Assembly: GCA_964187785.1 (NCBI GenBank)
Contig: OZ076409.1
Location: 7,318,001-7,382,000 of the forward strand
Direction of reading: 5' to 3'
Source: Amphiscolops sp. MND2022
Lineage: Eukaryota
Length of the DNA: 64,000 nt
The notes under the pieces were generated by a model. The model did no database searches and was not told the origin of the DNA. It worked only from the letters and a program-made list of their open reading frames with translations. This document shows positions 1-64,000 of the stretch, one piece after another (position 1 is the stretch's first letter; every line of letters begins with the position of its first letter). The position numbers and the translations under genes were made by a program.

Positions 1-47
1 CATCAACTGAACGACAGGCGCAAGGACAGGATGTTCAAGCTGCACGC

Positions 48-1720
48 ATGGACGCCATGAGCTATCGAATGGCTGAAATGAAAGATATGATAGCCCAGAG
101 AGAGGTACGTATGGAAGCCCAAATGCAGGAGGTATGCTCGCAAATACAAGCGATGGGCACCATGCTGAAGAATGTCCAACCTCAACCAGCGCCAGCAAGC
201 AGCACTATCAAAGAACTGCTGCAAGACACTGACCTATCCCTGTCGAAGCCCATGAAGAGTGTCTCGCTCAAACCAACGGAGAATGTAATCACCGCAGCAA
301 ACCCCTCTGGTTCCAAACAACACCTGGCGAGATATACACCCCTACCTCAACCTCTGACTCCAAATAGAGAGGCTGTATCGACATCGACAAGGCTAATCCC
401 CCCGGTATCGACGAAGCTTATCCCGCCTATAACAGCATCTCACGAAGAAGAGCCAACGTGCGAGGCGATAACCATCAAAACTTCGAGCATGGGTATCACG
501 GGCCTGTGAGAGCCCACACGCACCAACGAACTAACTGAAGTCACAAGTACCTTCCAAACAGCAAACGCGACTTTGGGAGAATCAACTGCAGAATTCCAAA
601 CCGCGGACAATGGGTTGCCCCCGGGCAACCCGCGCGCCAGCAGCACCCGACGCAGAGAAGTGATCATCCCTGAAAACACCGATGAATCTGTCAAATCAAC
701 GCGAGGAAGCAGTGTTCCACCACCAGCTATCACTGAAGAAGCGCATAAATCACCGGAGCAACTCAGGTTCACCGAGGTAATATCAAAGGCCATGTCCAAA
801 GAACTGGCGCCACTAATTGCCAATCGATATCAAACCAGGGTCCGCCCTACGGTAAATAAAGGCACTAAAGATGGCACCGTCGATGGGTGGCTCCCCGTGA
901 TGAAACGATTCCTAGAAAGGGTGCACGCCAAAACCCCCGAAAATCGACAAAGCATAAGCTATCATCGACCATCTGGAAGGAGAAGCAAGAAATTACATAA
1001 TCAATAAATCTGAACCTGAACGAGATGAACCCGACAAGGTATTCGCCATCCTGGCCAGCAGGTTCGGAACCGGTGGAAACCGCATGCATGTCCGACAAAC
1101 CTTCATGTCCCGTAGCCAGCAGGAAAAAGAAGATTGGATGCAGTTCTTGGACGCATTGGAAGGTCTACGCACCCAAGGCTTCCCGGACGAGCCCATCACT
1201 ACACGCCGTTATGAAATCCTGCAACGTTTTATAGATGGAGTCAGTGACCCAACTCTGCGACAAGAACTGGCTGTGGTGTACGCCGCGGAAAGTTATCTGA
1301 CTGAACCGCCCACCGTGGAATCTTTGAGGTTCACTACGCGACAATTGCAGCGGCATCGTCCCACAACAACGAAGCCCTATGACCCCAGGTATGCAATGAG
1401 ATCAAGGCCTCATCCCTTCGTGCCAGGAAAATTGGTTCATCCGGCACCAGGCTTACCGCAAAATGTGCTGCCTCCAAACCAGGGACAACGTGAGGTAAAG
1501 CCCCAGATTGCCCCAGCAGGTCCAGCATCGCTAAAACAGGCTCCCGCACCCCAGCAACCAGCGAGGGTGGTTCCCCAAGGAGCATGCTTCAACTGTGGAC
1601 TACCCGGTCACTTTGCAATGTGGCCTCTGCGTGTTCTGGCCCCGTATTTTGTGTCAACTGTGGTATGACCGAGCATTCAGCGTCGCAATGCCAAAATGTT
1701 CCTGTGCACGAGGACTTGGC
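48..1720 (+). pseudogene. gag: Gag-like region split over several frames, with CCHC knuckles
   Basis: ORFs 48-509, 573-1007, 1084-1668 and the start of 1584-2297; capsid-like VDGWL..MKRFLE and FIDGVSDPTLRQEL segments; zinc knuckles near 1585-1695. Confidence 0.75.
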
Positions 1721-2269
1721 CTACAGCCTCTGGACTGAACAGCCACCTGCTCCTCAGACGATGAGTGATAGTGAAATGGTTCTCATGCTACGTCCAGCCG
1801 AAGCCGCCCACGTGGCGACGCCCCTTACCGTCACATGCGGCAAAATCCAAATCCAGACGAATCCAGAGCCCACCACTTTTGACCCTTTGGGACGCACGAT
1901 CATGTCTGCTCGACTATTATTGGCAATTGAGAGAGAGACGCGCCCAGGACTCACGCTAGACGCCTTGATCGATGAGATGACCACAAACGAGAACTGCCGG
2001 CAACTGACTCTGCCCCAACCCGAGGAGTGGCAAGTAAAAGGAGTCACCTCGACGTATCATGCCTATTCTCCCATTCCAGTTAAAGTTTGCATAGATGGCG
2101 TCGACATGCGTTTTGGTGCAACTATCATAACTGATGCGTCTCCTCCTGGAAGCTGTTTGGGACCGCAAGAGCTACGCTGTTATAACATTGATGTTCAAGA
2201 ACCATCTGGTGAAGCAAGAATCGATGAACATGCGTCGCTCGTGGTCTCATTCGTGGTCCCCCATGCTGC

Positions 2270-2785
2270 TCCCGTGCCATTGCGTGGACTGATGTAGACA
2301 CTGGTTCAGGAGTATCCATCCTCACGTTCTCAGCCTACAATCGAATTGCCGTGCGCACTGGTACGCTCCTTCGACCTTATGGCATCGACTTGTATGCGGC
2401 GAATGGAAAGACGATCAAGACTTTTGGTCTAGCTGAAAAAGTCAAATTCCAATTGGGAGGTTACGAATTGGAGACTAACTTCGTAGTGGTTGACGACGCC
2501 ATGGGATTGGAAGACTTCCTCCTGGGCAGGAACTTCCTTCGAGCCTATCAGGTCTTAGTGGATCTCACTGCGATGAAAGTCATCGTCCGAGCCCCGTCTG
2601 AACCGGTATGGTATCATGCCCATGCGCAAGTAAGTAACGAATCGCTTAACTCGTCGGTAGCGATTGCACAGGACGTAGTATTACAACCTTTCGAACGCAC
2701 CATATTACGCGCTAAAATGCTTGTAGACAACTTAGAACCTTTCATGTTCCGAACTGTGCTAATCAATTTTCAAACACCTAGCTGA
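2270..2785 (+). pseudogene. Retropepsin aspartic protease (frameshifted)
   Basis: gtagacactggttcaggagtatcc reads VDTGSGVS at about 2293-2316; downstream ANGKTIKTFG and FLLGRNFL in ORF 2351-2785. Confidence 0.85.
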
Positions 2786-3258
2786 ATGTTGAAAAACGCC
2801 GTATTTTGAGAGGACACCGTGGCAACCGTGGGGGAAACGGGCTTCCTTTACGTCAGTTTAGGGAATCTTACCAGCAACGTACAGCGGATCAAAGAAGGCC
2901 ATCAACCAAATTGTCCCCGTACAAGTAACTGAAACTCAGCAGTCAAATGCAAATTATGTTTGTAAAGTATACGAACAGATGAACCTTGATTCTTCTTCTG
3001 AATATAGCTCTTCACTGAATTTGAGTTTTTGTCCTCTACCGATCCGTCAGAACTAGGTTTGTCCAAGCGAGAAATTGAAAAACGTACCGATCCGGCGTTA
3101 ATGGTTCCAATACTGGGCCCGGAAGCACAACTCGACGAAGTGCGCGGTTTGTGGGGTCCGGCCGCTAGCGACACGCCTAGTAATTTTTTGAAGGAGTTTG
3201 ATGACCTGTTCATGAAATACAAAGCCGACATCGGCAAATGTAAAATCGCTAAGCACCC

Positions 3259-5703
3259 GTGGAAGTAGAGCCAGGGGCTGTACCCCACCGTGAAGGTGCA
3301 CGACGAATGTCACCTGACAAGGTAGAACGTGCCAACCAGGAAGTTCGTGACTTGCTACCTTTGGGAATGATACAACCTTCTCTATCCCCTTGGATGAGCG
3401 GTATTGTCATGGTCAAGAAGAAGAGTGGTGAGTTGCGATTCTGTTGTGACTTTCGATCACTTAATGAAGTGACCATCAAGGACGCATATCCTCTGCCACG
3501 CATCGACGAGAGTCTATCCCGGTTAGGTAAGGCCAAAATCTATACCAGTATCGACTTAGCATGGGCATTCTGGCAAATTCCTGTCCGAAAAGCTGATCGC
3601 CAAAAGACTGCCTTCGCTTGTGAACTTGGACTATTCGAGTGGCGGCGCATGCCCTTTGGTATGTGTAATGCTTCAGCAACCTTTCAACGGGCAAAAGCGC
3701 GAGCGCTACAGAGAATTGTGAATCGTGAAGGAAGTATGGTAATGGCTTATATCGATGACATCGTGATTCCTACCGAGACCATTGACGACCATATGGATAG
3801 ACTGCGTGAAGTATTCCTATGCCTGCGCGACGCCGGTTTCAAGATGAGGGTCTCCAAGTGTTATTTTATGAAGTCAGAGATCAAATATTTGGGCCGAGTG
3901 GTATCCGCAGACGGTATCAAGCCAGATCCAAAGGCTGTCACCAAGCTAAAAGACTGGGATATCCCACGAACCAAAACTGAACTGCAAAGTTTTCTGGGTT
4001 TTGCCAACTACTACCGCGATTTTATTCCCTGGCTGGCAAAATTGGTTGCCCCTCTACACGCAATGACGGGCACAGGCTCTCCATTTTTGTGGGGGGAGGA
4101 GCAGCAACGAGCCTTTAACAGCATCAAAAAGGCGCTAATGGAAGCCACTGCTCTGGCAAAACCCGACACTGAAGGTGAATTCGTTGTAGACACCGATGCC
4201 AGTGGCGTAGCCATATCAGGTATTCTTCACCAATAGCAAGGACCACCTGAGAGTCGCAAGCTGCGACCGATTGTATTCGGAAGCAAAAAGTTGACCTCTA
4301 CGCAGGCCAAGTATGGAGCCCCGAAACTGGGAATGTACGCTGCATACTATTTCATCTTGAAGAACCACAGTTATCTCTGTCCACGGAAATTCACACTGAG
4401 GGTCGACAATCAGGCCCCCTCATGGCTAAAAACATATTCGATGGACCAGGCGATCATTGGTCGATGGATCGTGGCTCTCGAAAAGTACCATTTCAGCATT
4501 GAGCATCGATCCAGAACACAACATCGAAATGCCGATGGCCTTAGCAAACGAACCAACGACTATAAAAAGCATGAGAAACAACTGAAAGGTTTACCTGCAA
4601 TTGCCGACAAATGGATTTTCCTGTCACAAGAGGAGTATGACAAACTCCCGCTAGCCCCATGGTTTGATGTCCACGGACGTGTGATACCAGATCACCCTGA
4701 ATTGTCTACACACTTGCAGAGATTGGCTAGCCAACGCTCACCCGAAACTACGATAACTGCTCCCGCACGGAAGAGCGGACAATACAAACAAAGTGCAATC
4801 AAACGCGACAAAGCAATGAAAGCACCTTTACCCACACTGCCAATTCCCGAATTGGCAATGCCTGCCGAGTTCTATCCCGAGTATCCTGAGGATTGGTTGG
4901 AATTAACCGAAGAATATCAACGGGACTACTTGCTTCCCACACATGCTGCCAACGTGCCATCAAGAACTACCTACCCGCTGACTGGGGAGGAAAAGCAAGC
5001 AACTGACACCGCGCCTGAGTATGTGAAGCAGATGGCGTTCGTGGTTAACAGCGTATCAATGGAACTGCATGAACAAGCAAACACAATTCATGGGTTAAAG
5101 CTGCTAGCACAAAACCGCGATGTTCACATTTTGGCTATCAAAAAGTTGGTAATGCAAGAATCAATAGACCAAGACATCTTTCCCGAGAACGTGCGCGCCT
5201 TTGCCAGGAATTACTACAAACAGAAAAAGAACCTCCTATTAGTTAACGCCAACGAGATATTGTGTGTAAAGTATCCCAAGAGCCAGAGAGCGCTGCACGA
5301 ACGCCCATGCATGATTGTAATGCCCCAATTGTATCAGCACGAAATCTTGTTCAAGGCCCACGACGCTATGGGACATTAGGGTATCGCAAAAGTCTTGGCA
5401 AGAATACAAGAACGCCACACTTGGCCAGGCATACGCCGCACCATTGCGCAATACGTCAGCCAATGCAAAACTTGCCAACAAGTACGCGATAAAAACGGTG
5501 ATGTACGATTTCACTTGAAAAACATCCAAAGTGGCTACTTCAACGAGCTGGTTCAATATGATCATTTAAAGATCTGCCCCTCCGACGATGGCAATACTGG
5601 AATCTTGGTTATTATTGACCATTTTTCCAAGCTCGCGGAAGCAGTACTGTGCAGCCACGACGAATACGACGCAGCGACCACTTCGAAATTATTGTTGCAA
5701 AAG
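3259..5703 (+). pseudogene. pol: Reverse transcriptase, RNase H and truncated integrase
   Basis: ORFs 3259-4236, 4291-5379 and 5395-5703 are separated by in-frame TAG stops; LRFCCDFRSLN, YIDD, DTDASG and HHCC motifs present. Confidence 0.92.
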
Positions 5704-6076
5704 TCAGAGATCGCTTCGTTACTTTTAAACTTCTGGTATTTTGATATCATGCATTATCTCGAGAACCGCTGTTTTTCGCAGAAAGTGTTCAGCACAAACT
5801 TTGCCCCTTTGATTCTGATCTCTGACTTTTGAAATTAAAACATTTTCTGAAAAGGCTCTCTGAAGAATTTACACCGCAAAATGATCAGGCTATGCATAAT
5901 GTTCAATTTTTACTCCGTAAAATATTGCTTCGACGAAATTACAAGTGTTCAATTTCCACTTGGTTAGATGAAAACAAGTTTTAGTACTGATCTCTTTTGT
6001 ATGCCAAACTATACTCTTTCAAAATGGTAGCAATAATGGTTCCGTAACAGAACTAATCTAATACACATATGTGTAT

Positions 6077-6732
6077 AACAAGCTGGGACAGGCTTAAGTC
6101 GGCGCCATATCTAAGGCTCAAAAATAGCAAAAGGACTTCAAAATGTATTGGTGAATTGGGGACCCTTTTTTGAAAAAACTTTTTGAAAGAAAGTCTCATA
6201 ATGCCGAAAAATGTGAAAGGGGCCCTTTAGACTTTCTCAACATCCAGTCTGTTGCAAAAGTCCAAAAAATTGAAGGGGGGACCAAACACTCGAAAACTCA
6301 GAACCTCGTCCAATACAAAAAATGAAACAGACGTTCAGAACCTCGAAAACATATTAGGGATCCCCCTTTGGCTACCTGGGTGTTTTTCAATAAGATTTTT
6401 TTCTGCACTATGAGACTTTTTTTTGAAAATTTTTGGATTGCACCAAAGGATCTCCCCTTCAGTTGTTGCGATAATTTGCATCAGAATGGATGCTAGAAAA
6501 TTCCAAAGGGTCCCCCTTTTATAATTTTCGGCACTGTAACTGTTGAAAAATCTCATTTTTTAATTTTTTTTCGATTGTTTTAAAGTCTCCACAGGGTCCC
6601 CTCCAAGTTTTTTTGATATTTTGCATTAAACCGGAGTTTCAAAAAACCCAAAGCCCCCCCTTTTTACAATTTCAAAAGCTTTGCGCTTTTTGATCCTCAG
6701 ATATAGCGCCGACTTTGGCCGTTCACGGCTTG
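6077..6732. mobile_element. Non-autonomous Helentron-family repeat with a 3'-type end at both termini in inverted orientation
   Basis: Left end aacaagctgggacaggcttaagtcggcgccatatctaaggctcaaaaa; right end gatatagcgccgactttggccgttcacggcttg. Both match the 3' end of the Helentron at 40725-40754. Confidence 0.7.
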
Positions 6733-6784
6733 ATAAGTTTTTGGTACCCTATACATTTCCTTTCTCATTGATAACAGCCAAATA

Positions 6785-7051
6785 CTAAATATTCAATGGT
6801 GACTGAATCATTTCAGGCTGTTGGAAATGCCCTTGAACGTTTTGATTTTTGGCTGACCTTTGCAGGGCCTGAGAGCCAGAGATCAAGCTGGTTCCAGTGG
6901 AGCAGTGCGCGTAGCTTGCCATCTGGTCTTCTCGTCTCTGCAGTTGCGAGAGAGTCGCGTCTACGTCACTAGTCGCCTCTTCGGGTTTCCGGGAATTGAC
7001 CAATCCACGCTCAGAGTCACTGTCGAACACTTCATCCAGAGTAATCACTGT
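6785..7051 (-). CDS. Candidate terminal exon of an unidentified host gene
   Basis: Acceptor ttcatgtgcag, then an open frame TVITLDEVFDSDSERG...QSPLNI-stop; higher GC than the flanks and not a recognised repeat. Confidence 0.3.
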   Translation of the reverse strand, partial: TVITLDEVFDSDSERGLVNSRKPEEATSDVDATLSQLQRREDQMASYAHCSTGTSLISGSQALQRSAKNQNVQGHFQQPEMIQSPLNI

Positions 7052-7119
7052 CTGCACATGAAATTGAAACAAAACTTCAATCATATCCCCAAAACATTTT
7101 GATTCGTTCTTCTAATCTA

Positions 7120-7790
7120 CAGTAGTGATATTTCTAAAAGCAACAAAAGGCAAATCTCAAAATCGAATATCTCAAAAACAGCAGCGATTTCTCAGAAATG
7201 ATAAAAGTGAAAGTTTCTTAGATTTTTGTCAAGTTTACAAATATGTTTATTTCAAGATTATGCGGTGAAAATTGTAAAATATACGATAGGCCATTTGTAG
7301 CCAAATGTAAGTCAAAATTGAAGTTTTATTCGCTTTTAGTCAACTTTTGCCTAAAATTTTTGGAGAAATTTTATGTCCAATCGACTCCCCTGATCTAACT
7401 GAAGCCCTTGATATGTTTTGATTTAGAAATACTCTTAAAATCGTAGAAAAAATGCGCTGTTAAATTAGACCTTTTTGGAAATACATGTATTAAGACATGA
7501 TTTTGAAGTTTATCTACTTAAAACAAGCTCATACTAATGCAATTTAGAATACTTTCGAGAAACAATTATATTGTCAGATTCGAAATGTTTGCGAGAATTT
7601 TTCTGTCAAAATTATTTTGAAATCAAAAAGTTGTAAGTGGGTCAAAAATTTAAAAAAAACTAAAAAATGATGTTTTGGAAATCACTCTCGACCAATGAAA
7701 TGAGCGCGTGAGACCTTGATCAACCAATGAAATTTTTGTTTATTTGCTTTCTTTTCGCGTGCTATGTTGCTTCTTCTAGAATCACTACTG
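7120..7790. mobile_element. Non-autonomous Tc1/mariner-type DNA element (MITE)
   Basis: Imperfect TIRs cagtagtgatatttctaaaagcaaca / tgttgcttcttctagaatcactactg, with TA on both flanks. A partial inverted copy of the left end lies at about 23600-23730. Confidence 0.8.
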
Positions 7791-9328
7791 TACAAAATGT
7801 CGCGTTCTGACCGGCTGCCAAATGAAACAATTTTTCAAAATACAATAGTGTAAGAAATAAACTGTACCTTTATTTGTAAAAAAAAGAATTGGACCGAAAC
7901 AAAACTAGCTCTGATTTCTGCTATCATCCAAGTTATTTGAAAATCAGATAAACAAACATTCTAAAGTTTTCTTGGCCACTTGAAATGTAGGTTTGCAAAT
8001 AATGAAGAAACTTCCTAATTTCATTTTTCATTGATTGGATTTACTAGTGAATTGGCATATGGGACATCATTTTGGACAATTTTGTAACATTTGGCTCCTA
8101 ATTGGAACTTCTGTTTTTTTGGCAGGTACTTCTTCATTTACTGAAGTCGTTCAACTATTTGACATCAAGATAATTGGTATCATGTAGTTTTTGAAAGAGG
8201 TTTTCTATTATTTTATTTTATTTACTATCTTAATACGTGAGACAGCTATTTTTGGCAAAGATTGGGGATTATGTTTTCGGTGGTACATTTTTTACTGATA
8301 AAATTGATATCAGAAGAATCTGCTGATTAAATCGATTGTACCCATTATCTTAAACATTCGATTTGTCTTTCCAGTCACTTAATTTCGTGAGTAAAATCAA
8401 GAACGAAAGAAATCCCCATGTAAAATGCTAGCTTTGTTTACTTGCAGTCCAAATTTTTTCTTACACATAAGGGTTCAGTTCTTTTCCTGAACTATTGTAC
8501 ATCAACGGAGTCAATTGCAATTCATCGAAATATGGTGCTCAATTGTTGTAGTACTAGTCGACATTGCTTCAACTTTTTACATGCTGCCTGAAACATGCAG
8601 GCTGATTTTTTTATAAACTTGGAAAGTTCAGGGAGCATGCATGGAAATATTCTGTGAAACATCCAAGCAGTTTGTAAAATGTTTAGAGCGTATTCATGCT
8701 CATTGGAAAAAAGCTTCAAGCATTAGATTGATTGTGTCACTTGCTGTAATAGTCAGGATAAATACCGACCGAATATTTTGGCCACTGGGATGATCATTTA
8801 TCGGACCAATTATTACTAAAGGTATACAAGTTCTGTGCTTACTGTGTAATTTTGCATTTTTGAAGATAGGATAATACTGCATCCCATAATACTGAAAAGA
8901 TAATGAGTAACAGTTGTAATGTTTCACATATGAAAATTTTGAAAAAAAGTAAAGACAAAATAACAACGAAATCAATTGGCGAAGTCTTAAGTGAAAAACA
9001 TTGGAGACGTAAAATGCTGCTTGCGGAATGAAAAAATCGACTGCAACTCAGTCTGACTAATTGAAGATATAGTCTTCAACAGATGCGGGAAAAGTTACTT
9101 TGCAAGGCTATAGAGAAAAACAATGTTTTCCAACGTATTTCGACGAAATTCATAAACTGGATGGAACAGTGGCGATTTTTGTTACAATCGAAATCCGATA
9201 CGAATGGTTCGGGCTTCAACGGTTTTTTTTCCGACTCATTTTTCTTGAGCGAGATGTTCGCTGAAAACACTAACATTTAGACAGAGACAAAGCTGCGCCT
9301 CGCAAGGTTCACGATTTGTTTACATGAG

Positions 9329-9543
9329 AAACAAGCCGAGACCGGCCTAAGTCAGCGCCATATCTAAGGATCAAAAATAGCAAAAGGACTTCAAAATGTC
9401 AAAGTATTGATGAATTTGGAACCTTTTTATAAAAACAGAAGTTTTGAAAAAAACTCGCAATGCCGAAAAAACTGAAAGGGGGACCCTTTGGGATTTTTCA
9501 ACATCCAGTCTGTTGCAAAACTCCAAAAAAGTGAAGGGGGACC
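9329..9543 (-). mobile_element. 3' part of a HINE copy interrupted by the LTR element
   Basis: aacaagccgagaccggcctaagtcagcgccatatctaagg is the reverse complement of the family 3' end; the element resumes after 23180. Confidence 0.75.
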
Positions 9544-11087
9544 TGTCGCAGGCGGCCGCCTGCGATGGCAATTGGTACTCTGTGGCATATGACTACAGCA
9601 AGGCCCTACCCGGAACGGTCCCCCTTAATTGAGGAAAATAACGAAGAAGTTTGAAACTTAGTGTAAAACTAACCATTTTGCAAAACTATTTTCCATGTAT
9701 TAATGCCCTTAAAATACGATGTTACTTTTATTCAGTTACTGTATTATTGATTTAATACATTGCATTATGTAAAGTTGATTAACAGCATTAATAATTGGAC
9801 ACCAAGGCGTACAGGAGGAGGAAACGAGTTCAAGTGTTTTCTCTCCTGTCGCCGAGGACGGCCAGTCCAATTATTAAACTGACCAATCAGAGTGCAGTGT
9901 TCATTAAATTAATCCATTCTAGTACGGCGCGGCTTTGTACAAGCGCCGTACTCGGCTTTTGTTCGTATATTCGCTTAGTGCTTAGCTGTGATTAAAAGGA
10001 CTGCTGGTCCAACTAGCCATGCGTTGCTTCAAATAAGCCATTATTTCAGGCCGTCCACGTCTATTTGGACGCCAAGGACGTATTTTCTCTGTGCCTTAGA
10101 AATGATGAAATATACCATGAAATGTTGCTATTTAGTATGTATTTAGCCTGCTTGGCTAAAACACCACTCTATTTATTAAAAAACATGAAATTTGTTGTAC
10201 ATGTAAATGTATGAAGTGTTGAATTGATGATGCTATGTTAAGGACTCAGTGTCCTCTTAAACAAATCAAGCCGACAGGCTTTGAAGTCTAATTTTAGACC
10301 ACTATGTGATGTCATGTTGCTATATATAGCAGTTACTGTATTTAGATGGCAGTGAAGGCTATTTTTAGAATGTGACCCCCATAATATTGCGTGTCATGTA
10401 AACTTGAACTATATATACTGCGGACCCTAGGTCCCAAAGACAATGTTACCTGTTATTGTTACAATCAGTTTGTTGGAATACTCAAACTCTGTTTGCAAGC
10501 CTAAGGAACTAATTCAAATTCTTACCTCTTGCAATAAACTCTTATGCCTTCTACAAGGAGACAGAAAGCAAAAGCTAGAAAATCCAGAGAAATGGACATA
10601 TTGTCCGATATGGATAATTTAGACGTGATGATTGGGAATGAAAACCCTTTAGAAAGAGAGTTAGCAGGTGTAATAGACCAATCTTCCGTCCACGGCGACA
10701 TGGAAATTGGTAGCCATTCAAGAAATGACTTTAGAGATTTCATACATGAAAATGAGCCTCATGGTCAAAATGACATAAGACAGTCCTTTGAAACTTTCTC
10801 AAACGAATTTAATCTTAGGTTGTCCCAGGAAATGGATTCTATGATGGCTATGGTTCACGGTCAAATAAACAGAGCAATTAGCACTGCTATAGCGGAGAAG
10901 GTGATTCCAGAAATACAAAACATTGTGAGTTCTATGTCGTCTTCAGGGAACAGGGACACTGAGGCCAGTACGTCCCCTAGTAGTCAGGAGAATAGGAATG
11001 ATTTATCCGGCTTAAGAACTAAGATATTGAAAAAGGACTCACGGTCCATGGGCGACTTAAGAAACGCCGCGGAACGTGGCTCTTACA
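9544..11087 (+). repeat. 5' LTR (1544 bp)
   Basis: Starts tgtcgcagg and ends ctcttaca. It looks identical to 21637-23180 by eye, and the ORF track gives identical translations. Confidence 0.96.
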
Positions 11088-13894
11088 AGGTGACAGGAGT
11101 GGGATACGAACCCACGCATCCGAAGATACTAGGGGACGTACTAATAATTGGACTAATGTTCCTCCAAAGGAACCACACTGTCCTGGACATGCGCCAAGGT
11201 ATACTCAACTTTCCTTACTTCTCGATGCAACTCAAGACGGCTGACCATAAATACTCAAATGTTTTGGAACCCATCCTCAACCCTGAGGATGTCACAATTC
11301 CGCCCAATGACCATGTAGTCATACCCATTCAATCACAAATTTATGCAGAAAATGCAGTTACGGGTATATTGCAACCCAGCGATCTTCTGCACGAAGAAGG
11401 CGACATAACCTTCTGTGCCGCCATAGTCACGCTACATGAAGGGGCTATGAGAATACACGTTAACAATTTCACTGATCAACCCTATAAAATAAAGAAAGGG
11501 ATGCACATTGCAAACTTCTCAGTGATGACCCCTGAACAGATGAAACACGTCAGGCCAATAGACCCAGTGTCCACCTGGCACTTACTGAATGAAAATGAAG
11601 ATGACGCTATTTATTATATAAGTAGCCTTCTTAAAGCTAACAGAAATAATGACCAATACGAACAATATTGGTTCCCCACGCCTGAAAACCCAGGGGACGA
11701 AACGACTCATACCCCAATACAACAAAGAATTCTCAAAGAATTACGAAATCTACAAAGTTTAGAACAACTCAACCCGCACGACGATGCGGAATCTCGTCGA
11801 AAATTCCTCAGCAACTTTGATTGGAAAGACTCAATGTTACAACAACATGAAATCAGACAAATAGAGACTCTATTAGTGGAATTCCATGACATCTTTGCAC
11901 GCCATAGATTTGACATAGGCGTCAATGAGGAATTTACGGTCAAACTGACCCCAAAAGACGAATCACCTGCCTACAGTCAGAGCCTACCTACCCCAGTCAA
12001 CCTCAAAGAGGACATATTGGTCGAACTGGCGTTACTTCATAAATATGGTATTATAACGACATTACCATTCTCAAAGTATGCCAGTCCCATCTTCGCGCAG
12101 AAAAAACCCAATGGGAAATTGAGACTGTTGGTTGATTTGAGGAAAATAAATAATCTCATCTCAGACGATTATATCAACAACAATCACCCAGTCAGTACCC
12201 TAACGGATGCGGCACAACATATGGCAGGCAAAAAGCTCTTTTGCAAACTCGACTGTTCCCAGGCTTACCACTGCCTACCCATGGCGGACCAGAAATCGAT
12301 TGAAATGCTGGCCTTTAACTTCGCCAGCAGAACATTTGCATATAGAAGATTAGCCCAAGGACTCAGTAGAGCCCTGTCGGCCTTCTCCAGTTTTATAAGG
12401 GAATATTTGGACCGTGTTATAAAAGCAGACCAATGTGCTCAATATGTGGACGATATCGGCGTCGCGGCGACAGACGCTAACCAGCTTATCGTCAACTTAA
12501 GAGCAACGTTCCAATGTATCAGAGAAGCAGGATTGAAATTGTCCATGCACAAGTGCCATTTCGGTGCTACTGAAATTGACTTTCTTGGGAGAACCATTAC
12601 ACCTGAAGGCGTAAAACCCCAAAAAGAAAGAATCACTAACTTTTTGGAAAAGACGAAATTCCCAAAGTCCAAGAAGGCCTTACAACGCTACCTTGGTTTC
12701 CTCAATTATTACAGGAATTATATTCCAAGGCTATCCGAAAAACTAGTTCCCTTCTTCCAATTGCTCAAAAAAGATGAAAAAGTACTAGTAACGCAAGAGC
12801 TAGTTGAACAATTTAATGAGATCAACCGCGATTTAGACCGATGTAGCCAATTGGCGTTGAAACAACCTCTGCCGAACAAACAACTGGTCCTCATGACTGA
12901 CGCAAGTTTTACAGCAGCCGGTTACGCCATATTGACCGAAGACGACCCAAACCAAAAATACACTTCTGCTAAAAAGTCCTATGCACCGATTGCATATGGA
13001 TCTAAGACTTTCACGCCTTCTCAGCTCAAAATGTCGATATATGCAAAGGAATTCCTAGCTATATATTATGCATTTAAGGAGTTTGGACATATCTTCTGGG
13101 GAACACCTCATCCCGTGATTATCCTCACAGATAACAAATCGGTCACAAGGTTCTTCCAGACAAAGATAATTCCACCGCCCCTCTGGAATGCTTGTGATTT
13201 TGTCATTCAATTCAACTTCATTATAGCTCACATTCCAGGCAAAAACAATACAGCGGCAGACTACTTGTCCCGTATGGAAATGGACCCTAATGAAAAGTTA
13301 GTCCTGAAAATACGTGCAGACGTCGAGACCCGACCAATTGAAGTCAATGTTCAATCAGCGGGAATATCTGAAGAAGAGCAAGTCTTTTTTACTGAAGCAG
13401 ACGATGAGACAGAGCAACAAATTTGGGAACGGAAACAACAATCCAAAAGGGGCCTCATAGTCCCTGAGGCAGTAATCCAAATTGACGCTATATCAGAAAA
13501 TACCGTCGAAGAGATCACTAACTTCACACAGAAATTAAGAAGAACAAATCAGATACTGCTTGAACAATCCAGAGACCCGATTCTCCTCCAACTGAGGGCG
13601 AAACTTCAAAATGAAGAATACTCTGAAGAAATCCTTCAACAGGATATTCGGTACAAGTATTACTTGAACAACATAGACAGAATAGTCCTCAAAGACGAGA
13701 TAGTGACGCGACAGTACTATGATGAAACTGGACAGGTCAAATACCATCAAATCTTATTGCCAAAGCATTTACTCAAAGAATTATTACAAGCAATACATGG
13801 CACAGCACATCGACACCCGGGCATTTCTAAATGCCTTGGCATTTCTAAACCACCTTGGCATTTTCTTGTCAAAAGTATTACTACCCAGGAATAG
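10544..13894 (+). CDS. pol: Internally deleted Gag-Pol: LTR-encoded N-terminus, tRNA-derived linker, protease C-terminal remnant, dUTPase-like spacer, RT, RNase H, start of integrase
   Basis: 1116-aa ORF with LIIGLMFL (protease tail only, no DS/TG), LRLLVDLRKIN, YVDD, MTDAS and IHGTAHRHPG; no capsid or zinc-knuckle region. Confidence 0.9.
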   Translation: MPSTRRQKAKARKSREMDILSDMDNLDVMIGNENPLERELAGVIDQSSVHGDMEIGSHSRNDFRDFIHENEPHGQNDIRQSFETFSNEFNLRLSQEMDSMMAMVHGQINRAISTAIAEKVIPEIQNIVSSMSSSGNRDTEASTSPSSQENRNDLSGLRTKILKKDSRSMGDLRNAAERGSYKVTGVGYEPTHPKILGDVLIIGLMFLQRNHTVLDMRQGILNFPYFSMQLKTADHKYSNVLEPILNPEDVTIPPNDHVVIPIQSQIYAENAVTGILQPSDLLHEEGDITFCAAIVTLHEGAMRIHVNNFTDQPYKIKKGMHIANFSVMTPEQMKHVRPIDPVSTWHLLNENEDDAIYYISSLLKANRNNDQYEQYWFPTPENPGDETTHTPIQQRILKELRNLQSLEQLNPHDDAESRRKFLSNFDWKDSMLQQHEIRQIETLLVEFHDIFARHRFDIGVNEEFTVKLTPKDESPAYSQSLPTPVNLKEDILVELALLHKYGIITTLPFSKYASPIFAQKKPNGKLRLLVDLRKINNLISDDYINNNHPVSTLTDAAQHMAGKKLFCKLDCSQAYHCLPMADQKSIEMLAFNFASRTFAYRRLAQGLSRALSAFSSFIREYLDRVIKADQCAQYVDDIGVAATDANQLIVNLRATFQCIREAGLKLSMHKCHFGATEIDFLGRTITPEGVKPQKERITNFLEKTKFPKSKKALQRYLGFLNYYRNYIPRLSEKLVPFFQLLKKDEKVLVTQELVEQFNEINRDLDRCSQLALKQPLPNKQLVLMTDASFTAAGYAILTEDDPNQKYTSAKKSYAPIAYGSKTFTPSQLKMSIYAKEFLAIYYAFKEFGHIFWGTPHPVIILTDNKSVTRFFQTKIIPPPLWNACDFVIQFNFIIAHIPGKNNTAADYLSRMEMDPNEKLVLKIRADVETRPIEVNVQSAGISEEEQVFFTEADDETEQQIWERKQQSKRGLIVPEAVIQIDAISENTVEEITNFTQKLRRTNQILLEQSRDPILLQLRAKLQNEEYSEEILQQDIRYKYYLNNIDRIVLKDEIVTRQYYDETGQVKYHQILLPKHLLKELLQAIHGTAHRHPGISKCLGISKPPWHFLVKSITTQE
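11088..11132 (+). other. Extended primer-binding site: 45-nt complement of a tRNA-Leu 3' half
   Basis: The reverse complement CTAGT-ATCTTCGGAT-GC-GTGGG-TTCGTAT-CCCAC-TCCTGTC-A-CC folds as variable arm, perfect 5-bp T stem, acceptor strand and discriminator A73. Confidence 0.9.
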
Positions 13895-15552
13895 CAAAAC
13901 ACGTCAAAAAGTGGGTAGAAGGGTGTCAAATATGTGCCAAGGACAAGAGAGTCCCCAATGCTGCAATTACACCTGAATTGCTAAATTTGCCTGAATGGGA
14001 CCTTGGCCCAGAAGATGCCATGCAAATTGATTTGTTACCAAATTTACCAATTAGTGGCGGATACCAGACAGTGATGACAGCAATAGATGTATTCTCACGA
14101 TATCTTTTCGCCTACCCGCTAATTGAGGCAACAGCCGCAAATGTAGCCAAGGTGATAATTGATATAATGACGAAACACACTTATTTACCGACAACTCTCA
14201 TCACAGACAAGGGGTCCGCATTTACTTCAACAATTTTGGCAGAAATTACTGCAATATTGGGCATAACACTCAAATGCGCAACTACAAAGCACCCGCAAAC
14301 TATTGGCAAACTTGAGAGGACTCACGCCTCTTTGAAGACTAATTTGAAAATGACCTCAGGGGAATATCGCCGTCAATGGCATAAATATTTGCCGCTGGCT
14401 GTGCTCAACTACAACACTACTTATCATTCGAGTATTGGATGTGAGCCTAGCAAGGTCTTTCACGGACGAATTCCCTATAACGTCCTTGATCATAAATTGG
14501 GAAATAATCCTAATAAAAATTCCCTACCAACAACTGAATTTGCGGAAGAATTACAACAGAGGACGCAAATCCTCATTGATCAGACGAAGAACAATATCAT
14601 GCAGTCGTATTTAAAGTACAAGGAATACTACGACCGCAAGGCCAAAGCGGCTCCGCTACAAGAAAAGGACTATTGTTTTGTTCTTCAACCAAAAGCGGAT
14701 AGTCAAGGATCAAAAATACCCTTTAGGGACTACAGATGGACTGGACCCTTTGTTGTTCAAAAAGTCCTACCAAACAATAATTATATAGTGCGTCGTTTAA
14801 ATACGAACAAAACGCAAATCCTACACCGAATCAGGCTCAAAAAATTTGTCCCAAACGCCCCATTAGAAGACAAATATAAAGAAGAGAAACTACAGCCCGA
14901 CGAATCAATAGTAATACCGCAAGACGACTTATATACCATTTCATGGGAAGCGGACTTTGAGTACGAGCTGTTTGAGCCGGGAAAGAATGATTGGACGGAC
15001 GCGGCCACGCGCCTTCCACAGGGCGCCACGAGCGGCGACGTAGACTATTACGTCACCGACAATGAATGCAGCAGCGAAGAAAGGAACGAAAATGACGTCA
15101 TTGAAAACGAAGTAAGGACGAGTGCGTCCGATGGCCATGAAATGACGTCCACTCGGGACGAATCGACTGCCAAGCCGCAAAATGAGAATAACGTCACCGA
15201 AGATGAAATAAGGACGCGTACGGCCACTAGCCGAGATACACTTACAACGCGTGATGAAAATGACGTCAACGACTATGCAGCAAATGATGAAAAACGCAGC
15301 GAAACTGAAAGGCCGAATACGGCTACTAGCCGAGACAACCGAAATTTTACCGATGCCCCTACACACCTACCGAATGAAAATTATGATGATGTACGAAACT
15401 CTCCCAATAGAGGGGAGGATAATTCCGTGCCCGGAATATCGGACAATGGGAAAAATACGGAAAATGAGAATGAAACGTCTAGCCCTAGAGGAGGGAAATA
15501 TAATCTTCGACCTAACCCCACCCCCAACTACACTGATGAATATAGATACTAG
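13855..15552 (+). CDS. Integrase (C half of HHCC, DDE core, GPY/F motif, acidic repetitive tail), frameshifted from pol
   Basis: CQIC, QIDLL, AIDVFSRY, TDKGSAF, QTIGKLERTH, WTGPFVV; tail ends GGKYNLRPNP. Confidence 0.92.
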   Translation: MAFSCQKYYYPGIAKHVKKWVEGCQICAKDKRVPNAAITPELLNLPEWDLGPEDAMQIDLLPNLPISGGYQTVMTAIDVFSRYLFAYPLIEATAANVAKVIIDIMTKHTYLPTTLITDKGSAFTSTILAEITAILGITLKCATTKHPQTIGKLERTHASLKTNLKMTSGEYRRQWHKYLPLAVLNYNTTYHSSIGCEPSKVFHGRIPYNVLDHKLGNNPNKNSLPTTEFAEELQQRTQILIDQTKNNIMQSYLKYKEYYDRKAKAAPLQEKDYCFVLQPKADSQGSKIPFRDYRWTGPFVVQKVLPNNNYIVRRLNTNKTQILHRIRLKKFVPNAPLEDKYKEEKLQPDESIVIPQDDLYTISWEADFEYELFEPGKNDWTDAATRLPQGATSGDVDYYVTDNECSSEERNENDVIENEVRTSASDGHEMTSTRDESTAKPQNENNVTEDEIRTRTATSRDTLTTRDENDVNDYAANDEKRSETERPNTATSRDNRNFTDAPTHLPNENYDDVRNSPNRGEDNSVPGISDNGKNTENENETSSPRGGKYNLRPNPTPNYTDEYRY

Positions 15553-15716
15553 TCAGAAATGTTAAATTATGTCCCTACATATTTTGTAGCCTAATAAGGC
15601 ATATTTTCTACTGGGACTATTCTGACTTTTTGACTCAACAGACTAACTATATAAATACAAACAGAATCAAAATATACAAAACAAAGTCTAAAATGGCAAA
15701 TATACATTATGTACAT

Positions 15717-18700
15717 TTAGTCTTTAGAGCATCCTTCCTTTAAGTCTTCGACGGTCTTTGAAACCTCGGTGGAAGAAATATTTCCGAAGAGAGTAAGCTC
15801 TTGAGCACCCCCAGATCCGGGAAGAACATTGCGGCCCACTGTGGACGAGATGGAAGAGGAACGTGAAGGGATGGTAACTACCTTTACAGGGGTAGGCTTG
15901 AGGCCTTTAAAAGTTGTCATCAGACTCTTCTGGAAAGAGGAACGCCCAAAGGTATCTACATGCGTCCAAGGATCGCCAGCAAATTGCCCAGAATTGAACT
16001 GATTGTCCAAACTACGGAATTTACCAAGGGAGCTCTCTGAAGTGCAATAGGCTATAGCTTGCGAACAACTAGCTAAATAAGACTGGGCAGGTAAGAGCAT
16101 GTCCACAAAACGGCACTTAGGCTTGGAGGAATCTACTTCATGGAACTTGATAGCCGGAAGATCAGCACCGCCCTCGGTCAGGCAAAGGCAACTAAGTCGG
16201 AACAAGTGAAATAAATTCTTGCGAGTACGCATGGCTGGAAGAGCGACGAGGAAGCTGACCACATCTTTCATTTGCCCTGGCATGTCCTTGAACTGAGGGA
16301 AATTAGCCCTGAAGTAATCGACAAATTCCAGATATTCGTCTCGGTAATCAGGCTCCAAGGACCGTTGAATCCATCCACGCAGGCAGAAGGTCTGGAATAA
16401 AGCACCGAAACAAAAGGTCACTTGATCCATGGACAGAGAAACCAGTGTATGTGGATCAAAACAAGCTAGACCATGGACAATATCGGCGGTGAGATGGACG
16501 TCACGTAAGAACGTCTCAAGTAAAAAGACGAAGAATCCTCTGGCACTTGTTGCAAAGCTGTCTCTTTCAGTGGCGAGTAAAGCGCTGAACTCACTGGCAC
16601 TGATATTGGGGTCAATTCGGGACTGTCGGACCTTGGCTTTACAAGAGGCATCTATGTCAGTAACAAGTTTCAGCCGGTTCAAGAAATCTCGGCACGAAAG
16701 CAACTTCAGGTCGTCAGGGCACAAATAAAGTAAGCCCGTCCAGTTCGTGTCGTCAGGGATACACTTGGGGAGAACTGCGCGAGAACAAAGCTTTCGCAGG
16801 AAACGACAAAACTGCCCGAAAGTGAAGAAGGAAGCATCGGACTGCCCGGACAGACTGCGTTCGAAGCACTTCACGTCTAAACACCACACATATAGCAGGA
16901 TCTAAGAGAAAACAGAAACGACCAAAAGAACCATACTTACAATCGCGGACTACGAGGCCGAAGATCTCCAATTTCACAGTGAAGTAAGCATCCATCAGGA
17001 TCATCCACTCAAGACTTTGCGGCTGAAAGGAAAAGAAAGTGAAACGCCAGGCAAATGACCCAACTTGGACCCTAAAGACTACCACATTTAGGTCCTGAAT
17101 GGAGAAACAATTATGGGGTCAAAATCAGGGGCACGACTCTGATACCTAACCGTAGTATCAAAAGGAAATTAACCAAATAATAAGAGTCTTACCCTGCCCC
17201 GGACTCCCTGCCAGGATTGGGAAGGAGCTTCTCGAGTTATGAAGTCGCGGATGTTAGGCCACTGTGCAATCATCTCACTACAAATGGCGGGGATGCTCTG
17301 CAAGTCCAAATCACAACTGGTAATGGCCTGGAATACAAATGTTTGATTAACCATATGCAAATCAGACTCACTCCACTCTTAGCCCGCATGTCCAACTATA
17401 CATCTGGGTAACCTTAATCAAGGAAATAAGGAGAGAAGGATCTAACCGCTGAAAGGTTAGGGCAGTCCAACATCCATAGTTGACTAAGTGCGTTGATGAG
17501 GAAGACAGTTAGGTATTTGAGTCGGGAGAAGATGTCAATTTTCCCAAAGAAGTCATCATACTTCTGATGCATGAGACGCGGCAATGACAGGACCTCAAAT
17601 CTGAACGGGTACTGGATGGAGAATTTAAATAGCTTGCACTGGTCAAGCGTTTGCAGCACAGCAGCGGGACATCCGGACACGCTTACCAAGTTGGGCCCTG
17701 AGGAGATGAAGGATAAGACCCGAGAAATTGACCCGAAGAAATTTCCAGGGTACGCTGATGCCAAGGGATGTCTACACAGTTCCACGCGTTGAACAACGTC
17801 CTCCCGCCAGAAACGTACGGCCATATAGCAGAAACCTTTGCGACTAGTGAACTCCAATGAGTAGGCGCCCTCCGTGGAGATCTGACACGCGATGTCTTCA
17901 GTACAGCGCAAGAAGATGTGATGGAAGATTTTCTAAAAATAAAATCAATCGCATTAGAACCGAATACTTAGGAATCTTACCAGGCCACGAAGATGGAGAC
18001 AATACTTACAGTGAGGTTGTCCGCTCGCCAGTCAAAATCAGAGAAGAATCCTTGATGACTAGTAAACGTTCTGAATCGGGTCCACAGGGTACGCAGGAGC
18101 GCTAAGTCTCCGCCATGAGACACAAAGAGTCCGATCAGGGATATCTGTGTAGTCGTTCGGAGCTCATCTGGACTGGAGGATCCTTCTAAAGTGGCAACGT
18201 AGTCATCATAAAAAGGAAACTTGTCTCCAATGTCGACGAGAGGAGCATCCATGAAAAGGGGTTTCTCCTTTTCCAACTGTAAAGGTGTTAACACATATCC
18301 ATCTTTATCCCGGACTTGGTGGGTCACTCTGCCGGTTGTGGCATCAATTTCGCTGAGGTGTTCGTACCTCCACCTTTGATCACGACGTAAATGTCCCTGA
18401 GTCTTATAGTGGCGGAGGATCTCCCTGGCTCCTTTTGAATAAATTGATATGTTTGTCTTAAATATCTGGCAGTAAAATTTGTAACGGTTGTGTAGAGGAT
18501 CGAGGGGCCCCGAGACAAAGGTTCTTGTCCATTGGATGCCTTTAAAGTAGGCATCCTTCATGACTTTGCCCGGTTTGCAGAGCATCTTTCTTCGCTTCCG
18601 AGGAGGACTGGGGTTGGACGTAACAGGGGATTGCGCCTGTGTGAGAGATGCTAGAGGACGGTAATCTGCGCTGCTGTAACTACTGCCTGAATTTGGGGTC

Positions 18701-19731
18701 GCGACTCTAGACGGACCCGGCTCGTCCAATACAGTGGCGAGAGTTTTAGAAGCTGAGACGAAGGGAGAACTGCCTTCAGATCCAGTTTCGATATTTCGAA
18801 AGTCCTCGTCAGTGTCTATAGCCCCGCTGGTATATCCATCACTGTCAGCAGAAGCGCTTTCTCCTCCAGAACTAGATTCATGTCCTGGTCCGGGTGTGGC
18901 TGATCGACGAGGGATGTTACGAGATGGCCTTTTGTTTAAAGGGATCCCCTCAGTCACCTTTACCAACAGTGATTTCATCATGTGAAACGATGATAACACT
19001 GACTCGTCAGCTATGGTTCGTAACACAGCGTGCACTTGGCTTTCACTGAAAGCAACTGTTGAGTGTCCTGGAGGCAGTTCGACGGGAACGTTCTTGCTGA
19101 AATATTTGCGGATCACTTCTCTACCGCTTGGAGACAAATGTCTTTCACTTGAAAACACTTTGGTCCGGTAAGCTGCTTGTTCAGCATCGCTGTTTCCCGA
19201 AGAATGCTGCAATTCGTCATCAAAAGCTGGGAACGCGTTTGGATCAAAGGTAAATCCGCCCAATTTGGTGGTGGGCAAATCGACTCCTGAACTGTCGTAC
19301 AATTCTCCCTGATCACTATTGTCAGAGTACAATCCCCTTCGTTCGTGAGTGTCCTGTTGTGTTTCTTCAATAACGGCCGTTGTTGATCGGGTCTCTCCTG
19401 CTCTCTCTAAAGGATCAGATTCAGAAGCCTTGATAGACTCACGGTTGCCTTCTCCTGCCTCAGGGTCAGGAGGGACTGCTGGGGGGTTTGAAAATTGAGA
19501 AATTGTTCGCTCAATGAATGCAGTGACACTCTCATCGGTTGAGTTGGACGCCTGGGACTCAGGCCTGATTTCCTTCTCGGGCACATTCTGGACTTGCGGC
19601 GGTTCTTGTTCTTGCCCCTGACTAACGGGGACTGTTACAGGGATGGTGGATTCTGGCAGATCCTCTTCGTTGGACATATCTAAACGAAAAGATACAACTT
19701 TTAGCGGGTAACTTCCTGAGTATGAATCCAT
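15717..19731 (-). CDS. Spliced antisense accessory gene (~1190-1220 aa): zinc finger plus degenerate hAT-transposase-like fold
   Basis: Exons 19731-18010, 17932-17447, 17327-17193, 17022(or 17094)-16941 and 16876-15717 join via GT-AG introns into one open frame of 1195 codons. Motifs resembling hAT blocks: FYCQIFK..LRHYKTQGH, YSLEF..MAVRFW, PAICSEMIAQWPNIRDF, LACFDP, KNLFHLFRLSCLCL. Confidence 0.72.
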
Positions 19732-20903
19732 GAGACCGCTTTACAAATCTTCTAGAAGTGAGATTGGAACACAAGACATGAAGTCAACGTTCTTTAAAAC
19801 AAATGGACAGGAAGTATTACGAACGTGAACAGGTCCTGATCAAACCCAATTCCGTTCAAAAGAAAAAGACCAGATAGCTAACCTGAAGATGCAAGGAGTT
19901 TGAATCGAATGTTGTCTGGGAGGGCAATTGATTGGAAGTCAAATAAACCCAGAAGGGGCTGACACTGCTATGAAGATGGGGAGGCTTGAATTCCAGAGGG
20001 ATGTCCGTCACCAAGGGGTAGTTGTCTATTGTCCGTGTACGGCCAACTGACGAGGGGGAAGATAACTCACTGACAAATGTGGTGATAATGAAAGAAGATG
20101 AACTAAAAGACTAACAAGTGACTAAATACAAAGTGGATAAATATGTTGGTGATTAAATACGAAGAAGAAAGAGTAATATGATTGCAATTGAATGTAAAAG
20201 AATTGAAAAGGCGAATCGGCAATGTGACAAGACGTCAAGATTGGAGTTCGTGGCTATACAGTTTGGTGTCAAATTTACAGTTATGTACAAGTTACGTCAT
20301 TATGTGGATAGAGACTGCCAGCTATATCTACATTGTCTTTAATTATTTCGAAAACTTTGTTATTTTACAAAATTGTCTCATAATTTTATCTTATTTTATT
20401 TCATTTTATTTTATTTTTCATTTTTATTTGTTTTCAAGGTCATTTTATATTATTCCTTATATGGAATTACGACTTTGGGGAGCCATTCTGAATCGATGAA
20501 GAATTTACTGCTCTCCTATTGGCTACTCAGGACCTGACGGACGGCGTGGCTTTCTGCCATATCTTCACCCACTTGAGAATTTTCAAGTGGTTGATGAGTG
20601 TTAATAAACACTTGAGAGATCACTCCTAAATTGGAAGTGTTGACAAAGTTGATGAAGAACAACGAGGCCGTCGGCAACTATATCAAAGTGGAATTGGCGG
20701 CTAGTTAAAAGGGGAAAAGATGGAAATTCGTTGTGAGATATTCAGCAGTCACGAGGAATGAAAACCCCGGGAAAACTAAACGCAAAGCCCGCTAGTCTGC
20801 CGAGACGGGATCCGTCATTATTCAAGTTTCAATCTCAAAAGAAGTTGCCCCTAAAGTCAAAATTCTTCACAAAATTGCGAAAAAACTGATAAAAGACAGA
20901 TAT

Positions 20904-21725
20904 ATGTCTGACATTTCTGAGACGTTCCCAATGGATTTCCAAGGCATCGTCCGATCAGAAGGGGAACCAGATATAATTTACATCTCAAGTGACGAGGAGG
21001 AAAGGATGGATTCAGTCTGCGGAGACTCAGTGGACGATCTGTACTTATCGTCAGAGGAAGAATTCACAGACGTTGAGATTATGGCCAGATGTATAGAAAG
21101 GCAGTTGACTGAACCCATCACCATTCCCAATGTTGGGACTTCAAGTACTCAAGCCAGATGCGGGACGCCCAGACCTAGTCTTCCTCCATTCCCGACTTTC
21201 TCTCAGCAGTTCTTCAATCTGGGTTCAGGAAACGGACCAGTGGGACGAGATATGCGAATCAAATCCAATCATCCCATCAATATTTGCAGGGACTTACGTC
21301 CAATGGTCGACACACCCATGTCGCCTCCCCCAGAGGACAGGGGGCCTTCACGGGACCAGCAAACGCCGGCTTGCTCTTATTCTTCAGATCATGTGTCAAT
21401 AGAATCAGTTTCGAATCACTTTGACGGCATGGCTTTGTCAGGAAATACCAGTTTGGCAGGCTGCTCCGACTGTGTCATTTGCGGCAAGTCAGTCCTACAG
21501 ATCCAAACGGAAGCAGTAAACGATTACATCGACAAAACTGTAGTGATTGGTGAAACTCTTGCGGAAACGGAGAGAAGAAAGAGAGCCTTTCTGGACGGGA
21601 TGGCAGCAGGCACATTTTTACTCATGCCAGGGGGAGTGTCGCAGGCGGCCGCCTGCGATGGCAATTGGTACTCTGTGGCATATGACTACAGCAAGGCCCT
21701 ACCCGGAACGGTCCCCCTTAATTGA
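20904..21725 (+). CDS. 3' accessory ORF (273 aa) overlapping the PPT and U3; SIM-like motifs and CxxCxxC
   Basis: ATG-initiated intact ORF with IIYISSDEEE, LYLSSEEE and CSDCVIC; the last 89 nt lie inside the 3' LTR. Confidence 0.7.
   Translation: MSDISETFPMDFQGIVRSEGEPDIIYISSDEEERMDSVCGDSVDDLYLSSEEEFTDVEIMARCIERQLTEPITIPNVGTSSTQARCGTPRPSLPPFPTFSQQFFNLGSGNGPVGRDMRIKSNHPINICRDLRPMVDTPMSPPPEDRGPSRDQQTPACSYSSDHVSIESVSNHFDGMALSGNTSLAGCSDCVICGKSVLQIQTEAVNDYIDKTVVIGETLAETERRKRAFLDGMAAGTFLLMPGGVSQAAACDGNWYSVAYDYSKALPGTVPLN
21629..21636 (+). other. Polypurine tract
   Basis: agggggag immediately 5' of the TG that starts the 3' LTR. Confidence 0.8.
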
Positions 21726-23180
21726 GGAAAATAACGAAGAAGTTTGAAACTTAGTGTAAAACTAACCATTTTGCAAAACTATTTTCCATGTATTAATGCC
21801 CTTAAAATACGATGTTACTTTTATTCAGTTACTGTATTATTGATTTAATACATTGCATTATGTAAAGTTGATTAACAGCATTAATAATTGGACACCAAGG
21901 CGTACAGGAGGAGGAAACGAGTTCAAGTGTTTTCTCTCCTGTCGCCGAGGACGGCCAGTCCAATTATTAAACTGACCAATCAGAGTGCAGTGTTCATTAA
22001 ATTAATCCATTCTAGTACGGCGCGGCTTTGTACAAGCGCCGTACTCGGCTTTTGTTCGTATATTCGCTTAGTGCTTAGCTGTGATTAAAAGGACTGCTGG
22101 TCCAACTAGCCATGCGTTGCTTCAAATAAGCCATTATTTCAGGCCGTCCACGTCTATTTGGACGCCAAGGACGTATTTTCTCTGTGCCTTAGAAATGATG
22201 AAATATACCATGAAATGTTGCTATTTAGTATGTATTTAGCCTGCTTGGCTAAAACACCACTCTATTTATTAAAAAACATGAAATTTGTTGTACATGTAAA
22301 TGTATGAAGTGTTGAATTGATGATGCTATGTTAAGGACTCAGTGTCCTCTTAAACAAATCAAGCCGACAGGCTTTGAAGTCTAATTTTAGACCACTATGT
22401 GATGTCATGTTGCTATATATAGCAGTTACTGTATTTAGATGGCAGTGAAGGCTATTTTTAGAATGTGACCCCCATAATATTGCGTGTCATGTAAACTTGA
22501 ACTATATATACTGCGGACCCTAGGTCCCAAAGACAATGTTACCTGTTATTGTTACAATCAGTTTGTTGGAATACTCAAACTCTGTTTGCAAGCCTAAGGA
22601 ACTAATTCAAATTCTTACCTCTTGCAATAAACTCTTATGCCTTCTACAAGGAGACAGAAAGCAAAAGCTAGAAAATCCAGAGAAATGGACATATTGTCCG
22701 ATATGGATAATTTAGACGTGATGATTGGGAATGAAAACCCTTTAGAAAGAGAGTTAGCAGGTGTAATAGACCAATCTTCCGTCCACGGCGACATGGAAAT
22801 TGGTAGCCATTCAAGAAATGACTTTAGAGATTTCATACATGAAAATGAGCCTCATGGTCAAAATGACATAAGACAGTCCTTTGAAACTTTCTCAAACGAA
22901 TTTAATCTTAGGTTGTCCCAGGAAATGGATTCTATGATGGCTATGGTTCACGGTCAAATAAACAGAGCAATTAGCACTGCTATAGCGGAGAAGGTGATTC
23001 CAGAAATACAAAACATTGTGAGTTCTATGTCGTCTTCAGGGAACAGGGACACTGAGGCCAGTACGTCCCCTAGTAGTCAGGAGAATAGGAATGATTTATC
23101 CGGCTTAAGAACTAAGATATTGAAAAAGGACTCACGGTCCATGGGCGACTTAAGAAACGCCGCGGAACGTGGCTCTTACA
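21637..23180 (+). repeat. 3' LTR (1544 bp)
   Basis: Direct repeat of 9544-11087, followed by TSD GGACC. Confidence 0.96.
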
Positions 23181-23402
23181 GGACCCTTTCTTGGAAAAAA
23201 AATTAAACAAAAATCGCACAGTTCCCGATATTGTATGTTACGCGGGAAACCTTTTTGGTTCAGTTCCTTGGGCCAACAGGTACATTTTGTAGAACTTTTG
23301 GTAGAACAATTTGGTTACTTCAGGTGTATCGAAAAAAACACTGACCAAACAAAAGCCATGACTATAGTCGACTCTTTTCTCTAAAAAAGCGCCGACTAAA
23401 AA
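23181..23402 (-). mobile_element. 5' part of the HINE copy interrupted by the LTR element
   Basis: Ends gactatagtcgactcttttctctaaaaaagcgccgactaaaaa, the reverse complement of the family 5' end (compare 52131-52170). Confidence 0.78.
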
Positions 23403-24409
23403 GAGAGTAAAGTAATTATATTATTGAAAGCAACATATGGATACAACAGCACGTGGATACATATCAAGGCTTCAGTAAAATCAGGGCAGGGAGTTCAACA
23501 AAAATTTTTTACCAAATTCTAGCAAAACTAGACCAAAAATGAGAACTAGGCCTCAATTTACGTTGGCTGACAGCAACATTTACAATTTTCATCGCATAAT
23601 TTTTGAACAAACCTATTAGATAAAAATCTAAGAAACTTTTACTTTTACCATATTTCAAAAATCATTGCCGTTTTTGAAATATTCGATTTTGAGATGTGCC
23701 TTCTGTTGCTTCTCAAAATATCACTACTATATAGCACTGGTCTTGCTGATTAGAAAACTTTTTTAAAAAAACATATTAGAAACGTTGAAAACATTTGCTT
23801 GTTGTATCTGTCAACTACGTGCAACTTTAATTGTTCTGAACTGAGCAATAATCTTGAGAATCCAAAAAATGTAAACAATTGAAAAACGATCGTTATCGCT
23901 CACAACAGAAAACTCCAAAAACAAAAAATAAACCCAATAATTGAAAAGCTCAACCATTTCGCAAGACAAACCCATTTTTCTCAGCGTTGGAGAAAACATC
24001 ACTTTTGCTGATACTTGTGCCGTTTGGACCAAACACGGTACCAATAAATTGTTGAATAAAATTGTGCTGAAGAACACATGGGCTTCGCGTAAAACGAATC
24101 AGATGTTGAAAAATGTAGGCTCATTTTAAGTACCGCTATGTACTTTTAAAGTTAAACAAAAATAGAGATAGATGTAGACAGAATCAAACTGCAGAATTCT
24201 TACTGTGAGTCTGAAAACAATTTTTTGAGTACATTAATTTTCAGGAGTAGTCAATTCAGAGTCAGTTTTCAACAACATTAAGCTGCGAAACTGTGAACAG
24301 GTTAAACTTTGATTTGCGACGATGAAATTCTGACACATCTACTGATCGAACAAACTTTTTCTCGAAGATTGTTTGTTGACACTTGATATTATAATTGTAG
24401 TTTACGTAC

Positions 24410-24505
24410 TTTCTCTGTAAAAGACTATCTCCCACAGATGGATGTCTCCCAAACTTGCTTCTTCTACTTCTTAATCTCCTGTCGCGAATATCTGAACTGG
24501 AGCTG
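24410..24505 (-). CDS. Candidate internal exon (96 nt, phase 2-2) of a host gene
   Basis: Acceptor gtttatag, open frame SSSSDIRDRRLRSRRSKFGRHPSVGDSLLQR, donor gtacgt; phase-compatible with exon 41873-42056. Confidence 0.38.
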
Positions 24506-27500
24506 CTATAAACGAATACACGGGTTTCAAAACGGGCAAAATTTTATTTATTCCAATTTTAACTCTTCATTGAGGCACATTTCAGACCAAAAAATAGCAT
24601 TGAATAAAAAAAAAAACATTTTAAAAAATCGGGACAACAACCCAGGGTAACCAATCCGTGGCCATACTGTTTTATTTAACCCCGCTGTTATTCTTCTGAT
24701 TCTCGATAGTCCGGTATTTTACACCTCGACTACGTGAATTTTAAATTAGTATCTTTTGATTGAGTTATGTTCCCTCGGCAACACAGCTTACAAAGCCGCT
24801 CCAGGACACAGAGTGCTGAGAGAAGTAATCAGTGCAGCCCTGAGCAATTAGGGTACCTCAAAATGATGTCAAGTGAATCTAGAAATTAGAACTCAGAGTG
24901 TATTTCTGCCGCAATTCATAGCTTCGGAATCCGAAAAATTACGGGTTCAAAATGTTTCCATCGATGGCTACACGTGGACCAAACAATTTAGCTTAAAATG
25001 TGACTGACTTTGTCTTACAGAATTTTTCAGAAGTATTTAAAAAATATCGCAGTGTTACTTTACACCATCTTTTCTCTTTTTTTTTTCGTTTGCCGAAGAG
25101 AATGAAAATATCCTCATTTGGTCTCTCAAAAGGAGTGTTTTCAACACTGTGCGACTGTTCTCGAAATTTTTGTTTCAGTCAGAAACAATTTTCAGTCAGT
25201 TTTTGCGTTAGCTCAAGATTTAAAGTTTTCACGTCAGATGAAGTGGTGCAAAGTGTCCCTGCTCGTTTCTTTACGATTTCGCCCCATCCGGTTTTTTTTT
25301 CAGCAAAAAAAACACCCAAGACGAACGTTCGCATCTAACGAGTCAAATTTCAAATGTTTGAATTGGAACGTCATTGTACCAGTTTTCTGATAAAACGTCT
25401 ATTTCGAAAAAAGGTGCGCTATTCCTGGCATGTAGACGTTGAAGCTGGAATTAATATCTTGCCCGTAAGTTAGCCGTAGTGTGCATTCGATCAGTGTAGG
25501 TTTTTGTGTCTTTCCAAAAAGAAGTACAAAAATACCTTTTTTTGATCCAGTGTTTGATATCATTTCTATTGCACACCCTAGTTGAGATTGCAGGAACTTT
25601 CTACATGCTGCAGGCCTGCGTGCATGGTAATTGTTTATAAAACCTAGAAAATTCAGGGTAATTCAGGTGGTAAATCTTGTAGAATTACACTGCATTTTCC
25701 ACTACTGCAATTAAATTTGAAAATAGATACAACATCATCACCGACACGACCTTATTGTATTTACAATTTGCTTTCTCAACTACTCATCTGATGTGATCAC
25801 CGCGTCTCAAATAGGACGCTAAACATGACGGTATATTGCAGTTTATTAGGTGACTGAAGTAATTTTGCATTAAAATGGCTGTTAAACTGAGAGCAATTTA
25901 TTTGCTTTTAAAATTAGAACTGCTTCTTAATGAAACCTGCAAAACTTCAAGGCGTAAAATTGCCGCCAAAACTTTGATGAATCTTTCAAGCAGCTTGATA
26001 AAAGTCGAATACAACAGGTAAATATTTTCTCATTAAAGTTTCCGTAAGAGTTTTAGAAAATCATAATAAAAGTTGCTGGCAACATTAAAGTACATGCAAA
26101 AAGTTCAAGAAGTTTCAACAACGGCATCGGGTCTTGTCAGAAACAGATGTGGGCTTCGAATTTGATTGTTTTCAAACCGTTGTATTTTCACACTGTAATA
26201 AAACTGTCCAATCTAGCGTAAATTAAAATAAAAGTTGAATTTATCTGATTTATCCACGTTTTTCCCGAATTAAGTCTTGCCAAAAATAAGGCATTGGAAT
26301 TACTCATTTTAAACTGTCATTATGGAACCCTGTATTTATACATACAAGAACCCGTTTTTTATCTATTTCATTTTCAGTTCAGATTGTTCGCTCTGATTTC
26401 TTCATGAGACAATTGATATTTGAAAGTGTCCATTTTTAGTCGGCGCCTTTTCCCTTAAGGAAAAAAGCCCGACTCTTACAGTGAGTAGTTTTTTTTTGTT
26501 TTTTTCAGTTGACAATCTCACTCTGAGTGGTCCACTTTTCTTACAATTTTCATATATTTTTGAAAATCTCTTCATAATGGCGCAAACGTTTGCAACGTCT
26601 TTTTACATCATCTAAAAAGCTCCACGGTACCTAAGGGTACTCCCTTTGAGTACTTTTCGGCACTGTGAGACTTTTTTTCGAAAATTTTCAAATGTTACCA
26701 AAGTGTCCTTTTTTTTGATTTTTAAATATTTTCAGTAACCGTAAGCCGGTTTTCGTGTCCAAAGAGTCCCCCCTTTGAGTTTTTCGGCACTGTGCGACTT
26801 TTCACAATGTTATGAAAAACACTTCGAATTGTATCAACTGTAAAAAATATTGACTGTTACTGATTGTTTACTTAATATTGTTATTGACTGTTAGCTGTTG
26901 TAGTTCGTTCAGGGGGCATTGGTCCCAAGCACGCCAGAACGAACGAATCCGGGTGTGGCAGACCCAACTGACCAACTGGTGGTTGCTCTATAAATTTTTG
27001 GAGGTGTAGCAGTCGTCACCCTAGGAAGCAACGTCCTTCCTAGACCAAGCACGGCTGGTCCCTTTGAGGATTTTTAGAGCTCGGGTGGCACCGTTTTGCG
27101 TCCCAACTTTATGCGCAGGGGGTCCGCATACTGTTTGGACGCAAAATGCTGTCACCTTATATGCCCGGCTTTTGTTCTTAAGCTTAGATACCATCCGTGA
27201 CTACTGATCTCCAAAGAGATGTTGTCGGGAGCTCGGGTGACCCCTCTTCGAAGCTTTCTGCTTGGACGTTAGGATCTCGAAAAATTTCTTTGAAAGGTAA
27301 TTGAGATCAATGATTTTGAGCTTTTTTGGGAAGTGTATAGAAAACCTGAAGCACCGGGAATTGATTCTAGCATCGAATATACTGTCCATTAGCAGATAGA
27401 TTCGAAGGCCCAACTCAGTATGCTGTCGTCTGGGCCCTCTTCCCAGAACGGCATCGCTGCTGAAGGGCTCCAAGGATGGTCTCTCCGCACTCATTTGGTG

Positions 27501-28329
27501 CGGAGTAGGCGTTTCCGTGGTTCAAAAATGTAAAAAAAGGCCACCTCCCCTTGAAGTTTTTTGCCAGAATCCAAAAATCTTAGCCACAGGAAGCCCCATA
27601 TTGGAACCCTGATGATCGGCCTAAACATTTTACAGCTGAAATGATCCAAAGGAATAGCATTCGATCCTAAATTCCAATCTGCAATAATTCATTTAAAACA
27701 AATATATCCTCAATATTTGGAGCTTAAACATTTCAAATAATTTTCTATAGAGTTTCATCAACTTTCGATTTCACTCGCTTGTGTGTCTTTGTCAGCTTTA
27801 CTTAGCACTCACTGTGCCCTAACCTGGGGTTTTTAAAATGGTTTATGGTTTTCCTTTGTATTCATGGTTTGATGAATTTGTAATTTTACTGCTCAGTGAG
27901 TTACTAATTATGGATCAATTGAATATTTTGTCTCAGTGTTTTCAAAGACGATGTTTTAAATAAATGGAGCCATTGACGTTTTTTTACCTCGCGATGTTTT
28001 TCGAATAATTATTCGTATTTTCCAAGGTTTCTGTACTGCGAAAATTCGTTGATCGCTTGTCGAAGTTTTTTGACTATCAAACCAGCAGTTCACAAATGTA
28101 TACTTTAACAATATACTTTCGTCAATTCTCTAAAACGTTGTTCGGATGGCTTCCTGCTGTTTTTTTGCGGTGCGCTCTTTTGACAATCTATTAATCCAAG
28201 AACGATATGGATTTTTACTTGAAGCATTTATGTCATTTAATATGCTTTTGTGCTCGCTTGTCTTCTTGGTTTTTAACTGTTCGTTTCAAACAACAAGTTG
28301 TTGTATGTTGACTTTTTTCAGTGTCTGGA

Positions 28330-29442
28330 ATGTCAATCGATTCTAAACTACTGCCTCTGCTCGATAATTCTCTTGAAGAAATTCAAACAATTCATGATAT
28401 TCTTTTCTCCGTCAAATCTTCCTTTTCCAGTGCTATCATGGAAAGACCGTCATGCTCCAACACGAAGGATGTCCCTCGGCTGTTTGATGGAGAGAAAGTC
28501 CTTCTGACAGGTATAGATCGAGCCCTTCTCCATGCCAAAAATACAGCTGCAATCATAAATGCGCAACGCAAGGATGTGCTCGCTACAGTCAAATCAGCTG
28601 AGCGGTCCCATGCTAATTATGTCACTGCATTGCAGAGATTAGCGAAGGCGAGAAACTGCAATCGCCTCTCTGCGACACCCAAGTTTTCCGGATCTTCTAA
28701 ACGCCTTCAGAAATATACCAACATAGTCGGTTCCTGTTACAGAGACCTACTTCCTCGTAAACTCAGCTCAATGAAAACTCGAACCTCATCAATACAAGTC
28801 TACCCCCCTGCAACCAAAACCTTTGCAGCGTCACCAAGTAGTGCTCCGAGATTTCCAATCACTTCGAGCAACCTTTCATCAGTGTTGCCTACTTCGAGTT
28901 TCCAGTGTACATCTGCACAACCCACTAGAGCCATTCGGCACGGTATCAATGCAAATCCGAAGACCACTGCAAACCCTGAAAACTGTCAAAAGTCGGGAAA
29001 GAAATCGAAGAAAGAAAAACAGCGTGCAGCTCCGCGCGTTTCATCTTCCAAAACTGTTGATTTGAGCTCCATACCCTCTATGACTGGAAGTTCTCTAGAC
29101 GAAATAATCGCAAACATTCCTATTGAAGGCGATCAAACTGAGCAATTTATGATTGACTCAGACAAGTTTCCTCTTCCTTCCGCGAACATGAAGTCACCCA
29201 ACGCAAAGATCTCGCTGAAGGAAGAAACAGTGGATAGTATCTTTGGAGATTCCCTTCCTGAAGTTGACATCGACTCCGTGGCTCCTGGTAAGCAGCGCTC
29301 TGAATCTGGCTCTCAGAAGATGACAATGAACCGGGAAAACAAGCAAACGATGGCTATAGCCTCAACGAGGAAGTCAAAAAGAGCTGTCGCACTTGCTGGT
29401 GCTGTATATAACGAGGAGTTTCCGAGTGATAATGAATTGTGA
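28330..29442 (+). CDS. Helentron accessory ORF of unknown function (helical N-terminus, Ser/Lys-rich disordered C-terminus)
   Basis: Stop-free frame of about 370 aa inside the element termini, ATG at 28330 after a possible acceptor ttttttcag; no domain recognised. Confidence 0.6.
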   Translation: MSIDSKLLPLLDNSLEEIQTIHDILFSVKSSFSSAIMERPSCSNTKDVPRLFDGEKVLLTGIDRALLHAKNTAAIINAQRKDVLATVKSAERSHANYVTALQRLAKARNCNRLSATPKFSGSSKRLQKYTNIVGSCYRDLLPRKLSSMKTRTSSIQVYPPATKTFAASPSSAPRFPITSSNLSSVLPTSSFQCTSAQPTRAIRHGINANPKTTANPENCQKSGKKSKKEKQRAAPRVSSSKTVDLSSIPSMTGSSLDEIIANIPIEGDQTEQFMIDSDKFPLPSANMKSPNAKISLKEETVDSIFGDSLPEVDIDSVAPGKQRSESGSQKMTMNRENKQTMAIASTRKSKRAVALAGAVYNEEFPSDNEL

Positions 29443-30004
29443 TTGCACAGCTGCAACATGTTCAAACTCAGACCATACTTCCAGCATGTTTTTCGAGCAT
29501 GTTTGATTCCTTTTCAGCAATACTCCTTTGTCTTAACTGCGTTCGTTATGCAGAGATTTTTAGCATCGTTTTCTCGAAATGTTACTCGTGAATTCAGTAT
29601 GGCTATGAGCTTATAGTGTCAAAACGTTCTCATTTAATCATAGTTTTGTTTGTTTGTGCCTATACTATTGATTTGATTGCCCTAGTTTTCGTTCAGCTTA
29701 TTTTTTGTTCTTATACCAATAATTCGTTCCTGAAGTTATCCCGACTTGAAGAACATCGAACGATTTGCGTCATCAGTATCTATTGAATTAGCTTCCCCGT
29801 AATGTCATTTAGTTATCAAGGTTTATTTGATCAGTTGTGTGTTTATTCAATTTGATACGTCTCTTTGATAATTTTGTTCATTGAATACCTTTATATCGGC
29901 TTACGTTTTTTATAGACTCTTGGAGCGTTGAAGTCGAATGAAGTTTGAATACGAAGATACTCGTGAAGCTTTTATTTTGCAACCTTTTCACTTTTTTCAG
30001 GTCG

Positions 30005-33000
30005 ATGATTAATTTACCCCAAGAAGCTCTCCGAATACTTATCGATATTGCCAGTTCAAATCTTAACGACCAAGGTAATCATGTGGAAACACTTGTTTTT
30101 TTACTTGCCATCAAAGAGGATGTGGATATTTACACAATCACAGATGTCATCCTTCCTACTCAAACAAGTAGTGGAGTGTTTGTTGAAGATCATGGCGTCA
30201 ATAATCAGGATTCTGCTGCTTTTTTGCACAATCTATGTAATCAAGTTCCAACTAAATTTGTAATCGGCTGGTTCCATACACATGTCCGTGGTACACCATT
30301 GATGCTGAGTGCTGTTGATTGTCATACTCAGTTCTTGTACGAAACAGCAGTGTTCAATGGAATCAAAGCTTTTGTGTTGCATCTGCCATCCCGGTCCCTT
30401 GAATGCTATCAATTGACTGAAACCGGTTTGAATGCTTTACGTTTGTGTACGCTTCAGTACCCCTGGAAGGCAACCATCCAGCACCCCGAATGCTTTCAGT
30501 CTTCATTTTATTTCTCCTTGAAACATCTTCTGAAAATTGGAGACACTTCTGTTACATTTATTGATGCCACAGAAAGCAAGCCTTTTTCTCAACCACTTGG
30601 CACTTACGAAAAGTTTCTATGTGGCAGTAAACTTCCGACAACCAAAGTCTTGAAAAGCTGTCAACCTTCCTCCATTAATCAGACACCTGATTGCGCCTTA
30701 AAATGCACTTCTTGCGGAAAATCATTCCGAGATCTTCGAAAAAAGCGCAAGCATCTCAGCAGAACCAAATGTATTGAATCCGTCGCATCTAACAATGCAC
30801 TTTCCCAGCCTGTTCCACCGGTCGACCCCGTGAAATATCTCGAACAGCCTTGTGTGGGTTGTTCAACAATTTTCCAGAATCAAAAAGAAGCTTTTCAGCA
30901 TTTCTCTCGAAGCGCTTGTAGGACTTTGTACAAGACAGTTCTAGCACAGAGAAAGCGCTTGAAAAAGCAAATTTATGACAGAGCTAGAACTGAAAAAGAC
31001 ATTCGACAACCACGATCTGTCAAAATGATGACCAGTATTAGAAATAAAACTCAGTATGAAAAAAATCGGATGAAGTTGAAGAGAAAGTATGTTGTTTCGT
31101 TGAAAGATAAGTTGAAGAAGAAGTACCAAGATAAATTCAAGGAACAATTGAGATTGAAATACCTAATCCATTGCAAGGAAATTCGGAGGATGAAATATCA
31201 AGAAACCTTGCAGAGCAAATTGAAAAAAAAGTATCAAATGGATCTGAAGGAAGCACTCAGCCATAAGTACCGCCACGGATTGAAGGAGAAACTTCGTGTC
31301 AAATACCAGACGAAGTTGGAGGAATCTCTAAAAGTGAAATATCATGCTCTATTGAAGGAACCTTTGAGAAGGAAATACCAGACTTCTTTGAAGGAACCTC
31401 TGAAACTGAAATACCAGACTTCGTTGAAGGAACCTCTGAAACTGAAATACCAGACTTCGTTGAAGGAACCTCTGAAAATGAAATACCAGACTTCTTTGAA
31501 GGAACCTCTGAAATTGAAATACCGCGCTTCATTGGAGGAGCCTTTGAAAATAAAATACCAGGCTTCATTGAAGGAGCCTCTCCGGATCAAGTATCAGGAA
31601 TGTCTGAGAGAGCCCCTTCGCATTAAGTACCAGGAGTCAATCAAAGAACTTTCCCAACTGAAATATCGAGTCAAAAAGTCCACGAAGACGTTTGGTGAAC
31701 TTTTGAATGAATTCCGTCGAGGTATGTGTTTGGGCCTAACTTTTGAATGTATCTGCTGCGAACGAGTACTCTTCGAAAATGGTGTTGTTAAATTGTCCGA
31801 AAGCGCCTTTTCCCGACTTGACAAGCAATTAATTGCAAGAAGCATCAATTCTGAACTTCTTTCCGGTCCAAAGTTTTTGAGTCACTGCTGCCATCGAAAT
31901 TTACAAAAGGGTGAATTACCGAGCATGTCTGCTCAAAATAGTCTTACAATCGAGTCAATTCCTGAAGAACTTAAACTATCAGATTTTGAAATGCAACTGA
32001 TTGCTAAAGACCTTTTGTTCATGAAAATTTTCAATTTGCCGAAGTCACGCATGCCAGCGGTTAAGGACAAAGTTATAAATGTGCCTTTACCGCATACTGA
32101 TCTTGAAAATACAACAAAAATTCTTCCACGTAACTTAGACGATTCGCTGCTAGTCAACGTGCAATTCAAGCGATGCAAAGATTTCAAAAATGTTCATTCA
32201 GAAGCGCTTGTGCGTCCGCACATGTTGCTCAAGGCACTAGCGTGGCTGCAATCCAGCGGAAATCTTTTCTACAATGATGTTGTCCTGAATGAAAAGTTTT
32301 GTCTGGACGAAACTGCCCTTTTTGCAACCGATGAGCAGCCGGAAGACGACCAGGAAGCAGCTCAAACGAAAAACGAAGATAACTTGGACACATGTCTCAT
32401 TCCTCAGAACTCGGCTGCTCACGTGATTTCGAATTATGGTGTTGTCCGCAGAGTTGTCTCGGAAACTATTGTTGTCGCTCCAGGAGAGAACAAACTTCCG
32501 ACGAACTGGTTGGCTAATGTGGACTTCGAAGCCAAGTCCTTTCCTTGCTTTTTCCCGTCCGGAAAATTTACATTGAGTGATACCCGGGAGGTGAGAATTA
32601 GTTCGCAGCAATATTTCAGTCAGAGAATTATGAACAAAAACCCTCGTTTCGCTGAAGACAGTAGCTATTTGTTTGCTGCTCAGCAGCGAGTAGAAAGAGA
32701 ACAACTGGAACGACAATGCGATATTTTTTTTCGCAAAGGGAAAACAGAACGTTTGGATAATGACACCGTCAAAGTAAGCCAAGATGACATACAAACAGTC
32801 TTTCAGCGAATTCGTGGAACTAGTCAATACTGGAGGGTCGCTCGTAATGAATTAATTGCAAAAGTTAAGCAGCTCGGTCCTTTCCAGTACTTTTTCACGC
32901 TCTCATGTGCTGAAATGAGGTGGTCCGAGGTTTTCGCGACGATTCTGAAATCACAAGGACATACAATCAGCATTGAAACCAAGTTTGACCCAAATGGTAA

Positions 33001-35668
33001 TAATTTTCGAGTACTTGTCGGTGACGTGCCATTGGAACTGTTTCTGGAATCCCAACCCATCGAAAGAGTTACTGTCCTACAACAGTTTGTCGTACATGTT
33101 ACGAGGATATTCAACAATAGAGTTCAAACTTTCATTCAAAAAATAGTAATGTCAAAGTACGAAGGCTGCTTGCCGGTTTTATTTTATTCATACCGTGTTG
33201 AAATGCAATTACGAGGAATGGCCCATATTCATGGCTGCTTGTGGTTGGATGAAGCGTTTTTGCGTGATTGTAGCTTTTTGAGTGAACAACAGTTAATCAC
33301 CAATCTCATTGACAATTTCATCACTTGTGCATTGCCACCTGAGGCGGATCCCTTGCGGCAAGTTGTTCAAGAAGTTCAAACCCATCATCATACGAAATCG
33401 TGTACGAAGAAATCTTCCTCGTGCAGGTTCGGCTTCCCTAAGTTCCCTTCAGAAGTGACTTTGATAGCTCAGCAACCGGATTCCGAAGATGAGAAGTCCA
33501 TTGAACAGGGTCGTCAGGTACTACAAAAAGCGAAAAGTTTATTACATGGTCCTAATCCGCCACTCACTTTCGAAGATTTCTACGAACAGCTGAACGTCTC
33601 TCGCGAAGTGTATCATTCCGCGCTCTCAATATCTTCAAGAGGAAAAATCGTCATCCTCAAACGGAACCTCAATGAATTGTATATCAACAATTATAATTCA
33701 AAGTGGCTAACGGCGTGGAACGGGAACATGGATCTCCAGTTTTGTTGCGACCCCTATGCCGTGGTTACGTATATTTGTGACTACTACTCGAAGGATGAGA
33801 CAGGCCTCACCGATGTTCTCAAGCAAACTGTCAAACAACTGGACGAGCGTCAATCACCATACGACATGCTCAAAATTCTGAAAAGTGTGTATCTTACTCA
33901 TCGGCAGATTGGAGCTTGCGAGGCGACATATAGACTTCTGAAAAGTTTGCATTTAAAAGACTCAAACATAACTACAGTCTTCTTAACCACTGGTTTTCCG
34001 GAAAATAGGTATCGTTTCTTGAAATGGACAGAGGAACAGGATCCTCAGAATGAGGCTGTACAGATAGAAGGACGAGAAGGATCTTACTTGTGGGCCATGA
34101 CGATACATGAGAAGTACAGCAAACGGCCTTCTGCCCTCATTGACATGTGTTTAGCAGAATTTGTGATCAACTATAAGACTATGCCCTCAGATAAAGTGCC
34201 AAACGAAAACGAATTGTCGCAAAGTAAACATGGTTTGCCACTTTTTGTTGTTTTGAACAATAACGCTGGAGTGATGCGTTTGCGGGAAATTCCATGTGTT
34301 TTGCGATTACATGAGTCCAAAAAGAAGACGGAAAACCACGAGTTTGTTTACTCTGAGTGCTTACTATACTTTCCATGGAAAAATGAAGATGAGCTGCACC
34401 GATATTCATCCGAGGATTCCATCAAATTATACCATGACAATCGAGAAGTGATCGTCAAAAATAAGTGCAAAATTTTCCCCGTTTCGCAAGAAAATGAACT
34501 AATTGAAGAATGTCTCACTTCTGTTGACACAACTGCTCACCGACCTGTCCATATTGGTGACACTCTAGATCCTCAAGGTGAGCAAATGAACGAGGACGAA
34601 TTGGATGAGCTCCTGAACCCTGAATTCAGCAACAGACATCCCGGATCCTTCTCCGCTAATGAGACTTCTGTTTCACGTAGTACACTGCCAACGATAAAGA
34701 TTCTGCAACCGACGGAAATCAGACAATGTATTCGATCGTTACATGAAGAGCAGCGCAAAATTTTTGATGTGATTGCACATTTCGTCCATCAGTTCTTGCG
34801 TGGTGGCAACCCAACGCCTCCACTGTTTATCGTCCAAGGAGAAGCAGGCACTGGAAAGACCAAACTCATCAATACAGTTATGAACTATGTCTCATCTATT
34901 TTAGCTGGTGGTGGTTCGCAACTTGACAAACCAAAAGCGCTGGTCGTCGCTCCGACCGGAATGGCTGCTTCGCTCGTGAACGGAAGTACATTACATTCAA
35001 CGTTTCAACTTAATTTTGGCGATGAACTCACCAATCTTGCTGATAGTTCACTCGACAAATTGAGGTCCACATTGGAAGATCTAGTCATACTGATTGTCGA
35101 TGAAATTAGTATGGTACGTTCGGACCTCTTCTACCAACTTCACGAGAGGCTTCAATCAGTGAAACAAAACGATCGCGTTTTCGGGGGTGTTTCCGTGCTG
35201 CTTTTTGGCGACCTCCTGCAGCTCAAGCCTGTTCGCGGTCGTTTCATTTTTCAACAACCACGCGCTCAAAGATATGCCGAGTACTATGACTTTTTCAATC
35301 TCTGGATGCAGTTTCAGTCTGTCGTCCTCCAAGCTAATCATCGGTTAGGTATTAACATTTCACTAGTATATAAATGTGTACTGCCTTTTCTTTTACCTAT
35401 ACTGTGTTTTAGGCAGAAAGGTGATTGCAAATGGATAGAAACCCTGCAGCGTGTAAGGACTGCTTCGCTAACTGAAGATGACCATACCCTTTTATCATCT
35501 CTACAAGTACCTGACAACAAGCTTTCCCTAGCACCAGACGCTACCCGGATATTTTACACGAATGCCGAAGTGGATTCTTACAATAATGAGAAGCTGAATA
35601 GTTTACCTGGACAAATGTTTGTTTCTAAGTCTGTAGTTACCTCTCCAGTCGGATGTTGTCCTGAATGA
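30005..35668 (+). CDS. Helentron Rep/helicase, 5' copy: JAMM/MPN domain, two zinc fingers, 12-aa repeats, HUH Rep, PIF1 helicase N-half; truncated by the duplication frameshift
   Basis: VETL..GWFHTH..LSAVDCHTQ (JAMM); CTSC..H..C and CVGC..H..C; FFTLS, VEMQLRGMAHIHGCLW, YICDYYSK (Rep); GEAGTGKT, IVDEISMV, FGDLLQLKPV (helicase). Probable intron 35344-35412. Confidence 0.93.
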   Translation: MINLPQEALRILIDIASSNLNDQGNHVETLVFLLAIKEDVDIYTITDVILPTQTSSGVFVEDHGVNNQDSAAFLHNLCNQVPTKFVIGWFHTHVRGTPLMLSAVDCHTQFLYETAVFNGIKAFVLHLPSRSLECYQLTETGLNALRLCTLQYPWKATIQHPECFQSSFYFSLKHLLKIGDTSVTFIDATESKPFSQPLGTYEKFLCGSKLPTTKVLKSCQPSSINQTPDCALKCTSCGKSFRDLRKKRKHLSRTKCIESVASNNALSQPVPPVDPVKYLEQPCVGCSTIFQNQKEAFQHFSRSACRTLYKTVLAQRKRLKKQIYDRARTEKDIRQPRSVKMMTSIRNKTQYEKNRMKLKRKYVVSLKDKLKKKYQDKFKEQLRLKYLIHCKEIRRMKYQETLQSKLKKKYQMDLKEALSHKYRHGLKEKLRVKYQTKLEESLKVKYHALLKEPLRRKYQTSLKEPLKLKYQTSLKEPLKLKYQTSLKEPLKMKYQTSLKEPLKLKYRASLEEPLKIKYQASLKEPLRIKYQECLREPLRIKYQESIKELSQLKYRVKKSTKTFGELLNEFRRGMCLGLTFECICCERVLFENGVVKLSESAFSRLDKQLIARSINSELLSGPKFLSHCCHRNLQKGELPSMSAQNSLTIESIPEELKLSDFEMQLIAKDLLFMKIFNLPKSRMPAVKDKVINVPLPHTDLENTTKILPRNLDDSLLVNVQFKRCKDFKNVHSEALVRPHMLLKALAWLQSSGNLFYNDVVLNEKFCLDETALFATDEQPEDDQEAAQTKNEDNLDTCLIPQNSAAHVISNYGVVRRVVSETIVVAPGENKLPTNWLANVDFEAKSFPCFFPSGKFTLSDTREVRISSQQYFSQRIMNKNPRFAEDSSYLFAAQQRVEREQLERQCDIFFRKGKTERLDNDTVKVSQDDIQTVFQRIRGTSQYWRVARNELIAKVKQLGPFQYFFTLSCAEMRWSEVFATILKSQGHTISIETKFDPNGNNFRVLVGDVPLELFLESQPIERVTVLQQFVVHVTRIFNNRVQTFIQKIVMSKYEGCLPVLFYSYRVEMQLRGMAHIHGCLWLDEAFLRDCSFLSEQQLITNLIDNFITCALPPEADPLRQVVQEVQTHHHTKSCTKKSSSCRFGFPKFPSEVTLIAQQPDSEDEKSIEQGRQVLQKAKSLLHGPNPPLTFEDFYEQLNVSREVYHSALSISSRGKIVILKRNLNELYINNYNSKWLTAWNGNMDLQFCCDPYAVVTYICDYYSKDETGLTDVLKQTVKQLDERQSPYDMLKILKSVYLTHRQIGACEATYRLLKSLHLKDSNITTVFLTTGFPENRYRFLKWTEEQDPQNEAVQIEGREGSYLWAMTIHEKYSKRPSALIDMCLAEFVINYKTMPSDKVPNENELSQSKHGLPLFVVLNNNAGVMRLREIPCVLRLHESKKKTENHEFVYSECLLYFPWKNEDELHRYSSEDSIKLYHDNREVIVKNKCKIFPVSQENELIEECLTSVDTTAHRPVHIGDTLDPQGEQMNEDELDELLNPEFSNRHPGSFSANETSVSRSTLPTIKILQPTEIRQCIRSLHEEQRKIFDVIAHFVHQFLRGGNPTPPLFIVQGEAGTGKTKLINTVMNYVSSILAGGGSQLDKPKALVVAPTGMAASLVNGSTLHSTFQLNFGDELTNLADSSLDKLRSTLEDLVILIVDEISMVRSDLFYQLHERLQSVKQNDRVFGGVSVLLFGDLLQLKPVRGRFIFQQPRAQRYAEYYDFFNLWMQFQSVVLQANHRLGINISLVYKCVLPFLLPILCFRQKGDCKWIETLQRVRTASLTEDDHTLLSSLQVPDNKLSLAPDATRIFYTNAEVDSYNNEKLNSLPGQMFVSKSVVTSPVGCCPE
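31372..31640 (+). repeat. Coding 36-bp tandem repeat (KYQTSLKEPLKL), with degenerate units extending upstream
   Basis: aaataccagacttcgttgaaggaacctctgaaactg units; KY recurs every 12 aa from about 31085. Confidence 0.9.
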
Positions 35669-38600
35669 AAAGTTTTGTCTGGACGAAACTGCCCTTTTTG
35701 CAACCGATGAGCAGCCGGAAGACGACCAGGAAGCAGCTCAAACGAAAAACGAAGATAACTTGGACACATGTCTCATTCCTCAGAACTCGGCTGCTCACGT
35801 GATTTCGAATTATGGTGTTGTCCGCAGAGTTGTCTCGGAAACTATTGTTGTCGCTCCAGGAGAGAACAAACTTCCGACGAACTGGTTGGCTAATGTGGAC
35901 TTCGAAGCCAAGTCCTTTCCTTGCTTTTTCCCGTCCGGAAAATTTACATTGAGTGATACCCGGGAGGTGAGAATTAGTTCGCAGCAATATTTCAGTCAGA
36001 GAATTATGAACAAAAACCCTCGTTTCGCTGAAGACAGTAGCTATTTGTTTGCTGCTCAGCAGCGAGTAGAAAGAGAACAACTGGAACGACAATGCGATAT
36101 TTTTTTTCGCAAAGGGAAAACAGAACGTTTGGATAATGACACCGTCAAAGTAAGCCAAGATGACATACAAACAGTCTTTCAGCGAATTCGTGGAACTAGT
36201 CAATACTGGAGGGTCGCTCGTAATGAATTAATTGCAAAAGTTAAGCAGCTCGGTCCTTTCCAGTACTTTTTCACGCTCTCATGTGCTGAAATGAGGTGGT
36301 CCGAGGTTTTCGCGACGATTCTGAAATCACAAGGACATACAATCAGCATTGAAACCAAGTTTGACCCAAATGGTAATAATTTTCGAGTACTTGTCGGTGA
36401 CGTGCCATTGGAACTGTTTCTGGAATCCCAACCCATCGAAAGAGTTACTGTCCTACAACAGTTTGTCGTACATGTTACGAGGATATTCAACAATAGAGTT
36501 CAAACTTTCATTCAAAAAATAGTAATGTCAAAGTACGAAGGCTGCTTGCCGGTTTTATTTTATTCATACCGTGTTGAAATGCAATTACGAGGAATGGCCC
36601 ATATTCATGGCTGCTTGTGGTTGGATGAAGCGTTTTTGCGTGATTGTAGCTTTTTGAGTGAACAACAGTTAATCACCAATCTCATTGACAATTTCATCAC
36701 TTGTGCATTGCCACCTGAGGCGGATCCCTTGCGGCAAGTTGTTCAAGAAGTTCAAACCCATCATCATACGAAATCGTGTACGAAGAAATCTTCCTCGTGC
36801 AGGTTCGGCTTCCCTAAGTTCCCTTCAGAAGTGACTTTGATAGCTCAGCAACCGGATTCCGAAGATGAGAAGTCCATTGAACAGGGTCGTCAGGTACTAC
36901 AAAAAGCGAAAAGTTTATTACATGGTCCTAATCCGCCACTCACTTTCGAAGATTTCTACGAACAGCTGAACGTCTCTCGCGAAGTGTATCATTCCGCGCT
37001 CTCAATATCTTCAAGAGGAAAAATCGTCATCCTCAAACGGAACCTCAATGAATTGTATATCAACAATTATAATTCAAAGTGGCTAACGGCGTGGAACGGG
37101 AACATGGATCTCCAGTTTTGTTGCGACCCCTATGCCGTGGTTACGTATATTTGTGACTACTACTCGAAGGATGAGACAGGCCTCACCGATGTTCTCAAGC
37201 AAACTGTCAAACAACTGGACGAGCGTCAATCACCATACGACATGCTCAAAATTCTGAAAAGTGTGTATCTTACTCATCGGCAGATTGGAGCTTGCGAGGC
37301 GACATATAGACTTCTGAAAAGTTTGCATTTAAAAGACTCAAACATAACTACAGTCTTCTTAACCACTGGTTTTCCGGAAAATAGGTATCGTTTCTTGAAA
37401 TGGACAGAGGAACAGGATCCTCAGAATGAGGCTGTACAGATAGAAGGACGAGAAGGATCTTACTTGTGGGCCATGACGATACATGAGAAGTACAGCAAAC
37501 GGCCTTCTGCCCTCATTGACATGTGTTTAGCAGAATTTGTGATCAACTATAAGACTATGCCCTCAGATAAAGTGCCAAACGAAAACGAATTGTCGCAAAG
37601 TAAACATGGTTTGCCACTTTTTGTTGTTTTGAACGATAACGCTGGAGTGATGCGTTTGCGGGAAATTCCATGTGTTTTGCGATTACATGAGTCCAAAAAG
37701 AAGACGGAAAACCACGAGTTTGTTTACTCTGAGTGCTTACTATACTTTCCATGGAAAAATGAAGATGAGCTGCACCGATATTCATCCGAGGATTCCATCA
37801 AATTATACCATGACAATCGAGAAGTGATCGTCAAAAATAAGTGCAAAATTTTCCCCGTTTCGCAAGAAAATGAACTAATTGAAGAATGTCTCACTTCTGT
37901 TGACACAACTGCTCACCGACCTGTCCATATTGGTGACACTCTAGATCCTCAAGGTGAGCAAATGAACGAGGACGAATTGGATGAGCTCCTGAACCCTGAA
38001 TTCAGAAACAGACATCCCGGATCCTTCTCCGCTAATGAGACTTCTGTTTCACGTAGTACACTGCCAACGATAAAGATTCTGCAACCGACGGAAATCAGAC
38101 AATGTATTCGATCGTTACATGAAGAGCAGCGCAAAATTTTTGATGTGATTGCACATTTCGTCCATCAGTTCTTGCGTGGTGGCAACCCAACGCCTCCACT
38201 GTTTATCGTCCAAGGAGAAGCAGGCACTGGAAAGACCAAACTCATCAATACAGTTATGAACTATGTCTCATCTATTTTAGCTGGTGGTGGTTCGCAACTT
38301 GACAAACCAAAAGCGCTGGTCGTCGCTCCGACCGGAATGGCTGCTTCGCTCGTGAACGGAAGTACATTACATTCAACGTTTCAACTTAATTTTGGCGATG
38401 AACTCACCAATCTTGCTGATAGTTCACTCGACAAATTGAGGTCCACATTGGAAGATCTAGTCATACTGATTGTCGATGAAATTAGTATGGTACGTTCGGA
38501 CCTCTTCTACCAACTTCACGAGAGGCTTCAATCAGTGAAACAAAACGATCGCGTTTTCGGGGGTGTTTCCGTGCTGCTTTTTGGCGACCTCCTGCAGCTC

Positions 38601-39027
38601 AAGCCTGTTCGCGGTCGTTTCATTTTTCAACAACCACGCGCTCAAAGATATGCCGAGTACTATGACTTTTTCAATCTCTGGATGCAGTTTCAGTCTGTCG
38701 TCCTCCAAGCTAATCATCGGTTAGGTATTAACATTTCACTAGTATATAAATGTGTACTGCCTTTTCTTTTACCTATACTGTGTTTTAGGCAGAAAGGTGA
38801 TTGCAAATGGATAGAAACCCTGCAGCGTGTAAGGACTGCTTCGCTAACTGAAGATGACCATACCCTTTTATCATCTCTACAAGTACCTGACAACAAGCTT
38901 TCCCTAGCACCAGACGCTACCCGGATATTTTACACGAATGCCGAAGTGGATTCTTACAATAATGAGAAGCTGAATAGTTTACCTGGACAAATGTTTGTTT
39001 CTAAGTCTGTAGTTACCTCTCCAGTCG
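32276..39027 (+). repeat. Tandem duplication, 2 x 3376 bp (32276-35651 and 35652-39027)
   Basis: Constant 3376-bp offset between identical ORFs; GATGT at 32276, 35652 and 39028. Confidence 0.95.
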
Positions 39028-40232
39028 GATGTCGACCAAAAATAACGCGTGGGAAAATTGATGACACGGCTTTTAATGACTTGGTCAGTTTGAAAGTGGG
39101 ATCTCGCGTGATGTTGATCTATAATGTAGATGTCAAAGATGGCCTAACCAACGGCCAGTTGGGAACAATTGTGGACATCATTTCCTCTGACTCGTGTCGA
39201 ATTGATTGTGTGCTAGTTAGTTTCGATGACAAGAACGTCGGTACCTCTCTTGCCCACCAGTACCCGCAATTTCAAAAGACTTACCCGGGGGCTGTTCCGA
39301 TTTTCAAAACTTTCGTATCCTACCAGCTTGGTGGAAAAAGTCAACATGGTGCCCGCTCACATTTGCTACAACTCCCCCTCCGCCTCGCTTGGGCTCTAAC
39401 TTGCCATAAAGTACAGGGTCAAACTTTTCCTTCTGGACAAAAAATAATTATCAAATGGGATCGAAGTCTACAACCTGGAATGGCATACGTCATGCTTAGC
39501 CGGGCCAAAAGTATGTCGGACATTTCAATAACAGGCGACTTCTCTTCACGACAAATAAGATGTAAGGCTGAGGCCAAGCTAATGTGCGAATTTCTGCAGC
39601 TTCCCGAAAGGTCAGCAACATCTACCGCAAACATTTTCATGAACAGTTCTAAGCTGAGAGTTTGTTGCCTAAATATCCAGTCTTTAAATGCCATTATTGA
39701 AGATCTTAAGGCAGATTATCTCATCAATTCTTGTGACTATCTTCTGCTGACTGAAACCTGGCTAGAGACGAGTCATCCAGTTCCTGACTTGCAGACTAGA
39801 TTTTTGAAATCCAAACATCTGAAGGAAGGCAGAGGGCGAGGTTTAAGTGTTTATTCGACTCATACAAACTGCGAAATACAACTTCATAACTCAATGATCA
39901 AAATTCTTCTAACGGCTGCGAATTTCTCAGTTATTGGAGTCTATAGAAACCATCAATGTCCTTTCTCATTTTTCCTGTATAACTTGCAAAACTGTATCAC
40001 CGATGAAACTGCTATCATCATGGGAGATTTCAACTACCCGGACTCAACTCGCATTGGAGGCTTCCTTGAAAAGCTCGGCTTCAGGCAGCTTGTCGCTTCG
40101 CCCACGCATTGTGCAGGCAACAAACTCGATCTCTGTTTCGTGAGATTTATTGACGTCTCACTATTTCTTCATCCTTGCTACTATTCCCATCACGATTGTA
40201 TTTGTTTAACTGTCAATAGCATCGAGTCCTAA
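35760..40232 (+). CDS. Helentron Rep/helicase, 3' copy: HUH Rep, complete PIF1 helicase and C-terminal AP-like (EEP) endonuclease
   Basis: Same Rep and helicase motifs plus LPLRLAWALTCHKVQGQT and AYVMLSR; EEP motifs LNIQSL, LTETWL, MGDFN, KLDLCF, YSHHD. Probable intron 38720-38788. Confidence 0.93.
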   Translation: MDTCLIPQNSAAHVISNYGVVRRVVSETIVVAPGENKLPTNWLANVDFEAKSFPCFFPSGKFTLSDTREVRISSQQYFSQRIMNKNPRFAEDSSYLFAAQQRVEREQLERQCDIFFRKGKTERLDNDTVKVSQDDIQTVFQRIRGTSQYWRVARNELIAKVKQLGPFQYFFTLSCAEMRWSEVFATILKSQGHTISIETKFDPNGNNFRVLVGDVPLELFLESQPIERVTVLQQFVVHVTRIFNNRVQTFIQKIVMSKYEGCLPVLFYSYRVEMQLRGMAHIHGCLWLDEAFLRDCSFLSEQQLITNLIDNFITCALPPEADPLRQVVQEVQTHHHTKSCTKKSSSCRFGFPKFPSEVTLIAQQPDSEDEKSIEQGRQVLQKAKSLLHGPNPPLTFEDFYEQLNVSREVYHSALSISSRGKIVILKRNLNELYINNYNSKWLTAWNGNMDLQFCCDPYAVVTYICDYYSKDETGLTDVLKQTVKQLDERQSPYDMLKILKSVYLTHRQIGACEATYRLLKSLHLKDSNITTVFLTTGFPENRYRFLKWTEEQDPQNEAVQIEGREGSYLWAMTIHEKYSKRPSALIDMCLAEFVINYKTMPSDKVPNENELSQSKHGLPLFVVLNDNAGVMRLREIPCVLRLHESKKKTENHEFVYSECLLYFPWKNEDELHRYSSEDSIKLYHDNREVIVKNKCKIFPVSQENELIEECLTSVDTTAHRPVHIGDTLDPQGEQMNEDELDELLNPEFRNRHPGSFSANETSVSRSTLPTIKILQPTEIRQCIRSLHEEQRKIFDVIAHFVHQFLRGGNPTPPLFIVQGEAGTGKTKLINTVMNYVSSILAGGGSQLDKPKALVVAPTGMAASLVNGSTLHSTFQLNFGDELTNLADSSLDKLRSTLEDLVILIVDEISMVRSDLFYQLHERLQSVKQNDRVFGGVSVLLFGDLLQLKPVRGRFIFQQPRAQRYAEYYDFFNLWMQFQSVVLQANHRLGINISLVYKCVLPFLLPILCFRQKGDCKWIETLQRVRTASLTEDDHTLLSSLQVPDNKLSLAPDATRIFYTNAEVDSYNNEKLNSLPGQMFVSKSVVTSPVGCRPKITRGKIDDTAFNDLVSLKVGSRVMLIYNVDVKDGLTNGQLGTIVDIISSDSCRIDCVLVSFDDKNVGTSLAHQYPQFQKTYPGAVPIFKTFVSYQLGGKSQHGARSHLLQLPLRLAWALTCHKVQGQTFPSGQKIIIKWDRSLQPGMAYVMLSRAKSMSDISITGDFSSRQIRCKAEAKLMCEFLQLPERSATSTANIFMNSSKLRVCCLNIQSLNAIIEDLKADYLINSCDYLLLTETWLETSHPVPDLQTRFLKSKHLKEGRGRGLSVYSTHTNCEIQLHNSMIKILLTAANFSVIGVYRNHQCPFSFFLYNLQNCITDETAIIMGDFNYPDSTRIGGFLEKLGFRQLVASPTHCAGNKLDLCFVRFIDVSLFLHPCYYSHHDCICLTVNSIES

Positions 40233-40429
40233 TCTTCATCTTTTCTTTGTTATGTTAAGAATGTTAAATGTTGATTTATCTGAAGTTTGTTTTAAATGTC
40301 CAGTTTTCGAATTCAATTTTGTTTACAGAATTTTTTGTGTAGAAACTCGGTGAAGCATCTGTTACACGAATAGAATAACAGTCATATCAAGTGTTTCAAG
40401 TTCTTAGCCGAGAGTGTAACCCGCATTTT

Positions 40430-40520
40430 AGTTTGGATTTAACTTTTCAAAGTTGGGATGTAACCTTTTCAAAGTTCGGTTGTAACAATATAACGTTTTC
40501 AAAGTTTGGATATAACGTTT
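40430..40520 (+). repeat. ~22-bp minisatellite in the Helentron 3' region
   Basis: About four taacgttttcaaagtt(t/c)ggata-like units. Confidence 0.7.
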
Positions 40521-40819
40521 TCAAAGTTCGAATATAATGTTTCCCTTGGATGTGCATTTTTTGAAGTTTTCGATTTGTAAAAAACGTTTAATGAGCCTAA
40601 ATGACCTGTTTTGGGTTTTTCGGCATCATGCGACTTTTTTATCAAATACTTTTTTGAGGGTAAAAATTAATTTTTCCAAGTGTTTCCAATAGTTGTTCTT
40701 TGAATCATTTTGACCCTAATATATGGCGCCGACTTGGGACGTTCCCGTCTTGTTCTCTATAGGCTTCTTGTATCATTACCCAAAAATCTCTCGGTGCCAC
40801 TGCGCATTTTGCTTGCAAG

Positions 40820-41434
40820 TTTTTAGTCAGCGCTTTTCTAGTGAAAAGTGCCCGGCTATTGAAGTGGCTTGTTATTTCTTTTTTTTTCGTCAGACCACAG
40901 AGCTCATCGCGTATGTACCACTTTTTACAGAAACTGATAAGTTCACTCAGGCCAATGCAATTTTACTGCAAAGGGTCCCCCTTTCGTTTTTTACCTTTTT
41001 TACGTAACCTACAAAACCGGAAGACTCCAAAGGATCCCCCCTTTCAATTTTTTTTCGGCACTGTGCGAATTTTTTTTCGAAAATTTTTAATGTCTCAAAA
41101 GAGTCCCCCCTTCGGGTTTTTTGATATTTTGCAACAGAAAGTATGGTAATGAATCCCAAAGGGTCCCCTTTTTTCATTTTTCGGCACTATGCGAAGTTTT
41201 CGAAGTTTTTTCCAAAAAAAATTTCAAAAATAATTTTTTCAAAAAAATTTTCAATTTTTTTTGTTTCCAGTCGGGAAAAGTGATTTTCCAGTCATATCGA
41301 GCATGAAAGGCACATTTTGGGTGTCTCGAAAGTGTTTTCAAAGCTTTTCATGAATACATCCTGGGCATATTTAGAAAACTCTGCGTTTTTTGAGCCTTAG
41401 ATATAGCGCCGACTTTAGACGTTCCCGTCTTGTT
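40820..41434 (+). mobile_element. HINE (non-autonomous Helentron)
   Basis: 5' ttttagtcagcgcttttctagtgaaaag; 3' atatagcgccgactttagacgttcccgtcttgtt. Confidence 0.8.
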
Positions 41435-41872
41435 TTTTTTTCGTCAGACCACAGACCTCACTCTGCATGTACCACTTTTTGTGCACTGTGCACTTTTACC
41501 AAAAAAACTTAGTACTTGATTTCGAACGCATCCAAAGCCTCCAACATGAAATACAAAATCATTGCAAATCAGAAAGGTCCCCCTTTCCAATTTTTTCGGC
41601 ACTATGAGACTTTTTTCGAAAATTTGTTAATGTCCCAAAAGGGCCCCTTTCAATTTTTTTGATATTTTGCAAAAAAATGGATGTTTAAAAAACCCGAAGG
41701 GTCTCCTCTTCTATTTTCGGCATTGTGAGATTTTTCAAATTGATTATTTTTTGTCTTAAATTATGTTTTCTCAATATATACCCACAAACAATTTCTTCAA
41801 TACTATCCGAAATTTTTTCTTCTGCTCTAATGGGTTAACATTAGCAAGTTTTTTTTCTGTTTTGATGGTAAC

Positions 41873-42056
41873 CTCCGTTTCAGTTCCGAGTAGGAAATGT
41901 CAGGTAGCGGAGACTCGGGAGGCGATTCTGGCGACGAAGACTTCTCCTGTGGTTCGCTACTCATCAGCTTTCTTCGGGGACTTTTGATTCGCTGACGACT
42001 CAGGGACCCACGCTTCGTCAACTCGTGCTTTTCAAGCATCACCTGCGAGTCTTCGC
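41873..42056 (-). CDS. Candidate internal exon (184 nt, phase 1-2) of a host gene
   Basis: Acceptor tttgctccttccag; open Ser/Pro/Arg-rich frame EDSQVMLEK...SELKR; donor gttacc; GC-rich island. Confidence 0.45.
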
Positions 42057-43501
42057 CTGGAAGGAGCAAAAAATAATGATAACCCGCAAAACATACTGCG
42101 CCAAACTGATGTTTTCAAGACTGTGCATTAGACCAGAACCGCATGTGCGGTAAAAGACCAGGAAACGGGTTAAAATATTGAAAACTTAATTACGTACTTT
42201 GTCATTTGGTCATTTTTGGACTAATTTTGGCTATGTTTCTCAGATCCCAATCATACCATTTTGATGGGATTGCACAATAGGACTCTAATATGGAGTAGAA
42301 TGGCTGTAGAAAATTTCTTTCGAATGGTACGGAGTTTTTGAGAAAATCGAAAAGTCCAAAAATGGTCGAAACGTCCGTGCTTCTCAGATCCTTCTCAGAT
42401 CTGTGGATTGAGTGCAATAAAACGAGTACAATGATGAACGATTGGCCCTCCCAGATATAATGAGACGTTGATATTTTGAACCAAATAGAAGATTTTCCAA
42501 AAAATACTCAGTGCAAAAAATCTTGAAACTCTTGGCAAAATATTGCATGTTCTTGCATATTCACTTTTACTCTTGGAAATCTTGATGTGATCTTGTTTAT
42601 TCTTATCAAGGCTTTCACGAAAATGCAAAATTCTTATCAACAGCTTCAGAATTTTATACACTGGGACTACTCAGAGAGAGTTTTCAGACTTTTATTAAAT
42701 TTACAATAGGATTTTTGGAAACAATATGACGAAAATGCGGAAAATCAAGCACATTAATTTTGTGGAAAAAATATGTAAGTTTTTTGTGACTGTGTGCTGC
42801 ACCGCACAGAATGAAAACCATTTATAGTTTCATGCAGTTTCCCCTTGCTATAATTCTAATCAGGAAACAATGATACTTCAATTATTGATTGTTGGTTTCA
42901 ACGATGCTTTAACAGTTTCAAATGACATCTTCTGGAAGCAGAATTGATGCCTAAAACCCTAATTAGCATCCCGGTACGTATTTGCACCACTTAAGATCTG
43001 CAAACTTCTAAAGGCACCAGCCCACCGTATGGTAAAGAAAACTCTTGAATAAGATTTTCAGACAACATTACATAGCTTTGCCCGCATTTTCACGGATTGT
43101 TGACTTGATGTCTCCAAGATCAAAAAGACAGGACCAAAAAAATCAATTAGAAAACTGCGCAAAATATCAGTTTTTCCTGTTTTCTTGTGTGGCCACTTTT
43201 TAGTACTGGGGACAAGATAAAGTCAAAGGGGCCCTAGCATGTTTTCGAAAAAGCTGAATCCCAGCAGTTTAAATAACAAAATGGAAGCCTTCATTGTCTT
43301 CTTTTGAACGCGCTAAAAATCGTTAGTCGTTAGTTGGACGCATCCAGAAATTTCAACCTCCATTCCGGGTTAAATATCGATGATGCTTTTATCTATTGAG
43401 GACGTTATTCCTTACACGCTACTCCTTCTCCTCCACAAGAGTGCGGAAAATAGAGTTCAAATACTTTTCATTAGAGTACAAATCCATACGATTCCATACC
43501 T

Positions 43502-43760
43502 GGGAGCGTGGTGTAGTGGTTAGAGCATTCGTCCTGTATTGGGCGGTAACAGGTTTGAATCTCTATCAAGTCACCATTGTTGGTCCTCAAGCAAGTCCTT
43601 CATCTCTAGCTTAGTGGTATGGTCAACGACAAAAAATTACGCATTTGGCGGAGAAAAGCAAAACAAAAAGAGCAACTTTGAGCAGGCAGACCTTGTGCAA
43701 GTAACTTTGAAGGCACAGTTTCAAGTCCGACATTGCAAGGTCAACCATGGAACTGTATAG
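43502..43760 (+). mobile_element. tRNA-derived SINE
   Basis: A-box tggtgtagtgg, B-box ggtttgaatc, tRNA-like head ending cacca; similar to 50711-50960. Confidence 0.75.
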
Positions 43761-44299
43761 AAATCTCATGAATTTGGATCCTATTTGGGTTTCTATCAAA
43801 TAAGAGTAACTCACATCCCTCGGCGACTTCTTCCAACTCATTGGCAGTGTGTTGTCTGTTCCTAAAATTCGATGAAATGGACAAAAAAAACAGAATAAAT
43901 GTTTCCTTTTAGAGGCAACTTTCTACAGATAACCATATGCTCACTATTTGCTAGTATTAAACTCAGTATAATCATCCAACAAGTGACTAAAAGATGGAGA
44001 TCGTGGAGATTTGGCAGAATTTGGAAACAAAACGCAATACAGATTATGATTTTCTTCCCCCATTATAAGTGGGGGGAAAATACAAACAGCTCCATTCATT
44101 TATTTTCTAGATGTCAGAAAAAAATATAATCGAATTTTTTCAAATATAATTGGTTCTTTTGGTGCTTTTCTTTTCTTAAGTATGTTTGATCTATTGACGT
44201 AAGTTTTGTCAGTGACAATTTGTGAATATAATTTTAACATACAGAAAACATTACGGTTTCAAAAATTGGAAACTTCATTCAGTGTATCCAAGAGGACAA

Positions 44300-44935
44300 C
44301 CCATGTTGAGAATCTGTACAGATCTGTGAGCCTTTTTTCCTTCAGGATCTGTAAAGATCGTGCGACTGATACGTAACGACAACTGCAGATCTGCAAGGAT
44401 CTTTACAGATGCTTAATTTCGTGTAGAGGTTTTTCAAAAAAATTTGTGCGGAGCTTCTGGGAAACAATGTATTTGCTTTTTTTGGCTTCTTCAACTAATT
44501 TAACAAATATTTCAGCTGACCGAGGCTCAGTCAGCTGAAACTCTCCAACACTCAAAAGTCTCGAATAAGCTTGTCCCCAACACGGAAATTTTGGTATCTG
44601 GGGAATGTTAGCTATTGGTACAACAGGGAAATTTATCCATTTCACTTGAACTTCCCAGAAGTGGTTGTTCAATTTTGAGAGGCTCATTTGACATATTCAC
44701 ATCGTTTCGGGGGATGAAATCGGACATGTGACCACCGTCTGTGTTGATAAAGTGCTGCTGTTGTAATATTCTGGGAACATGTTTTGCTGGAGTAGTTTTA
44801 GTAATTGCTGGAAACTTCCAATACGTTATAGTAATTTATTGGTCATTTGCGTATGGTTAATTTTGACAAATCCTGAAACATCTGTGAGGATATGTACAGA
44901 TCTGTACAGATTCGCAGGGAAAACTCAACATTGGG
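44300..44935. mobile_element. Putative non-autonomous TIR element (CCC..GGG ends, subterminal acagatctgt repeats)
   Basis: Left cccatgttgagaatctgtacagatctgt; right acagatctgtacagattc..ctcaacattggg; AA on both flanks. Confidence 0.5.
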
Positions 44936-45236
44936 AAAGCTCATACTGTCATCAAAAGGTCTTATCGAGAAACTGCACCAATTAATAATTTTTTTTAAAA
45001 TCGAGTTTTAGAAAAATTCTGCAATATGAAAAAATCAAGTGCAAAGATTTACTCCCAAATTGAACTTTTCTTAGTTGGAGTAATGAAACTATTTTAAACT
45101 TTCGCCTCTGAAATAATTACGTTATACGCCTAGTATCAATTGGCTAATGGGGGATAATTTGTTTCTCAAATTGGCGTTCCCACATCAATTCTACCAACAG
45201 CAACAAAACTGGGCGCATCTGTAATTTTTTTTTCAC

Positions 45237-45372
45237 CTGAGATCTCCAGCAGTTGAGGTTTCTCGTGTATCTTCCAGATAATCCTCTGACCAGTTTTTGT
45301 TGGTAGGAAACATTAGAATCGGCTGTTTGTCTTGACCTCTGGCTTTGGCCAGTGCTAGTTGCCTTTCTGCGT
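45237..45372 (-). CDS. Candidate exon (136 nt, phase 1-2) of a host gene
   Basis: Acceptor ttttttcaacag; open frame AERQLALAKARGQDKQP...GDL; donor ag/gtgaaa. Confidence 0.33.
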
Positions 45373-46629
45373 CTGTTGAAAAAAAACGGACTTGATTTAA
45401 CTTGATATGAAAACTACACGTTGATTGGTTCAAGTAGAGACTGCTCTAAACTGTAACAAATGTGGGCTGACACAACTTTGTAGTTACAAGTCAGTGGTTT
45501 TCGGCAACATAGTTTTAAACCTCTCTTTCACTGACTTACCGTGGAATCCGTGGAAGCAAATAGTGGAAATATATACTTTGCATGTAATGTATACGCTGCG
45601 AAGTAAGTTTAGTTTACTGTTCCAGACACTAGCCAGAAGAATGGTGCATTCAAAATTGCGTGCAGTGGATTTTTCGGAACTGTCGACAACGCAAATGTCT
45701 TTAGTGTACTCCGCATTGTCAAACTTGCCTTTTTTGCGAATCGGTCCTTTTCCAAAACGGATGTATGAAATATAGCCAAACACGATTCGTATTGTAGCCG
45801 AATAGACTTGTATTCTCGATTGTAATTGGCCGAACCAATTGAGACCGAAGCTTCAATTTCGTAACTATTTGTAACAATCGAATACAGTCAGAAGAAGCTT
45901 GAGTTAATGCACGTAGATTCGGTTATAACCTCAAGTAGCTAAAATCATGTTCGACCAAAATCACGATTACCATGATAAACTACTGGGGGGACGTTGCGCA
46001 AATTTACTGCGAATTGATTTCTCTCATTAATCCAAGGTAGCAAAAAAGTTTTGAAAAAACGCTTCTTAACTATTCATAAACCGCCTTTCTATTTGTTTAC
46101 CGCTGAAGGTGTTAACTAGCACCTTTCGGCAGTTTTTTGTCCCTCGTTGATGCTCGGCTTATGGTGAAGCCAATAAAACCGGGACGACCAATTTTGTTGC
46201 GTTAGATTCCTAGCTTCAACAGTTTTGTTCACAATCATGGCCTGCGATAGCTTTTCCCCTCATTACCTACTGAATAGAGTTGATTCATGCTTACAGAATT
46301 AGAGAATTGTGATCAACTTTTTAGTGAAAATACTTTGGGTGGTTGTATTTCTTTCAAATGGGCACGGAATCCGTTTTCACCAGTTTTCTTTCACTGTCAT
46401 TTCTATGGAATCTAATAATGATGATGAAACATTAAAAGTGAGAAGGACTCTGATATTTGCAAAACAAAAAACTTTCAAGCAATGTTACATACTTAATATA
46501 CAGACTTCCGAGCATTGCTGTGGAAATTGTTATCGCTTGCCTGAGCCCATCTTCTTGAAGTTTAGGCTCATTTTAATAAGAATGAGAAAAGGAAGACTTT
46601 TTTAAATTTTCAAGACCGACGAACTAATA

Positions 46630-47243
46630 GATTTTATAAGTTTTATAAGCTGTTGCTTAGTAACTTGTAACTTCTACTGCCACTTGGCACAGAGTTTATT
46701 CCTGATTTTTTGAGGTCTGAGAAGCAGAATGACCTGGGTTCGAGTCTTGTACTTGTCAAAATTTTTTGAGACTTTTTTTCGAAACTTTTTTGATTTCTCC
46801 GAAGGGTCCCCTTCATCTTTTTGACATTTTGTAACAAATTGGATTTTTAAAAAGCCCAAAAAGTGTCCCCTTTTTATAATTATCGGCATTGTGAGATTTT
46901 TCAGAATGAATAATTTCCGTCCTAAAATTAGGTTTCTTCAGCACCCTTTATCCGATTTTTGTTTTTTTTTCGAGACCGTCGTATATTCATTTTATGGGAC
47001 TTTTTCTTCGAATTCGTTTTATCGAAGCCCTCTCGATTTTTACTCGAATCGAAACGTTGGAACATTTTTTGAAAAACGGCCGAATATCATGTTGGTTTTC
47101 GCGTTTTATGCGTACGACTTCGGCTAATTTTCGGCTCTGTAAAACTGATAAATAGTTAACAATAGATTTCTTTTGCATATTCAAAAAAACTTTACTCTTC
47201 CGAACCTTGAGCGGGGCGCCGACTTCGGCCGTTCCCGGATTGT
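46630..47243 (+). mobile_element. 5'-truncated HINE-family copy
   Basis: Internal gggtcccc/ttttcggca modules shared with the other copies; 3' end ggcgccgacttcggccgttcccggattgt. Confidence 0.65.
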
Positions 47244-47797
47244 CAACCTTAGGTCTGGGGGAAAAACGAGAAGAGAAGGAAAAAACAGCGTTAGAAACAA
47301 GAATCGGGACTAAACCCTTCTGTGCATTGACAAAAAGCTGCATACACGCCACAGTTTTGACATCGCTAATTAGCGATCCAGCGCTTTCAGCAATTTTCGG
47401 CCTTTTAATTAATTATAATTAGCAACCATTGTCCCAATTCCAAGTTTCCCATTAGTAAAGGTCACAGCCCTACTGCTGTGTGGTGTTAGGTGAGCAGCGA
47501 TATTTACGCAGATCAGAAACTTTCGAGACTCGTAAATTAAAACTGCTCATTTGCTTAACGAAAATATAAATCATTGCCTTTCATCAATACCCTCAAATTT
47601 ATCTTTACTTTCACAGTTTTACGGAAGAATTACTACAATGACGTAAATGTACAGCATTAGAGTCTAGCTCAATTGGACGACCGCTCAACTAACGGATTGA
47701 TCAATTGGAAGACTATAAGTTGTTTCTGAAATGGGTACCGTGCAACTGGCCGACTGTTCAATTGGAAGAATGTGCAACTAGCCGAATGCGTGAATAG

Positions 47798-48677
47798 AAA
47801 ATTACGATAACGTAGTCAGATATGTTCACATACTCCTAGTGCCCTAAATGCAGGAGCGAAGCGAAGCGGAGCGACTTGCCATACGGCCATGCCTCAATGT
47901 TGCTACATGGCGAAGGGAGCGAAGCGACCGAGCCATACAACAAATATGCTAACCACTTCAAATAACAACCTAAAAATAATCGCTGATATGGAATTTTTCG
48001 ACGCGTTTTTCGAACGTTGTTTATATTCCGACAAGATGATGAAATTTCCGAAACCGTCTCGTATTTCCATTAACCAATCAAATTCTCCGACAAGATGATG
48101 AAATTACCGAAACCGTTTCGTATTTCCAATAACCAATCAAATTCAATTTCATCATTCAATCAGTCGGTCAGTTGCGCTTTCGTTCAGTTGATCAGTCGGC
48201 CAGTTGAAGTAGACTCTTCTGAAATATTATTGGTTGATTCATCTTCGCTGACAGACTCCGATTACGTAATCATTACAAGTTGTGAGCGGAACTGAAAATG
48301 GAATGCGTGCAAAATCGATCAATTGCACGCACAGTCGTCTAACTGAGCGGTCGTCCGATTGAACGGTTCCCACAGCATTATGCAATAATTGGGTGTTTGG
48401 TGCAACTTCAATTCGTCGAACATTCAACTTGATTTGAAATCGTCGAAAAATGGAAAGCTATTCAATGCGTCGAAAGAATTCCATATCAGCGAATATTTTC
48501 ATTTGGTTATATTTTGCGGCGAATAACATATTTGTTGTATGGCTCGGTCGCTTCGCTCCCTTCGCCAAGTAGCAACATTGAGGCATGGCCATATGGCACG
48601 TCGCTCCGCTTCGCTTCGCTCCTGCATTTAGGGCACTAGGGGTATGTGAACATATCTGACTACGTTATCGTAATTTT
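47798..48677. mobile_element. Foldback/MITE-like element with ~210-bp terminal inverted repeats
   Basis: aaaattacgataacgtagtcagatatgttcacat...gagccatacaacaaatatg is mirrored at about 48465-48677 with few mismatches. Confidence 0.85.
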
Positions 48678-48796
48678 GAATGCTCGAATTTTATTGGCCG
48701 AAATCAATTCATTCCATTACGTCATACCATGGTCGCTAAATTAATACGTGTTCGACGAATTGAATGTTCGATGGGTGTTTATTCGTAAACGATGTA

Positions 48797-48974
48797 CAGT
48801 AAACCCTCGATTATCCGCCACCATCGGTCCAGCGCGAATTATGGCGGATAAGTGAGAGTGGCGGTTAATCAAGGGAGCTTAGACACGGGTGGTATAGCAA
48901 AATGTCCCCGTAGATTTGTGGCGGTTGACCAAAGGTGGCGGATAATCGAGTGGCGGATAATCGAGGGTTTACTG
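48797..48974. mobile_element. pogo/Tc1-mariner-type MITE (178 bp)
   Basis: Perfect 25-bp TIRs cagtaaaccctcgattatccgccac / gtggcggataatcgagggtttactg; TA on both sides. Confidence 0.9.
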
Positions 48975-50213
48975 TAATAAATTTGTCTATGCACATCTGT
49001 GCATTTTGGTGAAATACATGTATCTTCATTGAGATTTTATGTAGAATCTGTATTTCCCAACTAGGTGAAGAAATTGAGGTGGATTATTATACAATTTGTA
49101 GTAGAACGTCAAGTGTGCACAGTAGAACGTTGTGACGTAACCTTAATGTATAGATGTAATTTCATATGAACACACAGTTATTCTGATTTATAACTTCAGC
49201 GCGAAATAAACGAACATTGTTTAGGGTTTACACATGATAAATGTCTCCCTTTGAATCGTTCAATTCAAACATTTTTTCACGCCAATCTTTTTTTTCGCCA
49301 GGCTTATGATGTGAATTAAAAGAAACAGAAGGTCTAAAAGGACTGATTGCTCTTCACCAGAAAGAGACGATGAGAGCTTGAGCTCATGCAAGGTGGACGA
49401 AACACAAGATATTGAATCGTTCGTTATTATTGATAACCAATCTGGAGATTTGGGTGGAATTAGTTTAGATACACAGCGTATACGAATAGATCCACATAAG
49501 TTTAGATCCACAACCCAAACAAACCACGATTACAGGCGCGGAGTCAGACTTTCGAAGAAAGAAATTACGAAACGATTGGAAGAATGAGACTTGAGGTAGA
49601 AGACACAACTTGAATCAACATTGATGGTGATGAGATCGAATAATTGTGCATGCACGATGACACGTTTAGAATCAGAAGTGAATTGTATGCATAATGCAGG
49701 TCCTTTGAAATTAAAAATTGAGCAGTCTAACGGAGTTCACGCATCAGAAAACGAAATTGTACACTCAGTAATTGAAGATTTTTCCTTTCTATTCTTCTGA
49801 AATGAACGAACTTCTACAATCGGTAAAACCCATGGCACATAAATAACCAGATTTAGACGATACCTTAATTGTTAATGACTGCGCGGAGGAGAATCATCGC
49901 AGGGAGTTTCAAATTGAGTTTCGAAAAATTTAATCACTTACCCTTGTAAACCACTGACAATATGAAAAATGTTAGACTATATGAAAAAGTTTCTTGCAAC
50001 AACTGAATTGAGTTTTTATTCAATTTTACGACTTACTTGAAGTCAAATAATATCAATTTGAAAAAAAATTTCAGCGAAATAGCGATATCAGAAGTAGCGG
50101 TTTAGGCTATTAGCGAAAGAAAATAGCGATGTCAAAACTGATACACACCAAACGAGCTGGTACATGTCAAAAACTGAAAATGGTTTTATCGAATTTTTGA
50201 CATGATATCGTTG

Positions 50214-50381
50214 GCAAGAACCATGACAAACCATGGTTATCTTATCAAGATCTTGCCACGATCATGACAAGCGTTCCATGTATCATGATTTGCCATGGTC
50301 TTGACAAGGGTACCATGGTTAACCATGATTTAGCCAGATTACCCATGACCATGGCAAGCGTCCATGGCTTCAAACACTGGG
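50214..50381. repeat. Short-period ccatga/caag repeat, probably the end of a non-autonomous TIR element
   Basis: Repeated ccatg/catga units ending in aaacactggg. Confidence 0.5.
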
Positions 50382-50434
50382 CAAGATCCTGTGTGAGATC
50401 CAGATGATGCCAGAAAGACGGATCGGAGACTAAC

Positions 50435-50671
50435 TTCTCTGGCTCAAGGATCTCATCCTGTTCCTCTTGGCGCGGCCACTCTGGTTCTGCTCTGGCTCGA
50501 AGAAGGGACTCTCGTTCTCGTCTGCACTCACACCCCTCTCTTCCCGGATGGACGGCAGGGTTCTCTCGCCCGTTACCTCTCTCGTGAAGGTCAAGTTCCC
50601 TGTGCTGTTCACTGATGACGTCATCGGTTGGGGCGGCACTTGGAGTTCTTCAACGGTCTCGCCTTCACTGC
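50435..50671 (-). CDS. Candidate internal exon (237 nt, phase 1-1) of a host gene
   Basis: Acceptor ctctttcgaag; open frame SEGETVEELQVPPQP...RMRSLSQR; donor gttagt; clearly GC-rich compared with the flanks. Confidence 0.5.
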
Positions 50672-50710
50672 CTTCGAAAGAGTGAGAACTTTATAACAAG
50701 ACTAACTATT

Positions 50711-50960
50711 GGGAGCATGGCGTAGTGGTTAGAGCATTCGGCCTGTACTGGGATGGTATCAGGTTCGAATCTCTCTCAGCTCACCATTGTTGGGCCTTAA
50801 GCAAGTCCTTCGTCCCTAGTTTAGTGGATGGTCAAGACAAAAAAAAAGGATTTGGCGGAGAAAAGCAAAAATAAAAAGAGCAACGGTGAGCAGTCATACC
50901 TTTGTGACCTTGAGCAAGTCACTTTGAAACCACGGCTTCAAGTCCACCATTACTTGACCA
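50711..50960 (+). mobile_element. tRNA-derived SINE with a CORE-like motif
   Basis: A-box tggcgtagtgg, B-box ggttcgaatc, ctcacca, then tgtgaccttgagcaagtcactt. Confidence 0.78.
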
Positions 50961-52129
50961 CTTGGCTGCAAATATGGTACCATAGATTGCTATGGGGAGA
51001 TAGTATGCGAAAAGGCGCCGACTTAGAAAAGCAGAACTGCTTATTCGGCGTCCATCCCGCGGAATTGGTGAAATTATATTTCTTTTACTTTCTTCTTCTA
51101 ACTAACTTCACCAATTCACTGGAAGCTTTCCCAACCCTGGTTGACAAAAAAATGCATTACAAATCTTGCAAGATCCTTGAAGGAATGCATTTTTTCCAAA
51201 CAGCGATGTCACAAAATTAGCTTTGGCTTAAATCTTAATCATTGTTCTATTTCTAATTATGTTTAAATTAAGAGGAGTCTGAATTACAGAGATCCATTTT
51301 CTAGACCAACTATTCTCGAAACAAAATCCTGTGGCCTCTAAAAACGCTTTTCAATGACTGAAATAATCCGAAAATATCATTTGGCAAATTTACCGAAAGA
51401 TATCGCACAGTTCCGAAAAACCCCTTTGCTACTTTTTAGCCTTGTTGATGTTTCCAATTAAGGTTCCGAGATATGAAATGGTCCGAGATACGTTTTAGAC
51501 TTGCTTCACGACGAAATTGAACCCGACAAAAAATTTAACAAAAAAGTTGCAACAAAAAGCGCTGACTAAAACAAAACAATAGGAAAAGATCTAAAGTCAA
51601 CGATCAGAAATTCTTTTCAAGCGCATTTATCCTAAATTTTGAGTATCAGTTCAGTTGCAATCCCTACATGGTAGCAATTCCGCAGGAGTTTACAGAAGTT
51701 TTTGATGCTATTCATGATTCATTTAGTCATTTCATTTTTTATGAGTTTTTCTCTACCTTTTACTTTTTTGGGCTTTTTAGCGTCAATTAACTGCGGAAAA
51801 ACGAAAAAAAAAGTCAAGTCACATGTATCATGCATGGAATTTACATGTACCATACAAGTACCATGCATGGAAGCATATGGTTTGTCTACACGGGATCGTC
51901 AATGCATCGAGGAGTCCAGCAGAGTTTTTTCACCTTCAATTTTTTAAACGTTTCGATCAACTTTACAAAAGGCCCCATTATCTGAGTTTATATGCTCTGT
52001 GGAAATTTCCAGTTTCCTTCAAAAGCACCTTGCGAATGTATAAAGACTATAAAAGTTTTCTATAGTTGAGCGCGACGCCCACTTAAAACGTTTGCATTTT
52101 GATCTTGTAGAAAATATTATATTGAATAA

Positions 52130-52570
52130 CTTTTAGCGGCGCTTTTCTAGGGAAAAGAGTCGACTATAGTCATGGCTTTTCGTCAGTTTTTTTAAGACCA
52201 CCTGAACTGACCAAAATAGTTCTACCAAAAGTTCTACAAAATTTCAAATTTCACCTGTTGGCCCAGGGAACAGAACCAAAAAGTTTACCGCATAACATAC
52301 AATGCCGGACGGGACCAAAAGGTCCCCCTTTCAGTTTTTTCGGCATTGCGAGACTTTTTGTCGGAAAGAAATTTCCCCTTCAATTTTTTTTGGTTTTGCG
52401 ACAGACTGGGTATAGAAAAATCCCAAAAGGTCCCCCCTTTCAAATTTTTTCGGCATTGAAACTTTTTCCATAAAAAGCTCCAAATTCACCGATACTTTGA
52501 CAATTTGAAGTCCTTTTGCTATTTTTGAGACTTAGATGTGGCGCCGACTTGGGCCGTTTCCGGCTTGTTT
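52130..52570 (+). mobile_element. HINE (non-autonomous Helentron)
   Basis: 5' ttttagcggcgcttttctagggaaaagagtcgactatagt; 3' ggcgccgacttgggccgtttccggcttgtt. Confidence 0.8.
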
Positions 52571-53034
52571 CTATTGAATGATGGTTTTTCAATAGAAGTC
52601 AAAAAATAAAAACTTACTTGACTTGCTGTTGACAATTTCTGGAGGTATGAACACTTTTTCTGGTGCTTGTTTGCTTCTCTTTCCTGTCCGACTCTTTGGT
52701 TTTGCATTTTTCGCCCGTTTCTGTTTAAAAAAATCAGATATAAGTTGCCCGTACTGACAACCCATGGTCACGCGCCAGTGGCCATCCATGAACCACCGAT
52801 GGCCACCGGCGGGAGAAAATTAGCTTACGTGGAGGCTTTCCCACCGGAAAATGAAAATTTCGTTCAAAATTTCTAGCAACTAAAAAATTCACTGCACGAA
52901 ATACCTTTAGATGTTATTCGCGCCCTTGACGCATCAAAGCGAAACAAAGTATGAAAATTATCGGGACCGGTTCTGAAGTATCTGTAAACCCTGTTTGCAG
53001 TTTCAGATCGTGTCCGAAAAACATTTTCCACTGG

Positions 53035-53280
53035 TTATCCAGTGAGTTTAGATATTACTCCAGTGATTTTTTGGGTGATTTCAGATCTTATCTTAGTGGT
53101 TTTTCTGGTAATTTTAGATCTTATTTCAGTGCTTTTTATCACTGATTTTATCTCATTTCTTCGGTTCTTCGGTAATTTTAGACTTAAACAAGTGACTTTT
53201 TCAGTGATTTTAGATCTTATTCCTGTGGTCTTTTCAGTGAGTTTAGATTTTATTCCAGTAGGTTTTGGGTAATTTTATAC
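53035..53280. repeat. Degenerate ~33-bp minisatellite
   Basis: Recurrent (c/g)agtgattttagatcttatt.cagtggttttt units. Confidence 0.65.
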
Positions 53281-53432
53281 ATTAAACGAGTTTTTTTAAC
53301 AAAATGAGATATAAAAGACAGTGGATATAAATCAGATATAAAAGACAGTGGATGAAAACAGAAACTGCATCTATTACACATTTTTTCATGTTCACAAGGA
53401 AATATTTATGATTTTACTTGAGAAATCGGACG

Positions 53433-53965
53433 TTTTTAGTCGGCGCTTTTCGAAGAAAAACGCAGACTATAGTAGTGACTTTTCTTTTTTTTAAGACCAA
53501 CCAACTGACAGATTTCATAAGCTTTATAAGCTGCGTCCACTAACTGCCACACTTGTACCTTCTACAGCCACTTAGTATAGAGGTTAATAAGGATAATTTC
53601 TGATGTCTGCCAAGCAGAAGGACGTGTGTTCGAGTCCCGCCCATGACCAAAACTTTTTTGTGCAGGTTTCTTTTGGCTTTGTGAAACTTTTTTCGCAACT
53701 TTTTTAAATGTCTCCAAAGGGTCCCCTTTAAATTTTTTCCATTTTGCAAAAAATGTATGTTCAAAAACTCCCAAGGAGCCTTTTTACATTTTTTGGCACT
53801 ATGCGACTTACCGGAGACTTCAAAAAAGTTCGAATAAAAATTTCGGAAAGTGTTTCATTTTTTTCTCATGCGGATACTGTAGAAGAAAATACTTGACACT
53901 TTGAAGTCCTGTTGCTATTTTTGAGCCTTAGATATGGCGCCGACTTGGCCCGTTCCCAGCTTGTT
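53433..53965 (+). mobile_element. HINE (non-autonomous Helentron) with an internal tRNA-like segment
   Basis: 5' tttttagtcggcgcttttcgaagaaaaacgcagactatagt; 3' atatggcgccgacttggcccgttcccagcttgtt. Confidence 0.8.
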
Positions 53966-54627
53966 CATTCTTTCATTGAAGTTGACTTCTCATCTCAGTA
54001 ATGTTCACTTTCCTCTTTTAGCACATTTCTAGCAACCCTAACGCCACACATTCTGAACGTTTTTCTTGAATAATATTGCAAACTGATGGATGATTTTATC
54101 TTATTATCGGTGATTAAAAAACAAGGTGCCCGCTAAGCACCGTGATATTTTCGACCACAAAAATTTCAGGCTTCAGCCCGGGTTCGAATCAACTACATCC
54201 TGTCTGCCAGGCGAACGTACTGCCTTTTGGGCCAAAGTGATTCAAGTATCCTCATACTCAATGGAGTAATAGAGTGAACTTTTGGCGAAATTTGGAAAAA
54301 CAAACGCTACACAGATGTTGATTTCCCTCCCCCTAGAAAATACAATGAATTGTGGGGGCAGAAAATAATAAAGCTCTCTCACCCCCCCCCCCTCTCCTCA
54401 CACACACTTTCAGAGAAAAAATATTCAACATAAAGCATAATATTTAGCTATATCGTTTAATGTTTCTTCAAAAATAACTTTTCCTTTGTTCTGTTTGTCA
54501 TGCCATGATGCATGTCCTCAAAGATTCTTTAAATTTGAAATAGCTTGAACTCCTAACCCAAGTAATCAGCAGATGTAATTCTATTTGAAAGCTAATTATT
54601 CTAGAAGAAACTTCATTTAATATATCC

Positions 54628-54903
54628 TGTAACAAGCGTCTTAGATTCATCCTGTTGCTGTCACATTGTTAATTGATGAATTCTACCCTAGTTAATAGAA
54701 TATATCTACTCGGAGAAATTGAGAATTCATCCTGACGATCTGTCTTCTATCCAGCACTTCAAGAACTGAGATCTCAGAAAAAGATTAGACTTAGAACTAG
54801 CTAGCTACCGGACTTGAAGTAAGACGACTTGGCTGTTAAAATCATAGACTTCTTATGTCGGTAATAAAACATCTTAAAGAAACAACAACCACACTTTTCA
54901 ACA
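54628..54903 (+). repeat. Probable 5' LTR of the third Gypsy element
   Basis: TGT..ACA ends, aataaa at about 54863, tggtgcgacc PBS-like motif at 54911, G-poor leader follows; the second LTR is not in the window. Confidence 0.45.
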
Positions 54904-55104
54904 GCTCAATTGGTGCGACCAAGAAAATTCTTCTTTCTCTCCCACTCATTTCACAAGTCTACAATTTTTGTACACCTTTTCTCGACTTTCTCATCAGATA
55001 TCTCTTTGTTCGACACACAGTTTCTCCACCTATCAATACCGCCTACCGTTATTAACTTCAACGTTGCAATCAATTTCTACTCGAAATTGATTCGTGTTGC
55101 TATG

Positions 55105-55234
55105 ATTCTGACTACGTCCTTCCACGTAATTCCTGTCAGTTACAATTCTTGGTTCTGACTGCGTTTCTTAACGTAATTCCTGTCAGTCATATTTCTTGGT
55201 TCTGACTACGTTTCTTCACGTAATTCCTGTCAGT
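55105..55234 (+). repeat. Three ~46-bp tandem repeats in the retroelement leader
   Basis: ttctgact(a/g)cgt.(c/t)tt..acgtaattcctgtcagt three times. Confidence 0.8.
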
Positions 55235-55583
55235 AAAAATTTTTTCGTTCAACCACCTCTGAGTGAATTCGTGTTGGCTTTCTCTCTTTCTTCCGTTCCA
55301 ACCGCAGACGTGCGATACCTGTTGGCCCTTCTACAGTGCTATCCAGCGATTCCTGCTAATAAAAATTCTTTGGTTCTAGGCGCTTGGATCAACTTCAAAG
55401 TTGGCACACCTATATAACATACATTTTACACATCCCCCTATTCTAATACTTCTTTCTCTCTTTCTCTTATAGTACACACACCATACAAAACTCTTTCACA
55501 GCTACTTTACGGATCCAAATACATAACAATTACAAATATATAACAAATATATCAAACAATTCTTTATATAACTCTCATTTTTC

Positions 55584-55783
55584 NNNNNNNNNNNNNNNNN
55601 NNNNNNNNNNNNNNNNNNNNNNNNNNNNNNNNNNNNNNNNNNNNNNNNNNNNNNNNNNNNNNNNNNNNNNNNNNNNNNNNNNNNNNNNNNNNNNNNNNNN
55701 NNNNNNNNNNNNNNNNNNNNNNNNNNNNNNNNNNNNNNNNNNNNNNNNNNNNNNNNNNNNNNNNNNNNNNNNNNNNNNNNNNN
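55584..55783. other. Assembly gap (200 N)
   Basis: Run of N. Confidence 1.
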
Positions 55784-57758
55784 TATAGTTGTTGGTCTTG
55801 CACTTTTTCTTGACAAAATCTTAATTTCATTCATACCAATATTTTAAGATACAACTTTTCCTTTCTATGTTAACAAGTATAGTACTGCCTCTTTTTGGGC
55901 TCCTTAGTATTTACCACACCTTTTCTACACTTATTCAATATATACAAAACCCATTTCTTCTTTTCCTAAGTACAGCACTTACAATCTTCTTACAAGTTGT
56001 ATTCGTAGACCAAATCTTACCATATAATTCACAATTCAATACAAAAGATCTTCTTTTCCAATACATCTATCCTTTTTGGCAATCTTATTATACTAACTAA
56101 ATTTTACACCATATAATGCTTCCTACTCCATTTACATTAAATACAGAAAAAAGACAAAATCGAACTCTCATACAAGATGTAACACCTTTCCTAAACAACA
56201 TCATCTTTCAGTACACAAACCCACTTCCATTTGAAACAGAACCCCATACAGTAAATACTATTTAATTGGCACGAGAACATTGTGACTCTTATCTTTATTA
56301 CATTCGATATAAAACACTTGAAATAACATCATCCCAAACTTCTTTTCAAATTATTTTTATTTCAGTTAAAGGCATAAATCCTGGAACATTTTATAGAACC
56401 ATCCATCCACAAAATATTACACTTTCTATACAAGATGTTTTCCACACATACATGCAAAAAGCTATTGAATTCAATGAAAACCAAGATACACCACTTTATC
56501 GTCCTTCTCACCTAGAAGAACTAAAACACAGATCTGAACATTTCGAAGTCCCTGATCTTGACACAAGAGTTCAAAGACATGATAACCCTCATTACTGGCT
56601 ACAACGAGTTATATTACAAATAAAAAAGTTTCAATACAGACTCTTTAACAAAAATTTTTCTAACAGATGACACGATACCTCAAATCAAAATTTTTACTCA
56701 TTTTCTATTAAAGTTTTTCCGATTCAACTATCAATTACTTTGGGAACAAAAAGATCAACAAGCTTACATTAACTTTCCTCAAATACTAACACAAACAAAA
56801 CTTTTACCATACATCATAAAAAAATGAAAAAAAAACATCTACTGTACAGAGATCTTACATCATTTAATGTTACACATTTTGAACAAATTAATTTAGACCA
56901 CAACTTTTTAGTTGAACATTCTGAAACATCAGATAATCGACGTTTTACTACATCCCATACTTCTCATGAAACAACTCCCGAAGAACAAACCTCCAATGTT
57001 GACCTTTTCTATATTAGACAACATTCAGAACAATCAAAACAAAAAGACTTTACTAACCTTCTTCAAATTCCAGACCCTCATCAAGAACACCCGCTATATC
57101 CATCATTACCAAAAGCTTTAGATATACAACAAACAAATCCTTCTGGAACTGCTACAACTCAAAATACATCAGAATTCTCTGAAGAAACTGTACAAATACA
57201 CAAAGTTTTACAATAACTGACGACTCCAATCGTATACAATTTCCTACCCACAATAACACACAAAACGAATTTAACAACCAAAACCAAGACAACACCTTAA
57301 CTACACATCAAGACAATATCTCCGTTTTATCTACATCACATACTAATATTACACAACCATCTCAGACACAAGTATCACCTCGTCAAAATTATGACCCACC
57401 TCCTCTTCCATCTCAATTCTCAACCCAAGTTCACAATCAAAATTCTCCTCAACCAAGCTCTTCAAATACACAACATACTGCACAAAATACTAATACAGTA
57501 CATTTTCAAACACCAACCCCACAATCACCTTCTGAAATACAAACTTCAACCTATAGCCCAGCTCAACCAAACACAGTATACAATACACAACCTACTTTAA
57601 ATATCAACACCATTCATTCCAATCCATCCTTCAATTACACCACTGCCAGACATTTTTCTAGACCTCCATTGCAAACTATATTAACTAATCCATTGTCGTA
57701 CAATCTTACAAGTACTAATCCAAGTCATACACAACAATCTCACACAAATAACAACAGA

Positions 57759-57972
57759 CATTAGAGTGCACAGGCAAGCCTTATTGCTCAAAGCGCAACT
57801 TTGTGCTTTCAATATCTCGGATTCCACGACCATACCTTTAACCGTGCAAAATTGGCAAATTACGTCATAAATCCCGGATTCCACAAACAAGCATTCCACG
57901 GACAAGCAGCGGAATTTTCGTGTCCCGGATTCCACGACAAGCAGCAAAATAGCTTGCCTATGCACTGTAACG
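57759..57972. mobile_element. 214-bp MITE inserted in the third Gypsy element
   Basis: Imperfect TIRs cattagagtgcacaggcaagc / gcttgcctatgcactgtaacg; GA on both flanks; internal ggattccac repeats; composition differs from the G-poor host. Confidence 0.75.
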
Positions 57973-58182
57973 GACCCAATTCGTTAAATACTCTCTCTTC
58001 TCAACACACGTCCAATACAATCACACCTACATTACAAACTTCCTAATTCCACAAAAAATCCTCCTTCAACAACAATTAGAACCAGCCCTCACTTTCACAA
58101 CACCTCTACCACTTCCTCAACTAATATTTCAAACAACCCTACATACAATACAGCACCACCATCTACCATATCTCATTATACT

Positions 58183-61100
58183 ATGTCACACCCAACATAT
58201 ATTAATTCCTCTACTTCTATATCAGAACCCATTAAACCTTTCGATGGACTAGATCATAATTATAGACCTGAAGAATTCTTACAACATATTGAGGCACCTG
58301 TTACATTTTCTTTTGGTTTACAACCTACATCAGAACATGAATATAAATTTTGGCACGCTCGTCGCATGGCTTCCATACAATGCTCTTTAACAGGTACAGC
58401 ACTCAGTTGGTACATTCGTTTAAATGACACCTACAAGCACGATTGGCACGCTTTTGTACAAGCTTTCAAAAAACAATTCTCCTCACAGAAAAACGCTTAT
58501 TATGCTCAAGTTGAAGCCCTTAATCTAACTAAGAAAGATAATGAAACAGTACGTCACTTTGCACTCAAAGTTCAACCGCTGGTTGAAAAAGGCTGGTGTA
58601 ATGAGAAAGCATCCACTATTAACCTTAAATTTAATGAAATTTTTACGAAAGGACTCCCAAACAAACCTTGAAGACTTTGCGAATAAAAGACAAGTAAAAC
58701 ATACTTCTACTGTTTTAGAAACTTCAATTCCTTTTCATACACTAGTAAAACGTGTTGACGCTGAAGATATTGCAAATGACAAAATCAGAACGCATGACCT
58801 TGCACTTGAAATTAACAATATTACAAAACAATTGAACACTCAAACTCTTGACCCTTCAACTCAAGAACAACTTATGTTTACACAACCCAAAGATCCAAAT
58901 AACAAAAACAAACCTGCATATAAAAAATATTGCTCATACTGTCATAGAACAAACCATTCTAAATCTGCTTGTTTCAAAAAACAACGAGATGATGAAGACA
59001 AAGGAGATGCATATGCTCGATCAAAATCTCCACAAACATATTTTGTACAATACTTCCGTTCTCCTTCCAATGATAGAACAAAACATTATGATAATCGATA
59101 CCGAAGCCGAAGTACCTCACGAGACAACTCCTACAACAAAAACTATTCACAAAATCGATACCGTTCTACATCTATAGATAGATTTAGTTATGACAAAAAA
59201 GTACTACTCCTCCACACTACTCTAGATCACGATATGATACGTACAAACGTGATTACCGGTCTTACCGTTCTCCATACAGATCCTCCTACAGATCTCCTTA
59301 TCGACACAGCTCTCGCCCTAGATACATATCACGCTCCTATTCCAGAGATAACAAATTTACAAAATATACAAATTCATATAGACCACCTTCAAGACCAAGA
59401 GACTCTAGATTTTCTAGATCTTCTTCACACTCCAACTCCAGAAACAAAATTAATATGGTACAACAACAAGACCAATATGATCCTATAAACTTTGAAGTAC
59501 ACATGTATCACCCAACAGCAATGGCGAAGGCTGTAACACCTACAATTTGGTTTTATACACTATATGTTCATACACCATCAAGTATAGCACGAAGAGATAA
59601 CCCATCTAGATTGGAAAGTGCATTCCTTCTAGATAGCGGTGCTTCCATTTCTGTATTAAATTACCCAACATACATAACTCTTACAAAACTCTTAGATATC
59701 AGACCAAATCATACTTCTGATGATGGACCAACTCGGAATTAAAAAATATTAACCGTTGCAAATCAAACTTAAGTTCCTGTTTTACATTATGCCAATATAA
59801 TTTTGAACACCACCAATGATGAAAATTCTCGTTACTTCTCAGTACCTTTCGCAGTAGCTAATATCAAATACAACATTCTTGACACACCCTTCTTTGAAGA
59901 TAATATACAAAACATGAACATACAAGACTTTACACTCGAATTCAAATACCAATCAAAAACACACCCAAATTATGCAAAGTTCACATCACTTCTATCTAAA
60001 GACTACCCAATTTCTCTTATATTTATAGAATTAACTCGAAAACTCAAATCCGCCTAAAACCCAAATCTTCAAAAATTGCACACTTTCCAATAAAAAATAA
60101 TCATACCCTTCATTTTACAACTACAACACAAAATCATTTCTTCCCTTCAGTACCTCATACCTATTTTGCTACTAAATTTCGTACAAATTTCAATTTCATT
60201 GAAGTCTTCACAGATGACAAACCAGATATTTGTGCAACTATCATCCAGAACACCTCAAAACATGTTGCAACACTACCTACAGGACATATTGGATATATCG
60301 AAGTTCCAATAACAAATGAAAAGCCCAAACTCTTTCAAGTTAACGATATTAACACTTTGATACATAATGTTACTCATACCTACCATCCTGAAATCACTGA
60401 ACCAGTTCCACAAACTAACTATCTTGTACGCTACGACAATCCTACAACTCCTCCTCCTCAATTTTCATTACACCAAATATATATGACACATGATGACATT
60501 CCACATCAAACTTCTCCTTTATATAACGTTCAGCCTACTTCTCATACTTCTGAAAAACGCATTTTTCCTTCCCTACCATACACCTCTGAAAATCTGAAAT
60601 TTATCAATATATTTAATTTCCAATTTTCTGACTTTACAGACACTGAATACATTACACTTTGCAATATGTTACTCAAGTACAAAACATGTTATGCAACTCA
60701 TAAAAACGATTTTGGAAAAATTTCAACGCCCTTCCGTATTAGACGTAAACCTGATGCTCAACTTATGACACAACGACCTTCTAAAGTCCCTATTCACTAC
60801 CGAGACAAACTTAATGTACTCCTCAAAGAACTAGAAAAATATAACATTATAAAGCAAATTGGTTCCTCTCCACAAGACAAACCAGTCTATGGCACAACGT
60901 ATTTAAACCCTCTCATTATAATCCCCAAGAGAGACACTATAAAATGTGTATTAGATGCTCGACATCTTAATTCCATTACAGAACAATCCGATGAATCTTG
61001 GTCTATTGAACCTCTTGCTCCACAATTAGCACGCGCAAATAAAAAGTACAAATCTACAATTGACCTTATGTATGCATATGCACATACACCTCTTGATGAA

Positions 61101-64000
61101 GACACTATTAAACTTACCAGTTTCTCCTCAAGAGATAAACTCTTCGCTTTCATCCGAGGCTTCTATGGTCTCAAAGGACTTCCAAACTTTTTTACAAAAC
61201 AAATGTCTACCTTCTTCAAAACTCTTATAGAACAAGGTTTTGCCCTTGTCTACATTGATGATATATTACTTTTATCTGACTCTAAAGAACACATGTTTCA
61301 ACTTTTCGAACAACTACACATTATTAGTACAAAAAACAATCTTAAACTAGCCCCTGAAAAATCTTTTTTCATGCTTCTTAAAGTCAAATTTCTTGGACAT
61401 GAAATTGGTTACAATATAATTAAACCAATCGATTCAAATTGCAGCTATCCATAAAATTCTTTCTCCAACTGGCAAAGTTGCCCTAATGAGTTTCATTGGC
61501 GCACTCAACTTTTACCCCAAATTTATTGAAAAACTACATATTAACCTTAAACCATTTTACGCTCTTTTACATGAGAACACTCCTTGGAAATGGACAGATG
61601 AACACGAAAGTCTTTTTCAAAAACTTAAAATGTCTCTCACTTCTGAAACAGAACTTAAAATACCAAATACAAAACATCCATTTTTCATTACAGTTGACGC
61701 TTCACTTATTGGATTAGGCGCTGTCTTATTCCAATTAAATGAACAGAACAAAATGAAAGTTATATCTTACAACTCTCGTTACTCAACCCACAAGAACAAA
61801 AACTCTCAACACTTGACAGAGAACTTCTTGGTATAGTACATGCTGTCTAAATCTATGAATTTCTTATAATTGGTTCTCCCCATCCAATACATATTTTTAC
61901 TGATCACAAACCCTTATTACATTGTTTTACAAAGAAAGGTAACCTTAGTCCTCGTTTTTACAGAGCTCAAATGCAATTAACAAAACTTTCAAAACTCAAA
62001 ATAATTCACACTCCTGGGAAAAATATCTCTGTTGCCGATATGTTAGGTCGCTCTTTTACAAAAGCTGAATTACAACTCAATCAATTAAAACACAAACATT
62101 TTCCACCACAAATTGATTTTGCACTGTTACAAAATGGCACTTTTAAACCTATACATCACTTAATTAAACATGAAGAAATCCTACCTCACCAAAAACATGA
62201 CTCTCACCCAATTCTCGCTCATTATGGTAGAGATCAATTCTCTATACGTATCAATGACAAAGGAAATGACATTATTGTCAAGCCTTTACAATCCTTTTCA
62301 TTTAAATCTATAACTCCTTTTCAAACAAAGTTCAAGACACCTATAAAAAAGAACAATGAAACTCTTCATCGACAATCTCTTTTACTCAATGATACTGATA
62401 TTACAAGCGATGACGAAGATCATATATATACCAGAATTCCAAAATCTGACTCTTCTTTCTTACATGACTCAACATTACAAACAAAAAACTATTCTACTCT
62501 CAACAAAGCAACCCCTAAAACCTCACAAATATCCGTCTCTGCATTAAATGTACAAACAAATTTACCATCTCTCACACATTGTCCACAGATTTTACCTATC
62601 TATGATACATCATTTTTCAAGTACAAAAACTATTTTCAAGGTTTCTTCCTCCCAGATGACTACTCATTAGAGATAACAACACTTCAACAACAACAATCCC
62701 AAGACCCGGTTCTCAGAACAGTTTATTTTTGGATTGTTAAAAATGAAAAACCTGAAACTCTAACACCCCTTATCACTGGCGCTCCTTTTCTACATGCTTA
62801 CTACAAACGGTTTTCACAACTTTTTATAGATGATTCCACAAATCTTATTAGCCTCTTTAATAAACACCCTCCTACTCAAAACCAATCTTCTACTCCAGAT
62901 TTTGTACACGCTACTATTCGAATATGTCTTCCTTTCAGACTATTCAAAACTGTTTTCGACAAAGTTCATGAACACTCTCATACAGGTATCAAGATCACAT
63001 ATAATACATTCGCACAATATTACTACATTTCATTTGTCGAAAAATGGCTTTCCATTTTTATACAAGACTGTGTTGAATGTCAACGCAATAAACACTTTAC
63101 CATGAAAATTCAAACTGCTCCTACACAATCATTTTCAGAACATGCTCCATCTTTCAACTATCGCATTTCAATGAACACTAAAAGACCTATTAATCCTCCT
63201 TCACACAACAAATTCTATATACATGTCATAATTGACGCTTTTATTCACTTTGTCGTTACAGTACCCATCAAATCAAACAATGCAAAAACTGCAATCAAAA
63301 CTCTCCTACACCATTGGATTATTAAATTTGGACCACCCATATATCTTGTTACTGATCGTGGATCAGAATATGTAAACAAAGAAATGGCACACCTTTGTAC
63401 ACTTATGGGAATTCGTCGTTCTCCTAGAACGGCTTACTCTCCTTGGACAAATGGCCTTGTCGAAGTACAAAACAAAAATCTTGGTACACATCTACGAAAG
63501 TTCTTACATGACACACCTAAAGATTGGGCATTCCAAGTCCATATGTACGCTTATGCACATAGTTCACAACCACTTTCGGAACTCAATATTTCTCCTCATG
63601 AAATTGTTTTTCACACAAGAACCAGAATACCCCTTACTTTCGATTTAAATCTTAATAGAGACACCTCTAAAACATGTATTTCACGCTATTGCTTCCAACT
63701 TCCAGAACACTCACATTATGACAAATCAGATCTCAACCCATTTTTTCATAGAACACTTTCAAAACCCATTCCACAATGGTTTCTTGCCGTAGAAACTGCT
63801 ATGTTACAAATTTATTCTACAGTATATGAAAACACTTTACGAAAAATCAATTCACACGCAAACATTACAAAAACTTACCATGAAAGTAAACCACTTCCTG
63901 TTGGCACCTTTGTTTTAAAACGAAATTTCACACATGTACATTTTTCTGGCAAACTAAAACTGGCAAACTATTCCACAACCTACCAAAAATGCAAACAGTG
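58183..64000 (+). pseudogene. Fragmented gag-pol of the third Gypsy element
   Basis: ORF fragments 58183-58671, 58541-59488, 59455-59742, 60357-61454, 61486-61836 and later pieces with canonical motifs. Confidence 0.88.

Follow-up and report, generated by a model that had tools for sequence, protein, structure and literature searches.

A conserved, intron-containing antisense gene in a Ty3/Gypsy-type LTR retrotransposon family of Amphiscolops

LTR retrotransposons are usually thought to need gag and pol alone. Genes in the 3′ part of a retroelement that are expressed apart from gag-pol include HBZ of HTLV-1 and Tas of the foamy viruses, whose products are nuclear and act on the expression of the element; HBZ is both antisense and spliced. 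In plants, the Tat-type Ty3/Gypsy elements Retand, Grande (gene23), RIRE2, and PvRetro13 carry antisense ORFs that are conserved and lie between pol and the 3′ LTR (PMC7264820, PMC11963269). It is described there that the antisense ORF of Grande is driven by a promoter of its own and yields a nuclear product, and that the Retand product, presumed to bind DNA, has a TRP28 domain (PF04195), which is named after a transposase. The role of these ORFs is presumed to be regulatory, and complex-retrovirus regulators of the HBZ and Tas type are mentioned in both papers.

Here, I describe an antisense accessory gene of five exons in an LTR retrotransposon of Amphiscolops sp. MND2022. It was found in a stretch of 64,000 nucleotides of contig OZ076409.1 (the window), where it occupies positions 15717..19731 on the minus strand, between the integrase frame and the 3′ LTR. 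Judging from the literature on the plant elements, the place, the orientation, and the presence of the ORF in all or most copies are the same as in the Tat type. However, four conserved introns were found in the antisense gene, while the word "intron" does not occur in the main texts of PMC7264820 and PMC11963269. Furthermore, no Pfam family corresponding to the TRP28 domain (PF04195) of Retand, or any other family at E ≤ 1, was found in the exon pieces or in the exon-5 and exon-2 homologues. In addition to what is known from the Tat type, the present locus has a zinc finger, a predicted RNase-H-like core, a head-to-head sense accessory gene, and signs of cassette exchange. The initial annotation, made from the sequence alone, knew of no described Gypsy lineage with this architecture. 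Literature searches gave plant Gypsy lineages with conserved antisense ORFs; among the ORFs found, no introns and no RNase-H core of transposase type were described, and no case came from outside plants. The likeness to HBZ and Tas lies in an additional gene placed toward the 3′ side of the element, with no relation in sequence or fold. The presumed promoter of the present gene is internal, not in the 3′ LTR, and the protein exceeds theirs in size by a factor of four to five.

The element (positions 9544-23180 of the window) is a Ty3/Gypsy-type LTR retrotransposon, as judged from its LTRs, target duplication, primer site, polypurine tract, and pol domains. The ends of the 5′ LTR (9544..11087, plus strand; 1544 bp, TG...CA) were read from the sequence, and the 3′ LTR (21637..23180, plus strand; 1544 bp) was delimited by comparison with it. 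An alignment of 9535-11087 with 21629-23180 gave 99.87% identity over 1553 columns. The target-site duplication GGACC lies at 9539..9543 and, directly after the 3′ LTR, at 23181..23185, and the polypurine tract AGGGGGAG (21629..21636, plus strand) adjoins the 3′ LTR on its 5′ side. A primer-binding-site-like stretch (11088..11115, plus strand) is complementary to the 3′ acceptor stem and the T arm of a tRNA family of this genome and exceeds the usual 18 nt. At up to two mismatches, 174 sites in the genome match its complement, among them a tandem array of tRNA-like sequences on contig 11; the window's own site was counted with one mismatch in this search.

The gag frame begins inside the 5′ LTR (its last ~545 nt, with a Met at 10544), and a 587-codon gag frame likewise begins within the LTR in intact relatives. 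In the window copy, a deletion of ~2 kb directly 3′ of the primer-binding-site-like stretch fuses the gag N-terminus to pol (10544..13894, plus strand), and the fusion includes a protease remnant, reverse transcriptase (Pfam RVT_1, 1.1e-22), and RNase H (RT_RNaseH, 5e-17). Homology to the other copies restarts at position 11144; compared with an intact relative, gag residues ~224-587 and pol residues 1-292 are missing. The integrase frame (13849..15552, plus strand; rve 7.8e-11, Integrase_H2C2 3e-6) is out of frame with the reverse transcriptase part, while 10 of the 13 subfamily copies have a single pol frame of 1773 codons. The order in pol is RVT_1, RT_RNaseH with RT_RNaseH_2, and then Integrase_H2C2 and rve, which is Gypsy-type by domains. 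With most of gag gone, pol frameshifted, and one zinc ligand of the antisense protein's finger mutated, the window copy is a dead element.

The five exons of the antisense gene (19731-18010, 17932-17447, 17327-17193, 17022-16941, and 16876-15717, minus strand) sum to 3585 nt and join in frame with a single terminal stop codon (15719-15717), giving 1194 codons. The five ORF pieces and GT-AG introns that had been proposed initially are thus all present, with a stop-free frame of 1194 amino acids. Intron 1 (17933..18009, 77 nt, phase 0; GTAAGT...TTTTTAG) is at a position common to all nine copies compared, and intron 2 (17328..17446, 119 nt, phase 0; donor GTTAGA, acceptor TTCCAG) is at a homologous position across copies. 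Intron 3 (17023..17192, 170 nt, phase 0; donor GTAAGA, acceptor CTTTCAG) and intron 4 (16877..16940, 64 nt, phase 1; donor GTAAGT, acceptor GTTTAG) follow, all on the minus strand. For intron 3, the initial annotation had left a choice between acceptors at 17023 and 17095. The former is favored: the homology of exon 4 in diverged copies begins at residue 781/782, the GT-AG sites at offset 0 agree with a short exon 4, and nothing in the diverged copies corresponds to the 24 codons that the acceptor at 17095 would add.

Of 36 introns (nine copies with four each), 35 have GT-AG exactly where protein homology predicts it, the only miss being intron 4 of copy C9a_55. As a matter of sequence comparison, such conservation at homologous sites is far beyond chance. 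Among the database ORFs, P0240, P0018, and P0008, from relatives missing the intron in question, run without gaps across junctions 2, 3, and 4, respectively, and P0277 has an in-frame insert of 26 amino acids exactly at junction 1. Six of eight gene models have full frames of 1185-1214 codons, which start with MD(S/T/L)(Y/F)SGS and end with SSK(D/N). No AATAAA or ATTAAA was found on the minus strand 3′ of the antisense stop codon between 12812 and 20338. The protein database searches gave no full-length spliced prediction of the antisense protein, and a homologous-protein search with exon 5 restricted to longer proteins gave no match.

Is the antisense gene a regular part of the element family? 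Thirteen integrase matches (99-100%) lie at the same 13 loci as 13 exon-5 matches (98-100%), and the spacing was checked for one pair (1194 nt). The gene is at the same place in all of the 13 integrase-defined copies and in all of eight diverged copies, where the synteny of pol, integrase, and antisense gene is kept in 8/8 and extends to the sense frame orfX in 7/8 (orfX was not found in C1_57). The exon-5 matches are stop-free in 95 of the 107 scored. For the antisense gene, pN ranges from 0.05 to 0.33, with pS saturated at 0.66-0.83; for the structured part of the protein, the values are 0.05-0.29 and 0.71-0.84. The dN/dS ratio is 0.02-0.07 where computable, and pN/pS is about 0.05-0.1 across subfamilies. 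These substitution patterns indicate that the antisense gene is under purifying selection. Thus, both checks proposed with the initial annotation, the comparison of sibling LTR copies (13/13 close, 8/8 diverged) and dN/dS, came out in its favor. The synteny, the kept introns, and the lack of flanking inverted repeats bear out its view of the gene as an integral, conserved part of the LTR element rather than a nested DNA transposon.

A profile search of protein databases gave 596 representative proteins at E ≤ 1e-3, among them P0008, whose best identity in this genome is 42%. Thus, the antisense gene family extends beyond this genome. No relatives were found in viral contigs (scan with alignment A2) or in metagenome contigs (scans with alignments A2 and A1).

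The N-terminal 390 residues had been regarded as disordered. This does not hold throughout the region, since the conservation profile has several conserved islands in it. A C2H2 zinc finger follows at residues 421-447 (18391..18471, minus strand; C421, F424, H441, and H447, with Cys in place of F424 in other copies). It lies within residues 391-450, where conservation is highest in the protein, C-terminal to a basic SPPRKRRK patch. A CxxC...HxxxxxH finger is present in nine of the ten copies examined, the exception being the window copy, which reads CQIF; CxxC is kept in three close and six diverged copies, and the change of Cys424 to Phe is private to the window copy among the copies compared. 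The family zf-C2H2_ZN292 gave a weak match, below the cut-off (E 1.4e-3 to 2.4e-2), in 9/10 relatives, and zf-BED gave no Pfam match to the gene pieces or their relatives. Of the "BED/C2H2-like" finger proposed at first, one Cys ligand is lost in the window copy.

In the AlphaFold model, residues 598-672 (17639..17863, minus strand) form a predicted RNase-H-like core with the order β1-β2-β3-α1-β4-α2. The strands are YSLEFTSR (β1), FCYMAVRFWR (β2), VVQRVELCRHP (β3), and LVSV (β4), and helix α1 is NFFGSISRVLSFI. The motifs quoted earlier for this fold are all present, and their placement in the model matches the earlier guess, although confidence in the exon-2 model is low, with a mean pLDDT of 55. 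Glu601 lies in β1, and Ser660-Gly661-Cys662 come after β4. By the topology of the model, Glu601 and Ser660 are at the positions of two catalytic aspartates, which supports the earlier suggestion that these were replaced. Both features are conserved across 46 exon-2 sequences (Ser-Gly-Cys in nearly all). The all-alpha C-terminal domain (exon-5 residues 1-293; 15996..16874, minus strand) is modeled with confidence. No known fold matching it was found with Foldseek or VIA-align (C-terminal 385 residues): a Foldseek search of the exon-5 model against BFVD gave nothing (best E 0.19), and Hermes was not among the best 50 matches listed in a wide VIA-align search. Exon 5 alone gave nothing meaningful against PDB sequences, and exon 2 alone gave no usable match in the ESM Atlas.

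The protein had been described as a disarmed hAT transposase. In hAT proteins (Hermes; ZBED, FAM200, and DUF4371-type proteins), an N-terminal C2H2-type finger, an RNase-H-like core, and an all-alpha region come in the same order, which counts for this description, and loss of the catalytic residues is likewise seen among domesticated members. Foldseek with the exon-2 model (pLDDT 55) placed Hermes in seven of the first nine ranks (E 2.8e-3 to 1.3e-2). The nearest named clusters in a protein-language-model search were of the DUF4371 and FAM200-ZBED5 kind; the neighbors (0.78-0.84) carry DUF4371, FAM200-ZBED5 RNase-like, DUF659, or zf-C2H2_12 domains and serve as leads only. In VIA-align, the core came out as a generic RNase-H/ASKHA fold, tied with many unrelated ones, and Hermes was at rank 40.

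Unlike hAT proteins, the antisense protein matches no family model or profile. No hAT-related Pfam family was found at E ≤ 1 in the window pieces, in 57 exon-5 homologues, or in 46 exon-2 homologues; DUF4371, DUF659, and related families were found in 0/46 exon-2 and 0/10 exon-1 homologues, with a local Pfam release that may predate models like PF27073. DUF4371 (PF14291) had no match in this genome or in the control genomes. Searches of PDB with profiles A4, A2, and A3 gave unrelated proteins (best E 0.16-0.6). Profile-profile comparison by hhalign of the family with six genuine hAT ORFs from this genome was not significant (P 0.18-0.59); the aligned pieces were only the CxxC and, in exon 2, α1 and β4 at the topologically expected place. 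The dimerization-domain-like C-terminus claimed at first was not borne out by sequence or fold: PF05699 was matched in 0/57 exon-5 homologues at E ≤ 1, while the same model gave 150 scored matches elsewhere in this genome, all over the cut-off. As the initial annotation had noted, the gene also lacks the terminal repeats and the 8-bp duplication of a hAT element; only short imperfect inverted pairs were found around it, none at the edges of the segment, and the gene resides in a retroelement. Thus, the comparison with Hermes, DUF4371, and the hAT dimerization domain was divided, with Hermes on top in Foldseek (E 2.8e-3) and no match by Pfam, PDB profiles, or hhalign. The part order, the predicted core lacking Asp, and the weak Hermes match lend the hAT reading weak support, against the absence of a sequence family and of a C-terminal match. 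The antisense protein probably descends from a DNA transposase, for which the hAT type is the best but unproven candidate.

A new trait of this family is that the antisense gene together with ~450 bp upstream behaves, in alignments of the copies, as a swappable cassette. Elements with <1% difference in gag-pol can have cassettes that are ~25% diverged. Between copies C4_54 and C8_53, the differences number 56 over 6500 gag-pol sites, 1097 over 4284 cassette sites, and 124 over the 2380 sites from orfX to the LTR, and C5_80 and C10_78 give the same mosaic picture. Among the 105 pairs of 15 elements, 17 are at least 95% identical at the pol ends, and exon 5 is less than 85% identical in 10 of these 17. 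The reverse, the same cassette with diverged pol, was found in 0/9 pairs; the mosaic pattern is therefore seen in one direction only, as divergent cassettes on near-identical pol. In two pairs, the right-hand edges of the cassette roughly coincide, while the left edge lies inside the coding tail of the gene and differs between the pairs. Hypermutation was considered as the source of the cassette divergence and rejected, since the 1097 differences between C4_54 and C8_53 span all six types of substitution and include 354 transversions.

The spacer between the two head-to-head accessory genes (19732..20795) was defined by alignment and identity profile. The ~450 bp adjoining the antisense ATG move together with the cassette, whose edge is marked by a block conserved across all four of the aligned copies. 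The spacer is presumed to be an internal promoter region. On its far side lies orfX (20796..21725, plus strand), recognized from the ORF list and synteny, with 309 codons from stop to stop, a first ATG at 20904, and an end 89 nt inside the 3′ LTR. It has a CxxC and two acidic Ser-rich motifs, which I take to resemble SUMO-interaction motifs, and its pN is 0.02-0.36 against a pS of 0.13-0.83.

How can these traits be explained? I favor, with a probability of roughly 0.6, a conserved accessory-gene cassette of a Ty3/Gypsy-type family that has its own promoter, encodes a nuclear, non-cutting DNA- or chromatin-binding factor of probable transposase origin, serves the element in trans, and is exchanged between backbones. 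The cassette would be transcribed from its own promoter, opposite to the genomic RNA of the element. The four introns would persist because the genomic RNA, being the opposite strand, is never spliced at them before reverse transcription; the antisense orientation, as initially suggested, would be the obvious reason for their survival. The product of ~1190-1217 amino acids would have, in this order, an N-terminal region bearing short acidic motifs, a basic patch of nuclear-import type, the C2H2 finger in the most conserved block, the RNase-H-like core lacking the two catalytic Asp residues, and the large helical domain. It may be a nuclear DNA- or chromatin-binding factor that has lost DNA cutting and acts in trans, most likely on the transcription or silencing of the element. 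The regulators of complex retroviruses that are antisense or driven from internal promoters, and the hAT-derived ZBED-type factors, would be parallels for such a role. The deeply diverged versions of the cassette may have been swapped between element backbones by recombination.

Chromodomains and host tethers target other LTR elements (Ty3, Ty5, and chromoviruses). By analogy, the antisense protein might tether the integration complex to chromatin or DNA sites as a separate targeting subunit alongside integrase, and the zinc finger, the predicted inactive transposase-like core, and the position of the gene next to integrase fit such a role. However, cassettes ~25% diverged lie beside integrase genes that are 98-100% identical, and any contact with integrase must therefore be limited to conserved surfaces; I regard targeting as unlikely. 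That the core is still an enzyme, with Glu601 and Asp948 or Asp1012 as a variant active site and a nuclease or strand-transfer activity of its own, is very improbable. Residues E27 of exon 2 (n = 46) and D140 and D204 of exon 5 (n = 57) are indeed at least 90% conserved, while nearly all sequences have Ser-Gly-Cys after β4. No RNase-H-fold transposase (DDE/DDD) is known to work without a carboxylate at that place.

The mosaic might also come from repeated insertions of a nested or self-mobile class II transposon instead of recombination, since the divergence of the cassette is decoupled from its flanks and its right-hand edge is about the same in two pairs. Such a transposon is hard to reconcile with edges free of terminal inverted repeats, with one position and orientation in 8/8 diverged and 13/13 close copies, with a left edge that lies in the coding tail and is unlike between two pairs, and with a modeled core from which the Asp residues of an active enzyme are absent. 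Moreover, no copy of the gene apart from pol was found among 17 loci picked by the gene, and there is little chance that this explanation is right. LTR elements are known to capture genes, and antisense transcripts that code for no protein are known as well (PMC7264820). The gene might thus be a passenger from the host without benefit, or the antisense transcript alone might matter, for instance in dsRNA regulation, with an incidental frame. Against this stand the open frames, the pN/pS of about 0.05-0.1 despite saturated synonymous sites, the kept introns and phases, and the relatives in other genomes; this idea is close to refuted and has the least chance of all.

The accessory-cassette reading may be extended tentatively. 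It is conceivable, though rather doubtful, that a transposase gene was taken over introns included, and that its ancient versions now serve as interchangeable cassettes on young gag-pol backbones in a long arms race with host silencing, with orfX as a second player. By analogy, the pattern may be likened to the surface or immunity cassettes of viruses.

Conserved antisense genes of LTR retrotransposons are known in a few plant lineages. In the present family, the evidence is unusually clear: purifying selection on the gene is strong, genomic candidates number in the thousands, and relatives occur in other genomes. Since the gene has multiple exons, its expression must be independent of the genomic RNA of the element. 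The antisense protein has recognizable parts that are predicted to be DNA-binding and transposase-like. If the transposase ancestry is true, a class II gene would have been domesticated by a class I element, not by the host. The cassette exchange suggests that accessory modules of retroelements can have a far deeper history than their backbones, which bears on the classification of retroelements by pol alone and on their escape from host control.

As proposed in the initial annotation, five minus-strand pieces between the integrase and the 3′ LTR (19731-15717) join through four GT-AG introns into one frame of 3585 nt, whose sole stop is terminal. The predicted protein has 1194 residues. Eight diverged copies of the element were fetched from the same genome, with exon 5 being 53-80% identical to that of the window. 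The order pol, integrase, antisense exons 5 to 1 is common to all eight. Exons 3 and 4, both short, are conserved at 39-67% identity across the copies, and their borders are unchanged. Thus, position 17023 is favoured over 17095, the two intron 3 acceptors considered earlier. In 35 of 36 introns (all but intron 4 of the copy C9a_55), GT and AG were found exactly at the places predicted from protein homology. Eight gene models were built, with C9a_55 left out. Six are uninterrupted (1185-1214 codons), while the C1_57 model has a stop codon in place of the start and the C9b_54 model is frameshifted. Database ORFs of relatives further confirm the junctions independently. P0240 passes from exon 2 to exon 3 without a gap, P0018 is continuous from exon 3 to exon 4, and P0008 from exon 4 to exon 5; P0277 has 26 extra in-frame residues precisely at junction 1. 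Since the best identity of P0008 in the window's genome is 42%, at least part of these relatives come from outside this genome. Judging from these sequences, the antisense gene is probably spliced.

Is the gene a regular component of the element? It is present, in the same order, in the eight diverged copies and at all 13 close loci: the 13 integrase matches (99-100% identity) and the 13 exon-5 matches (98-100%) fall at one common set of 13 loci, where the spacing, checked for one pair, is 1194 nt. Thus, the subfamily defined by pol has no member without the antisense gene. Exon 5 is stop-free in 95 of the 107 scored matches. Between subfamilies, pS is saturated (0.66-0.83) against an overall pN of 0.09-0.33 (0.05-0.29 for the structured part); dN/dS is 0.02-0.07 where dS is computable. 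No inverted repeats bounding the segment were found, consistent with the earlier remark that hAT TIRs are missing around the gene. Taken together, these results speak against a nested DNA transposon, a passenger gene, and a non-coding antisense transcript, each being a poor explanation. The gene is a genuine accessory of the retroelement and is under selection.

The best-conserved block of the protein is at residues 391-450, with 67-80% of columns invariant among seven copies. It lies after a basic SPPRKRRK patch and holds a CxxC...HxxxxxH finger; a weak, sub-threshold C2H2 match was found in nine of ten relatives. In the window copy, Phe replaces the second Cys of the finger, one of six private amino-acid changes relative to three sister copies. 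The structure of exon 2, predicted from an alignment of eight sequences, is of low confidence (mean pLDDT 55; 62-77 over residues 11-100). Its order of helix, three strands, helix, strand, and helix is a predicted RNase-H-like arrangement, and its strands coincide with those named in the initial annotation. It is quite likely that the protein has an RNase-H-like core. In the model, strand 1 contains Glu601 and strand 4 is followed by Ser660-Gly-Cys; these residues are conserved in 46 sequences. Thus, both aspartates of DDE enzymes are absent, as had been suspected. Exon 5, predicted from an alignment of 57 sequences, is a confident all-helical domain (pLDDT mostly >90 over ~290 residues) with no match in PDB or BFVD.

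It was assessed whether the gene descends from a hAT transposase, as had been proposed. In a Foldseek search with the exon-2 model, Hermes chains took seven of the first nine ranks (E 2.8e-3 to 1.3e-2), and the order of parts fits hAT transposases. The nearest named clusters by a protein language model carry DUF4371, FAM200-ZBED5 RNase-like, ZBED1 RNase-like, DUF659, or zf-C2H2_12 (scores 0.78-0.84, rated as leads only). On the other hand, no hAT-related Pfam model matched the window's pieces or the 57 exon-5, 46 exon-2, and 10 exon-1 homologues. The dimerisation-like C-terminus proposed before was not upheld; the hAT dimerisation-domain model has 150 scored matches elsewhere in the genome. 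Profiles found nothing among PDB sequences, hhalign comparisons with six intact hAT ORFs from the same genome stayed at chance level, and the lack of PDB or BFVD matches for the exon-5 domain also speaks against hAT descent. I give hAT descent about even odds; it is a good but unproven hypothesis. The original observation was confirmed and extended, and its interpretation is supported in part.

The assembly is eukaryotic and 1.07 Gb in size. The element lies within a direct repeat (9535-11087 and 21629-23180; 1553 columns, 99.87% identical). Read from the sequence, the 5′ LTR (9544-11087) and the 3′ LTR (21637-23180) are each 1544 bp, starting with TG and ending with CA. GGACC flanks the element at both sides, a polypurine run (AGGGGGAG) lies immediately upstream of the 3′ LTR, a 28-nt stretch immediately after the 5′ LTR is complementary to the acceptor stem and T arm of a tRNA family, and Pfam RVT_1, RT_RNaseH, Integrase_H2C2, and rve follow in Gypsy order on the plus strand. 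Thus, it is a complete insertion of a Ty3/Gypsy-type element. The tRNA family occurs 174 times in the genome, tandem array included; the primer-site-complement search revealed a dense array of tRNA-like 3′ halves on contig 11 (~5,999,000-6,107,500; ~200-800 bp spacing). The window copy is defective: gag residues ~224-587 and pol residues 1-292, present in an intact relative, are missing, and its pol is in two frames, while 10 of 13 subfamily copies have a single 1773-codon frame. The ~2-kb deletion of gag and the start of pol begins right after the over-long 28-nt stretch (11088-11115), and this junction (11088-11143) looks like an aberrant reverse-transcription product, as if copying had run too far into the primer tRNA prior to a template jump. 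The gag frame of intact relatives, 587 codons long (5355-7115 in the copy C5_80), starts inside the LTR, ~1 kb into its 1.5 kb, so that the first ~180 codons are present in both LTRs (10544-11087 and 22637-23180 in the window). AATAAA lies 5 nt upstream of this start in both (10533-10538, 22626-22631).

Of the eight diverged copies, seven have the sense accessory frame orfX (20796-21725 in the window), which was not found in C1_57. Conserved across seven copies, the frame has a CxxC and two acidic, serine-rich motifs ([IV]x[LI]SSDEEE, LDLQLSSEDEE), which I take to resemble SUMO-interaction motifs. Its strongly conserved C-terminus terminates 89 nt into the LTR, and its pN is 0.02-0.36 against a pS of 0.13-0.83. 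Conservation reaches upstream of the first Met, suggesting that the true start is elsewhere, perhaps in a spliced exon. An orfX C-terminus remnant (9432-9629; 55% identical, tblastn) lies just upstream of the 5′ LTR, and so does a repeat of 6077-6283 (9330-9543; 82% identical). Thus, the element may have landed within or next to remnants of a related one. Two further distant pol remnants (3382-5697 and 60597-63620) are 22-29% identical to the family's pol. The window also has a tandemly duplicated 3.38-kb unit (32276-39032; 99.94% identity), a tandem repeat of a 36-bp unit (31301-31581; ~8 copies, 81-84% matches), and strong strand asymmetry with low GC (54001-64000; GC skew -0.28 to -0.50) around a 200-N gap (55584-55783).

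In plant Tat-type Gypsy elements, antisense ORFs are conserved in the region from pol to the 3′ LTR (PMC7264820, PMC11963269); that of Grande is driven by its own promoter and yields a nuclear product, and that of Retand encodes a TRP28 domain. No comparable gene was found in the consulted passages of PMC5408684 or PMC8220671. Full-text searches of openly accessible papers, read in passages, revealed neither an LTR-element antisense gene with introns and a transposase-like core nor cassette exchange of such a gene.

An additional finding, beyond the initial annotation, concerns the cassette, i.e., the antisense gene with ~450 bp upstream of its ATG. In gag-pol, the copies C4_54 and C8_53 have 56 differences over 6500 aligned sites (pS 0.04), and in orfX and LTR 124 over 2380, but in the cassette 1097 over 4284 (pS 0.66). 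This diverged tract begins a short distance within the antisense gene at its 3′ end and extends past the ATG by ~450 bp on the upstream side. The pair C5_80 and C10_78 shows this pattern as well; on the right, its tract ends at about the same position, and a block conserved across the four copies marks that edge. Single-type hypermutation is excluded since every substitution type occurs, including 354 transversions. In a small sample of 15 elements (105 pairs), pol ends are at least 95% identical in 17 pairs, 10 of which have exon 5 below 85%, down to 63-64%; in the nine pairs whose exon 5 reaches 95% identity or more, pol is never diverged. The simplest reading is that recombination puts old, diverged cassette versions onto young backbones. 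Since very different cassettes lie beside nearly identical integrase, orfX, and LTR sequences, the protein is unlikely to need a version-specific match to them. This makes me lean towards a role aimed at host factors or a conserved target, that is, regulation or relief from silencing.
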